Source: Chlamydiota bacterium
GTDB lineage: Bacteria; Auribacterota; JACPWU01
Length of the DNA: 32,000 nucleotides
Assembly (NCBI GenBank): GCA_016196885.1
Contig: JACPWU010000042.1
Coordinates: forward strand, 9,724 to 41,723
Reading direction: 5' to 3'
Shown here: positions 1-32,000 of the stretch, piece after piece
Numbering within the stretch: position 1 is the stretch's first letter
How the letters are laid out: each line of letters opens with the position of its first letter
Notes under the pieces: generated by a model
Seen by the model: the letters and a program-made list of their open reading frames with translations, nothing else
The model's database searches: none
Told to the model about the DNA's origin: nothing
Program-made: the position numbers and the translations under genes

Positions 1-14
1 GCAAAAGATTTTGG

Positions 15-455
15 GTGTGGTTTCTGATACTCGTAGGGTTTGGGGCAGGGGCAGGTGTTTTTTATTATTTGAATACAGAGAAGTCAGATGTGAAATTAGA
101 TGTTTTGATAGGTTCTCGACTTCGGTCTCCTGATCTACATCAGGAGACCTCCGCTCGAACAATGACCCCTACAAAGATGGATGAAGCTCCAAAATTATCT
201 CCGGCTCTTTCTATCACTCCTGAAATTCCTGCCCAGCCTGTGAAAGAAATTGAGACTCCCCTTCAAGCATCCCCTGATGAACATCCTCCCATTACTTTGA
301 ATGGCATTATGATGGGAGAGCCTCCTCAGGCCTTGGTGAATGGACGTTTTGTCAATGAAGGGGATTCGGTTGACGGAGTGAAGGTGGTGAAAATCAAATC
401 AGATCATGTGGTTTTTAAATTTGAGGGCAAGAAGTTCAGGAGGACGATTTATTGA
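15..455 (+). CDS. Small membrane-anchored protein with a GspB-like (type II secretion protein B C-terminal) domain. The frame is open back to base 1, so the true start may lie upstream of the window.
   Basis: N-terminal hydrophobic helix WFLILVGFGAGAGVFYYL and a Pro-rich linker. The C-terminus ITLNGIMMGEPPQALVNGRFVNEGDSVDGVKVVKIKSDHVVFKFEGKKF matches the remembered T2SSB pattern (L.G....AiING..v.eGd.v.g.kV..I..d.V.l...G). Confidence 0.5.
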   Translation: MWFLILVGFGAGAGVFYYLNTEKSDVKLDVLIGSRLRSPDLHQETSARTMTPTKMDEAPKLSPALSITPEIPAQPVKEIETPLQASPDEHPPITLNGIMMGEPPQALVNGRFVNEGDSVDGVKVVKIKSDHVVFKFEGKKFRRTIY

Positions 456-474
456 CGATCACCTATCGTTTAAC

Positions 475-669
475 CTACCTCAAAAAAGAATATTTTTCAT
501 CCAAAATATGGTAGTCATAAATTTCAGTGAAGCCGCATTTTTGGCATGAGACGCAGGCGTTTTCACTGGAGCCATAGACAAAAAATTGTGTTGAGGCCTT
601 TTCGTGATGGCATTTTGAACATTTAAACTTTTCAGTGAGCTCGTTAAAGATGGTAAAGTTGAGGGCCAT
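475..669 (-). CDS. Small Zn-ribbon protein (one CxxC...CxxC module), paralogous to the modules of the upstream gene.
   Basis: Track ORF 475..720 trimmed to the ATG at 669 (MALNFTIFNELTEKFKCSKCHH...CVSCQKCGFTEIYDY). GGGAGG lies about 10 nt upstream, and the start is 2 nt after the TAA of the upstream gene. Confidence 0.55.
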   Translation of the reverse strand: MALNFTIFNELTEKFKCSKCHHEKASTQFFVYGSSENACVSCQKCGFTEIYDYHILDEKYSFLR

Positions 670-671
670 TT

Positions 672-1223
672 TTACGAGGCCTCCCGCGTGTACAGTTGAG
701 TCAAACCACATCCCTTGCAAGAAGCCATTTCGAAAACGACGTGTTTACGGTCTCCATAGCCTCCAAATTTGTATTTCACGTTCATATTCGTTCTAAAATG
801 GGAATATTCTTTCTTTTGACATTGGGGACAGGCTTCTTCCTTTTTATCGAAAAGCCATTCCTTGGGCCACGGGCTTTGGGCTCTTTTCATGGGGCGTTCT
901 CGCCCCGCAAGTAAATCCACGTGATAAAAGTTTTTGAAACCGCAAGCAAGGCAGTACGCCTCCTGAAAATCCTCGTCAAAAGGGACGAGTTCGTAGCGGC
1001 GGCCCTGACATTTGAAGCATTGGTATTGGGTAATCAGGTGTTCCTTCAAGGAGCGAAGGGTTTCCTCGAGTTGGGCGTCTAAAAAATGAGTTTTGATTTC
1101 GGTCCCAGTGATTTTGTCGGAGGATTTTTTTTGTGCAGACCGAAATGCGAAAAATAAAACTACCAAAGCACCTGCCAAACCCACACAGACAAGAAAGAAA
1201 ATAAAGAAAACATGAGGACTCAT
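672..1223 (-). CDS. Membrane-anchored protein with two tandem Zn-ribbon modules.
   Basis: Track ORF 672..1253 trimmed to the ATG at 1223 (MSPHVFFIFFLVCVGLAGALVVLFFAF = TM helix). Two CxxC...CxxC modules: CFKCQG...CLACGFKNFYHVD and CPQCQK...CKGCGLTQLY. Confidence 0.6.
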   Translation of the reverse strand: MSPHVFFIFFLVCVGLAGALVVLFFAFRSAQKKSSDKITGTEIKTHFLDAQLEETLRSLKEHLITQYQCFKCQGRRYELVPFDEDFQEAYCLACGFKNFYHVDLLAGRERPMKRAQSPWPKEWLFDKKEEACPQCQKKEYSHFRTNMNVKYKFGGYGDRKHVVFEMASCKGCGLTQLYTREAS

Positions 1224-1325
1224 AGAGTGGAATATAGCAAAATCAAATATCAAAAATCAAATATCAATTTCAATGATCCTTCGAGATCATCGTGTGCGGT
1301 GAAACTTCTCCCCATCGTGTTTTTT

Positions 1326-1374
1326 TTGTAGTCGCCCGATTCATCGGGCAGCCCCATAAATGGGGCGACTACAA
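1326..1374. repeat. REP-like palindromic element, family A (GTAGTCGCCC...GGGCGACTAC), copy 1.
   Basis: TTGTAGTCGCCCGATTCATCGGGCAGCCCCATAAATGGGGCGACTACAA. An outer inverted repeat encloses two small hairpins (GCCCGAT-TC-ATCGGGC and GCCCCAT-AA-ATGGGGC). Near-identical copies at 6308, 12366 and 19272. Confidence 0.85.
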
Positions 1375-1395
1375 AATGAGCCCGACTTTCATAGC

Positions 1396-1470
1396 AAAAT
1401 GACATATCAAAATCTAAAATGCACCTCCTGTCATTGCGTTGAAAAATTTTGCATTTTAGATTGTCATTTT
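1396..1470. repeat. AT-rich palindromic element, family B (AAAATGACA...TGCATTTTAGATTGTCATTTT).
   Basis: Imperfect ~21-bp inverted repeat: aaaatgaca(tatcaa)aatctaaaatgca ... tgcattttagattgtcatttt. Related TGTCATTTG/CAAATGACA motifs recur at 2575-2690. Confidence 0.55.
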
Positions 1471-1501
1471 GGATTTTGATTTTTGCATTTTGGATTTTAT
1501 T

Positions 1502-1846
1502 CTATCCCGGCGGCCATTTCATCACTCGCCCGCCCAAGAGGTGAAGGTGAATGTGATCCACACTTTGCCCCCCATCGGCATTGCAATTGAGCACAAGTCG
1601 ATAGCCACCTTGATCAATTTCTTTCTCCTGAGCCAGCTTGTTGGCAATGAAAATCATATGAGCCAAAAGAGAGGAGTGACTTTGATTCGTGTCATAAATT
1701 TTGGCAATGTGAATTTTGGGAACAATTAAAATATGAACAGGAGCTTGGGGATTAATATCGTGAAAGGCAAAAAGCTTTTCATCTTCGTAGGCAATGGAAG
1801 AGGGGATTTGCTTTCGGTTAATTTTACAAAAGAGGCAATCGTTCAT
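1502..1846 (-). CDS. HIT-family (histidine triad) nucleotide hydrolase, HinT-like.
   Basis: 114 aa. MNDCLFCKI...FHDINPQAPVHILIVPK...DGGQSVDHIHLHLLGG contains the HxHxHxx histidine-triad signature. Confidence 0.9.
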   Translation of the reverse strand: MNDCLFCKINRKQIPSSIAYEDEKLFAFHDINPQAPVHILIVPKIHIAKIYDTNQSHSSLLAHMIFIANKLAQEKEIDQGGYRLVLNCNADGGQSVDHIHLHLLGGRVMKWPPG

Positions 1847-1925
1847 GTTTTTCTCTTATTTCGTGCATCGGTTGAAAATATTTTATCTTCTCGATGTACG
1901 AAGTTCGACGTACGAGGTACAGCTT

Positions 1926-2564
1926 TTAAGCTTTTTTCTTTCTCTCCAACTTCAACTTGATCTTCTTCAGTCGAAACGTGTCTTCTCTTTCTCTTTGCTC
2001 AATGACGCCCCGAATGAATCGGATCTGGGCATTCATGGTGGGAACAATGATTTGTTCAAGGGCATTGACACGTCGGGTCGTTTTTTTGATTTCTGCGCCC
2101 AGGCGTCTCAGTCGCGTCTCAATGGAGGCAATTTTGACTAAAAGGGAAGTCAATTTTTCAAATGAAAGGGCCGTGTCTTGCATGCGGGCGCTGAGCGAAG
2201 AGGGACTGCAACCTCTCTCCAAAGGATTCCGGGTCCAATCTTCTGCTTGAAATTCCGGGACTTTTACGCCCCAGACATTTCGAAGGGTGTTCTCAACTTG
2301 AATGGACCGATTGCTTGCCATCGCAATGGATTGGGCTGCATGAGTTCCCTCAATGGCTTCCGTGAGGACGAGGGACTCATATGCATGACTGGTTTCTTTT
2401 GAAAGGTCTTCGCGGGATTGAAGGGTGAGCTTCACCACATTGAAAAATTCCATGACCAGGGCATCCCGCTTCCTTTTGAGAAGGTCTACGCCTTGACGGG
2501 CAAGGCTTGCCTGGTTCTTCAGAACCAGGAGATTCATTCTTGTGGCGCTGATGTTATTTTGCAT
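1926..2564 (-). CDS. atpD: A/V-type ATPase subunit D (central stalk).
   Basis: Track ORF 1926..2627 trimmed to the ATG at 2564 (MQNNISATRMNLLVLKNQ...); the extra 5' codons lie in a palindromic repeat. Coiled-coil termini (..LRRLGAEIKKTTRRVNALEQIIVP..). Last position in the H-I-K-E-C-F-A-B-D order. Confidence 0.85.
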   Translation of the reverse strand: MQNNISATRMNLLVLKNQASLARQGVDLLKRKRDALVMEFFNVVKLTLQSREDLSKETSHAYESLVLTEAIEGTHAAQSIAMASNRSIQVENTLRNVWGVKVPEFQAEDWTRNPLERGCSPSSLSARMQDTALSFEKLTSLLVKIASIETRLRRLGAEIKKTTRRVNALEQIIVPTMNAQIRFIRGVIEQREREDTFRLKKIKLKLERKKKA

Positions 2565-2574
2565 AGACTGCAAT

Positions 2575-2690
2575 TTCCAATTTTCAATTTCAAATGTCAA
2601 ATGAATGACCAATGATCCAATTCTCAATTGTCCATTGGAGAATTGGAAATTAATTTGTCATTTGTCATTGGACATTTGTCATTTCATCCA
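2575..2690. repeat. Palindromic element (family B-like) between atpB and atpD; its right arm overlaps the atpB C-terminal codons.
   Basis: CCAATTCTC-12 nt-GAGAATTGG (2617-2646) is nested in the imperfect inverted repeat caaatgtcaaatgaatgaccaatg / cattggacatttgtcatttca. Boundaries approximate. Confidence 0.55.
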
Positions 2691-4071
2691 TTAATTTTCC
2701 GTAATATTGATCAATGTGTTTCTTCTGGACTCTGCGCAGTTCTGTTTTTGGCAGATGCTTAGAAAGCAGATTCCATCCGAGGTTTAAGGTGTCTGAGATG
2801 CTTCGATTGGTGACGCCTTGATTCACAAAAATCTTTTCGAAGTCCTCAGCGAATTTGAGGTATTTCTTGTCCAAATCCGTTAAGGCTTCTTCACCGATGA
2901 TGGCGACAAGCTTTCTCAAATCACGCCCATTCGCATAGGCAGCGTAAAGCTGATTGGCCAATTCTCTATGTTCGACGCGCGTTTTTCCATCGCCGATTCC
3001 ACTGTTCATCAAACGAGAAAGACAGCGAGGGGCATCTACAGGTGGGTAAACACCGGAGCGATGAAGCTGTCTTGAAAGCACAATTTGTCCTTCGGTGATA
3101 TAACCTGTTAAATCCGGAATCGGATGAGTGATGTCGTCATCCGGCATGGTCAGAATTGGGATTTGTGTAATAGATCCCTTGCGACCTTTTACTTTTCCGG
3201 CCCGTTCATAAAGCGTGGCCAAGTCTGTGTACATGTAACCGGGGTAACCTCGACGGCCTGGGATTTCTTCTCGAGCGGTTCCGATTTCTCGCAAGGCCTC
3301 GCAATAATTCGTCATGTCCGTCAGAACAACCAGGACTTGATAATCATGTTCATAGGCCAGATATTCAGCCACGGTCAAGGCGCAGCGAGGGGTGAGCAAT
3401 CTTTCGATGGTCGGATCATCTGCTAAATTTAAGAAAATGACCGTTTTCGAAAGCGCCCCTTGTTCTTCGAAATCTTTAATGAAGAAGGAGGCCTCACGCA
3501 TGGTGATTCCCATGGCTGCAAATACGACGGCAAATTCTTCAGCTTCGCCGAGAACTTTAGCTTGTCTCACGATTTGAGCGGCTATTTCATTGGCTGGGAG
3601 ACCTGCACCCGAAAAAATAGGGAGTTTTTGTCCGCGGACCAAAGTGTTAAGTCCATCAATGGTCGAAATACCTGTTTGAATAAATTCTTCGGGCTTTTCA
3701 CGCGCCGTAGGATTCATTGGAAGTCCAGTGAGGGCCAAGCGCTTTTCGGGAACAATCGGACCTAGTCCATCCACGGGATCGCCAATGCCATTAAAGCGTC
3801 GACCGATCATTTCTTTGGAGACGCCGATTTTTGCGACATGTTCCCGCAGAGAAATGGAGGTGTTCGCCAAATCTAAGCCACGTGTTTCTTCGAGAATTTG
3901 AATCACGGCAAAGCGCTCGGACACATCAATGGCCTGACCGCCGCGTTTGGAGCCATCCGGAAGCCAAATGTCCACCAGGGCGCCGTAAGATAAATCTTTG
4001 GCCCCTTCAACAAAAAGAAGAGGACCCGAAATATAATTTACCGACTTGTAGTAACGGGTTGCAAGTTCCAC
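2665..4071 (-). CDS. atpB: A/V-type ATPase subunit B (non-catalytic nucleotide-binding subunit).
   Basis: 468 aa. GTG start preceded by [21 protein letters not shown]..., [12 protein letters not shown] (degenerate P-loop region), [20 protein letters not shown]. Overlaps the atpA 3' end by 34 nt. Confidence 0.95.
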
Positions 4072-5789
4072 GCCTTAACCTCCTTTAGTAAACTCTCTAA
4101 AGTTTTAGACCAATCTTTCATCATTACATCTTTTAATCGCCCAATGGTTTCGAGAAGGGGAGACTCAAGAACAATATCAATCGTTCCACCCACTTTCAGA
4201 AGCTCTTGAGCTTTTTGATAAAAATGGGTGATGGCTTTTAAAATACCGTATTGTTTTTCCATGGGGCAATAGCCATCAACTTCGGAATAGGCATTTTGCT
4301 GTAAGAAATCTTCGCGAATCATTTTGCCCGCTTCAATGACCAATCGCTCGTTGTCTTGAAGCGCATCCGGGCCGACCAACTGAACGACTTCCTGAAGTTC
4401 TGATTCTTTCTGTAGAATGGCCATCATTTGCTGAACCACATTGCCAAAATCAGGTGAAACATTTTTCTCATACCAGGTATGCAAATGCTCCTGATAGAGG
4501 CTGTAGCTTTTTCCCCAGTTAATCGCAGGGAAATGACGGCGATTGGCAAGAGAGGCATCCAGGGCCCAAAAAGTTCCCACGATTCTGAGCGTGCTTTGCG
4601 TCACAGGCTCAGAAAAATCTCCGCCCGGAGGAGAAACTGCGCCAACGATGGTGACAGAGCCGTTTCGGCTGTCTTTGCCCAAACAAATAATGCGGCCAGC
4701 CCTTTCGTAGAACGCTGCCAAACGCGTTCCCAAATAAGTGGGGTAACCTTCTTCACCTGGCATTTCTTCCAAGCGGGAAGAAATTTCACGCATGGCTTCA
4801 GCCCAACGAGAAGTAGAGTCAGCCATGAGGGCTACGTTATAGCCCATGTCTCGATAATATTCTGCCAGGGTGATTCCCGTATAAATAGAAGCCTCACGGG
4901 CTGCCACAGGCATGTTAGAGGTGTTCGCAACAAGAACCGTTCTTTCCATGAGGGGACGTCCCGTTTTAGGATCGGTCAGCGCTGGAAATTCATGAAGCAC
5001 ATCGGCCATTTCATTGCCTCGCTCACCGCATCCGATATAGATGATGATGTCCGCGCTTGAATATTTGGCCAGTGTTTGCTGGACCACTGTTTTTCCGGAA
5101 CCAAACGGGCCGGGAATAGAGGCGTTTCCACCGAGTGCCACTGGAAACATGGCGTCAAAAATTCTTTGACCTGTGATAAAAAGTTCATTCGGATCCAGCT
5201 TGCGAGCATAGGGACGACGGCTTCTCACAGGCCATTTCTGGATCATGGTAAGTTCCGTTCCTTCTTGAAGCTTGCAGACCACTTGATCAATCGTGTAATC
5301 GCCTTCTTTTACAATTTGGGAAACAGTTCCTTTGAGTGTAGGGGGCATCATGATGCGATGAATGAAAGCGCCTTCTTGCGTTTCACCCATCACGTCTCCG
5401 CCACTTAAGAGATCTCCAACCTTTGCGGTGGGTTTGAAATGCCACTTTTTATCTTTGGCAAGTGGATCCACAAAAACACCTCTAGAAATGAAATCGCCTT
5501 CTTTGGCGCGAATCATTTCAAGAGGTCTTTGAATCCCATCATAAGTGGTGGCAAGCAGTCCGGGCCCAAGCTCAGCCATCAGGGGAAGCCCTGTATTTTG
5601 AATGGGTTCTCCCACAAAAAGGCCGGAGGTATCCTCATAAACCTGAATGAAGGCAGTGTCTCCATCCAGACGGATGATTTCGCCCAAGAGTCCTAATTCT
5701 CCTACGCGTACAATGTCATACATTTTGGCGCCTGTAATACCCTTGCCGATCACCGCAGGTCCCGCAATTCTGGAAATCACTCCGTTCAT
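4038..5789 (-). CDS. atpA: A/V-type ATPase catalytic subunit A.
   Basis: 583 aa. ATG preceded by AAGGAG. Walker [38 protein letters not shown], and the non-homologous insert typical of A/V-type A subunits. Confidence 0.95.
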
Positions 5790-5821
5790 AAAAAATCTCC
5801 TTTATCTGTCATTGTAAGTCG

Positions 5822-5890
5822 TCATCTCGAGCATAGCGAGAGATCTTGGTTTTAAAAACAAGATCCCTCGTCGCTGAGGCTCCTCGGGAT
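5822..5890. repeat. Palindromic element, family C (CATCTCGAGCATAGCGAGAGATC ... GATCCCTCGTCGCTGAGGCTCCTCGGGATG).
   Basis: Imperfect inverted repeat around ttggttttaaaaacaa. Resembles, from memory, the widespread ...GCGAGCGAAGCGA.../...TCGCTTCGCTCGC... class of intergenic palindromes. Confidence 0.5.
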
Positions 5891-5937
5891 GAAATTAAAA
5901 TAACAGTTTGCCTAAGGCAAACTGTTATTTTAATTTC
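5891..5937. repeat. Perfect 22-bp stem / 3-nt loop hairpin spanning the atpF stop codon.
   Basis: gaaattaaaataacagtttgcc-taa-ggcaaactgttattttaatttc. The right arm contains the last four atpF codons plus the stop (5925-5927). No U-tract follows on either strand. Confidence 0.85.
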
Positions 5938-6257
5938 ACATAATATCCAATGCAAGCGCGAACCAGCTCTGAGACGTATTTTTCTGGGTCTTCGGCGGCT
6001 CTTAACTCTGCCTTGGGTAAAGAAATCAAAACAGGAAAAGGCTTTTCTTCCAAGCGCTTCTGCAATTTTTTATCCTGACTGGGAAAAAGATCTTCTTCAA
6101 TAGCCACCAAAGAAGGCTCACTTTTTTCAAGAAGGGGTTGGAGAATAGAACGGACTTCTTGAATGTCTTGTGCGCGGTGAACATCCACACCCGCCAGACG
6201 AAATCCGCTTTCCCAATCACCCTTGGTGATAATGCTCAATTTAATTTTTTCAGACAT
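5925..6257 (-). CDS. atpF: A/V-type ATPase subunit F.
   Basis: 110 aa. MSEKIKLSIITKGDWESGFRLAGVD...SLVAIEEDLF pattern. Positioned between C and A as in A/V-type operons. Confidence 0.75.
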   Translation of the reverse strand: MSEKIKLSIITKGDWESGFRLAGVDVHRAQDIQEVRSILQPLLEKSEPSLVAIEEDLFPSQDKKLQKRLEEKPFPVLISLPKAELRAAEDPEKYVSELVRACIGYYVKLK

Positions 6258-6307
6258 ATTAAACCTTTTTATGATGTACTTGATTTGTCATCACATTCGC
6301 TCTTTTT

Positions 6308-6387
6308 TTGTAGTCGCCCGATTCATCGGGCAGCCCCATGAATGGGGCGACTACAAACAGCGCCCCATGAATGGGGCGACTACAAAA
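6308..6387. repeat. REP-like element family A, copy 2, with a duplicated right half.
   Basis: ttgtagtcgcccgattcatcgggcagccccatgaatggggcgactacaa followed by a second gccccatgaatggggcgactacaaaa. Confidence 0.85.
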
Positions 6388-6407
6388 TGAGCCTCACTTT
6401 CGAGGTT

Positions 6408-7478
6408 TTATTTGTACAGTAATTCCTCTTCCAATTTTTGGCTGTGAAGACGAGCTTTTTTTCCTCTTAAAATCAGTCGGACATTTCTAATCTCTGCAAT
6501 TTTTTGCCAGAGAAACCCGAGTGGAATGTCAAATCCCAGGGGATTTCCCAAAGAAGCTTTCGCTCCTTCTTCAAAAACACGATGATCTAAAGTTTTTTCA
6601 ATGACTGATTCACTTTTGGACTTTTCAGGAAGGGCAAAAATGGAACTGGCCAAAAGACATGCAGCCTCACTTGTTTCCTGCTGAATCAATGAAACAAATA
6701 AATTTTTCTTCAATCGAAGACCTGTCCCTTGAAAATAAAAAAGGGCTTCAGAAGGAGAGAGCTGTGGATTTCTCATTCTAAAAGCGGCTCTTAAGTTAAA
6801 GAGATCTTTCAAGCTATTTAAAATAGTACCCATGATTTTTTCTTCAGACTTTAAAGTGCTTATTTCATGTTCTGTATATTCAAAAAAAGCTTTTTCCAGC
6901 GCATTTTCAAGGAAAAAGATTTCCTTCTTTTCTTCAAAAAGGGGCAAGGTCTTCGTAAGGGCTTTTGAAAAAATCCATTTCCAAGTTGCAAGAATTTGAA
7001 TAACAGATTTTACATCTTCAGCAAGACTCAATTCTTTCAAGAGAGGTTCACTCAATCGGCCCGCTGGAACAATGCTCTCAATGATTTTTTGCGAGGGTTG
7101 ACGGGTGAAAACGCCTCTTAAAATCGTTTTAATGGCTTCCACATCCCAAAGAGTGAGCAGAAGTTCAAATAGCCTTGAGGGTCGTCCTTCTAAAAGCCCC
7201 AGAACGCCCTGAGTGGTTTCGGATAAATTCCTTCTTAAAACTTCTTCAAAAAGGGACGTGTCTCTTTGAGACACGTCTTGATCGTTTTTTAGGGTTTGAA
7301 AGTGATGACCCAAATGGGTGTTCTTTAAAATCTCAAGTGTTTCACTTAGATCTTTTGCATTCATCAATTCTTGATATTGCGAAGAGGAGAGAAGTTCCGA
7401 CTTCATCCCCCGAATGCGCGCATTGATATACGCGTAATCCTGCGAAGCACTTTGAAATTTTGTACCAGGTTGTTTCAT
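6408..7478 (-). CDS. atpC: A/V-type ATPase subunit C (V0 d-like).
   Basis: Track ORF 6408..7547 trimmed to the internal Met (MKQPGTKFQSASQDYAYINARIRGMKSELL...), because the 5' extension reads through a family-D palindromic element. All-helical ~356 aa. Operon position between E and F. Confidence 0.7.
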   Translation of the reverse strand: MKQPGTKFQSASQDYAYINARIRGMKSELLSSSQYQELMNAKDLSETLEILKNTHLGHHFQTLKNDQDVSQRDTSLFEEVLRRNLSETTQGVLGLLEGRPSRLFELLLTLWDVEAIKTILRGVFTRQPSQKIIESIVPAGRLSEPLLKELSLAEDVKSVIQILATWKWIFSKALTKTLPLFEEKKEIFFLENALEKAFFEYTEHEISTLKSEEKIMGTILNSLKDLFNLRAAFRMRNPQLSPSEALFYFQGTGLRLKKNLFVSLIQQETSEAACLLASSIFALPEKSKSESVIEKTLDHRVFEEGAKASLGNPLGFDIPLGFLWQKIAEIRNVRLILRGKKARLHSQKLEEELLYK

Positions 7479-7495
7479 CTTTATTATGATGTTGT

Positions 7496-7594
7496 AACCC
7501 CTCCGGCTCCCCTTAAATAAGGGGAGGGAAAAACCTCCCTTATTCAAAAGGGTAAAACCCCCCTCTTTATTTTAAAGAGGGGTTGGGGGAGTTA
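7496..7594. repeat. Palindromic element family D (termini TAAC[C/T]CCC ... GGGGAGTTA).
   Basis: taacccctccggctccccttaaataaggggagg...cccctctttattttaaagaggggttgggggagtta with internal CCCCTTAAATAAGGGG-type hairpins. Boundaries +/- 2 nt. Confidence 0.75.
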
Positions 7595-7612
7595 TTTTAT
7601 TAATTGTTGTCT

Positions 7613-8191
7613 CTACGCCCACAGCTTTTCTGAAACCTCTGCCTTTAGGGCGTTCAAAGCCTTTTCAAATCTGGCTTCCAAGGTGTTTTCAATTCTCAAA
7701 CGATGGTCTTCAGTTGAGATGATAACCCCTTTTGAAATTTTTGGATTCGCTTGAATCTGAGCTTCTCTTTTTAACCGTTTAAAGAGATCTTGGGCCAATT
7801 TGACATCATTGGGTGAGACCTCTGCTACGATTTTTCCGGACACACCGATTAAAGATTCTTGAATGAGATTTAAAAGAAGCTCGGAATAATCTACTTCCTG
7901 ACTCAATTGTAGAATTTTCTCGCGAGAGGTCTGAAAAATCTTTTCGATTTCCTTTTGTCTTGCCTCTAAAAGCAGGCGATTGGCTTGAGTGCGTGCATTT
8001 CCAATGGCTTTGGCTTCCTCCAAATCCATGATCCGTTTTGATTTGGATAAAATCTCTGCACGGATTTTAGAAGCTTCTTCTTCTGCTTTTTTTAGAATTT
8101 GCTTTGCCTCGCTCTCGGCTTCCTCATGAAGCTTTTTTTTCTCGAGTTCGGCCTCTTGTTCTAGATTTGAAAGCATAGATTCCATCGACAT
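7613..8191 (-). CDS. atpE: A/V-type ATPase subunit E (peripheral stalk).
   Basis: 192 aa. N-terminal E/K/A-rich coiled coil (EAELEKKKLHEEAESEAKQILKKAEEEASKIRAEIL) plus a globular C-terminus. GAGGGA Shine-Dalgarno. Operon position. Confidence 0.75.
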   Translation of the reverse strand: MSMESMLSNLEQEAELEKKKLHEEAESEAKQILKKAEEEASKIRAEILSKSKRIMDLEEAKAIGNARTQANRLLLEARQKEIEKIFQTSREKILQLSQEVDYSELLLNLIQESLIGVSGKIVAEVSPNDVKLAQDLFKRLKREAQIQANPKISKGVIISTEDHRLRIENTLEARFEKALNALKAEVSEKLWA

Positions 8192-8206
8192 ACGACATCC
8201 CTCTTT

Positions 8207-8545
8207 TTATAATACAAAAATAATTAAAACGGCCACTACGAATCCCAAAATAATCATGGTTTCAGGAATGGCTTCCAAAATAATGACAGATCCAACGAGT
8301 TCAGGTTTCTCAGCCAAAGCCCCAGCCGCAGCGGCACCAATTCTTGCCTGAGCGAGTCCTGAAGCCAAAGCGGAAAGTCCCACAGCGAGGGCTGCAGCAA
8401 TGGCCTTAAAACCGATGCTGTGGCCTTTTTCGCTTTTTTCAATGGTTGTATCAGAATGGGGGGCTGTCTCTTCAGCAAAAAGAGGGTGAGCAAAAATGGT
8501 GATATATAACCCCACCAATAAACTTCCCATGACGATCTTCTTCAT
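8207..8545 (-). CDS. atpK: A/V-type ATPase proteolipid subunit K (c). Single-hairpin type with an N-terminal signal-peptide-like extension.
   Basis: AAGGAG Shine-Dalgarno. The mature part GFKAIAAALAVGLSALASGLAQARIGAAAAGALAEKPELVGSVIILEAIPETMIILGFVVAVLIIF has two TM helices with a carboxylate in helix 2. It is preceded by MKKIVMGSLLVGLYITIFAHPLFAEE. Confidence 0.85.
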   Translation of the reverse strand: MKKIVMGSLLVGLYITIFAHPLFAEETAPHSDTTIEKSEKGHSIGFKAIAAALAVGLSALASGLAQARIGAAAAGALAEKPELVGSVIILEAIPETMIILGFVVAVLIIFVL

Positions 8546-8596
8546 AACGCATTCTCCTTTTTTTATTTTATATGGTTTAAATTAAAATAAAAACAA

Positions 8597-8765
8597 TTAA
8601 CCCCTCCAACTCCCCTTAAATAAGGGGAGAGAAAAACAACCCCTACTTAAAGGAGGAGAGTTCCCCTCTTAAATAAGAGGAGAAATGTAAAAAAACATTT
8701 ACTACCGCAGTCGGCTTTGCACTGCCACTGGCAGTGCAGCCTCCCTTGCTGGGTTAGGGGAGTTA
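8597..8765. repeat. Composite family-D palindromic element; its right end overlaps the atpI stop codon.
   Basis: ttaacccctccaactccccttaaataagggg...cccctcttaaataagagg...tgcactgccactggcagtgca...gggttaggggagtta. Its last ~110 bp is the reverse complement of 10647-10759. Confidence 0.8.
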
Positions 8766-10631
8766 TTTCAATTTTACTTTCTTCCTCGCCAGAGGTTGAT
8801 AAATGCTTCCTCCGGATTCGTAAAATTTAGTAAAAAATTCTACATAATGAAGACGGGCTGACTGAATGGTTGGGCTGAACGCCAAGGCCATGTTAATGAT
8901 ATGGAAGAGAATCGCAATAATCGCTCCCAATATCACATTTCCCACCAATCCTCCGAGCATGTTTCCGACAAAGGCTAAATAAGCACTGGCTACGCCGACC
9001 GCCATTAATCGGGCATAAGAGAGCATATTCCCGACAAATGAAAGAAGTTCCATAATCATCATGGGGCCTTTCATATAGATCAAAAGGGGAACGCCGATCA
9101 CCAGTGCAATGACAGATGGAATTTTTACCACAGTTGGAATTTGTTGGGCCAAAACACCGATCAAGACAAAAAGTCCGGCGAGAGAAACCAAAATGGCAAT
9201 CACTTCAATGATTTCATGGGTGTGGCGATGCCGAATGGATTGAATCAATTTAAGAATGAAGCCCAAGGTGACATGAAAAACGCCAATGCCGATCGCCAAA
9301 GCCAGAAGGGGGATGAGCGAATGCATGCGATCCCATTTGATGGTGGTGCCGCCCAGGTGCATGGTTAAGGGATGAAGAATACCTTTCTTCTCCAGAAAAT
9401 CTCCAAAAAATTCCCCAAACACAAAGCCGAAGAGAATGGTATAGAGAGAACAAACGATCACAATTTCCGAGACATGCTTTAAAAATTCCTGTTTTTTAGA
9501 GAGACGAAGCCAAAGTCCTAAGGCTAAAAAAACCAAGCCATACCCTATGTCTCCCATGATGAGGCCAAAGAAAATAGGAAAAAAGAAGGCGAAAAAGGGT
9601 GTGGGATCAATGCTTCCATACTTAGGCGGTCTCAAAACTTTAATGAAAAGCTCGTAAGGCTTAATCCAACGATGGTTGTCTAAAAGAACAGGTGCCTCGT
9701 GACATTCTCCGATTTCCAGATGGATTTTCCCCTGAAAGTGTTCGTTCAGTGTTTTTTGAAGTGAAGAAAGGGTTTTCTCAGGATTGTAGCCCGTGATGAC
9801 AAACGTCTTCTGAGTTTGTCCCAGCTCTCTCATCGCTTTTGAAGCGGCCATTTCATCTTCCAATTCAAGTTTGAGATGAAGGAGAGTGGAATAATTTTGC
9901 TGTGATAAATCTTTTAAGGACTGATCAACTTCTTTCAAGTCTTGAGGAATTTGCTTCAACTTTTCTTGCATCTTTTGAACAGCCTCTTGCAGGGGGTAAG
10001 ATGAAAGGCTGGATGGCATTTTGAGCTCATTTAATCCATATCTATTCAGAAGTGACTTTAAATTTTGATTGAGACTTTTAGGGTAAGCAAGTACCAGACC
10101 CAGTGTATCTTCATCTACAGATCGTTGGACCAAAATCACTTTTCCTGTAAAAGTTAGGGACAATTCTTTTTGTAAAGACTCTACCCGATTTCGATCCTTT
10201 TTTGAGGCAATGAGTCCCAGCGCTTCGAAGTGAGAACTTCCTTCTAGGGAAGCCAGAAGGGGGGATAAAATCTTGGTGGCTTCTCCATAGGCCTGAAGAA
10301 GGGCCCACTCATCTGAAAGCAATTGTCTCTTTTGAAGGAGATCCTGGCTTTTTTGAGAAATTTCATTGACCCAGGCTTCCATGTTATCGCCTAAAGGTGT
10401 TTCTGCAAGCTTGCCTAAAGGTTTGGGAAGGAGGGATAAAAGCGTCTCTAATTTTGAAATTAATTTTTCTTTTCCAGCAAACTCTTGAGAGGTCTTCTCG
10501 TTTAGACTCATTTTCTGAAGGCTGTCAGATTGGGTCAGATGAACGGTGCCTAATTTCTGAAGAAGATGGACAACCTCTTCAGAAAGATTCTTAGGCCCAA
10601 TGACCATTATTTTTTTCATCTTGGCGATCAT
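8763..10631 (-). CDS. atpI: A/V-type ATPase subunit I (a-subunit, stator/ion channel).
   Basis: 622 aa. N-terminal soluble coiled-coil half and C-terminal multi-TM half containing MLSYARLMAVGVAS (the conserved SYxRL arginine motif of a-subunits). Confidence 0.9.
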   Translation of the reverse strand: MIAKMKKIMVIGPKNLSEEVVHLLQKLGTVHLTQSDSLQKMSLNEKTSQEFAGKEKLISKLETLLSLLPKPLGKLAETPLGDNMEAWVNEISQKSQDLLQKRQLLSDEWALLQAYGEATKILSPLLASLEGSSHFEALGLIASKKDRNRVESLQKELSLTFTGKVILVQRSVDEDTLGLVLAYPKSLNQNLKSLLNRYGLNELKMPSSLSSYPLQEAVQKMQEKLKQIPQDLKEVDQSLKDLSQQNYSTLLHLKLELEDEMAASKAMRELGQTQKTFVITGYNPEKTLSSLQKTLNEHFQGKIHLEIGECHEAPVLLDNHRWIKPYELFIKVLRPPKYGSIDPTPFFAFFFPIFFGLIMGDIGYGLVFLALGLWLRLSKKQEFLKHVSEIVIVCSLYTILFGFVFGEFFGDFLEKKGILHPLTMHLGGTTIKWDRMHSLIPLLALAIGIGVFHVTLGFILKLIQSIRHRHTHEIIEVIAILVSLAGLFVLIGVLAQQIPTVVKIPSVIALVIGVPLLIYMKGPMMIMELLSFVGNMLSYARLMAVGVASAYLAFVGNMLGGLVGNVILGAIIAILFHIINMALAFSPTIQSARLHYVEFFTKFYESGGSIYQPLARKKVKLK

Positions 10632-10646
10632 AAAATTAGGAACTTG

Positions 10647-10866
10647 TAACTCCCCTAACCCAGCAAGGGAGGCTGCACTGCCAGTGGCAGTGCAAAGCCG
10701 ACTGCGGTAGTAAATGTTTTTTTACATTTCTCCTCTTATTCTAAGAGGGGAACTCTCCTGCCCTGTGCAAGGGGCGCTTTTTACTCTCCCCTTATTTCAA
10801 GCCCTTACAAGATTTTATAGTCCCCGCGGGATAGTCCCTGTGGGAAAGGGGAGTCGGAGGGGTTAA
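10647..10866. repeat. Composite family-D palindromic element, inverted relative to the 8597-8765 copy, 16 nt upstream of the atpI start.
   Basis: taactcccctaacccagcaagggaggctgcactgccagtggcagtgcaaagccgactgcggtagtaaatgtttttttacatttctcctcttatt... ends ...ggggagtcggaggggttaa. Confidence 0.8.
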
Positions 10867-10875
10867 TAAAATGTC

Positions 10876-11301
10876 TTAAACTTCTAATTTCTCTTTTTTA
10901 ATTTCAAATTGACCCAGCACATGATTCAGTATTAATTGAAGGGCACTCGAAGCATTCTGAGCGGCTTTTTCTTTGATTTGCTGGGCTTGTTGTTCAGCTT
11001 CAGAAAGGATTTTCCCCGCTGTTTGAGCAATGGATTTTTTTCGGCTCTCTTCGTAGCGTTTCGCTTCTTCTTGAGCTGAAAGACCCGATTTTTGAGTTTG
11101 CGATTCAGCTTTTTGACGGGTCTCGGCTAATCGCTCCTGATCCTTTTTTCGGGCTTCAACGAGAGACTTCTCGATCTGGTCTTCCTTTGCCCGTATCTTC
11201 TTTAAGACATCTTCCTCATGACTGTTCTTATATTCCGTATGCATATTATGTACCTTGTCTCTTGGGGCCGAAAACATAGCAGAGGAGGAGAGTTCTGTCA
11301 A
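10876..11301 (-). CDS. atpH: A/V-type ATPase subunit H/G-like peripheral-stalk protein. Start uncertain: TTG 11301, ATG 11277 or ATG 11244.
   Basis: Charged coiled coil (EEDVLKKIRAKEDQIEKSLVEARKKDQERLAETRQKAE...AEQQAQQIKEKAAQNAS). First gene position, as in the archaeal ahaH-I-K-E-C-F-A-B-D order. Confidence 0.5.
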   Translation of the reverse strand: MTELSSSAMFSAPRDKVHNMHTEYKNSHEEDVLKKIRAKEDQIEKSLVEARKKDQERLAETRQKAESQTQKSGLSAQEEAKRYEESRKKSIAQTAGKILSEAEQQAQQIKEKAAQNASSALQLILNHVLGQFEIKKEKLEV

Positions 11302-11324
11302 TTGTCAATTAAAAACAGTCGTGC

Positions 11325-11401
11325 GTCGTGAGGGGTGAGTCGTGAGTAAGAGCAAAACAGTCGTGGAAGGAACTGACGACCCACGACTTACCCCTCACGA
11401 C
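11325..11401. repeat. 20-bp inverted repeat (family E) overlapping the stop of the 11395..12075 gene; possible terminator.
   Basis: gtcgtgaggggtgagtcgtg (11325-11344) versus cacgacttacccctcacgac (11382-11401), 19/20 complementary by eye. On the minus strand a T5 run follows about 8 nt after the stem. The loop is long (~37 nt). Confidence 0.4.
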
Positions 11402-12075
11402 TGCTTTGCCTCTTGAATCGTGATAGAAACCCCCACCGATTGATCAGGAGGGAGGTTTTCGACTTTGCTGGAAGGCTCAATTTTATAATCCCAACCCTCG
11501 GAGGCCAGGGCGTCCGTGAAATCCTTCCAAGAATCTGCAGGAACCGTGGTTCTCAATTGAAACATTAGTTTTTCAGTTTCAAAGGTGATGGAGAGCCCGT
11601 GGCTTTGCACTAAATCCCGTGCCTTTTCCCAATCTTCACGGGGTGAACTTGAGCGGATGATAACGGCTCGAAAGATTTGCCAGGTGTCTTTTGTGCTTGT
11701 CACTGAATAGCCGGGAACATCCGTGGGAGAAAGCTCCAACTTTTCCTCCGGTGGCCGGTAAGGGACTTCAGATCCTGTTTCATCCAAAACGAATTTCGGT
11801 GTTATTTCCGGAGGAGTCCATCCTGGCGTAGGCGTGAGATCATAATCGTTGTTAATGATGATTTTGCGTTTGGGGATGGGTTTGGGAACAGGTTTTACTT
11901 GCTCCGCAGGTTTTGGCGGTTCCAAAACGCTTTGAGGTGTTGTTGGCGATGAAATCGGAGTCACAGGCGTTGGAATATTTAAAAGATCGGACGACTCTTT
12001 CCCATGTTTAAGCCAATAAAGAAGGCCGATGATTAAAATACACGCCAGTGGAATGAAAAGAGTTTTTTGAGTCAT
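11395..12075 (-). CDS. Hypothetical membrane-anchored protein with a Pro-rich linker.
   Basis: 226 aa. N-terminal TM helix LFIPLACILIIGLLYWL, a P/T-rich segment (PTPVTPISSPTTPQSVLEPPKPAEQVKPVPKPIPK), and a globular C-terminal domain. No family recognised. Confidence 0.6.
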   Translation of the reverse strand: MTQKTLFIPLACILIIGLLYWLKHGKESSDLLNIPTPVTPISSPTTPQSVLEPPKPAEQVKPVPKPIPKRKIIINNDYDLTPTPGWTPPEITPKFVLDETGSEVPYRPPEEKLELSPTDVPGYSVTSTKDTWQIFRAVIIRSSSPREDWEKARDLVQSHGLSITFETEKLMFQLRTTVPADSWKDFTDALASEGWDYKIEPSSKVENLPPDQSVGVSITIQEAKQS

Positions 12076-12264
12076 GAGGATATTATAGCCTGATTCATTT
12101 TGAACGGCAAAAATTTCTTGTCTGGGTCTCTGATCGGGATTTAAGATAATGACTAGTTCACTTCATTTTTACATTTGCCCAGAAGGAGAAGGTTGTTCAC
12201 ATTCCTTAATATAGCATATTTAGAAAGGGCTTGAAGTTGATGATGTTCAAATTTAAACTATTGT

Positions 12265-12366
12265 TTAAACATTAGCGAGACGATGAAGGAGTTCAGAGAT
12301 AAAGGTCTGGTATCGAATACCCAGTTTCTTTGCTTTGTGCTTCAAGTTTTCTTGATCCGTCAAGCG
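12265..12366 (-). pseudogene. C-terminal remnant of a BrnA/CopG-like (ribbon-helix-helix) antitoxin gene, truncated at a family-A REP element.
   Basis: The minus-strand translation RLTDQENLKHKAKKLGIRYQTFISELLHRLANV* matches the remembered ...L..lKa.A...GipYQtlI...L pattern of BrnA-type antitoxins. There is no plausible full-length start, and no partner toxin is upstream. Confidence 0.4.
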
Positions 12367-12424
12367 TAGTCGCCCGATTTATCGGGCAATCCATGCATGG
12401 CCCCATAAATGGGGCGACTACAAA
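12366..12424. repeat. REP-like element family A, copy 3 (variant with a longer central spacer).
   Basis: gtagtcgcccgatttatcgggcaatccatgcatggccccataaatggggcgactacaaa. Confidence 0.8.
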
Positions 12425-12555
12425 TGGATGACACTTGACTCAAGTGTATATGCCTAACATCAAAATTCAAAGCTATTTTGGCTTTACAAATACTAAAATC
12501 CAGATTGAAAAGGATTTGTCTAATTGTTAGACTCTCAGCCTCAAGGAGTCAAAAT

Positions 12556-15500
12556 ATGCTTCAGTGGATTTTAGGCAAGACTATCGGAACGAAGAATGAC
12601 CGCGAGGTCCAGCGTTTGCGGAAGCTTGTGGACCAGATCAATGATCAAGAAATTCAATATCACAACCTGACAGATGAGGCCCTTCGCAATAAAACCACAG
12701 AATTTCGAGAGAGATTGACCCAGGGGGAGACGCTGGATGATCTTTTGATTGTGGCCTTTGCGGTTGTAAAAAATGCCTGCCGGCGCTTGGTAGGAAAAAC
12801 TTGGAATGTGGTCGGGCATCCTATGCGCTGGGAGATGATTCCCTTCGATGTTCAATTGATTGGCGGCATGGTCCTTCATCAGGGGAAAATTGCGGAAATG
12901 GCAACCGGTGAGGGAAAAACGCTGGTGGCGACTTTCCCCATTTATCTGAATGCCTTGGCTGCTCCCGTCCATCTGGTCACGGTGAATGATTATTTGGCCC
13001 GTCGCGACTGCGAATGGATGGGGATGATTTATCAATCCCTTGGGCTCACCGTTTCTTGTTTACAAAATGACATGGATTTTGCCGAGCGAAAAAAAGTTTA
13101 TGCCTGTGACATTGTGTATGGCACGAACAGCGAATTTGGTTTTGATTATTTGAGAGACAATAGCATGGCTTCTCGCAAGGAAGAGCAGGTACAGCGGGGG
13201 CATTTTTACGCGATTGTGGATGAAGTGGACAGTATTTTGGTGGATGAGGCCCGCACGCCGCTTATTATTTCAGGACCTGCGAGTGTTTCGACTCATTCCT
13301 ATGATGAGGTAAAGCCTCTGGTCCAAAATCTTTTTCAGAAGCAGACCCTTCTTTGCAACCGTCTTTTAAAAGAGGCGCGGGAAGTGATTGATAAAGAAAA
13401 TGCAACCGATGAAGAGAATGATCAATGTGAAATTAAACTCTTTCAGGTTTTGAAAGGGTTTCCCAAGAATCGTCAGCTTTTGAAAATGATGGAAGAGCCC
13501 AAGGTGCGTAAAATTTTGGACCGTATTGAACTTCAAATGATGAGCGACCTTCGAAAAGAGGAGCGCTTTCGAGTCATGGAGGAGCTTTATTTTACGATTG
13601 ATGAGAAGGGCAACGAGATTGATTTGACGGACAAGGGCCGTCAGTTGATCAGCCATGGGAAAGACGTGGATGAATTTATTCTGCCGGATTTGGTGGGGGC
13701 CCTGCAGGATGTGGATGTGGATGCGGCCCTGACAGAAGATGAGAAGGCTCGAAAGAAGGAAAAGATTCAAGCCCAATACAATGACAGGAGCGAAAAGATT
13801 CACAATTTGTCACAACTTTTGAAGGCGTATTCCCTTTTTGAGAAAGATGTGGATTATGTGGTTCAGGATAATAAAGTGCTCATTGTGGATGAATTTACGG
13901 GTCGTCTGATGCCGGGCCGGCGCTACAGCGATGGGCTTCATCAGGCCTTAGAATCTAAAGAAGGCGTTAAGATTGAGCGGGAGACGCAGACCTTTGCGAC
14001 CATTACGATTCAGAATTATTTTAGAATGTATAAAAAATTGTCGGGTATGACCGGAACGGCTGAAACCGAAGCCAATGAATTTTTTCAAATTTATAAACTG
14101 CCTGTGGTGGTGATTCCAACCAATGATGAAATTCGCCGCATTGATCACCATGATGTGATTTACAAAACCCGTCGCGAGAAATTCAATGCCATGATCGAAG
14201 AAATTGCCCAGTTGCATCAGGCCTATCGGCCTGTGCTGGTCGGAACGATTTCTGTGGAAACCTCGGAGGTTTTGAGCCGGCTCCTGAAACGCCGCGGCGT
14301 ACCTCATTCTGTGCTGAACGCGCGTTACCATCAGCAAGAGGCGGAGATTGTGTCGCGGGCAGGGCAACCGGGGGCGGTTACCATTGCGACGAACATGGCC
14401 GGTCGTGGAACGGATATTAAATTAGGGGGTAACGTTGTCAAGCATGAGAATTGTGCGCTGATGATGCCTCGTCCAAATCAAGATCCTTGCCCTTATATCG
14501 AAGAGTTGGGCTGTCGTAAAAAAGTCCCTTGCGGGCTTCATGTGATTGGCTCTGAGCGCCATGAGTCTCGTCGCATTGATCGCCAGCTCAGAGGCCGCAG
14601 CGGTCGCCAGGGAGATCCGGGTTCTTCGCGTTTTTACATTTCACTGGAAGATGAATTGATGCGCCTCTTTGGTTCAGACCGCATTGCCCGTGTGATGGAT
14701 AAAATGGGCTTGGAGGAGGGGCAGGACTTAACGCATCCTCTTTTGACGCGGTCCATTGAGACAGCGCAGAAACGGGTCGAGCAAAGAAATTTTGGGATTC
14801 GTAAGCATACACTTGAATTTGATGATGTGATGAACAATCAAAGGAAAGTGATTTATGAGTTTCGCAATCACGTCCTTCAATCGGAAAATTTGAAAGAGGA
14901 TGTTTTGGAAATTATTGAAGAAGTGGTTTCTGGGAAAGCAGAAGAATTTTTACCTGTGAAGAATACGCAAGGGGATTTGACGGGCCTTTTGAAATGGGTG
15001 GATTCTCAATTTCCACTTCATGTATCTCAGAGGGGCACTCAATATGAGGAGAAAACTCCCCAGGAGGTTCGAGAAGCCCTTTTGACGGAGGTGAAGGCCC
15101 TTTACGATTTTAAGGAAAAGATTGAAGAGGACCGCATGCGGCGACTAGAGCAGGTGGTGCTTTTAAAGGTGATTGATCGCTTGTGGAAAGAGCATCTCTA
15201 CAATATGGATGCGCTTCGCGAGGGCGTTTATTTGAGGGCATATGGGCAGAAGGATCCTCTGGTGGAATATCGTACGGAAGGTTTTAAAATGTTTTCGGAC
15301 ATGATGGATTCCATGAAGGAGGACATTGCCAAAGAAATATTTACGGTTTCTGCTACGCCTCAATATTTTGAGACGGTGTTTAAGCGTTTGCCGACGCAAC
15401 TCATTCATCGCCAAGCGGATGGTTTCCAATCTGGAGTGGCTCCTGCTGCATCTGAAGGGAGTGCTCCTCGAACAGCTCTCGATTCTCGTCCTGAAATGCA

Positions 15501-15624
15501 AGTTTCTCCCCAGGCGGGAGGGCTTAAAGCGCCTCCGATCCGACGCGAATTACCGAAGGTGGGGCGAAACGATCTTTGTCCGTGTGGGAGTGGGAAGAAG
15601 TATAAGAAATGTTGTGGGATGTAA
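12556..15624 (+). CDS. secA: Preprotein translocase ATPase SecA.
   Basis: Track ORF trimmed to the ATG at 12556 (AAGGAG 7 nt upstream): [23 protein letters not shown]... Walker [44 protein letters not shown], and the C-terminal Zn motif [14 protein letters not shown]. Confidence 0.97.
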
Positions 15625-15775
15625 CTCCCTAGATTCCCCTCCCTTGATGGGAGGGGCTAGGGGAGGGTGGGTTTTTAAATGCCACCCCTCCTCCCCTAAC
15701 CCTCCTCATCACCCCGAAAGGGGCCGTTTCACGGAGGGGGAGGGAATTTTAAGACAGTCTGGGGAGTGGGTTGTC
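15622..15775. repeat. Family-D-like G/C-run palindromic element beginning at the secA stop codon; possible secA terminator/3'UTR structure.
   Basis: The TAACTCCCT terminus includes the secA TAA. Hairpins cccctccc-ttga-tgggagggg and ggggagggtggg-tttttaaatg-ccacccctcctcccc. Right boundary approximate. Confidence 0.6.
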
Positions 15776-15817
15776 AAAGTTATTTGGTGCTTTTATTGTT
15801 AAACTCCGTGTTAAATC

Positions 15818-17353
15818 ATGCATAATCGCTTTTTTCTCTCTATTCTTTCCTCTTTTCTCCTTTTCTTAGCCCTGGAAAATATTCTGGGGGGAGTGACTGC
15901 CTGGATTGCTTTGATTCCGCTTTTTTATCTATTGGACCAGTTAGAGACTCCTCGGCAAACAGGTTATGGGTGTTTTCTAACGGGATTTATTCATTATCTC
16001 TCTGTGGCCAGTTGGTTGACACAAGTGACGGTTGGGGGATATATCGCTGTTTCTCTGATTTTGGCAAGCAATTGGGCTCTTTTTGGGTGGCTTTATAAAA
16101 GATGGGAGATGGGGAAAAAGACTTGGGGGATTTTAGCGATTGCTTGTTCTTGGGCTTTTTTAGAATATTTGAGAAGTGTCGGTGATTTAGGCTTTCCCTG
16201 GTTTTTTCTAGGCTATTCTCAAGTTTCTCATTTAGCTTTTATTCAATCGGTAAGTTGGGGTGGGATTTTTGTTCTTTCTTTTTTGATTGTGTGGGTGAAT
16301 GGGGTTCTTTATGAAATTCTGTTTCTGAAAAAGAAATCTCTTTTAAGAAAATGGGTTTTAACAGGGATATCTCTTTTTTTCTTAAGCTTAAATTTTTTAT
16401 ATGGCTATTTCCGTTTGAAACATTTTTCTCTTGGTGAGATTTTAGATCCAATTAAAATTGCTGTGATTCAAGGTAATATTCCTCAAGGGGACAAATGGGA
16501 TTTAGATCAAGAGGAATGGATTGTTCGGCGATATGCACGTTTGACTTTTCAGGCTGCAAAAGATCACCCCGATTTAATGGTGTGGCCAGAAACGGCCTTG
16601 CCTGCGAACTTAAAAACAGATGAGCATTTGCAAGACGAAGTTATGGGTCTGGCTCGCAAGACGGGAAGTTTTCTTCTCATCGGTGGAAGTGATGACCGCT
16701 ATGATACTGAAAGGGTGGTGACGAATGCCGCTTTTTTAATCGGCCCGGATGGGCGGCTCAATGACCAATACGATAAAATCCATTTGGTGCCGGGAGGAGA
16801 ATATGTCCCTTTCAGAACTTGGTTTCCATGGATAGCCAATATGACTTTGGGGGAGATTGATTTTTCCAGAGGAAACGCCTATAAAGTTTTCAAAATGGGG
16901 GAATGGACCTTTTCGGCTGTGATTTGTTTTGAAGATATTTTTCCAGATCAAGTACGTCGTTTTGTTCGCAAGGGTGCCCATTTGATGGTGAATTTAACGA
17001 ATGATGCGTGGTTTGGGATCTCATCGGCGGCCCAAGAGCATTTGAATTTGGCGCGTTTCAGTGCCATTGCCAATGGGGTGGGCATGGTCCGGGCGACCAA
17101 CACGGGTATTTCAGCTTTTATTTCTCCGGTGGGAGAAATTTTGGAAACGGTTCGAGATTCTATCGGAAATGAGCTTGAAGTGGAAGGGGTAGCGGTTCGT
17201 GAAATATCTCTTCAAACACTTCCCACTTTTTATCAGAAGTACGGAGATGTTTTTTCTTGGGTTTGCGGCTGTGTTGTTTTAATATTCGGAGGTTTTGTGT
17301 TCACGAAGAAAAGGAGATCCTCACATGATCAGCGAAATCAAAGAAAGAATTGA
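15818..17353 (+). CDS. lnt: Apolipoprotein N-acyltransferase.
   Basis: 511 aa. Multi-TM N-terminal half followed by a CN-hydrolase domain (MVWPETALP, AVICFEDIFPD, NLTNDAWFG). Confidence 0.9.
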   Translation: MHNRFFLSILSSFLLFLALENILGGVTAWIALIPLFYLLDQLETPRQTGYGCFLTGFIHYLSVASWLTQVTVGGYIAVSLILASNWALFGWLYKRWEMGKKTWGILAIACSWAFLEYLRSVGDLGFPWFFLGYSQVSHLAFIQSVSWGGIFVLSFLIVWVNGVLYEILFLKKKSLLRKWVLTGISLFFLSLNFLYGYFRLKHFSLGEILDPIKIAVIQGNIPQGDKWDLDQEEWIVRRYARLTFQAAKDHPDLMVWPETALPANLKTDEHLQDEVMGLARKTGSFLLIGGSDDRYDTERVVTNAAFLIGPDGRLNDQYDKIHLVPGGEYVPFRTWFPWIANMTLGEIDFSRGNAYKVFKMGEWTFSAVICFEDIFPDQVRRFVRKGAHLMVNLTNDAWFGISSAAQEHLNLARFSAIANGVGMVRATNTGISAFISPVGEILETVRDSIGNELEVEGVAVREISLQTLPTFYQKYGDVFSWVCGCVVLIFGGFVFTKKRRSSHDQRNQRKN

Positions 17354-18423
17354 GAAAGCGGCTTTGAAATTAAAAGAACTCCAGAGGTATCTTTGACTAC
17401 GAAAATGAGGTCACGAAATTAAAAGAATTAGAAGCGGTGATGGCCCAGAAGAATTTCTGGGATCAGGGTGAAAAGTCTAAAAAAGTCATTGAAGATTTAA
17501 AGGTTCTTAAAGCTAAATTAGAACCTGTTACTCATCTTGAGAAAAAATTCCACGACTTAAAGGCGATGTTAGATCTGGTCAGAGGAGAAGATTCAACCGA
17601 GGCTCAGGAATTGCTGAAAGAATTGGGAAGCGAGCTTTCTTCATTTGAAACGGACTTGGGAGATATTGAAATTCACAATCTTTTGGCCGGCGAATACGAT
17701 AAAAATTCTGCGATTTTGACCATTCATTCCGGGGCGGGTGGGACGGAATCTTGCGATTGGGCGGACATGCTCCTTCGCATGTATCGCCGATGGATGGAGC
17801 GCCATCACTTTAAGGCAGAGGTGGCGGACATTTTACCGGGGGAAGAGGCGGGTGTTAAAAGCGTGACTTTGCTGGTGGAAGGGGATTACGCCTACGGTTA
17901 TATGAAGGCGGAAAAGGGCGTTCATCGTTTGGTGCGGATCTCTCCCTTTGATTCTAATAAGAGGCGCCACACCTCTTTTGCGTCGGTGGATGTGATTCCT
18001 GAAATCACAGACGATATCCCGGTGGATATTGACGAAAAAGATTTAAAGATTGATACGTTTCGCGCGAGTGGGGCGGGTGGGCAGCATGTGAATAAGACAG
18101 ATTCAGCGGTTCGCATCACGCATCTTCCCACCGGTATTGTGGTCTCCTGCCAGAACGAACGCTCTCAGTACAAAAATAAATCCATGGCCATGAAAATTCT
18201 TCGGGCCAGGGTTTACGATGTAAAGCGTAAAGAACAGGAAGAAAAAATGGCCAAAGTCTATGGCCAAAAGTCAGACATTGCCTGGGGAAGCCAGATCCGC
18301 TCTTATGTCTTTCAGCCCTACACCTTGGTGAAGGATCATCGTACTTCGGTTGAAACTTCCAATGGGGATGCGGTGATGGATGGGGATATTGATTTATTTA
18401 TTCAAGCGTATTTGAGGCAGTAG
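17325..18423 (+). CDS. prfB: Peptide chain release factor 2, made by a programmed +1 frameshift (join 17325..17393, 17395..18423).
   Basis: ATG 17325 (AAGGAG upstream) gives MISEIKERIEKAALKLKELQRYL, then in-frame TGA at 17394. The +1 frame continues DYENEVTKLKELEAVMAQKNFWDQ... and contains the RF2 motifs SPF (RISPFDS) and GGQ (SGAGGQHVNKT). Confidence 0.93.
17385..17397 (+). promoter_or_regulatory. prfB autoregulatory +1 frameshift site.
   Basis: AGG TAT CTT TGA C: internal SD-like AGAGG, 3-nt spacer, slippery CTT, UGA stop followed by C. Almost the same as the E. coli site (AGG GGG TAT CTT TGA C). Confidence 0.9.
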
Positions 18424-18425
18424 AG

Positions 18426-18701
18426 TTAAGCCGCTTTTTTATGATGAAGTGGAACATAATTTGGGAACATGAGAGTCCCGGGATGAATCCCGAGCGCTTC
18501 GGCAATTTGAGAAGCCCGTTTTCTGCCTAAAGGAACATGGTTATGCTCGAGCATGGATAGATTCTGAGCAGAAATTCCAGACCGTTTAGCTAATTCTTCT
18601 TGAGTCCATCCCTTGAGTTTCCGGAGCTCGAGAATCGTTTCTCCAGAGGTTAGTTCTATTCTGGTTTTTGCTGGAAAATACTCCTTTCCATCCCTCTTCA
18701 T
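18426..18701 (-). CDS. XRE-family helix-turn-helix antitoxin (HigA-like).
   Basis: Track ORF trimmed to the ATG at 18701: MKRDGKEYF...ILELRKLKGWTQEELAKRSGISAQNLSMLEHNH (HTH_3-type). Lies 14 nt downstream of the toxin gene. Confidence 0.75.
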   Translation of the reverse strand: MKRDGKEYFPAKTRIELTSGETILELRKLKGWTQEELAKRSGISAQNLSMLEHNHVPLGRKRASQIAEALGIHPGTLMFPNYVPLHHKKAA

Positions 18702-18715
18702 GTGATGGACTCCTC

Positions 18716-18988
18716 TTAATAATGGTGTGGCGTTATTTCTTCCACTCGAACCAATAAGGCATCCCACTCAACGGTGTAGATGACTCTGTATTTTAGACTT
18801 AATCTTGACGATCTTTCATGGGCCCTTTTACCCTTTAACTTCTCGTCGTAAAATCCTTTAAATTTACGAAGGGTGTGAGGACCATTCAATTGCACGATTG
18901 ATTTCCATAGTTCGTACTTTCTCTGTACCGCATCAGGAAGCTTCCAGAAAACTTTTTCGAAGTCTTTCAATTCGAAAATATCCCACAT
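18716..18988 (-). CDS. RelE/ParE-superfamily toxin (HigB-like gene order, toxin first).
   Basis: Track ORF trimmed to the ATG at 18988: MWDIFELKDFEKVFWKLPDAVQRK...LKGKRAHERSSRLSLKYRVIYTVEWDALLVRVEEITPHHY (typical L.G...ysiRi...yRviY.v....v.v..i..HhY C-terminus). The longer version runs towards the tRNA. Confidence 0.7.
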   Translation of the reverse strand: MWDIFELKDFEKVFWKLPDAVQRKYELWKSIVQLNGPHTLRKFKGFYDEKLKGKRAHERSSRLSLKYRVIYTVEWDALLVRVEEITPHHY

Positions 18989-19120
18989 CCCCTCAGGATA
19001 TCTTCTTATATATAAGAAGTCAACAGAAAAAAATTCGTTTGTAACGAGGGGCATGAGGTGATACATTCTAGCTTCTAACTTTTGAGATTCATGACCCACG
19101 ATTGATTGTCCACGGTTTTT

Positions 19121-19194
19121 CGGGCCGTAGCGTAGCCTGGTAGCGCACCTGAATGGGGTTCAGGGGGTCGGGAGTTCGATTCTCCCCGGCCCGA
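19121..19194 (+). tRNA. tRNA-Pro (anticodon GGG); CCA not encoded.
   Basis: Hand-folded cloverleaf: acceptor CGGGCCG/CGGCCCG, D arm GCGT-AGCCTGGTA-GCGC, anticodon arm CCTGA-AT GGG GT-TCAGG, variable loop GGGTC, T arm GGGAG-TTCGATT-CTCCC, discriminator A. Confidence 0.9.
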
Positions 19195-19271
19195 TGTTTT
19201 TCTTTGTTATGAAAGTGGATGATGGATCATGGATGATCGATGTTGGATTCCTTTCTCTCGTTCAAGTTTGT

Positions 19272-19434
19272 GTAGTCGCCCGATTCATCGGGCAGCCCCA
19301 TACTCAAGAGGCCATATTCCACCCTACAGGGGTGATTCTTCTGGTGATAGTTTCCAGCCTCTTTATCCTGAGTACTGTCAGAATTGTACGAATCAAACTT
19401 AATGAACTGACTTGTAAATGGGGCGACTACAAAA
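19272..19434. repeat. REP-like element family A, copy 4, split by an internal insertion of about 115 bp.
   Basis: Left half gtagtcgcccgattcatcgggcagccccat (19272-19301) and right half aaatggggcgactacaaaa (about 19416-19434) are separated by unrelated sequence. Next to it, cattgcacacgatgaccccc-aaaaa-gggtcattg (19458-19501) has an inverted relative at about 1272-1300. Confidence 0.7.
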
Positions 19435-19557
19435 TAAGGGAGGAGAGGTAGAGGTGGGCGAGGCTTTCATTGCACACGATGACCCCCAAAAAGGGTCATT
19501 GAAATTAATTGATTTAAAGTCTTGACTTTCATAAGATATGTATAGTATTTTAGTGGT

Positions 19558-19788
19558 ATGAAAATGAAGACATCTATCACACTCTCAGAAGATCTTTTGA
19601 AGTTGATTGATCATCTTACGGGCAAGTCCATGAATCGCTCTGAATTGATTGAGCTTGCCTTGCGGGAGTATCTTCTTCAGAGGGCTAAGAGAGTCAGGGA
19701 CTCAAAGGATTTAGAGCTGATCAATCGCCATGCGGATCGTTTGAATAAACAGGTTCAGGATACGCTTTCTTTTCAGATACCGATATGA
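19558..19788 (+). CDS. Ribbon-helix-helix (CopG/MazE-like) antitoxin.
   Basis: 76 aa. [39 protein letters not shown] = beta-strand/helix/helix RHH pattern. Its stop overlaps the toxin start (ATGA at 19785-19788). Confidence 0.7.
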
Positions 19789-20120
19789 GAAGAGGTGATT
19801 TTTACAGAGTCCATAAAGCCTCATCCCGGGACCCCAAAGATTCTCGCGTTTTTATGGTTGTCAGCCGTCAAGTCCTTATTGATTCGAATTTTTCAACGGT
19901 TGTTTGTGCCCCTATCTATAGCTCTCACGATGGATTGTCCACTGAAGTAGAGGTCGGGATTGAAGAGGGACTGAAACATGCGAGCAGTATTCGCTGTGAC
20001 GAATTGATGAGTATTCCTAAGTCTGTCTTGACCCACTTTGTGGGTGCTTTGCTTCCGCAGCGAATCAAAGAGTTGGATAAGGCGCTTGGATTTGCGCTTG
20101 AATTAGATAACGCTTCATAG
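19785..20120 (+). CDS. MazF/PemK-family toxin (mRNA interferase-like).
   Basis: 111 aa. MRRGDFYRV......[28 protein letters not shown]...[29 protein letters not shown] fits the rGD.y.v...P.vvvS....n....v.v.P.ts......ev.....GL...S.v..d.i.ti pattern. Confidence 0.7.
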
Positions 20121-20130
20121 AAATACTAAA

Positions 20131-21999
20131 TCATTCTCTTCTGAGCGAAATGGGCGGACAATACAGTCCTTTCCTTTCCCTCGTCCACCAAGTTCCCTCT
20201 TTTCTCTTCGTTTCCAAGTCTGTGAAATGATAGTCATAAAGTTCGGCTCTCATGTAATGAGGAGGGGTGTCTGGGAAAGGATTTTTTGCGAGTAATTTTA
20301 ATACCTCGGGTGATCCTTCTAAAAGCCGGGCCATAAAATTTAAGAGCCAGCGGTTGCTGCGAACATTTCCAAGAGCGGCAAACCACATTTGCCAGTCGAG
20401 TCGCGGTTGATGAGGTGCAACAAATAGAGGCTTTTGAGAAAGATCTCCTGGTTTCCATTTAAATTCATAGGCTTGCCAATTTTCTCCATCGTCACTCCCC
20501 TCGATAATAATCTCGGGTCTCTCTTTGGTCATGACCGCAAAAAGGCCATAGGGGTTCACGATTTGAAAAGGGTCTATCCATTTGATGGGTTTTTGAACCC
20601 AGGATGGAAGAGAAAACTTTTTATCAAAAAGTTGAATGACTTGAATGCTTCCAATGGAGAAAATAATAAAGGCTAGAGGAAGGGTGATAAAGGAACGATA
20701 AAAATTTGACTTTCTTTTCTGAAGATAAAGTTGTTTTCTCAAAAATTTGGGGATAAAGGGCCTGATGCTTGCATCATCCAACAGGGAAAGGCATAACAGA
20801 AATGTCAGCAAATTGAAGAAACAATAATTTCCTGTTAGCGCGATAAGAATTTGCAAACTCGTCAGGAGAAAAAATCCGATGAGTCTTAATCGGCGAGGTA
20901 AAAAAATAAAAAAGGGGGCGATGAGTTCTACGCCAAACATCGTGGCGCATGAAATTTTCTGAAACCATAACGGTGCTTGGTGAAAATACCATCCAATCCA
21001 GGTGGGGAGAGGCTGTGTTTCATAATGAAATCGAAGAGCCGTAAGATCTTTCCAGCAGCTATCCCCACTTAAAAGTTTTACGCAACCCGATTCGAACATG
21101 AGCCGAAAGAGACACCATCGAATGAGCCAAAGAATCGTTTTCGGGGGAGGAGACTCTCGAGAGAGTCTAGGCAAAATTTGAAAAGGGGCAAAGAAAATCG
21201 CAAGAAATCCTGTTTCTAAAAGAAGAATGTCCCATTGAAAAGATAAGAATTGTTGGCCTAGAACAGTGAGAGATAGATAGAGGGCCCATGAAATAAATAC
21301 CATTAGCGCGGGAAAAATTCCTAAAATTAAAAGACCCGATGCTATGGCGCCTCCCCAGCAAAGAAATTTTAGAAAAACATCGCTTGTGTTAATCCATCCC
21401 AGTGTGGGAAGGAGATTATAGACTTTCCCTCCGAAATGTTCTTGGACTGCTTTTAGAAATAATTTTGCGGGCGAAATCCCATTTTCTCCAATGAGACCTA
21501 GTACTTGTATTCCTAAGGATACAAATGCGATGAAGTAAATGAGACCCAATCCTCGCAAAAAAATCCAACGCGTCAAAAAATAAGAGCTGGGTTCAAGATT
21601 TTCCCCCCAAAAAAAACGTGTGAAACTGGAAAAAAACGTTCGGTTGTTTGCGACCAGCTTATAGAATTTCTCACTGGCTTTTCGAAAGAGGGCAAATTTC
21701 TCATAAAGCTTGAGCCATTTTTTTCGACTTCCCGTCGCCAAAGACAGGGCTTTAAAAACAGCTTCTGGTCCCGAACAAACCTCGCCTGTTTTTTCGATCC
21801 AATGAACCGATTTTTCTAAAGCCTCTTGCGGAATTTCGGGGTAAAGCGTTTGCGCTTCTTGGAATGGAAGATAATCTACTTGATCTTCCGTGATGGCTTT
21901 CCAGCGTGCGATCCATTTTCGGCAAAAAGAACAGTTTCCATCAAATATGAATGTAGGTTTTTGGGGGAGATTTTGAATGTGTAAATTTGACTCTTTCAT
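20131..21999 (-). CDS. Fusion membrane protein: N-terminal DCC-family thiol-disulfide oxidoreductase (DUF393) + lipase maturation factor (LMF)-like multi-TM domain.
   Basis: Start set to the ATG at 21999 (GGAG 9 nt upstream; the track TTG at 22014 is possible). FIFDGNCSFCRKWIARWK (DCC motif). Many TM helices. FESGCVKLLSGDSCWKDLTALRFHYETQPLPTW resembles the conserved LMF core. Confidence 0.75.
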   Translation of the reverse strand: MKESNLHIQNLPQKPTFIFDGNCSFCRKWIARWKAITEDQVDYLPFQEAQTLYPEIPQEALEKSVHWIEKTGEVCSGPEAVFKALSLATGSRKKWLKLYEKFALFRKASEKFYKLVANNRTFFSSFTRFFWGENLEPSSYFLTRWIFLRGLGLIYFIAFVSLGIQVLGLIGENGISPAKLFLKAVQEHFGGKVYNLLPTLGWINTSDVFLKFLCWGGAIASGLLILGIFPALMVFISWALYLSLTVLGQQFLSFQWDILLLETGFLAIFFAPFQILPRLSRESPPPKTILWLIRWCLFRLMFESGCVKLLSGDSCWKDLTALRFHYETQPLPTWIGWYFHQAPLWFQKISCATMFGVELIAPFFIFLPRRLRLIGFFLLTSLQILIALTGNYCFFNLLTFLLCLSLLDDASIRPFIPKFLRKQLYLQKRKSNFYRSFITLPLAFIIFSIGSIQVIQLFDKKFSLPSWVQKPIKWIDPFQIVNPYGLFAVMTKERPEIIIEGSDDGENWQAYEFKWKPGDLSQKPLFVAPHQPRLDWQMWFAALGNVRSNRWLLNFMARLLEGSPEVLKLLAKNPFPDTPPHYMRAELYDYHFTDLETKRKEGTWWTRERKGLYCPPISLRRE

Positions 22000-22147
22000 G
22001 GGTTTTAGCTCCAATGAAATTAAATATCATAATCCATTATATCACAATGGGTTATGATCTTAGGCCTTTTTTGTCTGATAGCGTTTTGACGTTTAGGGGT
22101 GCGCTATTGTCTATTATAGGAAGATTCAAAATATCATAGGCAAAGGC

Positions 22148-25100
22148 ATGTTTTCTATCTATCATAAAATTATATCCATAAGATTTTGGGCTGCAGTCAT
22201 TTGCATCTCATTTTCCATTCAGAGTCTATTTTTGGATACGGGGTGGGCGCAGGAAAGAATGATGGATGTTGGAAGTTCGAAATTGGAGGGAAAAGCCGAG
22301 CGAACTGTTGTTCCATCTAACATCCAACCTCTATCCTCCAACGTCAATGTATCCACCAAACTTGGCGACATCCTTGAACGCCATCAAGGAAGCAGTGACA
22401 AACTCATCATCCACATCCAGGACGTGCACTGTCATTTTGAGGCGCAAAGTAACAGCGCCAAAATCATGAACGAGCTCATGAAAGAGCATGAAGCGCATGG
22501 GCTCAAAATGATCGGGCTTGAAGCCGCAGGGGGAGAGGTAGACACAAGCAAATTCACCGCCTTCCCAGATCCTGCAATCCGCAAAATGCTGGCCGAATAC
22601 CTCATGAAAGAAGGAAAAATCAGCGGCGCGGAATATTTATCGATCGTCAAAAACAAGCCCCTGCCACTTCAAGGGATAGAAAACATGAAAGAATACTTCA
22701 CGCATTTGGTTCAATTTGACAGAGGGCAAGAGCTTAAAAGTAAGGCAGAGCCTATTCTTCAAGGAATAGAGAAACGAATTGAAGGCTTAAAAGAGGAAAT
22801 CTACTCAAAAGAAGTGAAAGAGATTCTAAAAGAGAATGAAAGGTATGCGAGTGGGAAGATAGAACTTGGGGACTACGTAGAATATTTAATCTCGTGCTTC
22901 GCAAACCGTACATCGAACATCGAACATCGGACATCGAACCAAACAGAGTCCGAAGTACGAAGTCCGAAGTACGATGTACGAGTCACACATCCCAATATTG
23001 ATCTCATGCTCCAGATGAGTGAAATAGAAAAGAATTTAGATTTAAAAGCAGTCGAAGAAGAGCGAATCAAGGTGATAGAGGAATTAAGCAAGAGTCTTGT
23101 GAAAGAAGAAGTGATAGAGCTCATGACGAAGAGCTTATATTACCGCTTAGAAAAAATGGATGCGTGGGAATACTATGAATATTTAAAAAAGCTCATAGAG
23201 CGAAACACAGAGGGTCAAAGGTCAAGAGTCAAGGATCAGGAAAATAGGGACCAGAGTAACTCCCCTCTTAAGGTAAGAGGGGATGGGGGAGTTATGAAAG
23301 ACAAAGGAAGTTATATAAACCTCACACAATACATCCAAATGACCGAGCTCTACCACCAAATCGACAGCAACGTTCTCATGAAAGAATGCGAAGAATTAAG
23401 CCAAAGCGTCCTGGATCAAACGCTCAAGAGCCCAGAAGAAAAGGGGCTACACAAGATAGAAGAAGACTTTGCGCTCTTAAAGAACCTCATAGAGATAGAG
23501 CTCAAGAAAAGCCAATACAAAATATATTTAGAGAACAAAGAGAGGGTCACATTTAAGAGTATCGTGGAAAGGATCAATGAAATAGCGGTTCAAGAAAGTA
23601 AAGGAATTAACTCCCCTCGATCCCCTCTTAAAATAAGAGGGGAAGAGAAACAAGAGACGGAGGAGTACTCCCCTCTTAAAATGAGAGGGGCTGGGGGAGT
23701 TAATATTTTAGCCAAGACGCAAGACACCATCACCTATCTTGATCAACACCTCAAAGACACAGAAGCCTTTTACGAATATTCAGACACCCGAGAAAAGTCA
23801 CTGGTCGAGAACACGCTCACCAAGATGGAAGAAGAGAAGAGCCCGATTGCGATTCTCTACACAGGAGGTTTTCACACCGATGGCATGATGGAGCGACTAA
23901 AGAAGGAAGGGGCTTCTTATGTGGTGATAGCTCCCAGAATTACAGAATTCAAACTGAAGACCCCTTATTTATCTATTATTAAGAATGAGCCCAATGAACT
24001 AGAAAAAGCAATAAAGGGAATTCAAAAGAAAGAAGGATCAAATTTAGCTCCTTTAAAACATGGGGTAGATATAAACGCATTGAGGGGATTGATGGAGCGT
24101 CTCCCCCTCAATGATCCTCGTAAAGAGACCATTCAAAGAGTTATAGATGCAGATAAAACACTCGACCTCATGGCGATCTTCTTCGTAGAGCTTCTTTACG
24201 TGGCACAGTTGTGGGAAGCCCAAACCCCTGAAATTCATCTTCAGGAAATTTATGACTCAATGATGGAAAAATGGAAAGGACTTATAGGTGATGTTTTTGA
24301 AAAACAAATAGGAAAAAAAGTTATTTTTAATATTCAGGGAGCCAGTCGATCTAAGAATGGAGCGTTTTATATTCCCATCCGGATAGAAGGAGGGGAGGGG
24401 TTATATCTAAAACTGACTCAAGAAACAAAATTTGATGATGTGAAAGAATATCCAGAAAAATATTTGGTTACAGGACTACCTCACAGTGCTGCGAATGATT
24501 ATATTCAGAGGCATCTACCGGAAGATTTAAGAAAAAACAAAGACGAAATAAAAAACTATCCTCAACACAGTTATTTAAACCCTACTACGATAGGAAAAAC
24601 AGTGCAAGCCAGAGTGATTCCCATTCCAGGACTCTTTGAAGCGACGGGGCAATTGGGGCATATTGGACTAGGGCAGGTTTATGGAGAGCCTGTCATTTAT
24701 GTGGACGCTGATTATGATCCTCGGAAAGCAAAGACTGAGGGAGAGGATGCCGAGACAGTACTAAACCACGAAGCCTATGAAATTACAGGTTGGGAATCGA
24801 AGAGTATAGAGTTGGGTAAAACTCCATCTCAAATGAGAATGTGGATTCAAGATAGTAATCATTTTGAAGAAGCAAAGGCTTATGCAAAAAAACTTCACGA
24901 ATCTGCGCCGTCTGTAGATGAAATCATTAAAAAAAGAAGGGGGAGTCTGCAAGGCTGTATTGAACAGCACTTGGCAATGGCCCAAGAAATTTATGAGGAC
25001 GAGGAAGGGGATATTAATTTAGAGGCGGGAATGGATGAAAAAAATGGGGTCCTGTTCTTACAGGGGGAAGAGAGTGAAAGAGTTTTGCAAACAGAAGATC

Positions 25101-28100
25101 AATGGATTCCTTTGGATGGGTTGATTGGATATCTGAGGCAGGTGACAGGGGAGACAGGTGGGCGGGATTATGGAGAATGGTTTGATCATCCTGAAAGTTT
25201 AGCGCAGGCAGTTCAATCTTTTGGAGGAGAACCGGCTCGTGTGGGTCCTTTGATTCATCAGCAGTCGGACTATGAGAATCAGGCGGCGGTTGAGCTTGTG
25301 GCCAATGGGATTGACGCTATGCTGGCTCTGGCCCAAGGAAAATTTCCAATCGGTCGGTTTGGAGTGGGAGCCTTTCAGGTATTGCAGGAATTGGAACATG
25401 AAGATGATGAAGTGGTTTGGACCAGCTCTCGTGATGGCATAACGGCCTGGCGGGTTACGGTAAAGCTCAAGGACAATCGTTACGTCGTTCGTTTTAGCAA
25501 AGTTACTCAGGGTGTTAGCCAAGGAACAAAAGTTCAAGTGCATCATCAGCTCTATGCAAAAAAACAGCAGAAAGACCTTAAGGATTACTTGGAGGAAAAA
25601 CTGCGCTATAACAATAAAGTAAAGATCATGGTGAATGGAGTACATATTAATTCTCTAGAGGGTCTTACCTATCAAAATGGTGGGAGCCTCAACTATGAAA
25701 TGGCGGGCCAGATTAATATCCTCATCGATGAACATGGATACATTGTTACGGATGATGGAACGGGTATGGATGCTGAGGCCATTTATACGAAATTGCTGCT
25801 TCCCAGGGTGGGTCAAGGATATCGAGGAAAACCGGACGGTGAAAGTAGTGCAGACCATACCCGTCTCTTTTACCGCCAAAGTGAGAAGAGTCCAAGAGAG
25901 AAGACAAAGGTACGTGTAGGAATATTGGTCAGTGGCGTCCAGATCGAAGGATTTGAAATTGAAGGATATAACCTACCTCAAGATTTTGTTCTGGAGCTGC
26001 CCTATTGGACGCACTTGACGGAAGGCCGGAACAAAATCTCGCTGGATGAGTTGACGCTCGAGGCCTTGGAGATCACACTTGACAAGATCTTTCATGCACC
26101 GTCAAATCTTCAGCCTCAGCTTGTCAATGCCTATGCGCTTCTATTAAAACATTTTGCTGAGGACTCTGCGAGAAGAGACCTTGTAGAGGAATTAAAAATA
26201 ATATTTATTCAAAAAATTGGGAATTGGAAAAAGGCTCAACCAAACAAAATATGTCTTCCCAATGAAGAAGGGTTTATGGCCGTTCAGCTTCCAGAGCATT
26301 ATGAAGCAAATTATTTAGACACTTGGGCAAATCCTCTGAGGCCTCAAGAAATTGTGGGGGTCCAAAAGGTGAAAGAATGGAGAAGCAATCGAGGATATAG
26401 CTTATGGACCATTCCCATGGCGGATGCCAAAGACCCCTATTTTATCAGTGGAAAGTATATTTTTGTTGATGAGAGTCTATATAGAACGCAAGAAGATGTG
26501 CCTGCTGCTATAGATCTTGTCGTGAATCCCGTAGATGTGGATTATGGCATTCCAGAAGAACCCTATGGAAGTTTGGAGCCTGCGGAAGAATCTATAAAAA
26601 TAAAGACTCTCGCAGAGAAGACAAAATCAGAAGTGATGGCTCCAGATCTTCAAGAAAAATGGGATGCACTTCTAGGTTTATCCTCCAGCCAAAAAAGAGA
26701 GGTAAGAGAGTTCATTCGACACTATGGCCCCGAAAATCATGAGGCTGTTATGAAATGGCTCGAAAGACTTCAATCATTTTCCAATCTTGACGGATGGACG
26801 GAGGTCTTTTCAAAAATATTGCCTGGAAACATGAGAATGGATTCTAAAAAAAGAGAAGGGCAGGGATTTTACTTTATCGGAACTCCATTCCAAATGGGAG
26901 AAAAGTGGTGTGTCGTGGTATGCCAAAAAAAGGAAGAGCCTCGTAAACTTGCCGAGATCAATCCTGCCAATGGTTACATCACAGTCCCGAAAGGAGCAAC
27001 GGGATTCTACAATATCAGGACACCTTTTAGAGCCGGAGAAAATTGGTTTGTAACGGTAGAACGAGAAAAAGACGGTCCTCAATCCTTTGCGAAAGTAGAT
27101 TTGGCAACGGGCTTAGTCGAGCTTTCTCGGGGAGCAAATGGGTTTTTATCTATTGGAAAACCGGTTCAGATAGGACAAAAGTGGTTTGTCATAACGGGTG
27201 GTCAACACGGTTACATTGCATCCCTTGCCAGGTTTGATCCTGAAACTGGGATTGTCAAAGTTCCTGATGGAGCAAATTCTTTTAATGGCATGTCAGAGCC
27301 CTTTCAAATGGGAAATCAATGGTTTGTAAATGTCACGATTGTGAATTTACAAAGTTTGCATGCCATTGCTCGTATTGATGAAGAAAGAGGAATCGTAGCG
27401 GTACCTGATGAATTAGGCAATTTTGACATAGTTGAAACCCCGTTTGAAATTGGGAATAAATGGCATGTGATTGTAAAAAAAGAGGGTTTTTATACCCTAG
27501 CTAAAGTGGATCCTGGCAGCGGTCAAATCACGGTTCCTGAGGATGCCAATGGGTATTACTATGTCAATGGACCTATTCGAATTGGTAAAAATTGGTTTGT
27601 CCAAGTTCAGAAAGAAAAGGATGGACCGCATACACTGGCGAAAATAGATTTTCGGGATGGGTCAATAATATTACCCAAAAGGGAAACGACGAATTTTCGT
27701 TACATTGACAGTCCATTCCAAATAGGAGAGAAATGGTTTGTCGGGGTAGGAGGCCATCCAAGTAATTTAGGGTCTGCTTTTGCTTCTGTCGATCCTGAGA
27801 CAGGAGAAATATCATTACCCTCTTCATGGGTAGAAGCAATAGATCATTTTGGTTCTATACTGGATCAGAAAACTTGCATTCAAATAGGAGAAAAGTGGTA
27901 TGCGAAAGTTGGGGAAGGAGTTAGAGGCCCCTGGACACTTGCCGAAGTAGATCCCAATACGGGTCGCATCACGATCCCTGGGCATGCGCAGTGGTTTTCT
28001 ATTATTCGAGTGCCCTTTCAGTTAGGCACAAAATGGGTTGTGGAGGTTTCTGAAAAATTAACAGATCCGCATGCATTTGCTGAGGTTGATCCTGAAAATG

Positions 28101-31100
28101 GGCTTATGAGAATTCCATATGGAGCAAGGTATTTAAAGTCTATAAATGGCCCCTTTAGCCTTGTCGAAAAACAGTATCTCCATGCGAAAGAAAATTCTTA
28201 TGATGATTCTGAATTTATGATTTCTATTTCCGCAACCCCGTTCAGGCAAGGAGAGTGGGGAGAGTTAGAGTTTAGCACGGTAGAAAAATCTCTTCGGGAG
28301 TTGTACATTCTGTTTCATGATGTCCCCGGGTCTCGCGAAAGGTATTTAGAAAATCTATTTTATCTACCCGCCAGGTTTTCCGATCTTTTTGAGAGCGATT
28401 TCTTTCATAGACTCTTGGCCTTATTCCCGACGGATCTACTACAGCATTTGAGTCCCAAAACCGCTGGGGTTCTTACAGGAGTTTTAAAAACGATGACAAC
28501 CTCACGTGTTCAAGGATCGTTTCTTTCCTTTTTTGATCGTGTCGATCTGGGCAGCCTAAATGAGACGGCGCTTGAGGCTGTGATTCATCGTTGGGTGAGC
28601 ATCTGGAATATTGTGGGATCAAATGTGAATGCAAGGAATAGCCTATTGGAGGGGCTGGAGCGTTATCCAGATTTTCTATCCTCTGAATTTGATGTGCAAG
28701 GAGTCCAAGATCTTTCTCTTATGCTGTATATGTGGATACTAAGAGGGGAAGAAGAAGGTATGGGGGAAAAAAAGAGCCCGCATTTGACACGTAGAGATAT
28801 CACTAGATCTATAACTGATATTCCTCTTGCTAAAATTATTCAAGCTTATCGGGAAAATCCCTCAGGAGTTCGTGGCATTCAATCTCTGGCAGATTATGAG
28901 CAATATCTTCAAGCTGTTCAGAAAAAGAAAACGGATGCGGTAGAAAGTGAAATTGCTTCCGCTCAAGAAGGGCAAGATACCACCGATCAACTTTATTTAA
29001 GAGAAAATGTTCAAAACGCTCGAGATGCCATGGATGAAAAAGAGATAGAGGGCCCTGTTGAAGTGGATAGCTATATTGAAAAAGGGACTGAAAATTGGGT
29101 GGTCTCAGTGGAAGACAAGGCGGGAACGGATATTGGGACATTTTTGAGTGATTTTTTTGTGCCCGATCTTACGACAAAGAAGGGAAAGGGGCTTGCGGGG
29201 ATTATGGGTCAAGGGGTTTACACCAACTTCCTTGACTTTGATGAACTGCGAATCAAGACAGGAACAGGGAAGAACGGAAAGGCCTATTACGCCGTTCTTC
29301 ATAGGGATAGATCGGGAAAGATTATTTTAAAAAGCCTTGAAGAGGTCAATGATTCTTATCAAGGGACGAGGATAGAACGGGTCAAACGACAGTGGAATAT
29401 TGAAGAATCTGCTGTTTGGAATGCATTAACCGCTTCGAATCTCAGGCGATATGTGGGAGGTGTGAGTGATCGAGAAATTCTTTTTAGAGGGAATCGTATG
29501 AATGATCCACTGACTGTCTTAAGCGAAGTGAAGACAAAATGGGGGACCTTATCCATCAAGCTAAGCAAGGCAGGGTATCGCCGTGTGACTCAAAAGGGCC
29601 TCTACCTTCAAACTCCGAATGAAGAATATCTGGCCCTTGTTCCAGAAAAATACAAGAAAATGCTCTTGGAAAGGGGGCTCAATATTGATTTACCTCCAGA
29701 ACTTTCACTCACCCGTTCCAGAACGACCCTGGCTAAAAAAGGGAAAAACAAGAAGGCCATTCAGCAAGCCGTTGCCAAGGGCGTACTAGAAGCAATCGTC
29801 AGGCTTTATCTCGAAGAAGGAGTCATCCCGCCGGGCCTTTCGGAAGACTATTTTGATTCTCCTGTGATTCATGGAGGAGGGCTCACAAATTTTGAACGAT
29901 ACGCCCGTGAGGCCGTTGGAACTTTTGGAGAGGGAAAAGAAGTGAAGGGGGATGCAAATTTTATCAATCAAGGAAAATGGGCCCAAGTCAAGTTTGAAAA
30001 ATATCTTATTCAAGAAAAAGATTCGGACGAATTAAAAGAAAAGAAGAGCCGATCCTTGGCTTATCTCATGAGTCTTATTGAGGTGGAGCAGGGAGGGGAG
30101 ACGACTTCTCTTGAAAAAATGCGGCAGACATTTTTAAATGCGATGAGAGGTAAACAAAGTGTGGAGTCTCTAAAATCAAAACATCGGGGTCTAGAGAAAT
30201 ACCTAAAGCAATCAGAAGAACTTGTGAATAGAAAAGTGGCTGCGATCGACACTCCGCGAAGAGATATTGATTTGAAGAAAGAAGAACCCTATCCGGGGGT
30301 AAGAAAATTTGTGGAATTGACACAAATTGGATTACAAGCCCTAGGTCGCAGCGACATTCAGGTAGGAGTTTACGAACGGGAAGAGTCTCGATTAGCGGAC
30401 TTTGGAGATCATCTCCTGATGTGGAATTTACTTAGGATAAAGACTGAGCTTGCGGCTTTAAATAACATTCTTTCGGGCGAAGCTAGCGCAATAGAAAAGA
30501 ACAAGTTCTTTAGGTGGTTTCTACATTACCTTACCCATGAACTCTCCCATTTTGCTGATCAAGGAAAGGCCTCACATCAGAAAGATGACTCTCTTGTGGG
30601 CCTCTTGGCATGGAATCAGAAAGAACTATTGAAGAAATTCCTAAATGCCAAGTTGTCATGGGATGAGATAGAGAGAAGACTTAATTCCGGGGACACAGTA
30701 TTTAATTCTGCCACCTCAGAAGCTGGAATGGCCCCGCTGATGAGTCTTGTACTGAATTGGTTTGGGATTCCACGTGAAAAGCAAGCGGGGTATGAGCAGG
30801 TGGGTTATTTAGCAGCATTTATCATCATTGTTGCAAGTATAGTTGCTTCGACACCATTATTGATGCAAGGCTTTTTGGGGATGATGGGGGTGGCGGGAAT
30901 TTTTATTTTGATTCATCCCTTGAGTTATTTCGTCATACGAATTTTTGAAAAATTATTGGGCTGTCAGCTGATGCCTCAAGGGCCGCCTCTCAAGGGGATG
31001 GTTCTGGGCGCAATGAAAGTGGCCTTGGCGAACACCCTTTCCCTCATTCCTGCTTACCTTCTCTACATGAATTCTCATCCAGCTCTTGCGATCGTTGCGC

Positions 31101-32000
31101 TTCTTTTTTACATTCCTGCGAGTAGATACCATCACGAGATGAATTTGGGGTTTTTAAAGAAGGCAAGATTAGAAAATTACGATGCAACGGCAGCGAGTCT
31201 CTTTTCAACGATGGCGAGCCTGTTTTCAAGAACCTTAAACTCTTCAAAACTAACTTTGCCCTTCAGATCATTTTTGATCAATCTTACATCCGATTCGATG
31301 CGATTATTACTTTCTTCGAGTTTGGCGATCCTTGCTTCGATGCGCAAATTGCTTTCTTCAAGCTTGGCGATTCTTCCCTCGATCTTGGTGAATCTCTCCT
31401 TGGTTTCATACCGAAAGCTCAGCAGGCTATTGGAAAGAGCCTCGAATCTTTTTTCAGATTTTTCTGACTCTTCATCAACTTTGTTGCGAAGGGCAACGAC
31501 GTTTTCTCCAACAGCCTTAAACTGGCTTCGCATTTCTTCGATAAGAACGGCATTGTACCGCTGGATATCGTCTGTCGGAAGAGGTTTTGGAGATTTCTTT
31601 TCTTTCATGAAAGGAATCTTACATCCTGAGTCAAATCGAGTCAATTGGAATAATGGATCAGCAGATGTCGTGACCCCATTGCCAAAACGAACTCCCTCCG
31701 CCATGAAAGAATATAGCGGAGAGGATAAAGATGTTGCAGCGTTTCATGAGCGCTATAAGACTGAAGCTGGGTCTATTGGGGGAGAGCAGCTGGAGAGAAT
31801 TCGTACAAATGTGATTCGTGCCTGGGGAGACCTTTCTCGAGAAGGCCTTAAAGCCCTGAGGGAATTGGGGCTTACGCGGGATGGGGTCATTGAGCAATTT
31901 CGGAGAATAGATAATAGAACTGAGATAAAAATTGGGAAAGCGAACTATGCCGTGAACATTCACTGGCGGGAGGGCCCTTATGAATTAAAGGGAGTCAAAC
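22148..32000 (+). CDS. Giant multidomain protein, 3' end outside the window (at least 3,284 codons with no stop). Coding is confident for 22148 to about 31140; the stretch 31177-31700 conflicts with a minus-strand ORF.
   Basis: Hand translation of frame 2 finds no TAA/TAG/TGA from 22097 to 32000. The translation is protein-like and purine-rich throughout 22148-31140. Motifs: IIHIQDVHCHFEAQ / IGLEAAGGE / YTGGFHTDG; ELVANGIDA + IGRFGVGAF; about 10 x (PFQIGEKWFV...VDPETG.I.VP); LRENVQNARDA + VEDKAGTDIG + GIMGQGVY; THELSHF; C-terminal TM helices. Confidence 0.85.
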   Translation, partial: MFSIYHKIISIRFWAAVICISFSIQSLFLDTGWAQERMMDVGSSKLEGKAERTVVPSNIQPLSSNVNVSTKLGDILERHQGSSDKLIIHIQDVHCHFEAQSNSAKIMNELMKEHEAHGLKMIGLEAAGGEVDTSKFTAFPDPAIRKMLAEYLMKEGKISGAEYLSIVKNKPLPLQGIENMKEYFTHLVQFDRGQELKSKAEPILQGIEKRIEGLKEEIYSKEVKEILKENERYASGKIELGDYVEYLISCFANRTSNIEHRTSNQTESEVRSPKYDVRVTHPNIDLMLQMSEIEKNLDLKAVEEERIKVIEELSKSLVKEEVIELMTKSLYYRLEKMDAWEYYEYLKKLIERNTEGQRSRVKDQENRDQSNSPLKVRGDGGVMKDKGSYINLTQYIQMTELYHQIDSNVLMKECEELSQSVLDQTLKSPEEKGLHKIEEDFALLKNLIEIELKKSQYKIYLENKERVTFKSIVERINEIAVQESKGINSPRSPLKIRGEEKQETEEYSPLKMRGAGGVNILAKTQDTITYLDQHLKDTEAFYEYSDTREKSLVENTLTKMEEEKSPIAILYTGGFHTDGMMERLKKEGASYVVIAPRITEFKLKTPYLSIIKNEPNELEKAIKGIQKKEGSNLAPLKHGVDINALRGLMERLPLNDPRKETIQRVIDADKTLDLMAIFFVELLYVAQLWEAQTPEIHLQEIYDSMMEKWKGLIGDVFEKQIGKKVIFNIQGASRSKNGAFYIPIRIEGGEGLYLKLTQETKFDDVKEYPEKYLVTGLPHSAANDYIQRHLPEDLRKNKDEIKNYPQHSYLNPTTIGKTVQARVIPIPGLFEATGQLGHIGLGQVYGEPVIYVDADYDPRKAKTEGEDAETVLNHEAYEITGWESKSIELGKTPSQMRMWIQDSNHFEEAKAYAKKLHESAPSVDEIIKKRRGSLQGCIEQHLAMAQEIYEDEEGDINLEAGMDEKNGVLFLQGEESERVLQTEDQWIPLDGLIGYLRQVTGETGGRDYGEWFDHPESLAQAVQSFGGEPARVGPLIHQQSDYENQAAVELVANGIDAMLALAQGKFPIGRFGVGAFQVLQELEHEDDEVVWTSSRDGITAWRVTVKLKDNRYVVRFSKVTQGVSQGTKVQVHHQLYAKKQQKDLKDYLEEKLRYNNKVKIMVNGVHINSLEGLTYQNGGSLNYEMAGQINILIDEHGYIVTDDGTGMDAEAIYTKLLLPRVGQGYRGKPDGESSADHTRLFYRQSEKSPREKTKVRVGILVSGVQIEGFEIEGYNLPQDFVLELPYWTHLTEGRNKISLDELTLEALEITLDKIFHAPSNLQPQLVNAYALLLKHFAEDSARRDLVEELKIIFIQKIGNWKKAQPNKICLPNEEGFMAVQLPEHYEANYLDTWANPLRPQEIVGVQKVKEWRSNRGYSLWTIPMADAKDPYFISGKYIFVDESLYRTQEDVPAAIDLVVNPVDVDYGIPEEPYGSLEPAEESIKIKTLAEKTKSEVMAPDLQEKWDALLGLSSSQKREVREFIRHYGPENHEAVMKWLERLQSFSNLDGWTEVFSKILPGNMRMDSKKREGQGFYFIGTPFQMGEKWCVVVCQKKEEPRKLAEINPANGYITVPKGATGFYNIRTPFRAGENWFVTVEREKDGPQSFAKVDLATGLVELSRGANGFLSIGKPVQIGQKWFVITGGQHGYIASLARFDPETGIVKVPDGANSFNGMSEPFQMGNQWFVNVTIVNLQSLHAIARIDEERGIVAVPDELGNFDIVETPFEIGNKWHVIVKKEGFYTLAKVDPGSGQITVPEDANGYYYVNGPIRIGKNWFVQVQKEKDGPHTLAKIDFRDGSIILPKRETTNFRYIDSPFQIGEKWFVGVGGHPSNLGSAFASVDPETGEISLPSSWVEAIDHFGSILDQKTCIQIGEKWYAKVGEGVRGPWTLAEVDPNTGRITIPGHAQWFSIIRVPFQLGTKWVVEVSEKLTDPHAFAEVDPENGLMRIPYGARYLKSINGPFSLVEKQYLHAKENSYDDSEFMISISATPFRQGEWGELEFSTVEKSLRELYILFHDVPGSRERYLENLFYLPARFSDLFESDFFHRLLALFPTDLLQHLSPKTAGVLTGVLKTMTTSRVQGSFLSFFDRVDLGSLNETALEAVIHRWVSIWNIVGSNVNARNSLLEGLERYPDFLSSEFDVQGVQDLSLMLYMWILRGEEEGMGEKKSPHLTRRDITRSITDIPLAKIIQAYRENPSGVRGIQSLADYEQYLQAVQKKKTDAVESEIASAQEGQDTTDQLYLRENVQNARDAMDEKEIEGPVEVDSYIEKGTENWVVSVEDKAGTDIGTFLSDFFVPDLTTKKGKGLAGIMGQGVYTNFLDFDELRIKTGTGKNGKAYYAVLHRDRSGKIILKSLEEVNDSYQGTRIERVKRQWNIEESAVWNALTASNLRRYVGGVSDREILFRGNRMNDPLTVLSEVKTKWGTLSIKLSKAGYRRVTQKGLYLQTPNEEYLALVPEKYKKMLLERGLNIDLPPELSLTRSRTTLAKKGKNKKAIQQAVAKGVLEAIVRLYLEEGVIPPGLSEDYFDSPVIHGGGLTNFERYAREAVGTFGEGKEVKGDANFINQGKWAQVKFEKYLIQEKDSDELKEKKSRSLAYLMSLIEVEQGGETTSLEKMRQTFLNAMRGKQSVESLKSKHRGLEKYLKQSEELVNRKVAAIDTPRRDIDLKKEEPYPGVRKFVELTQIGLQALGRSDIQVGVYEREESRLADFGDHLLMWNLLRIKTELAALNNILSGEASAIEKNKFFRWFLHYLTHELSHFADQGKASHQKDDSLVGLLAWNQKELLKKFLNAKLSWDEIERRLNSGDTVFNSATSEAGMAPLMSLVLNWFGIPREKQAGYEQVGYLAAFIIIVASIVASTPLLMQGFLGMMGVAGIFILIHPLSYFVIRIFEKLLGCQLMPQGPPLKGMVLGAMKVALANTLSLIPAYLLYMNSHPALAIVALLFYIPASRYHHEMNLGFLKKARLENYDATAASLFSTMASLFSRTLNSSKLTLPFRSFLINLTSDSMRLLLSSSLAILASMRKLLSSSLAILPSILVNLSLVSYRKLSRLLERASNLFSDFSDSSSTLLRRATTFSPTALNWLRISSIRTALYRWISSVGRGFGDFFSFMKGILHPESNRVNWNNGSADVVTPLPKRTPSAMKEYSGEDKDVAAFHERYKTEAGSIGGEQLERIRTNVIRAWGDLSREGLKALRELGLTRDGVIEQFRRIDNRTEIKIGKANYAVNIHWREGPYELKGVK
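22907..22980. repeat. Palindromic/tandem-repeat element (family F, CGTACATCG...CGATGTACG) lying in frame inside the giant ORF.
   Basis: cgtacatcgaacatcgaacatcggacatcgaac...gtccgaagtacgaagtccgaagtacgatgtacg. 9-bp perfect terminal inverted repeat, with internal 7-nt (catcgaa x4) and 14-nt (gtccgaagtacgaa x2) direct repeats. Translated as RTSNIEHRTSNQTESEVRSPKYDVR. A related cgatgtacgaagttcgacgtacg occurs intergenically at about 1893-1917. Confidence 0.7.
23257..23294. repeat. Minimal family-D palindromic element in frame inside the giant ORF.
   Basis: TAACTCCCCTCTTAAGGTAAGAGGGGATGGGGGAGTTA. Termini TAACTCCCC/GGGGAGTTA with inner stem CCCCTCTTA/TAAGAGGGG. Translated as NSPLKVRGDGGV. Confidence 0.8.
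23608..23702. repeat. Family-D palindromic element (double inner hairpin) in frame inside the giant ORF.
   Basis: taactcccctcgatcccctcttaaaataagaggggaagagaaacaagagacggaggagtactcccctcttaaaatgagaggggctgggggagtta. Translated as NSPRSPLKIRGEEKQETEEYSPLKMRGAGGV. Confidence 0.8.
26864..28275 (+). repeat. About 10 (+1 degenerate) tandem coding repeats of ~46 aa (~138 nt) within the giant ORF; beta-propeller-like.
   Basis: The core recurs at roughly 26885, 27023, 27161, 27299, 27440, 27572, 27714, 27876, 28012 and 28151: PFQMGEKWCV, PFRAGENWFV, PVQIGQKWFV, PFQMGNQWFV, PFEIGNKWHV, PIRIGKNWFV, PFQIGEKWFV, CIQIGEKWYA, PFQLGTKWVV, PFSLVEKQYL. Each is followed by ..LA(K/E)VDP.TG.I.VP.GA. Confidence 0.85.
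31177..31608 (-). CDS. Coiled-coil protein (hypothetical), antisense to the open plus-strand frame. The start could also be the ATG at 31704.
   Basis: MKEKKSPKPLPTDDIQRYNAVLIEEMRSQFKAVGENVVALRNKVDEESEKSEKRFEALSNS...IEGRIAKLEESNLRIEARIAKLEESNNRIESDVRLIKNDLKGKVSFEEFKVLENRLAIVEKRLAAVAS. Clean heptad-like periodicity, TAA stop at 31177-31179, and a purine-rich minus strand here, unlike the flanks. It cannot coexist with a conventional reading of the giant ORF. Confidence 0.5.
   Translation of the reverse strand: MKEKKSPKPLPTDDIQRYNAVLIEEMRSQFKAVGENVVALRNKVDEESEKSEKRFEALSNSLLSFRYETKERFTKIEGRIAKLEESNLRIEARIAKLEESNNRIESDVRLIKNDLKGKVSFEEFKVLENRLAIVEKRLAAVAS

Follow-up and report, generated by a model that had tools for sequence, protein, structure and literature searches.

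A giant modular gene of a chlamydia-like uncultured bacterium joins a widespread N-terminal module to two Hsp90-like units

Giant mosaic proteins have been described in Omnitrophota (West-Roberts et al. 2023, bioRxiv 10.1101/2023.11.21.568195; a 2026 preprint, 10.64898/2026.06.07.730766). Repeated Hsp90-like units within a single giant chain are known from sacsin, which combines UBL, three SIRPT repeats, DnaJ and HEPN domains (PMC9880540). The TIKI superfamily includes Tiki, TraB/PrgY, ChaN, the erythromycin esterases, HopBA1 and the RRSP of MARTX toxins; its members are mostly extracytoplasmic or effectors, and RRSP, one MARTX effector, is a TIKI-fold protease whose catalytic site is formed by E3900/H3902/E3930/R4001/H4030 (PMC6254334).

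The locus analysed here lies in a stretch of 32,000 nucleotides (the window) whose end coincides with the end of the MAG contig JACOUD010000014.1 (57,650 bp). As an earlier note on this DNA had claimed, no stop codon follows the TAG at 22094-22096 up to base 32000: translation of plus frame 2 gave 3,301 stop-free codons (22097-32000, plus strand), a length with a probability of about 1e-89 by chance, given the base composition of the window. The first ATG and the codon count derived from it (Table 1) were confirmed too, and so was the explanation for the absence of the giant ORF from the ORF list, since the tool omits ORFs running off the source. The shadow ORFs, estimated at about 30 and nearly all antisense, turned out to be fewer: 23 ORFs of at least 60 aa are listed, 19 of them antisense. 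The giant ORF cannot be extended because the window end is the contig end, and its C-terminus lies beyond it. The same gene is present in GenBank as HYS08_01955 (‘Chlamydiae bacterium’ MAG, GCA_016178005.1; 3,254 of 3,255 residues identical), which is described there simply as ‘hypothetical protein, partial’ and starts from a TTG at 22232, 28 codons downstream of the ATG, with loss of the signal-like segment. Codon-usage log-likelihood was scored along the giant ORF on both strands, and for the giant frame it ranged from +15 to +23 per 100 codons everywhere but at 31180-31608. The giant ORF is one genuine, very long multidomain gene, confidently coding from 22148 to about 31150; it is interesting but with precedents, since its product is one of a very large set of giant modular proteins that form a family without a name. 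Searches with the whole protein and with tiles, a check that the earlier note had proposed, gave no Pfam, NCBIfam or PADLOC model above threshold, and PDB sequence searches with single tiles gave nothing meaningful. The module coordinates given in the earlier note were all verified.

Table 1 Coordinates of the features of the giant gene and of the gene nested in it (window positions).
Feature	Position	Strand	Details
Formal giant ORF	22148..32000	+	3,284 codons from first ATG; open at contig end
Sec-type signal-peptide-like N-terminus	22148..22249	+	Basic residues, hydrophobic core, then GWA followed by QE; Kyte-Doolittle scan
Family-defining N-module	22325..24067 (residues 60-640)	+	Alpha/beta core split by a ~380-aa helical insertion
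Two 7-nt tandem arrays, ACATCGA x4.3 and AGTACGA x5	22910..22981	+	Low-confidence N-module loop
21-nt palindrome CCCCTCTTAARRTRAGAGGGG, three in-frame copies	23262, 23622, 23670 (span 23262..23690)	+	
Small HExxE...W domain, cassette start	24473..24940; HEAYE 24767-24781	+	BLAST to P0049, query residues 776-1558
Hsp90-like/GHKL unit 1	25100..26647	+	N box 25292, G2 25352, G1 25751, LTEGRN 26015
Nine clear ~46-aa tandem repeats and about one degenerate copy	26843..28282	+	G-x-[KNQE]-W anchor
Hsp90-like unit 2, N-terminal ATPase and middle domain	28823..29830	+	N box 29003, G1 29111, G2 29198
Zincin-like cassette end	30254..30685	+	HELSH 30536-30550; conserved downstream His 30575-30577
Transmembrane block, 3 strong and up to 5 hydrophobic helices	30788..31114 (residues 2881-2989)	+	Hydropathy scan
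Coiled-coil gene, 143 aa, MKEKK...AAVAS	31177..31608	-	Nested in giant ORF, codons ~3011-3154
Start of further module, second HExxE-type domain by homology	31690..32000	+	Truncated by contig end

The family is defined by the module that follows the hydrophobic N-terminal segment (the N-module). It was delimited with an alignment of 20 sequences (A1), whose motifs IxDxH, LEGA, GxxSGxE, GxE, R and GGxH fall at 22409-23878 in this gene and in which D92, H94, E125, R548 and H576 are invariant; as in the rest of the family, the module measures about 500-580 aa and stands right after the hydrophobic segment. The homologue search suggested in the earlier note was productive, both for this giant family and for relatives of the downstream cassette. 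In 41 giant homologues the N-module is all that is shared, and BLAST against 40 giant homologues gave E values from 1e-176 to 1e-8. A profile search retrieved 10,339 representative proteins (7,223 at E<=1e-30), and among the best 150 of these 10,339 matches the N-module almost always started at residues 10-100. In species-representative genomes 504 N-module loci were confirmed, often several per genome. The family comes mostly from Omnitrophota (in whose genomes the module is commonest), Auribacterota and other PVC-group bacteria, with Chlamydiota and Elusimicrobia among its sources. Nearly all members are giants beginning with a signal peptide, and the cargo of the homologues includes UGPase, PGM, PFK, PPDK, TIM, malate synthase, glycogen phosphorylase, sigma-70 and kinases. 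The family design is thus a signal-like segment and a shared module, followed by freely exchanged cargo. The claim that no described protein has this combination of modules did not hold, in view of the GenBank entry, of more than 10,000 N-module representatives and of an Auribacterota protein with the same architecture; nor is the gene outside anything described, as two preprints, in the passages available, report Omnitrophota giant mosaics with signal peptides and TM helices.

For the N-module, Pfam and NCBIfam gave no matching model; its AF2 model (pLDDT 80) has a beta-alpha-beta core. The three copies of the palindrome CCCCTCTTAARRTRAGAGGGG, of which 0.02 matches would be expected by chance, encode SPLKxRG peptides in low-confidence loops of the module. 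Within its own N-module, the giant gene of a sister MAG (L002) has 7-nt arrays similar to those in Table 1.

The earlier note had read this region as TIKI/TraB/ChaN-like; the module has a TIKI/ChaN-like residue pattern, and the support for this reading is convergent but weak, with nothing significant by sequence or by fold. The TIKI catalytic residues occur in order (D92-x-H94, E125, R548, H576) with RRSP-like spacing, and the module resembles the superfamily in having a D/E-x-H, an E about 30 residues on, an R, and an H about 28 residues further on, with a first strand ending in D-x-H and a later strand in GG-x-H. Its core, predicted as a beta-sheet flanked by helices, may correspond to the central, mainly parallel sheet of the superfamily. 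It differs from the superfamily in having Asp in place of the first Glu, in a core interrupted by the helical insertion of about 380 aa, and in lacking a significant sequence or fold match. PF04187 was found in 7/20 members, confined to the C-terminal GGxH part and always below the gathering score (best 20.7 bits versus 27.7, E 3.6e-4), and deletion of the helical insertion did not improve this score. No significant match to a TIKI/TraB/ChaN/Ere family model (e.g. PF04187, PF01963) was obtained, and PDB profile searches with the N-module retrieved no member of the superfamily. Foldseek gave weak matches to HopBA1 and ChaN, and with the entire N-module it was swamped by long-helix proteins. The N-module may be TIKI/ChaN-like, and would then be a hydrolase of the TIKI fold in which the D/E-x-H, E, R, H site is intact.

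Downstream of the N-module comes the conserved cassette. It opens with a small HExxE domain and a GHKL unit whose motifs are permuted; nine repeats of about 46 aa separate this unit from another GHKL unit, and an invariant HExxH closes the series. The cassette is also found without the N-module in other bacteria, and P0044 (Ca. Theseobacter exili, Auribacterota; 37% identity over 1,867 aa, query residues 976-2842) has the N-module as well and the same overall architecture as the query. The HExxE domain has no Pfam match and recurs in P0012 (twice), P0050, P0002 and the L002 giant gene. Both GHKL units contain the N box, G1 and G2 motifs. Unit 1, which had been called a degenerate GHKL-like module (25.26-26.06 kb), is indeed GHKL (motifs at 25292-26032) but is not degenerate, merely permuted: ELVANGIDAM, DDGTGM and GRFGVG are intact in the order N-G2-G1, and LTEGRN resembles a catalytic loop. 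Unit 2 (ENVQNARDAM; EDKAGTD, a weakened G1; GIMGQG; an invariant Arg in LTRSR, 29708-29722) bears out the sacsin/Hsp90-like GHKL module proposed at 28.99-29.76 kb, with motifs at 29003-29722 and an Hsp90-like fold. The Pfam models HATPase_c and HATPase_c_3 reached at best E 0.43 on the query itself, and significance was obtained only through aligned homologues: the counterparts of unit 1 in P0046 (HATPase_c_3, E 5e-11, 43 bits) and P0048 (E 1.4e-17, 64 bits), and the position of P0007 aligned to unit 2 (HATPase_c_3, 39.9 bits), all above the Pfam threshold.

The cassette was modelled from 6 sequences, with a moderate overall pLDDT of 67. Foldseek of the unit 2 AF2 model against the PDB retrieved TRAP1, Hsc82, HSP90B, GRP94 and HtpG (E 3e-11 to 1e-9), with 2.9e-11 for TRAP1, probability 1.0 over 450-700 columns and 313 matches at E<=1e-3; TM-scores to Hsp90-family structures were only about 0.35. 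The model contains both the ATPase domain and the middle domain with the catalytic-loop Arg; an Hsp90 C-terminal dimerisation domain was not detected, phmmer against PDB sequences found no Hsp90, and Pfam HSP90 is absent from the query. The repeats between the units, about 10 by the earlier count, are nine clear copies and about one degenerate one; the GxxW-anchored copies cover residues 1584-1960 with a period of 44-54 aa, P0047 has WD40 propellers at the position of the array, and the repeats are probably beta-propeller blades. The HExxH placed at 30536-30550 is present as HELSH. Its region matches no Pfam or peptidase family; in the model a 3-stranded sheet precedes the motif helix (pLDDT about 83), and H572, E573, H576 and H585 of this region are invariant in 9 homologues. 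By analogy with Hsp90 or sacsin, the pair of Hsp90-like units might clamp down on a client that is bound by the propeller, and the HExxH domain might cleave this clamped client.

The start at ATG 22148 is preferred to the TTG of GenBank, since a hydrophobic N-terminal segment is present in 26/27 homologues that were scorable (first motif located), the lone exception being truncated. Basic residues precede the hydrophobic core, and in many family members small-x-small sites follow it. The giant protein would therefore be expected to leave the cytoplasm by the Sec pathway, and its transmembrane block could keep it attached to the envelope. The periplasm contains no ATP, and therefore the cassette most likely acts inside a host or prey cell or on its surface; an exported ATPase would be without ATP supply unless delivered into another cell, which is a point against export. 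Neither a secretion system nor a conserved neighbour was seen in the gene contexts examined. P0044, P0007 and the L002 giant gene have unrelated surroundings, and the LMF1-DCC gene, which the earlier note had singled out as a possible conserved neighbour, adjoins this giant gene only. The giant protein is most likely exported and directed at a host or prey, where it might work as an effector-like remodelling or proteolysis machine. To the explanation as a whole, that is, a genuine mosaic-family gene whose exported product has a TIKI-fold head and an Hsp90-like clamp with HExxH cleavage, we assign a probability of about 0.5.

The four to five TM helices placed at 30.72-31.13 kb were recovered as three strong helices and up to five in all, and at the nucleotide level this block shares 84-94% identity with a stretch inside the L002 giant gene. 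One thing escaped the earlier note: near the end, about 143 codons (~3011-3154 of the giant ORF) merely shadow a real, conserved antisense gene. This coiled-coil gene has a free-standing homologue (P0043, E 1e-16), and its start and stop are kept in the L002 copy. On 31180-31608 the wobble positions of the two strands coincide, so that a third-codon-position test does not separate them; the comparison was made on amino-acid conservation and codon usage. The minus frame is better conserved than the plus frame at 31177-31608, and the codon log-likelihood at 31180-31608 is -9.8 for the plus strand versus +12.3 for the minus strand. No convincing inverted repeats of an invertible segment flank the antisense gene, and a metagenome scan for further copies yielded just two weak matches, on short contigs. 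Downstream, 31690-32000 scores +21.8. The final 105 codons share 90% aa and 91% nt identity with residues 780-884 of the L002 giant protein, which continues there into ...FLHEVLEH; the tail of the giant ORF is uncertain because these codons are a repeat module common to the sister MAG.

Four other explanations were weighed. A decaying pseudogene or an assembly artefact without functional product would fit a MAG contig whose N-module bears in-frame repeat and palindrome insertions, but is scarcely credible given the uninterrupted frame of about 9 kb with coding signal throughout, the motifs invariant across phyla and the 37% identity over 1,867 aa to P0044, which indicate purifying selection. 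The possibility that the formal ORF is not a single gene at its 3' end deserves more weight, although we consider it unlikely. The giant gene proper would then end functionally near 31.15 kb, followed by a convergent minus-strand gene (31177-31608) and, from about 31.7 kb, by a gene or module of its own on the plus strand, the parts being joined through a chance stop-free shadow frame or a chimeric contig-end join in a repeat. The strand switch of the codon signal over 31180-31608 and the better conserved antisense frame agree with this, as do the likewise open shadow frame of P0043, which lies outside any giant ORF, the separate blocks in which the window matches L002 (84-94% nt identity, with a 77-nt unique joint), the termination of the contig inside one such block, and an ATG (MKEYSG) at the start of the last block. 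Against it, translation arriving at this point would go on, since there is no in-frame stop; a second assembly has the same read-through, with about 750 more codons past a different downstream junction; and every indel that distinguishes the two copies has a length divisible by three.

The remaining two explanations concern function. The protein could be a cytoplasmic, membrane-tethered proteostasis machine, a bacterial analogue of sacsin anchored by its hydrophobic helix and TM block, whose Hsp90-like units serve the bacterium's own proteins with cytoplasmic ATP. The intact ATPase motifs and catalytic-loop Arg of units that require ATP point this way, as do the free-standing cassette proteins P0007, P0045, P0046 and P0048, whose N-termini are without a hydrophobic, signal-like segment, and the largest class of long Omnitrophota proteins (46%), which has TM helices but lacks a signal peptide and, in the available part of 10.64898/2026.06.07.730766, is interpreted as attached to the cytoplasmic face. 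This reading is doubtful, however: the basic residues and small-x-small sites indicate N-in/C-out insertion or cleavage, the cassette homologues P0047 and P0049 start with signal-like sequences, and known TIKI-superfamily proteins are mostly extracytoplasmic or effectors (PMC6254334). Much less probable is a MORC/paraMORC-type conflict or anti-phage system (GHKL ATPase and effector protease) fused to a membrane-targeting head. P0007 does adjoin a CD-NTase-like gene, a ParB-methyltransferase, a resolvase and a deaminase, and P0046 weakly matches the PADLOC model TmtA (E 3.5e-4); but PADLOC has no match for the query or P0007, the fold match is to Hsp90 N-terminal and middle domains rather than to MutL or MORC, no defence genes surround the giant gene in the window or P0044, and other N-module cargoes are metabolic enzymes.

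The TIKI-hydrolase hypothesis for the N-module would offer a way into thousands of giant proteins of Omnitrophota and other PVC-group bacteria, which may serve symbiosis or predation. In its design the tandem Hsp90-like cassette is the counterpart, in a bacterium, of sacsin, and it could reveal how repeated Hsp90 units work within a single chain. The nested antisense gene and the near-identical blocks between giant genes hint at mosaic construction, and together these common blocks and the nested gene are a warning that the formal length of an ORF in a MAG can exceed the length of the real protein. On a more speculative view, to which we give little credence, the family would be an unrecognised Sec-dependent platform for polymorphic giant effectors, in which a TIKI-fold protease head, the same in all members, and small recurring HExxE/HExxH domains process interchangeable cargo and release it onto or into host or prey, the cassettes are shuffled by recombination and the TM block is translated both ways. 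The cargo would then be metabolic enzymes or, here, a tandem Hsp90-like clamp with propeller and zincin, and recombination from paralogue to paralogue would shuffle the cassettes, including the TM block with its functional opposite-strand gene.

Compared with known systems, the giant protein resembles MARTX toxins in its several thousand residues, conserved ends and swappable internal effector modules. Unlike them, it has no glycine-rich RTX repeats or cysteine protease domain, carries a Sec-type N-terminal signal instead of a type I secretion signal (the C-terminus of the query is missing), and belongs to a family whose cargo is housekeeping-type enzymes and chaperone-like units, not known toxins. 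With sacsin (PMC9880540) it shares repeated Hsp90-like units in one giant chain, and with sacsin and Hsp90 a Bergerat-fold ATP site and, after it, a part resembling the middle domain, the source of the catalytic-loop arginine. These repeated units are the sole feature in common with sacsin, as UBL, DnaJ and HEPN are absent from the query by Pfam; moreover, its two units are separated by propeller-like repeats and followed by a terminal HExxH, unit 1 is permuted in motif order, and the protein is bacterial and bears an export signal. As far as the available passages of the two preprints describe them, the Omnitrophota giants are likewise very long single ORFs of PVC-related, host-dependent or predatory lineages, with a signal peptide at the N-terminus, TM blocks inside the chain, or both, and with enzyme domains of unrelated kinds in arrays (HATPase_c and PPDK_N among the commonest) beside long stretches in which no domain is detected; they exceed 10,000-30,000 aa, versus at least about 3.3 kaa here. 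The West-Roberts ‘giant gene’, as defined in those passages (more than 30,000 aa, many TM regions, a divergent SecA_DEAD), is a different object from this ORF of at least 3,284 codons with one TM block, in which Pfam found no SecA_DEAD, C39 or S8 domain, and on the same passages the kinship is only that of lineage and of the mosaic signal-plus-TM design. The shared N-module, its TIKI-like pattern and the tandem Hsp90-like cassette go unmentioned in those passages of both preprints. The giant gene is thus a fresh variation on known giant mosaic proteins, in which the shared N-module is joined to two Hsp90-like units.

The plus-strand frame from 22097 to 32000 holds 3,301 codons without a stop, an open length with a chance probability of about 1e-89 at the base composition of the window, and its first ATG (22148) gives a giant ORF of at least 3,284 codons. 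A codon-usage model trained on the Pfam-confirmed genes of the window favoured this frame, and no other, at each 300-nt step from 22148 to 31148. The giant ORF observed in the earlier note is confirmed, and it is a real gene under selection. The ORF list shows only 23 short ORFs (≥60 aa) at the locus, 19 of them antisense, solely because the tool omits ORFs running off the source sequence, in line with that note's explanation that a stop within the window was needed. The window covers the final 32 kb of a 57,650-bp contig (JACOUD010000014.1; MAG 'Chlamydiae bacterium', GCA_016178005.1). Since the ORF runs to the end of this contig, it cannot be extended.

The GenBank entry (HYS08_01955, 'hypothetical protein, partial', 3,255 aa) starts at a TTG at 22232, 28 codons downstream of ATG 22148, and cuts off a signal-like N-terminus conserved in the family described below. 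With AAAGG in front of it, the ATG is the likelier start, because 26 of the 27 scorable family members (the exception being truncated) have an N-terminal segment that is basic and then hydrophobic, in many cases with a small-x-small site at its end.

Around the giant gene lie chromosomal genes of an ordinary kind, namely a V-type ATPase operon, secA, lnt, prfB, tRNA-Pro, a PemK/RHH pair and, in divergent orientation, an LMF1-DCC gene. In the gene calls of locus L001, the RHH antitoxin and PemK toxin genes, plus two small HTH genes (~19567-20123), are located between tRNA-Pro and the LMF1-DCC gene. The prfB (RF2) ORF (17437-18423) begins with GTG, and its Pfam PCRF match sets in at position 12 of the profile; the N-terminal region of RF2 is probably encoded upstream in another frame, as in the classical case of programmed +1 frameshifting. 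Upstream of secA is an imperfect palindrome of ~57 nt (GTAGTCGCCCGATTTATCGGGC...GCCCCATAAATGGGGCGACTAC; 12342-12422). A 43-nt stretch made up of its left part and the 5' flank next to it recurs with 91% identity at 19830-19872 of L002, a locus of a sister MAG (GCA_016178055.1), upstream of the giant gene encoded there; the palindrome is probably a dispersed repeat.

The whole-protein homology search retrieved 41 other proteins, all of 1.9-5.6 kaa, from Chlamydiota, Elusimicrobia, Omnitrophota and unclassified MAGs. In the BLAST map, 40 of them match only query residues ~60-640 (N-module), always at their own N-terminus, and the remaining one, P0007, matches only the cargo cassette downstream. 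Outside the N-module the homologues differ, with Pfam domains including UGPase, phosphoglucomutase, PFK, PPDK/PEP synthase, TIM, malate synthase, glycogen phosphorylase, sigma-70, kinases and methyltransferases; many family members also have internal TM blocks. A profile of 20 aligned N-modules (A1) gave 10,339 matches at E≤1e-3 among 1.84 billion cluster representatives (7,223 at E≤1e-30); in the best 150 of these 10,339 the module nearly always starts at residues 10-100, and many of the proteins are of 2-5.6 kaa, some shorter. Scanning one genome per species confirmed 504 loci, of which the best 80 are mostly from Omnitrophota, but also from Auribacterota, Ratteibacteria and other PVC bacteria, often with several in one genome. 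Neither Pfam nor NCBIfam has a model covering the N-module. This module defines a very large family, of which the giant protein is a member.

The invariant A1 columns correspond to D92, H94, E125, E162, E178, R548, G573, G574 and H576 of the giant protein. The AlphaFold model (pLDDT 80, pTM 0.69) has a beta-alpha-beta core, whose strands carry IHIQD-x-H, GLEAA, GIE, ILYTGGFH and SYVVIAP and which is interrupted by a helical insertion of ~380 residues. PF04187 (ChaN, Tiki superfamily) appeared below threshold in 7 of the 20 members (best E 3.6e-4), spanning only the R...GGxH part, and Foldseek retrieved HopBA1 (E 2.4) and ChaN (E 3.9), both TIKI-superfamily structures (PMC6254334), the remaining matches being all-helical noise. 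D-x-H, E (+31), R and H (+28) follow one another in an arrangement like that of the 2His/2Glu-plus-Arg site in RRSP, an effector of MARTX toxins (E3900, H3902, E3930, R4001, H4030; PMC6254334). These signs of a relationship to TIKI/ChaN are weak but convergent; we regard a TIKI-fold hydrolase as a good hypothesis and not as a result, since N-module profile searches of PDB sequences gave no match.

The four low-confidence loops of the model correspond to sequence insertions (7-nt arrays and 21-nt palindromes; see table) and to the C-terminal end of the modelled segment. The L002 giant gene has seven 7-nt arrays in its N-module (L002 18094-19591), and in both genes the arrays comprise 3-5 copies each. 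As 7 is not a multiple of 3, the gain or loss of one unit would shift the frame; the arrays could be a phase-variation switch, or merely linker sequence generated by slippage. The palindrome (~0.02 matches expected by chance) encodes SPLKxRG peptides in the loops, and similar peptides occur in P0002, another homologue; it resembles the Rickettsia palindromic elements, which insert in frame in genes.

Features of the giant gene and related elements in the window
Feature	Position	Strand	Basis or setting
Fourth copy of the 21-nt palindrome CCCCTCTTAARRTRAGAGGGG	10730-10750	-	intergenic
Two arrays of 7-nt tandem repeats	22910-22981	+	inside low-confidence N-module loops
21-nt palindrome CCCCTCTTAARRTRAGAGGGG, three in-frame copies	23262-23282, 23622-23642, 23670-23690		giant gene, low-confidence loops
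Small HExxE...W domain (HEAYE; residues 874-878)	24767	+	common to P0049
TM block, up to five hydrophobic segments, three of them strong	residues 2881-2989	+	hydrophobicity
143-aa coiled-coil gene inside the giant ORF	31177-31608	-	codon score, homologues

The module anatomy proposed in the earlier note was right (N-module, two GHKL units, repeats, HExxH, TM block), except that its first GHKL unit, called degenerate, is permuted: the N box, G2 and G1 are all intact, in an N-G2-G1 order also found in P0044, P0007, P0045, P0047, P0049 and P0051, while P0046, P0048 and P0050 have the canonical order and unit 1 of P0046 and P0048 passes Pfam HATPase_c_3 (E 5e-11 and 1.4e-17). Unit 2 aligns to the HATPase_c_3 match of P0007 (a relative of P0047), and its AlphaFold model (6 sequences, pLDDT 67, core 75-89) matched the N-terminal and middle domains of Hsp90-family structures (TRAP1, E 2.9e-11; also Hsc82, HSP90B, GRP94 and HtpG; 313 at E≤1e-3). 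An invariant Arg in ...LTRSR... (LTEGRN in unit 1) takes the place of the Hsp90 catalytic-loop arginine (PMC9880540). Two GHKL units are present, the second being Hsp90-like by modelled fold. Between them are nine repeats of 44-54 aa anchored by G-x-[KNQE]-W; the WD40 propellers of P0047 occupy the same position, from which we infer a propeller. The C-terminal end of the cassette has an invariant HExxH and a downstream His, on a helix after a three-stranded sheet in the model, and appears zincin-like, with no family assignable. The small domain at its start ('beta strands ... HExxE ... W/AH'), for which there is no Pfam family, is found again behind N-modules and TM blocks and at the ends of proteins (P0012, P0050, P0002, P0049, L002 giant) and may be a processing or docking module. 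PADLOC gave no match.

Beyond the N-module, P0007 was the only match in the first search; a query-plus-P0007 profile added eight proteins. One of them, P0044 (Ca. Theseobacter exili, Auribacterota), is 37% identical over query residues 976-2842 and also carries an N-module, so the full architecture is conserved across phyla. P0050 has a TM block between N-module and cassette; P0007, P0045, P0046 and P0048 are free-standing cassettes (1.7-2.0 kaa), and P0047 and P0049 have other signal-like N-termini. At its locus (L004 3374-7203 and 14305-20083), P0007 is surrounded by CD-NTase-like, ParB-methyltransferase, resolvase, SET-domain and deaminase genes, which looks like a mobile or conflict-type region.

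After the TM block the plus-frame product is L/S-rich (42% L plus S), with a codon score of -9.8 versus +12.3 on the opposite strand, where a coiled-coil gene without GenBank annotation is nested, its wobble positions coinciding with those of the plus frame. The sister MAG encodes a free-standing homologue (P0043, E 1e-16), convergent to the L002 giant gene (3,108 aa) and ending 50 nt from its stop. The L002 giant itself holds an internal near-identical copy of the TM block and antisense gene, with the MKEKK start and the stop kept. Each of three pairwise comparisons showed stronger conservation in the coiled-coil frame than in the plus frame (BLOSUM 209 vs 136, 601 vs 541, 226 vs 135). Taken together, these results show that the antisense gene is real. 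Even P0043 has no stop in the shadow frame, which makes the openness of that frame intrinsic to the sequence. The giant protein may also be translated through this region; in favour of this, an in-frame stop is absent and two different downstream junctions are both in frame. A sigma-70-like promoter match, at consensus level only (TTGACT-17-TAAGAT), ends 8 nt before the antisense ATG and would make the mRNA leaderless.

Two blocks (30682-31612 and 31690-32000) share 84-94% nucleotide identity with separate parts of the L002 giant (12652-13732 and 17061-17371), whereas the two N-modules are only 48% identical as proteins, a contrast that suggests shuffling of blocks among giant genes. The end of the contig falls within a repeated module, by homology a putative second HExxE-type domain, and a chimeric join there is possible.

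As for function, the giant protein would be exported by the Sec pathway, its N-module acting as a TIKI-type hydrolase, and the cassette would clamp a client on the propeller in an ATP-driven manner before proteolysis. Its target would be a host or prey cell, at the surface or inside, since ATP for an exported ATPase has to come from an external source. The chief alternative is a sacsin-like chaperone that is cytoplasmic and tethered to the membrane.

The points of interest are the identity of the N-module, the tandem Hsp90-like units with their putative export, and the antisense gene nested in the ORF. The complete novelty claimed in the earlier note did not hold: giant mosaic proteins of this kind are known, and the present one is a variant with new cargo. 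Term-matched passages of the Omnitrophota giant-protein papers (West-Roberts et al. 2023, bioRxiv 10.1101/2023.11.21.568195; 2026 preprint, 10.64898/2026.06.07.730766) do not mention the N-module; these papers already describe giant multi-enzyme mosaics that carry signal peptides and TM helices, and the giant protein shares this mosaic design, with its signal-like N-terminus and TM block.

Follow-up and report, generated by a model that had tools for sequence, protein, structure and literature searches.

Repeat elements inside a giant gene

The window analysed here, a stretch of 32,000 nucleotides from an uncultured Chlamydiota bacterium, contains an open frame (22097-31999) which, as read from the sequence and its ORFs, encloses three repeat elements (Table 1). 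An exhaustive HMMER search retrieved 7,513 homologues of the encoded protein at E<=1e-3, which indicates that the gene is real. The inserts all fall within the conserved N-terminal domain of the protein (~600 aa), and such inserts blocked word-indexed homology searching with the N-terminal 851 aa, which gave no match; a 186-aa subquery gave only two weak ones. No Pfam domain was detected in the protein, a PDB fold search with the domain yielded no significant match, and an Rfam scan of the window returned tRNA only. The nearest relatives of the gene are paralogues in the Chlamydiota MAG GCA_016178005.1. A scan of a genome collection for close relatives of the lineage found none, the best matches (~33% identity) being MAGs of Omnitrophota, Auribacterota and Elusimicrobiota, from which the D unit described below is absent.

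The elements fall into two classes, namely inverted heptamer tandem arrays (family F) and hairpin cassettes (family D). Family D cassettes have ends of the form TAAC(T/C)CC...GG(A/G)GTTA that enclose one to three hairpins, and full cassettes carry terminal inverted repeats (TIRs).

Table 1 Host gene and repeat elements in the window.
Feature	Position	Strand	Description
Host gene	22148..31999	+	Giant protein, secreted or anchored in the membrane; hydrophobic segment at the N terminus; 3' end beyond the window
Probable decayed heptamer array	22316..22352	+	CATCTAA CATCCAA CCTCTAT CCTCCAA ...; 3' of the N-terminal hydrophobic segment; translation PSNIQPLSSNVNV
Site 1, family F element	22907..22980	+	Inverted heptamer tandem arrays, ACATCGA x4.3, then AGTACGA x5; translation RTSNIEHRTSNQTESEVRSPKYDVR
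Putative decayed heptamer array	23219..23256	+	GGTCAAA GGTCAAG AGTCAAG GATCAGG ...; directly 5' of the site-2 cassette
Site 2, minimal family D cassette	23257..23294	+	TAACTCCCC tag, one hairpin (TCCCCTCTTAAGGTAAGAGGGGA) and inverted tag GGGGGAGTTA; translation NSPLKVRGDGGV
Site 3, double-hairpin family D cassette	23608..23702	+	Translation NSPRSPLKIRGEEKQETEEYSPLKMRGAGGV
Inverted heptamer array, other unit	1446..1498		
Heptamer array	1893..1920	+	Intergenic; CGATGTA CGAAGTT CGACGTA CGAGGTA
Inverted heptamer array, other unit	2571..2684		
D cassette, three hairpins	7495..7594	+	Intergenic, between two V-ATPase genes; stops in all six frames
D cassette with extra hairpins	8598..8765	+	Intergenic
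D cassette	10647..10865	+	Intergenic; inverted relative to 8598-8765, with a perfect 94-nt stretch common to both
Inverted heptamer array, AGTCGTG unit	11317..11400	+	Intergenic; fold z = -4.5
D-like cassette	15622..15680	+	Intergenic; TAA tag is the secA stop codon; right boundary provisional

An earlier note on this DNA had placed three elements inside the open frame at sites 1 to 3; their coordinates and frame were borne out, and the translations that it had given are exact. The boundaries need widening at site 2, where the insert, measured against homologues, extends over ~23219-23296. The additional part is a putative decayed heptamer array, which lies inside the gap relative to homologues and hence belongs to the insert; it scores below the TRF threshold and was read off the sequence. 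Cleaner heptamer arrays adjoin the site-3 cassettes of two paralogous loci (L044 11473-11499 and L045 11355-11383). The degenerate stretch at 22316-22352 is probably a further decayed array, as a clean CATCCAA x4.3 array occupies the equivalent place in L044 (10179-10208).

The family F element has a period of 7 (TRF) and is stop-free in all six frames, while the minimal D cassette is open in three of six, the NSP frame being the one in use. When DNA folding was compared with that of 200 dinucleotide shuffles, z was -4.2 for the family F copy (0/200 shuffles as good), -2.7 for D1 (4/200) and -4.0 for D2 (1/200).

Intergenic relatives in the window

The same families also occur between genes, as the earlier note had observed, with four D copies and one array of the F unit: the unit of the 1893-1920 array (CGANGTA) equals the right arm of the family F copy at site 1. 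The AGTCGTG unit of the intergenic array at 11317-11400 recurs in paralogue P0002, where it is read in frame within site 2. The three-hairpin cassette between the V-ATPase genes has the composite architecture of a cassette in a Patescibacteria LeuRS gene, and the minus-strand gene for V-ATPase subunit I takes its TAA stop from the GTTA end of the 8598-8765 cassette. The D-like cassette next to secA lacks an identified right terminus. The ~100 extra residues of secA were considered as a hidden element and rejected, as they correspond to the usual variable region and bear no repeat signature. The window also holds a separate GTAG-tagged repeat family (GTAGTCGCCCGATTCATCGGGC), which was not found inside the giant gene.

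Insertion into permissive loops

The earlier note had proposed that the elements were inserted in frame, in the manner of Rickettsia palindromic elements (RPEs), and that this reading would fall if homologues conserved the same peptides. The segments are not conserved: of the 30 closest homologues retrieved, 26 are gapped in the alignment at every one of the three sites, which thus represent empty sites, and site 1 is also empty in paralogue P0002. Homology to relatives resumes on both sides of each insert with the reading frame intact, and the loops at sites 1, 2 and 3 are 34, 44 and 62 aa long in the window, against medians of 14, 16 and 27 aa in 150 homologues.

Modelling, a check that the note had suggested, places the elements in the only internal low-confidence stretches of an otherwise confident AlphaFold model (mean pLDDT 81; pLDDT<50 at residues 198-206, 302-319 and 421-451). 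The site-1 element (residues 187-211) overlaps the first of these, the site-2 cassette (304-316) lies inside the second and the site-3 cassette (421-452) matches the third. This supports a position of the inserts in predicted surface or disordered loops, with the qualification that gaps in the alignment also depress pLDDT, so that the model is not independent proof.

A reading in the opposite direction is that the segments are protein motifs in their own right, native to the gene and under selection, and that the intergenic copies derive from them. The peptide NSPRSPL(K/I)LRGEEKQ is indeed common to three paralogues, and all cassettes in the paralogue family share one frame and one orientation. 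However, in addition to the empty sites and the predicted disorder of the segments, each of the three long intergenic D cassettes is interrupted by stops whichever of the six frames is read, and the cassette L045 5284-5421, which belongs to another giant gene, begins in a different frame, so that the repeats must be DNA elements rather than copies of a protein motif. The unit is, moreover, a palindrome that lies mainly between genes and occurs in unrelated phyla as well as in phages. A native origin, already largely refuted by these observations, is very improbable.

The lengths of the cassettes are informative about the manner of insertion. The earlier note had stated that the net inserted length must be a multiple of three, yet the cassettes at sites 2 and 3 measure 38 and 95 nt from TA to TA, both 2 mod 3, and the expectation holds only if the TA is duplicated or shared. 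The same remainder is found in in-gene cassettes of 116, 149 and 83 nt; the exception is L045 5284-5421, of 138 nt, so that the rule applies to five of six in-gene cassettes. Intergenic cassettes of 100, 168 and 219 nt give 1, 0 and 0 mod 3. The in-gene lengths are consistent with duplication of a TA target. Taken with the empty sites, the intact frame, the DNA-level nature of the repeats and the loops, the RPE-like reading of the insertions is supported.

The same loops in paralogues and other lineages

In two paralogues from the related MAG, these loops hold elements that are partly the same as in the window and partly different. At site 2 the heptamer units differ among the paralogues, while at site 3 a cassette is common to them and sits at the same site (L044 11503-11618, L045 11383-11531). 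Other repeat-derived peptides occupy the same loops in proteins of other lineages (P0029, P0150, P0084 and P0071), and the loops are, judging from these sequences, permissive hot spots for insertion.

It could be argued that a repeat-induced misassembly put intergenic repeats into the gene, given that the organism is known from metagenomic assemblies alone, which break at repeats, and that the Logan contig over secA-lnt-prfB is just 6.7 kb long. Nevertheless, the shared cassette recurs in the same place in two paralogues from an independent NCBI MAG, and all inserts keep the frame with homology on both sides, which a random misjoin would rarely achieve three times. We regard such an artefact as even less probable than a native origin of the peptides.

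The DNA of the site-3 cassette is better conserved than the surrounding coding sequence, its 5' module being 81-89% identical between paralogues and the flanks 60-72%. Such conservation is unexpected for a purely neutral passenger, unless gene conversion or re-insertion has taken place. An alternative possibility is that the inserts were recruited for regulation, either as mRNA hairpins that tune translation or stability, or as heptamer arrays acting as contingency loci that switch a giant surface protein on or off as a unit is gained or lost. Besides the conserved 5' module, it would fit this proposal that the heptamer length is not divisible by three, which means that slippage by one unit would shift the frame, that the host protein is secreted and has a hydrophobic stretch at its N terminus, and that a probable orthologue (P0003, HYS08_04295) is truncated in two MAGs at 360 aa, just short of site 2. 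Against it, the frame break in P0003 lies ~15 codons upstream of the array and not in it; the arrays in the gene have just 4-5 units with 85-91% matches, too short and too imperfect for efficient slippage; and the D unit occurs in housekeeping genes (LeuRS, PolA), where switching would be harmful. We therefore consider a regulatory role unlikely.

The D unit in other bacteria and in phages

The D unit, TAACTCCCC-N3-5-CCCCTCTTA-N3-TAAGAGGGG, is 33-35 nt long, within cassettes of 38 to ~220 nt, and was found in at least 120 metagenome contigs and at least 69 viral contigs. Copies in the metagenome contigs are mostly intergenic, and 95 of 122 metagenome matches are tagged with TAAC(T/G/C)CC, the tag starting 12-14 nt from the hairpin in 75 of the 95; most copies are tagged on one side only. 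In-frame copies, flanked on both sides by Pfam domains, were found in LeuRS, PolA, Mfd, helicases, MnmA, FemAB, an M17 peptidase and an ATP-grasp enzyme, and further ones in phage portal proteins. At the LeuRS insertion, the closest LeuRS relatives show an empty site. The earlier note had seen here a lineage and elements unrelated to those of Rickettsia; in-frame insertion outside Rickettsia is upheld, but family D turns out to be widespread across phyla and phage contigs.

A literature search for the sequence strings of the D unit returned unrelated papers only. The insertions described here add a new case, with what appears to be a new repeat family, to a behaviour already reported in Rickettsia and elsewhere among bacteria, and extend to Chlamydiota the list of lineages with selfish hairpin repeats in proteins; in classical chlamydiae repeats are almost completely absent (Waddlia genome paper, PMC2878342). 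They also point to a tiny repeat unit common to distant bacteria and phages, in frame in the essential LeuRS, DNA polymerase I and Mfd. In practical terms, such inserts inflate or fragment gene calls in MAGs and break assemblies, and they flag permissive loops in otherwise uncharacterised giant proteins.

It is conceivable, if on balance doubtful, that the TAAC-tagged hairpin represents an undescribed, ultra-small family of mobile DNA spanning Chlamydiota, Patescibacteria and phages, which would write short peptides repeatedly into essential proteins, be moved enzymatically and possibly be carried between phyla by phages. If so, its conservation above background in coding DNA would point to concerted evolution or to a selected nucleic-acid function. 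Should the mobilising enzyme be found, these would be among the smallest transposable units known.

Origin, spread and relation to known repeat systems

The explanation that we favour, and hold to be probable, is that non-coding hairpin repeats of intergenic spacers landed in three permissive surface loops of a secreted protein that is giant and evolves fast, where they are passengers. Two classes of repeat would be involved: inverted heptamer tandem arrays, which would grow via replication slippage, and TA-bounded cassettes made up of a TAAC(T/C)CC tag and hairpins with 9-bp stems. Copies seen within genes would be the survivors of a filter, requiring a net length of 3n, a stop-free frame in use and an undisturbed fold. 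The extra 20-35 residues would extend disordered loops and are predicted to be translated as linker peptides rather than functional motifs. Gene conversion among copies may account for the shared cassette being conserved above the surrounding gene.

The way in which tag and hairpin are combined suggests, together with the location at gene ends and a shared bias in host genes, that spread is REP/RAYT-like or MITE-like, through recognition of a single-stranded hairpin or through TIR transposition with duplication of a TA target. A search for a transposase gave none, either in the window or between unit pairs in eight multi-copy contigs, where ordinary genes lie, and we therefore infer mobility from distribution only. 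Likewise, no RAYT gene was present in the window, between the eight unit pairs or adjoining any copy examined.

RPEs, reportedly described in frame inside protein genes by Ogata et al. in 2000 and 2002, are 100-150 bp long and not known outside Rickettsia, an obligate intracellular bacterium. The repeats described here differ in their units of 33-38 nt, in their cassettes of 38-219 nt, in forming two classes and in the cross-phylum range of the D unit. We claim no membership of the RPE families proper, from which the Chlamydiota host and the far shorter units set these repeats apart. The behaviour is nevertheless alike, since palindromic repeats occur both between genes and in frame within them, adding a peptide without disrupting the protein (RPE summary in PMC3733652). 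The precedent invoked by the earlier note is therefore apt but not the sole one, as in-frame intragenic REPs are documented outside Rickettsia in many species (Di Nocera 2013, PMC3733652).

REPs and REPINs combine a short tag with an imperfect hairpin of 20-40 nt and are mostly intergenic, where they often form mosaics or pairs in inverted orientation (PMC3733652; Bertels and Rainey 2011, PMC3116915). Some copies, the smaller part, are placed in frame within ORFs, above all in replication, repair, helicase and tRNA-enzyme genes, and GTAG REP termini may supply stop codons (PMC3733652). The D unit is similarly a short palindrome of high copy number, mainly intergenic, whose tags give the stops of secA and of the V-ATPase I gene. 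Of the REP traits listed, the window displays all but the bias in host genes, which emerges from the metagenome hosts alone (LeuRS, PolA, Mfd, helicases, MnmA). In contrast, the D tag is TAAC(T/G/C)CC and not the GTAG or CGTC tetranucleotide that REPs have conserved at the hairpin foot.

Correia/NEMIS and RUP MITEs are 100-160 bp long, with TIRs of 20-30 bp and known parent IS families. The D element differs from them in its TIR of ~9-10 nt and in the one-sided tag of most copies, and neither the window nor the examined loci yielded a parent IS whose TIRs match. It resembles the TA-duplicating MITEs, among which Correia/NEMIS and RUP are listed (PMC3733652, PMC10969869), in having TIRs that begin with TA, no coding capacity, a location near gene ends and in-gene lengths that fit TA duplication.

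Every D cassette of the chlamydial giant-gene paralogue family adjoins a heptamer array. This recalls the cyanobacterial SDR hairpins of 21-27 nt, which a 2008 study by Elhai et al. (cited in PMC3116915) reportedly found lying inside each other and within tandem heptamer STRR arrays. The phylum is a different one, as presumably are the sequences, and the adjacency does not extend to D units in general: elsewhere 3 of 128 units were adjacent to an array, against 3.8 expected, and we rejected a general link. The adjacency in the giant genes may reflect only shared permissive loops. Heptamer arrays were also rejected as diagnostic of the system, as period 7 is the commonest in control loci too, where such arrays have a density of 11.5 per 100 kb compared with 27 in the chlamydial loci.

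Insertion sites in the giant gene

The three palindromic elements that the earlier note had placed in frame within the giant ORF were confirmed from the sequence, in position and translation, as was the occurrence of the same families between genes, since family D cassettes and an array with the family F unit were located in window spacers (table below). Each element folds more stably than dinucleotide-shuffled versions of itself (z = -4.2, -2.7 and -4.0 for sites 1, 2 and 3). Family D copies have common termini, TAAC(T/C)CC... and ...GG(A/G)GTTA, and their hairpins follow the pattern TCCCCTCTTA-N3-TAAGAGGGGA. Family F consists of paired inverted heptamer tandem arrays, ACATCGA and then AGTACGA, and other inverted heptamer arrays fill several spacers.

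Features of the window and their positions
Feature	Position	Remarks
V-type ATPase operon, secA, lnt, prfB, tRNA-Pro, LMF1-like gene		genes within the window
Giant open frame	from 22097 past window end	3,301 codons; first ATG 22148
Site 1, family F	22907-22980	in frame in giant ORF
Site 2, family D	23257-23294	in frame in giant ORF
Site 3, family D	23608-23702	in frame in giant ORF
Family D cassettes	7495-7594, 8598-8765, 10647-10865, from 15622	intergenic; D termini and hairpins
Array with family F unit	1893-1920	intergenic
GTAG-tagged second family	1321-1383, 6303-6394, 12366-12424, 19265-19301 with 19409-19433	intergenic only

The nearest relatives of the giant ORF product are NCBI MAG proteins labelled Chlamydiae/Chlamydiota bacterium. 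The only exact match to the window lnt was a 6.7-kb Logan contig from SRR12113387, and the genome collection held no close representative of the lineage, its top matches being ~33% identical and in Omnitrophota, Auribacterota and Elusimicrobiota MAGs. For the N-terminal 851 residues, an exhaustive HMMER search recovered 7,513 homologues, which a word-indexed search had missed. When the query was aligned with the best 30 of these, the empty sites that the earlier note had hoped to find became apparent: 26 of the 30, at 30-39% identity, were gapped at all three sites. Median distances between conserved anchors, taken over 150 homologues, come to 14, 16 and 27 residues; the window protein has 34, 44 and 62.

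An AlphaFold model built on the 30-sequence alignment (mean pLDDT 81) is consistent with loops at the inserts, a prediction that the earlier note had called for. Its only internal stretches with pLDDT <50 (residues 198-206, 302-319 and 421-451) match the elements (residues 187-211, 304-316 and 421-452), although such low confidence is partly expected wherever the alignment is gapped. The flanking helices have pLDDT >90, and the inserts are therefore placed between intact structural elements. The data show repeats acting at the DNA level that have inserted into permissive loops and passed a filter for frame and absence of stop codons.

Related genes at the same loops

Two paralogues in different genomic contexts of MAG GCA_016178005.1, P0001 and P0002 (sharing 55% and 53% identity with the window protein), carry in their DNA both element classes in the same loops. 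At site 1 P0001 has a GTTCAAA/TCCAACA array and P0002 is empty; at site 2 the array of P0001 is ACATCGT/ACATCGA (the family F unit) and that of P0002 is GTCGTGA, the unit of window spacer 11317-11347. One cassette is common to all three genes at site 3, with inner modules differing in length by multiples of three. In its 5' module 81% of columns are invariant and pairwise identity is 81-89%, against 47-56% and 60-72% in the coding flanks. A purely neutral passenger does not account for this excess conservation, which might stem from gene conversion involving other copies, from repeated insertion at a hot spot or from selection acting on the nucleic acid.

Unrelated repeat-like peptides occupy the same loops in homologues from other lineages (P0029, VAAERSSA twice; P0150, ETTKQS...LLRFARNDD; P0084; P0071, VTSNQKP twice), and the loops are generally permissive. 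Peptides at site 3 in P0150 and P0084 (for instance ETTKQS...LLRFARNDD and GRGAPRNDR) resemble the translation of a further palindromic repeat in the same loop.

A second, unrelated giant gene, encoding a 9,014-aa product, occurs in L045 1-7817 (contig JACOUD010000054.1 of the related MAG GCA_016178005.1). It contains an in-frame D cassette (5284-5421), a left tag (6325) and a tandem repeat of 24 nt (6350-6420), and giant genes appear to be favoured as hosts.

Family D beyond the window

A metagenome scan found the core hairpin in at least 120 contigs (GC 0.33-0.65). Among the matches listed, TAAC(T/G/C)CC stands on one or both sides in 95 of the 122 hits with enough flank, and starts 12-14 nt before the hairpin in 75 of these 95, hence an asymmetric unit of 33-35 nt. 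The copies listed are mostly intergenic; in a few, a stop codon (TAA) or a divergent start (CAT) comes from the tag, and about ten sit in the reading frame of recognisable genes, flanked on either side by Pfam domains. The hosts are the LeuRS editing domain, PolA (twice), Mfd, a DEAD/MrfA helicase, a DinG-like helicase, MnmA, FemAB, an M17 peptidase and an ATP-grasp enzyme. The LeuRS cassette (83 nt), from a Patescibacteria bacterium, matches the window spacer cassette at 7495 in its composite architecture, and its site is empty in the closest relatives and in the T. thermophilus enzyme.

The core hairpin also occurs in 69 predicted-viral contigs, where 76 of 95 copies are tagged. Long ORFs run through six copies, and two of these ORFs encode Mu-like portal proteins. 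Four predicted-viral IMG/VR contigs (L170, L199, L201 and L225) have 3-4 tagged hairpins within 4.6-11.4 kb, a density far above that of most cellular contigs.

Reading frame and mode of spread

The three long intergenic cassettes (7495, 8598 and 10647) contain stop codons in all six frames, and the in-gene D cassettes are open in the frame actually used. That frame is not always the same, as the L045 cassette starts in another one (TPPAPP... versus NSP...). Family F has no stops in any of the six frames, which leaves length as the sole constraint. Counted TA to TA, the cassettes within genes are 38, 95, 116, 149 and 83 nt long, all 2 mod 3, with one exception of 138 nt, whereas intergenic ones are 100, 168 and 219 nt (1, 0 and 0 mod 3). 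These lengths fit selection for inserts that add a net 3n once a duplicated TA is counted, although a constant boundary offset of any kind would equally yield the pattern.

Copies abut gene ends, and secA and the V-ATPase I gene take their stop codons from tags; in metagenome contigs, in-frame hosts are biased to replication, repair, helicase and tRNA enzymes. A tag with a hairpin, gene-end positions, tag stop codons and such a host bias are traits of REPs and their intragenic copies (PMC3733652). From these REP-like traits we infer the way in which the elements move, a REP/RAYT-like or MITE-like process being favoured by analogy, although the D unit lacks the defining GTAG/CGTC tag of REPs. 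Neither the window nor the stretches between eight unit pairs in other contigs yielded a transposase. The heptamer arrays presumably grow through replication slippage. Their adjacency to D cassettes, present in the chlamydial genes, was not seen elsewhere and probably reflects common permissive loops.

The likeness to Rickettsia palindromic elements suggested in the earlier note stands as regards in-frame insertion, empty sites and loops, but Rickettsia is not the sole precedent, as intragenic REPs insert in the same way (PMC3733652), and the behaviour is therefore of a kind already known. Within the literature searched, what appears to be new is the occurrence in Chlamydiota, the TAAC-tagged unit and its reach across phyla and into phages.

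Further features of the window

Two D cassettes that have additional hairpins contribute parts to a perfect 94-nt inverted repeat (8672-8765 / 10647-10740) bracketing the V-ATPase subunit I gene (8763-10631, minus strand). Its 100% identity implies very recent gene conversion or duplication, and it could mediate inversion of that gene. The second repeat family, GTAGTCGCCCGATTCATCGGGC paired with GCCCCATGAATGGGGCGACTAC, is GTAG-tagged and forms REPIN-like inverted doublets; in the copy at 19265-19433, the ~107 nt of unrelated sequence between the halves may be a nested insertion.

The conserved N-terminal host domain (22349-24100), with the motif IIHIQDVHCHFEAQSN, belongs to a very large protein family. 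Pfam gave no match to it and the PDB no significant fold match; the only structural hints, to erythromycin esterase and HopBA1, are faint (E about 2-3). P0003 (MBI1883410.1 / MBI3266138.1) is probably an orthologue, with an identity of 77% by HMMER and 80% in the A1 alignment. In each of two MAGs alike it is called at 360 aa, homology ending ~15 codons short of site 2; this truncation could be a frameshift or a pseudogene. Further along the giant ORF, ~138-nt periodic repeats (26885-28137; consensus peptide PFQxGxKWFV) seem to represent tandem domains at the protein level rather than DNA elements. The tail of the frame (31100-31999) has an odd low-complexity translation (LSSSLAIL...), contains a 42-nt tandem repeat (31294-31383) and is overlapped by an antisense 175-aa ORF (31177-31704, minus strand), and the open frame may not be a single gene to its end. 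Upstream of the RF2 ORF (17437-18423), within 17374-17436, CTTTGAC at ~17383-17389 resembles the site of classical prfB +1 programmed frameshifting.

Follow-up and report, generated by a model that had tools for sequence, protein, structure and literature searches.

Antisense passage of a giant open reading frame through a small coiled-coil gene in a Chlamydiota bacterium

The giant frame and the gene on its opposite strand

The plus strand of the window (the whole stretch of 32 000 nt that was analysed, from a Chlamydiota bacterium) carries a reading frame, at positions 3n+2, without a stop codon from 22097 to 31999 (3301 codons); the initial annotation had described this frame as remaining open across a gene of opposite polarity, and so it does. 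The features of the locus are listed in Table 1. After the likely start codon there is a hydrophobic N-terminal stretch resembling a signal peptide, and the N-terminal module is homologous to that of the giant gene of L001 (organism on record: ‘Chlamydiae bacterium’). The TM module, with hydropathy peaks at 30809-30937 and 31058-31114, has 92% amino-acid identity with the L001 giant protein; substitutions between the two are distributed over codon positions as 8/4/24.

Table 1. Features of the giant gene and of the embedded small gene (window coordinates)
Feature	Coordinates	Strand	Remarks
Giant ORF	22148..31999	+	likely ATG 22148; runs past window end
TM module of giant protein	30683..31156	+	last good plus-strand coding ahead of the strand flip
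Spacer 1, 3′ flank of small gene	31141..31176	.	contains T5 run and out-of-frame TAA
Small coiled-coil gene	31177..31608	-	143 aa; start codon 31608-31606, TAA 31179-31177; wholly inside giant ORF
Tandem 42-nt duplication	31294-31335 / 31336-31377	-	two heptads per copy (RIAKLEESN unit)
Spacer 2, junction particular to this window	31609..31689	+	links cassette to next module
Predicted small-gene promoter	31616..31644	-	TTGACT 31644-31639 (-35), 17-nt spacer, TAAGAT 31621-31616 (-10), 7 nt to ATG
Next module (PSAMKEYSGEDKD...)	31690..31999	+	homologous to internal, earlier part of L001 giant protein

To compare the strands we used a codon-usage log-odds scan in 300-nt windows, trained on the other genes of the window. 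The giant ORF scored positive throughout, 31100-31700 excepted. Over the whole 9.9-kb frame the minus frame outscored the giant frame only in the 300-nt windows at 31100, 31250 and 31400 (minus +0.14 to +0.37; plus -0.06 to +0.04). Both AT skew and GC skew go negative at 31100-31550, and the plus-strand translation of 31157-31612, 3′ of the TM helices, is 21% Ser and 19% Leu. The initial annotation had noticed this Ser/Leu-rich translation, had taken the flip in strand composition as the mark of a minus-strand gene and had seen normal protein resume 3′ of the segment; the data bear out all three points, with the plus coding score returning from ∼31690 (+0.22 for the next module). The same strand flip is present in L001. 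Identity of the next module to L001 is ∼70% over 31690-31783 and 99.5% over 31784-32000.

The minus strand of the segment contains an ORF whose 432 nt lie entirely within the open plus frame, with the third codon positions of the two frames coinciding. It encodes a heptad protein, ends in TAA and has a codon score of +0.26 to +0.37. The 143-aa version uses an inner ATG; the alternative extent, to 31704, gives 175 aa. Both the ORF and the duplicated RIAKLEESN unit of the initial annotation were confirmed, the latter as a tandem duplication. At the site of this duplication the L001 internal copy carries 63 additional nt (three heptads); the length changes in the gene, 42 and 63 nt, are all divisible by 21, so that the heptad register is kept. 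AlphaFold2 predicted a long helix (pLDDT 88.5).

Homologues of the small protein were found in 357 representative clusters at E≤1e-3 (11 at ≤1e-10), almost all of them 70-180 aa long, and tblastn with 14 family members matched the window at 31183-31608. The family shares a basic N-terminus, the motif V.LE..RsQF.vFGEG and the C-terminal motif IE.D.R.IKN..K.KV..EEF..LE.R. In the window copy the C-terminal motif is intact, while the N-terminal motif reads AVLIEEMRSQFKAVGEN, with FGEG changed to VGEN. Standalone homologues (L003, L008, L009, L010 and L012) are situated in unrelated contexts. No Pfam or NCBIfam model scored above cut-off for the minus ORF, generic coiled-coil matches appearing below cut-off only, and the ORF is absent from the gene-call index searched. 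The family is widespread, uncharacterised and without earlier description.

A promoter scan detected a sigma-70-type promoter ahead of the small gene. The pattern TTGACT-N17-TAAGAT/TAACAT occurs at the equivalent place in both L001 copies and is thus conserved in three of three copies; upstream of the L003 homologue we observed TTGACA-16-TAGCTG-6-ATG. The promoter-ATG spacing implies that the predicted mRNA would be leaderless or nearly so. Spacer 1 is also conserved in all three cassette copies, with the giant frame open there; the minus-strand RNA at this spacer shows no terminator-like fold (z = -0.4 to -0.8). Spacer 2 is open in the giant frame only, the other plus frames carrying 2 and 1 stops, and homology to the L001 internal copy fades past 31612.

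Constraint on the two frames and the paralogous copies

The initial annotation had left it to a comparison of relatives to tell which frame is preserved. Of the 45 substitutions that separate the window copy from the L001 internal copy, 34 are minus-synonymous; a count by codon gives 31 synonymous against 7 non-synonymous changes for the minus frame and 23 against 16 for the plus frame. Plus-synonymous changes were also minus-synonymous in 26 of 27 cases (∼21 expected), while minus-synonymous changes were also plus-synonymous in 26 of 34 (∼28 expected), i.e. with no excess. Substitutions preserve the minus frame, and in the plus frame no separate constraint on amino acids is seen. Taken together, family, promoter, indels and substitutions identify the minus ORF, as far as sequence can tell, as a genuine gene under purifying selection. 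The Ser/Leu-rich plus stretch acts as a passenger, open but with amino acids under no constraint of their own. The plus-frame peptide had zero matches in a word-indexed protein collection, a tool by which the giant proteins themselves seem unreachable, and the AlphaFold2 model of this segment was uninformative (pLDDT 43). The coding evidence for the minus frame consists of homologues and selection, that for the plus frame of openness and phase at two loci only.

The second of these loci is in L001, where a paralogous giant ORF (3108 aa) makes an open, in-phase passage through its own copy of the small gene and continues for ∼750 well-scoring codons beyond it. At each of the two loci the frame has no stop and matches the phase of the coding sequence on either side. 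Their downstream junctions differ, both being in phase and stop-free; the junction between TM module and small gene is shared by descent, with identical stretches up to 134 nt, and the two loci are therefore non-independent. A third copy lies downstream of the stop codon of the L001 giant gene. Here the giant frame is a relic with a TAA, a +1 frameshift and a TAG (three disruptions in ∼1.1 kb), and still the small gene, P0001, is intact. Relative to the giant gene, the small gene points the same way in all three copies. The L001-type passage is present in three further assemblies: protein P0159 of a sibling MAG shows the same open passage, and the Logan contigs L006 and L007, each from a single run, match L001 with 100% identity where the small gene joins the next module. 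Both giant-gene types co-occur in run SRR12113387, and a single genome may carry the window and L001 giant genes as paralogues. Identity jumps sharply along the giant genes, which are mosaics.

In-frame mobile inserts, such as the Rickettsia palindromic elements, are palindromic or repeat-bounded, produce target duplications and exist in many copies. An insert of this kind was rejected, as there are no terminal repeats and only three copies of the cassette were found.

Expected openness and competing explanations

For the giant frame to acquire a stop, the small-gene strand must read NNY|TAN or NNT|CAN, which happens only beside Tyr, His or Gln. These residues are nearly absent from the small protein, and just four such risk sites exist; with coinciding third codon positions and so little Tyr, His and Gln in the protein, hardly any stop can appear in the antisense frame. 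In ordinary genes of the window the same antisense frame was open in none of 659 windows of 143 codons. Across the small gene the probability of an open frame is 0.085 with genome codon usage and 0.39 with the gene's own codons permuted, and of five standalone homologues examined, two (L008 and L010) likewise have this frame open or almost so. Openness across the small gene is thus unsurprising, with p ∼0.1-0.4 from protein or codon content. For the 35 spacer codons continuity has p ∼0.11, and a phase match with the downstream module is expected in one-third of cases. Since chance alone would fairly often leave the frame open across the small gene, the statistical case rests on spacers and phase (∼1-5% per locus).

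We favour, with reasonable rather than strong confidence, the explanation that the giant ORF is a single continuous frame and that it runs antisense through a small gene which is older and still functional. The antisense-derived linker within the giant protein, one of the options in the initial annotation, fits best, the same passage being seen in L001 and P0159. The same stretch of DNA would then probably encode protein on both strands. The small gene would be expressed from its own sigma-70-type promoter as a leaderless mRNA for the 143-aa coiled-coil protein. The giant frame above it would be a new, overprinted frame, giving a Ser/Leu/Arg-rich, partly hydrophobic linker of ∼150 residues from the membrane module to the next module. 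Overprinting is possible because the third positions of both frames coincide, limiting stops to the neighbourhoods of Tyr, His and Gln. Its likely origin would be a fusion across a convergent neighbour, via stop loss or recombination among the mosaic paralogous giant genes. Real read-through is favoured by the good coding sequence that continues the frame in phase at either end, by the L001 passage into a different downstream module and by the contrast with the third copy, decayed in the plus frame only; we infer that ribosomes would traverse the segment, that both products would be made and that convergent transcription would couple expression of the two genes.

It is also possible, if unlikely, that the fusion is real in DNA and yet accidental, with spacers and phase right by chance in a near-stop-proof frame. 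The read-through product would then be useless or harmful and heading for decay, and the downstream modules may be dispensable. The probabilities of openness given above, the open standalone homologues, the missing amino-acid constraint on the plus frame and the mosaic structure of the giant genes are all in keeping with an accident, and the terminal L001 copy demonstrates that such tails decay. Against it, the two downstream junctions differ and yet each keeps the phase without a stop, downstream coding scores are good at both loci, with the ∼750 further codons in L001 intact, and it was the copy unjoined to an ORF that decayed quickly, while the embedded copies did not.

One could go beyond the favoured reading and regard the cassette as a recurrent, selected joint of giant genes, a proposal that we find doubtful in its combined form. 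Its conserved sequence would be a homology patch, by which downstream modules are swapped between paralogous giant genes; through the inward-facing promoter the small and the giant gene would throttle each other by convergent transcription; and the 430-bp stretch would be translated on both strands by design.

An artefact of sequencing or assembly, either a missing base hiding a stop or a chimera of co-occurring paralogues or strains at identical stretches, is improbable. There are grounds for suspicion, as both gene types occur in one run and share identical stretches of 134 and 215 nt; the window ends exactly at a break in the sibling assembly, where P0160 ends in ...ELKGVK and P0159 starts with MNIHWREGPYELKGVK; and L006 breaks at a repeat edge. 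Still, the paralogue lacks the T run and is open all the same. Over 30683-31783 many sites set the window apart from both L001 copies, so that it represents a copy of its own. Between copies there is no indel within 31120-31612 (small gene and spacers) except the one of 63 nt, so path switching there would keep the phase. The junction at 31613-31783 falls within window-specific sequence, and the L001-type passage is backed by the three further assemblies.

Two other explanations have very little to recommend them. The initial annotation had offered an inverted cassette as a third option, in which the segment flips and the window records one of two states. A distinct segment of reversed coding polarity within a gene would suit it, but a repeat search at the borders (31140-31180 versus 31600-31650) detected no inverted repeats, as the annotation itself had remarked. 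The sole perfect inverted repeat (10 nt, 31600-31609 / 31702-31711) brackets 92 nt only, 3/3 copies have one orientation, and the flipped state would put the TAA of the small gene on the coding strand of the giant gene.

Equally hard to sustain is a programmed +1 slip on UUU UUA into UAA that ends the giant gene and leaves three genes to be expressed separately. The T5 run and the +1-frame TAA pointed out in the initial annotation do exist, at 31152-31156 and 31156-31158, one base to the right of where it had placed them, and the genome has a classic +1 site in prfB (CTTTGAC, 17391-17397). The slippery run is absent from the L001 paralogue (GAATACTTAAAA; TAC TTA AAA), the A site has no stop or obviously slow codon, and no Rfam element or structure was found. 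The related proposal of three genes with a hidden stop was right about the minus-strand gene; the hidden stop finds no support, given that the paralogue reads TTGGAATACTTAAAA with no T run and remains open. ATG 31703, from which the annotation had seen normal protein resume, corresponds to an internal Met of the L001 protein, with homology beginning upstream.

Least credible of all is that the minus ORF is a mere shadow of a real Ser/Leu-rich plus-strand coding segment: with coinciding third positions either strand could mimic constraint (substitutions in the small-gene comparison with L001 fall on plus codon positions as 5/6/34), but this is contradicted by the 357 clusters of standalone proteins, the codon score, the excess of minus-synonymous changes, the heptad-preserving indels, the conserved promoter and the intact P0001 where the plus frame has decayed.

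Significance and relation to known systems

If both strands are translated, the locus would be a clear bacterial case of overprinting of known direction and of rare polarity: the small gene ancient, the linker of the giant gene the newcomer. It further suggests a mode of growth for giant genes, in which a convergent neighbour is engulfed yet stays intact. For annotation the lesson is that gene callers retain the giant ORF and drop the real small gene. A caution of a statistical kind is that an open antisense frame is weak evidence where Tyr, His and Gln are missing from the protein encoded opposite.

Overprinting, and fusion by loss of a stop codon, are general concepts best known from viruses. 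As in these, a new frame appears here over an existing gene and an ORF is extended into its neighbour; what differs is that the extension crosses a convergent gene of the opposite strand and joins a further module, and that the three paralogous copies include fused ones and an unfused, decayed one. Shadow ORFs are long antisense ORFs that arise from the codon content of a real gene; they are bounded by stops and ignored in gene finding. The plus stretch resembles them in its antisense-like codon usage, in having no constraint of its own and in an openness explained by content, which extends to standalone homologues. It differs in lacking the bounding stops: real coding modules continue it in phase at either end, and it would thus be translated within the giant protein. 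With intragenic invertons, reversed-polarity blocks within coding regions defined by flanking inverted repeats, it shares the reversed polarity; the flanking repeats were sought and not found.

The giant genes resemble those of Omnitrophota and relatives (bioRxiv 10.1101/2023.11.21.568195; 10.64898/2026.06.07.730766) in being very long, multi-module and membrane-anchored and in belonging to uncultured bacteria; a search through the text of these two papers gave nothing relevant on antisense, opposite-strand, nested or stop-codon cases. The closest parallels are the embedded antisense ORFs of 957 nt and 1536 nt in Pseudomonas aeruginosa (PMC8850804) and ano/ECs2385 in E. coli O157:H7 (PMC5960689), where, as here, a complete ORF is nested opposite a longer ORF and signs of selection are present. 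There the nested ORF is the newcomer in an old host gene, and measurements of expression were made; in the present case, known from sequence alone, it is the nested gene, member of a widespread family, that is old, and the new frame is a stretch of the giant multi-module host.

The giant frame and the gene antisense to it

A stop-free plus frame (codon starts 3n+2) extends over 3301 codons from 22097 to the window end; its likely start is ATG 22148, followed by a hydrophobic N-terminus, and its product is a multi-module protein. At 23100-23800 the giant protein has short repeated peptides (SPLKVRGDGGV, SPLKIRGEEKQ and SPLKMRGAGGV), beyond which we saw a run of ~10 GxKWFV-type repeats and two NAxDA motifs, GHKL ATPase-like; no Pfam model reached its cut-off in the region of repeats and NAxDA motifs. 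Across 31157-31612 the plus-frame translation is rich in Ser (21%) and Leu (19%), e.g. ASNLFSDFSDSSSTLLR, and the plus strand turns pyrimidine-rich.

We scanned the giant ORF with codon-usage log-odds in 300-nt windows, the training set being the other genes of the window only. The giant frame was the best one along the whole ORF except for the windows from 31100, 31250 and 31400, where the scores were +0.14 to +0.37 for one minus frame against -0.06 to +0.04 for the giant frame. Thus, the strand flip reported in the initial annotation is borne out and is confined to about 31100-31700.

Coordinates of the features discussed in the window and in contig L001, which carries a paralogous giant gene
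Feature	Window	Strand	L001	Remark
Transmembrane helices of the giant protein	about 30809-30937 and 31058-31114	+		
T5 run	31152-31156	+		
Out-of-frame TAA	31156-31158	+		
Small gene (minus ORF)	31177-31608 (143 aa) or to 31704 (175 aa)	-		TAA stop
Small-gene promoter TTGACT-N17-TAAGAT	31644-31616	-		7 nt before ATG
Upstream match	30682-31612		13732-12652	84-94% identity
Downstream match	31690-32000		17371-17061	91% identity; different, earlier part of the L001 giant gene
REP-like 21-mer	1328-1372, 6310-6383, 12366-12421, 19272-19292		19855-19875	

The minus-strand heptad ORF in this place, which includes a 42-nt tandem duplication, is a real gene, as was proposed earlier, on the grounds of its family, its promoter and purifying selection in the minus frame. 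When 1.84 billion representatives were searched exhaustively with HMMER, 357 clusters matched at E<=1e-3, with members nearly all 70-180 aa long. The family layout consists of a basic N-terminus, V.LE..RsQF.vFGEG, a heptad run of variable length and a C-terminal IE.D.R.IKN..K.KV..EEF..LE.R...LEK; the window protein carries the family motifs, and no Pfam or NCBIfam model reached its cut-off. The AlphaFold2 model (pLDDT 88.5) consists of two helices, a long one at residues 12-118 and another at 121-142; a Foldseek search against PDB with this model gave no match.

The promoter, with -10 box TAAGAT or TAACAT, has the same arrangement in both L001 copies of the cassette (small gene plus promoter), and a similar one is located upstream of a homologue in contig L003. 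Its distance from the ATG implies that the mRNA, if started from the predicted position, would be leaderless. No terminator-like fold was found 3' of the small gene; a terminator-like hairpin at 31694-31723, not conserved in L001, was taken as chance. An exact 12-nt direct repeat, AATCTTACATCC, occurs in the small gene (31280-31291, SDVRLI codons) and again over the -10 box (31615-31626); L001 does not conserve it, and it may be a chance one (about 0.08 expected). At 31600-31609 and 31702-31711 there is a perfect 10-nt inverted repeat, TTCTTTCATG / CATGAAAGAA; the small gene and the next plus-strand module both read MKE... from a CATG core, and a plus-strand ATG at 31607 overlaps the start codon of the small gene.

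Copies of the cassette in related assemblies

The sole close protein match to the small protein was P0001 (111 aa) from L001, a contig of a MAG named 'Chlamydiae bacterium', where its gene is convergent to a giant gene (3108 aa) and lies 50 nt past the stop of the latter. After the same transmembrane module the L001 giant gene holds an internal cassette copy, antisense and open, and continues for ~750 codons past it. Given the two matches listed in the table, the upstream junction is common to both loci and the downstream one is different. In L001 the codon scan shows two flips, one at 13263-12663, where the internal copy lies, and the other starting at ~10413 and covering the terminal copy together with a decayed relic past the stop. 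In the terminal copy the small gene and promoter are intact, with TAA, a +1 frameshift and TAG in the giant-frame sequence around them. The passage through the cassette seen in L001 recurs in P0159, a protein of a sibling MAG, and L006 and L007, two single-run Logan contigs, match L001 with 100% identity across the junction where the internal small gene meets the module after it.

Past P0001, at L001 9180-9960 (minus orientation), we saw a decayed copy of the second membrane module of the giant gene, including …SLRFSGASLKPILKS…VGIMLVLLIVAF…, with a frameshift and TAG; it is what is left of a duplicated tail. No gene is annotated there in the source record of L001, although gene calls in Logan place a 154-aa ORF at this position on L006 and L007. 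A second antisense gene in L001, indicated by a minus-frame tblastx match upstream of the small gene, was rejected, as the giant frame had the better codon score there.

Identity to L001 rises from ~70% to 99.5% at window position 31784 (31784-32000 versus L001 17277-17061), and the window ends with ...ELKGVK, the very point at which the L001-type gene is broken into P0160 and P0159 in the sibling MAG assembly. The segment is an exact repeat common to the two giant genes, and the window's contig probably ends with it. No match was found in genome-contig, viral-contig, phage and plasmid collections. The plus-frame stretch and TM-to-P gave none in protein word searches either; these also missed the L001 giant protein, such proteins being apparently out of reach.

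Openness, selection and alternative explanations

In this frame arrangement a plus-strand stop requires NNY-TAN or NNT-CAN on the minus strand, and the window small gene has only four such sites. The probability of an open frame was 0.085 for the window copy under genome codon usage and 0.39 with its own codons permuted; the respective values were 0.16 and 0.17 for the L001 internal copy, and 0.013 and 0.015 for P0001. Among standalone homologues, the antisense frame is open across the whole gene in contig L008 and nearly the whole gene in L010, and is not open in L003, L009 and L012; for ordinary genes of the window it was open in 0/659 windows. From the probabilities and the L008 and L010 cases we conclude that openness across the small gene is largely a property of the small protein. 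The less likely part is spacer continuity and phase (p about 0.11 for a stop-free run of 35 spacer codons, 1/3 for the correct phase), which is repeated at the different downstream junction in L001.

Because the two frames share their third codon positions, ordinary dN/dS has little power to separate them, and we used conditional synonymy instead. Between the window and L001 internal copies there were 5/6/34 substitutions at plus codon positions 1/2/3; changed codons were synonymous/non-synonymous in proportion 31/7 in the minus frame and 23/16 in the plus frame; 34 of 45 single substitutions were minus-synonymous and 27 plus-synonymous. Of the plus-synonymous changes, 26/27 were also minus-synonymous (about 21 expected), while 26/34 minus-synonymous changes were also plus-synonymous (about 28 expected). 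By these counts the minus protein is under purifying selection; for the plus peptide we saw no sign of constraint beyond staying open. A comparison of this kind, proposed for relatives in the initial annotation, favors the minus frame. The 42-nt and 63-nt length changes, both divisible by 21, leave the heptad register intact.

Taken at the sequence level, the small gene is a real one that lies antisense within a giant ORF without any break, and read-through of the giant ORF across the cassette is probable. An accidental, non-functional fusion remains the main rival because the plus peptide is unconstrained. That the contig is a chimera of co-occurring gene types is unlikely. The window and L001 types do co-occur in SRR12113387, they have identical stretches in common, and the window ends at the exact break point of the sibling assembly. 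Still, all along 30683-31783 the window copy is distinct from either L001 copy; moreover, the small gene and its spacers (31120-31612) show a single indel between copies, of 63 nt, and a path switch within this stretch would therefore leave the phase unchanged.

The other explanations are unsupported. The T5 run and out-of-frame TAA, suspected of hiding a giant-gene stop, do exist, one base away from the coordinates first assigned; however, the paralogue lacks a T run in this place and its frame is open all the same, and three further assemblies agree for the L001 type, which argues against a hidden stop or sequence error. A programmed +1 slip at the T5 run would use a site that is not conserved and whose A site would hold neither a stop nor any codon that is obviously slow; the Rfam search gave no match. 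The suggested inverted cassette, or inversion switch, finds no support, as flanking inverted repeats were sought and not found and all cassette copies have the same orientation; nor were target duplications or other mobile-element marks seen at the cassette borders.

Genomic setting and standalone relatives

The window and L001 have a REP-like 21-mer in common and the same GC content, so that 'two loci' need not mean 'two species'; the two may be paralogues in one genome. The 21-mer, GTAGTCGCCC[G/C]ATT[T/C]AT[C/G]GGG, has 8 intergenic copies in the window, mostly in inverted pairs (none expected by chance), and occurs once in L001, with 3 mismatches, upstream of the giant gene; it hints at the same or very close genomes. 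Elsewhere in the window, prfB (RF2) has its programmed +1 frameshift site CTT TGA C at 17391-17397, just upstream of the RF2 ORF (17437-18423), and an RHH antitoxin and PemK toxin pair (19558-20120) adjoins tRNA-Pro (19120-19195); Logan contigs of runs SRR12113387 and SRR12113416 carry the toxin protein too.

Standalone homologues of the small gene, with further ones in L003, L009 and L010, have varied contexts: the L008 gene is downstream of a DUF433 gene, and the L012 gene, encoding P0004, is immediately preceded by two bactofilin genes in the same orientation (8365-10306). The latter adjacency is a possible hint at a cytoskeletal or scaffold role for the small coiled-coil family.
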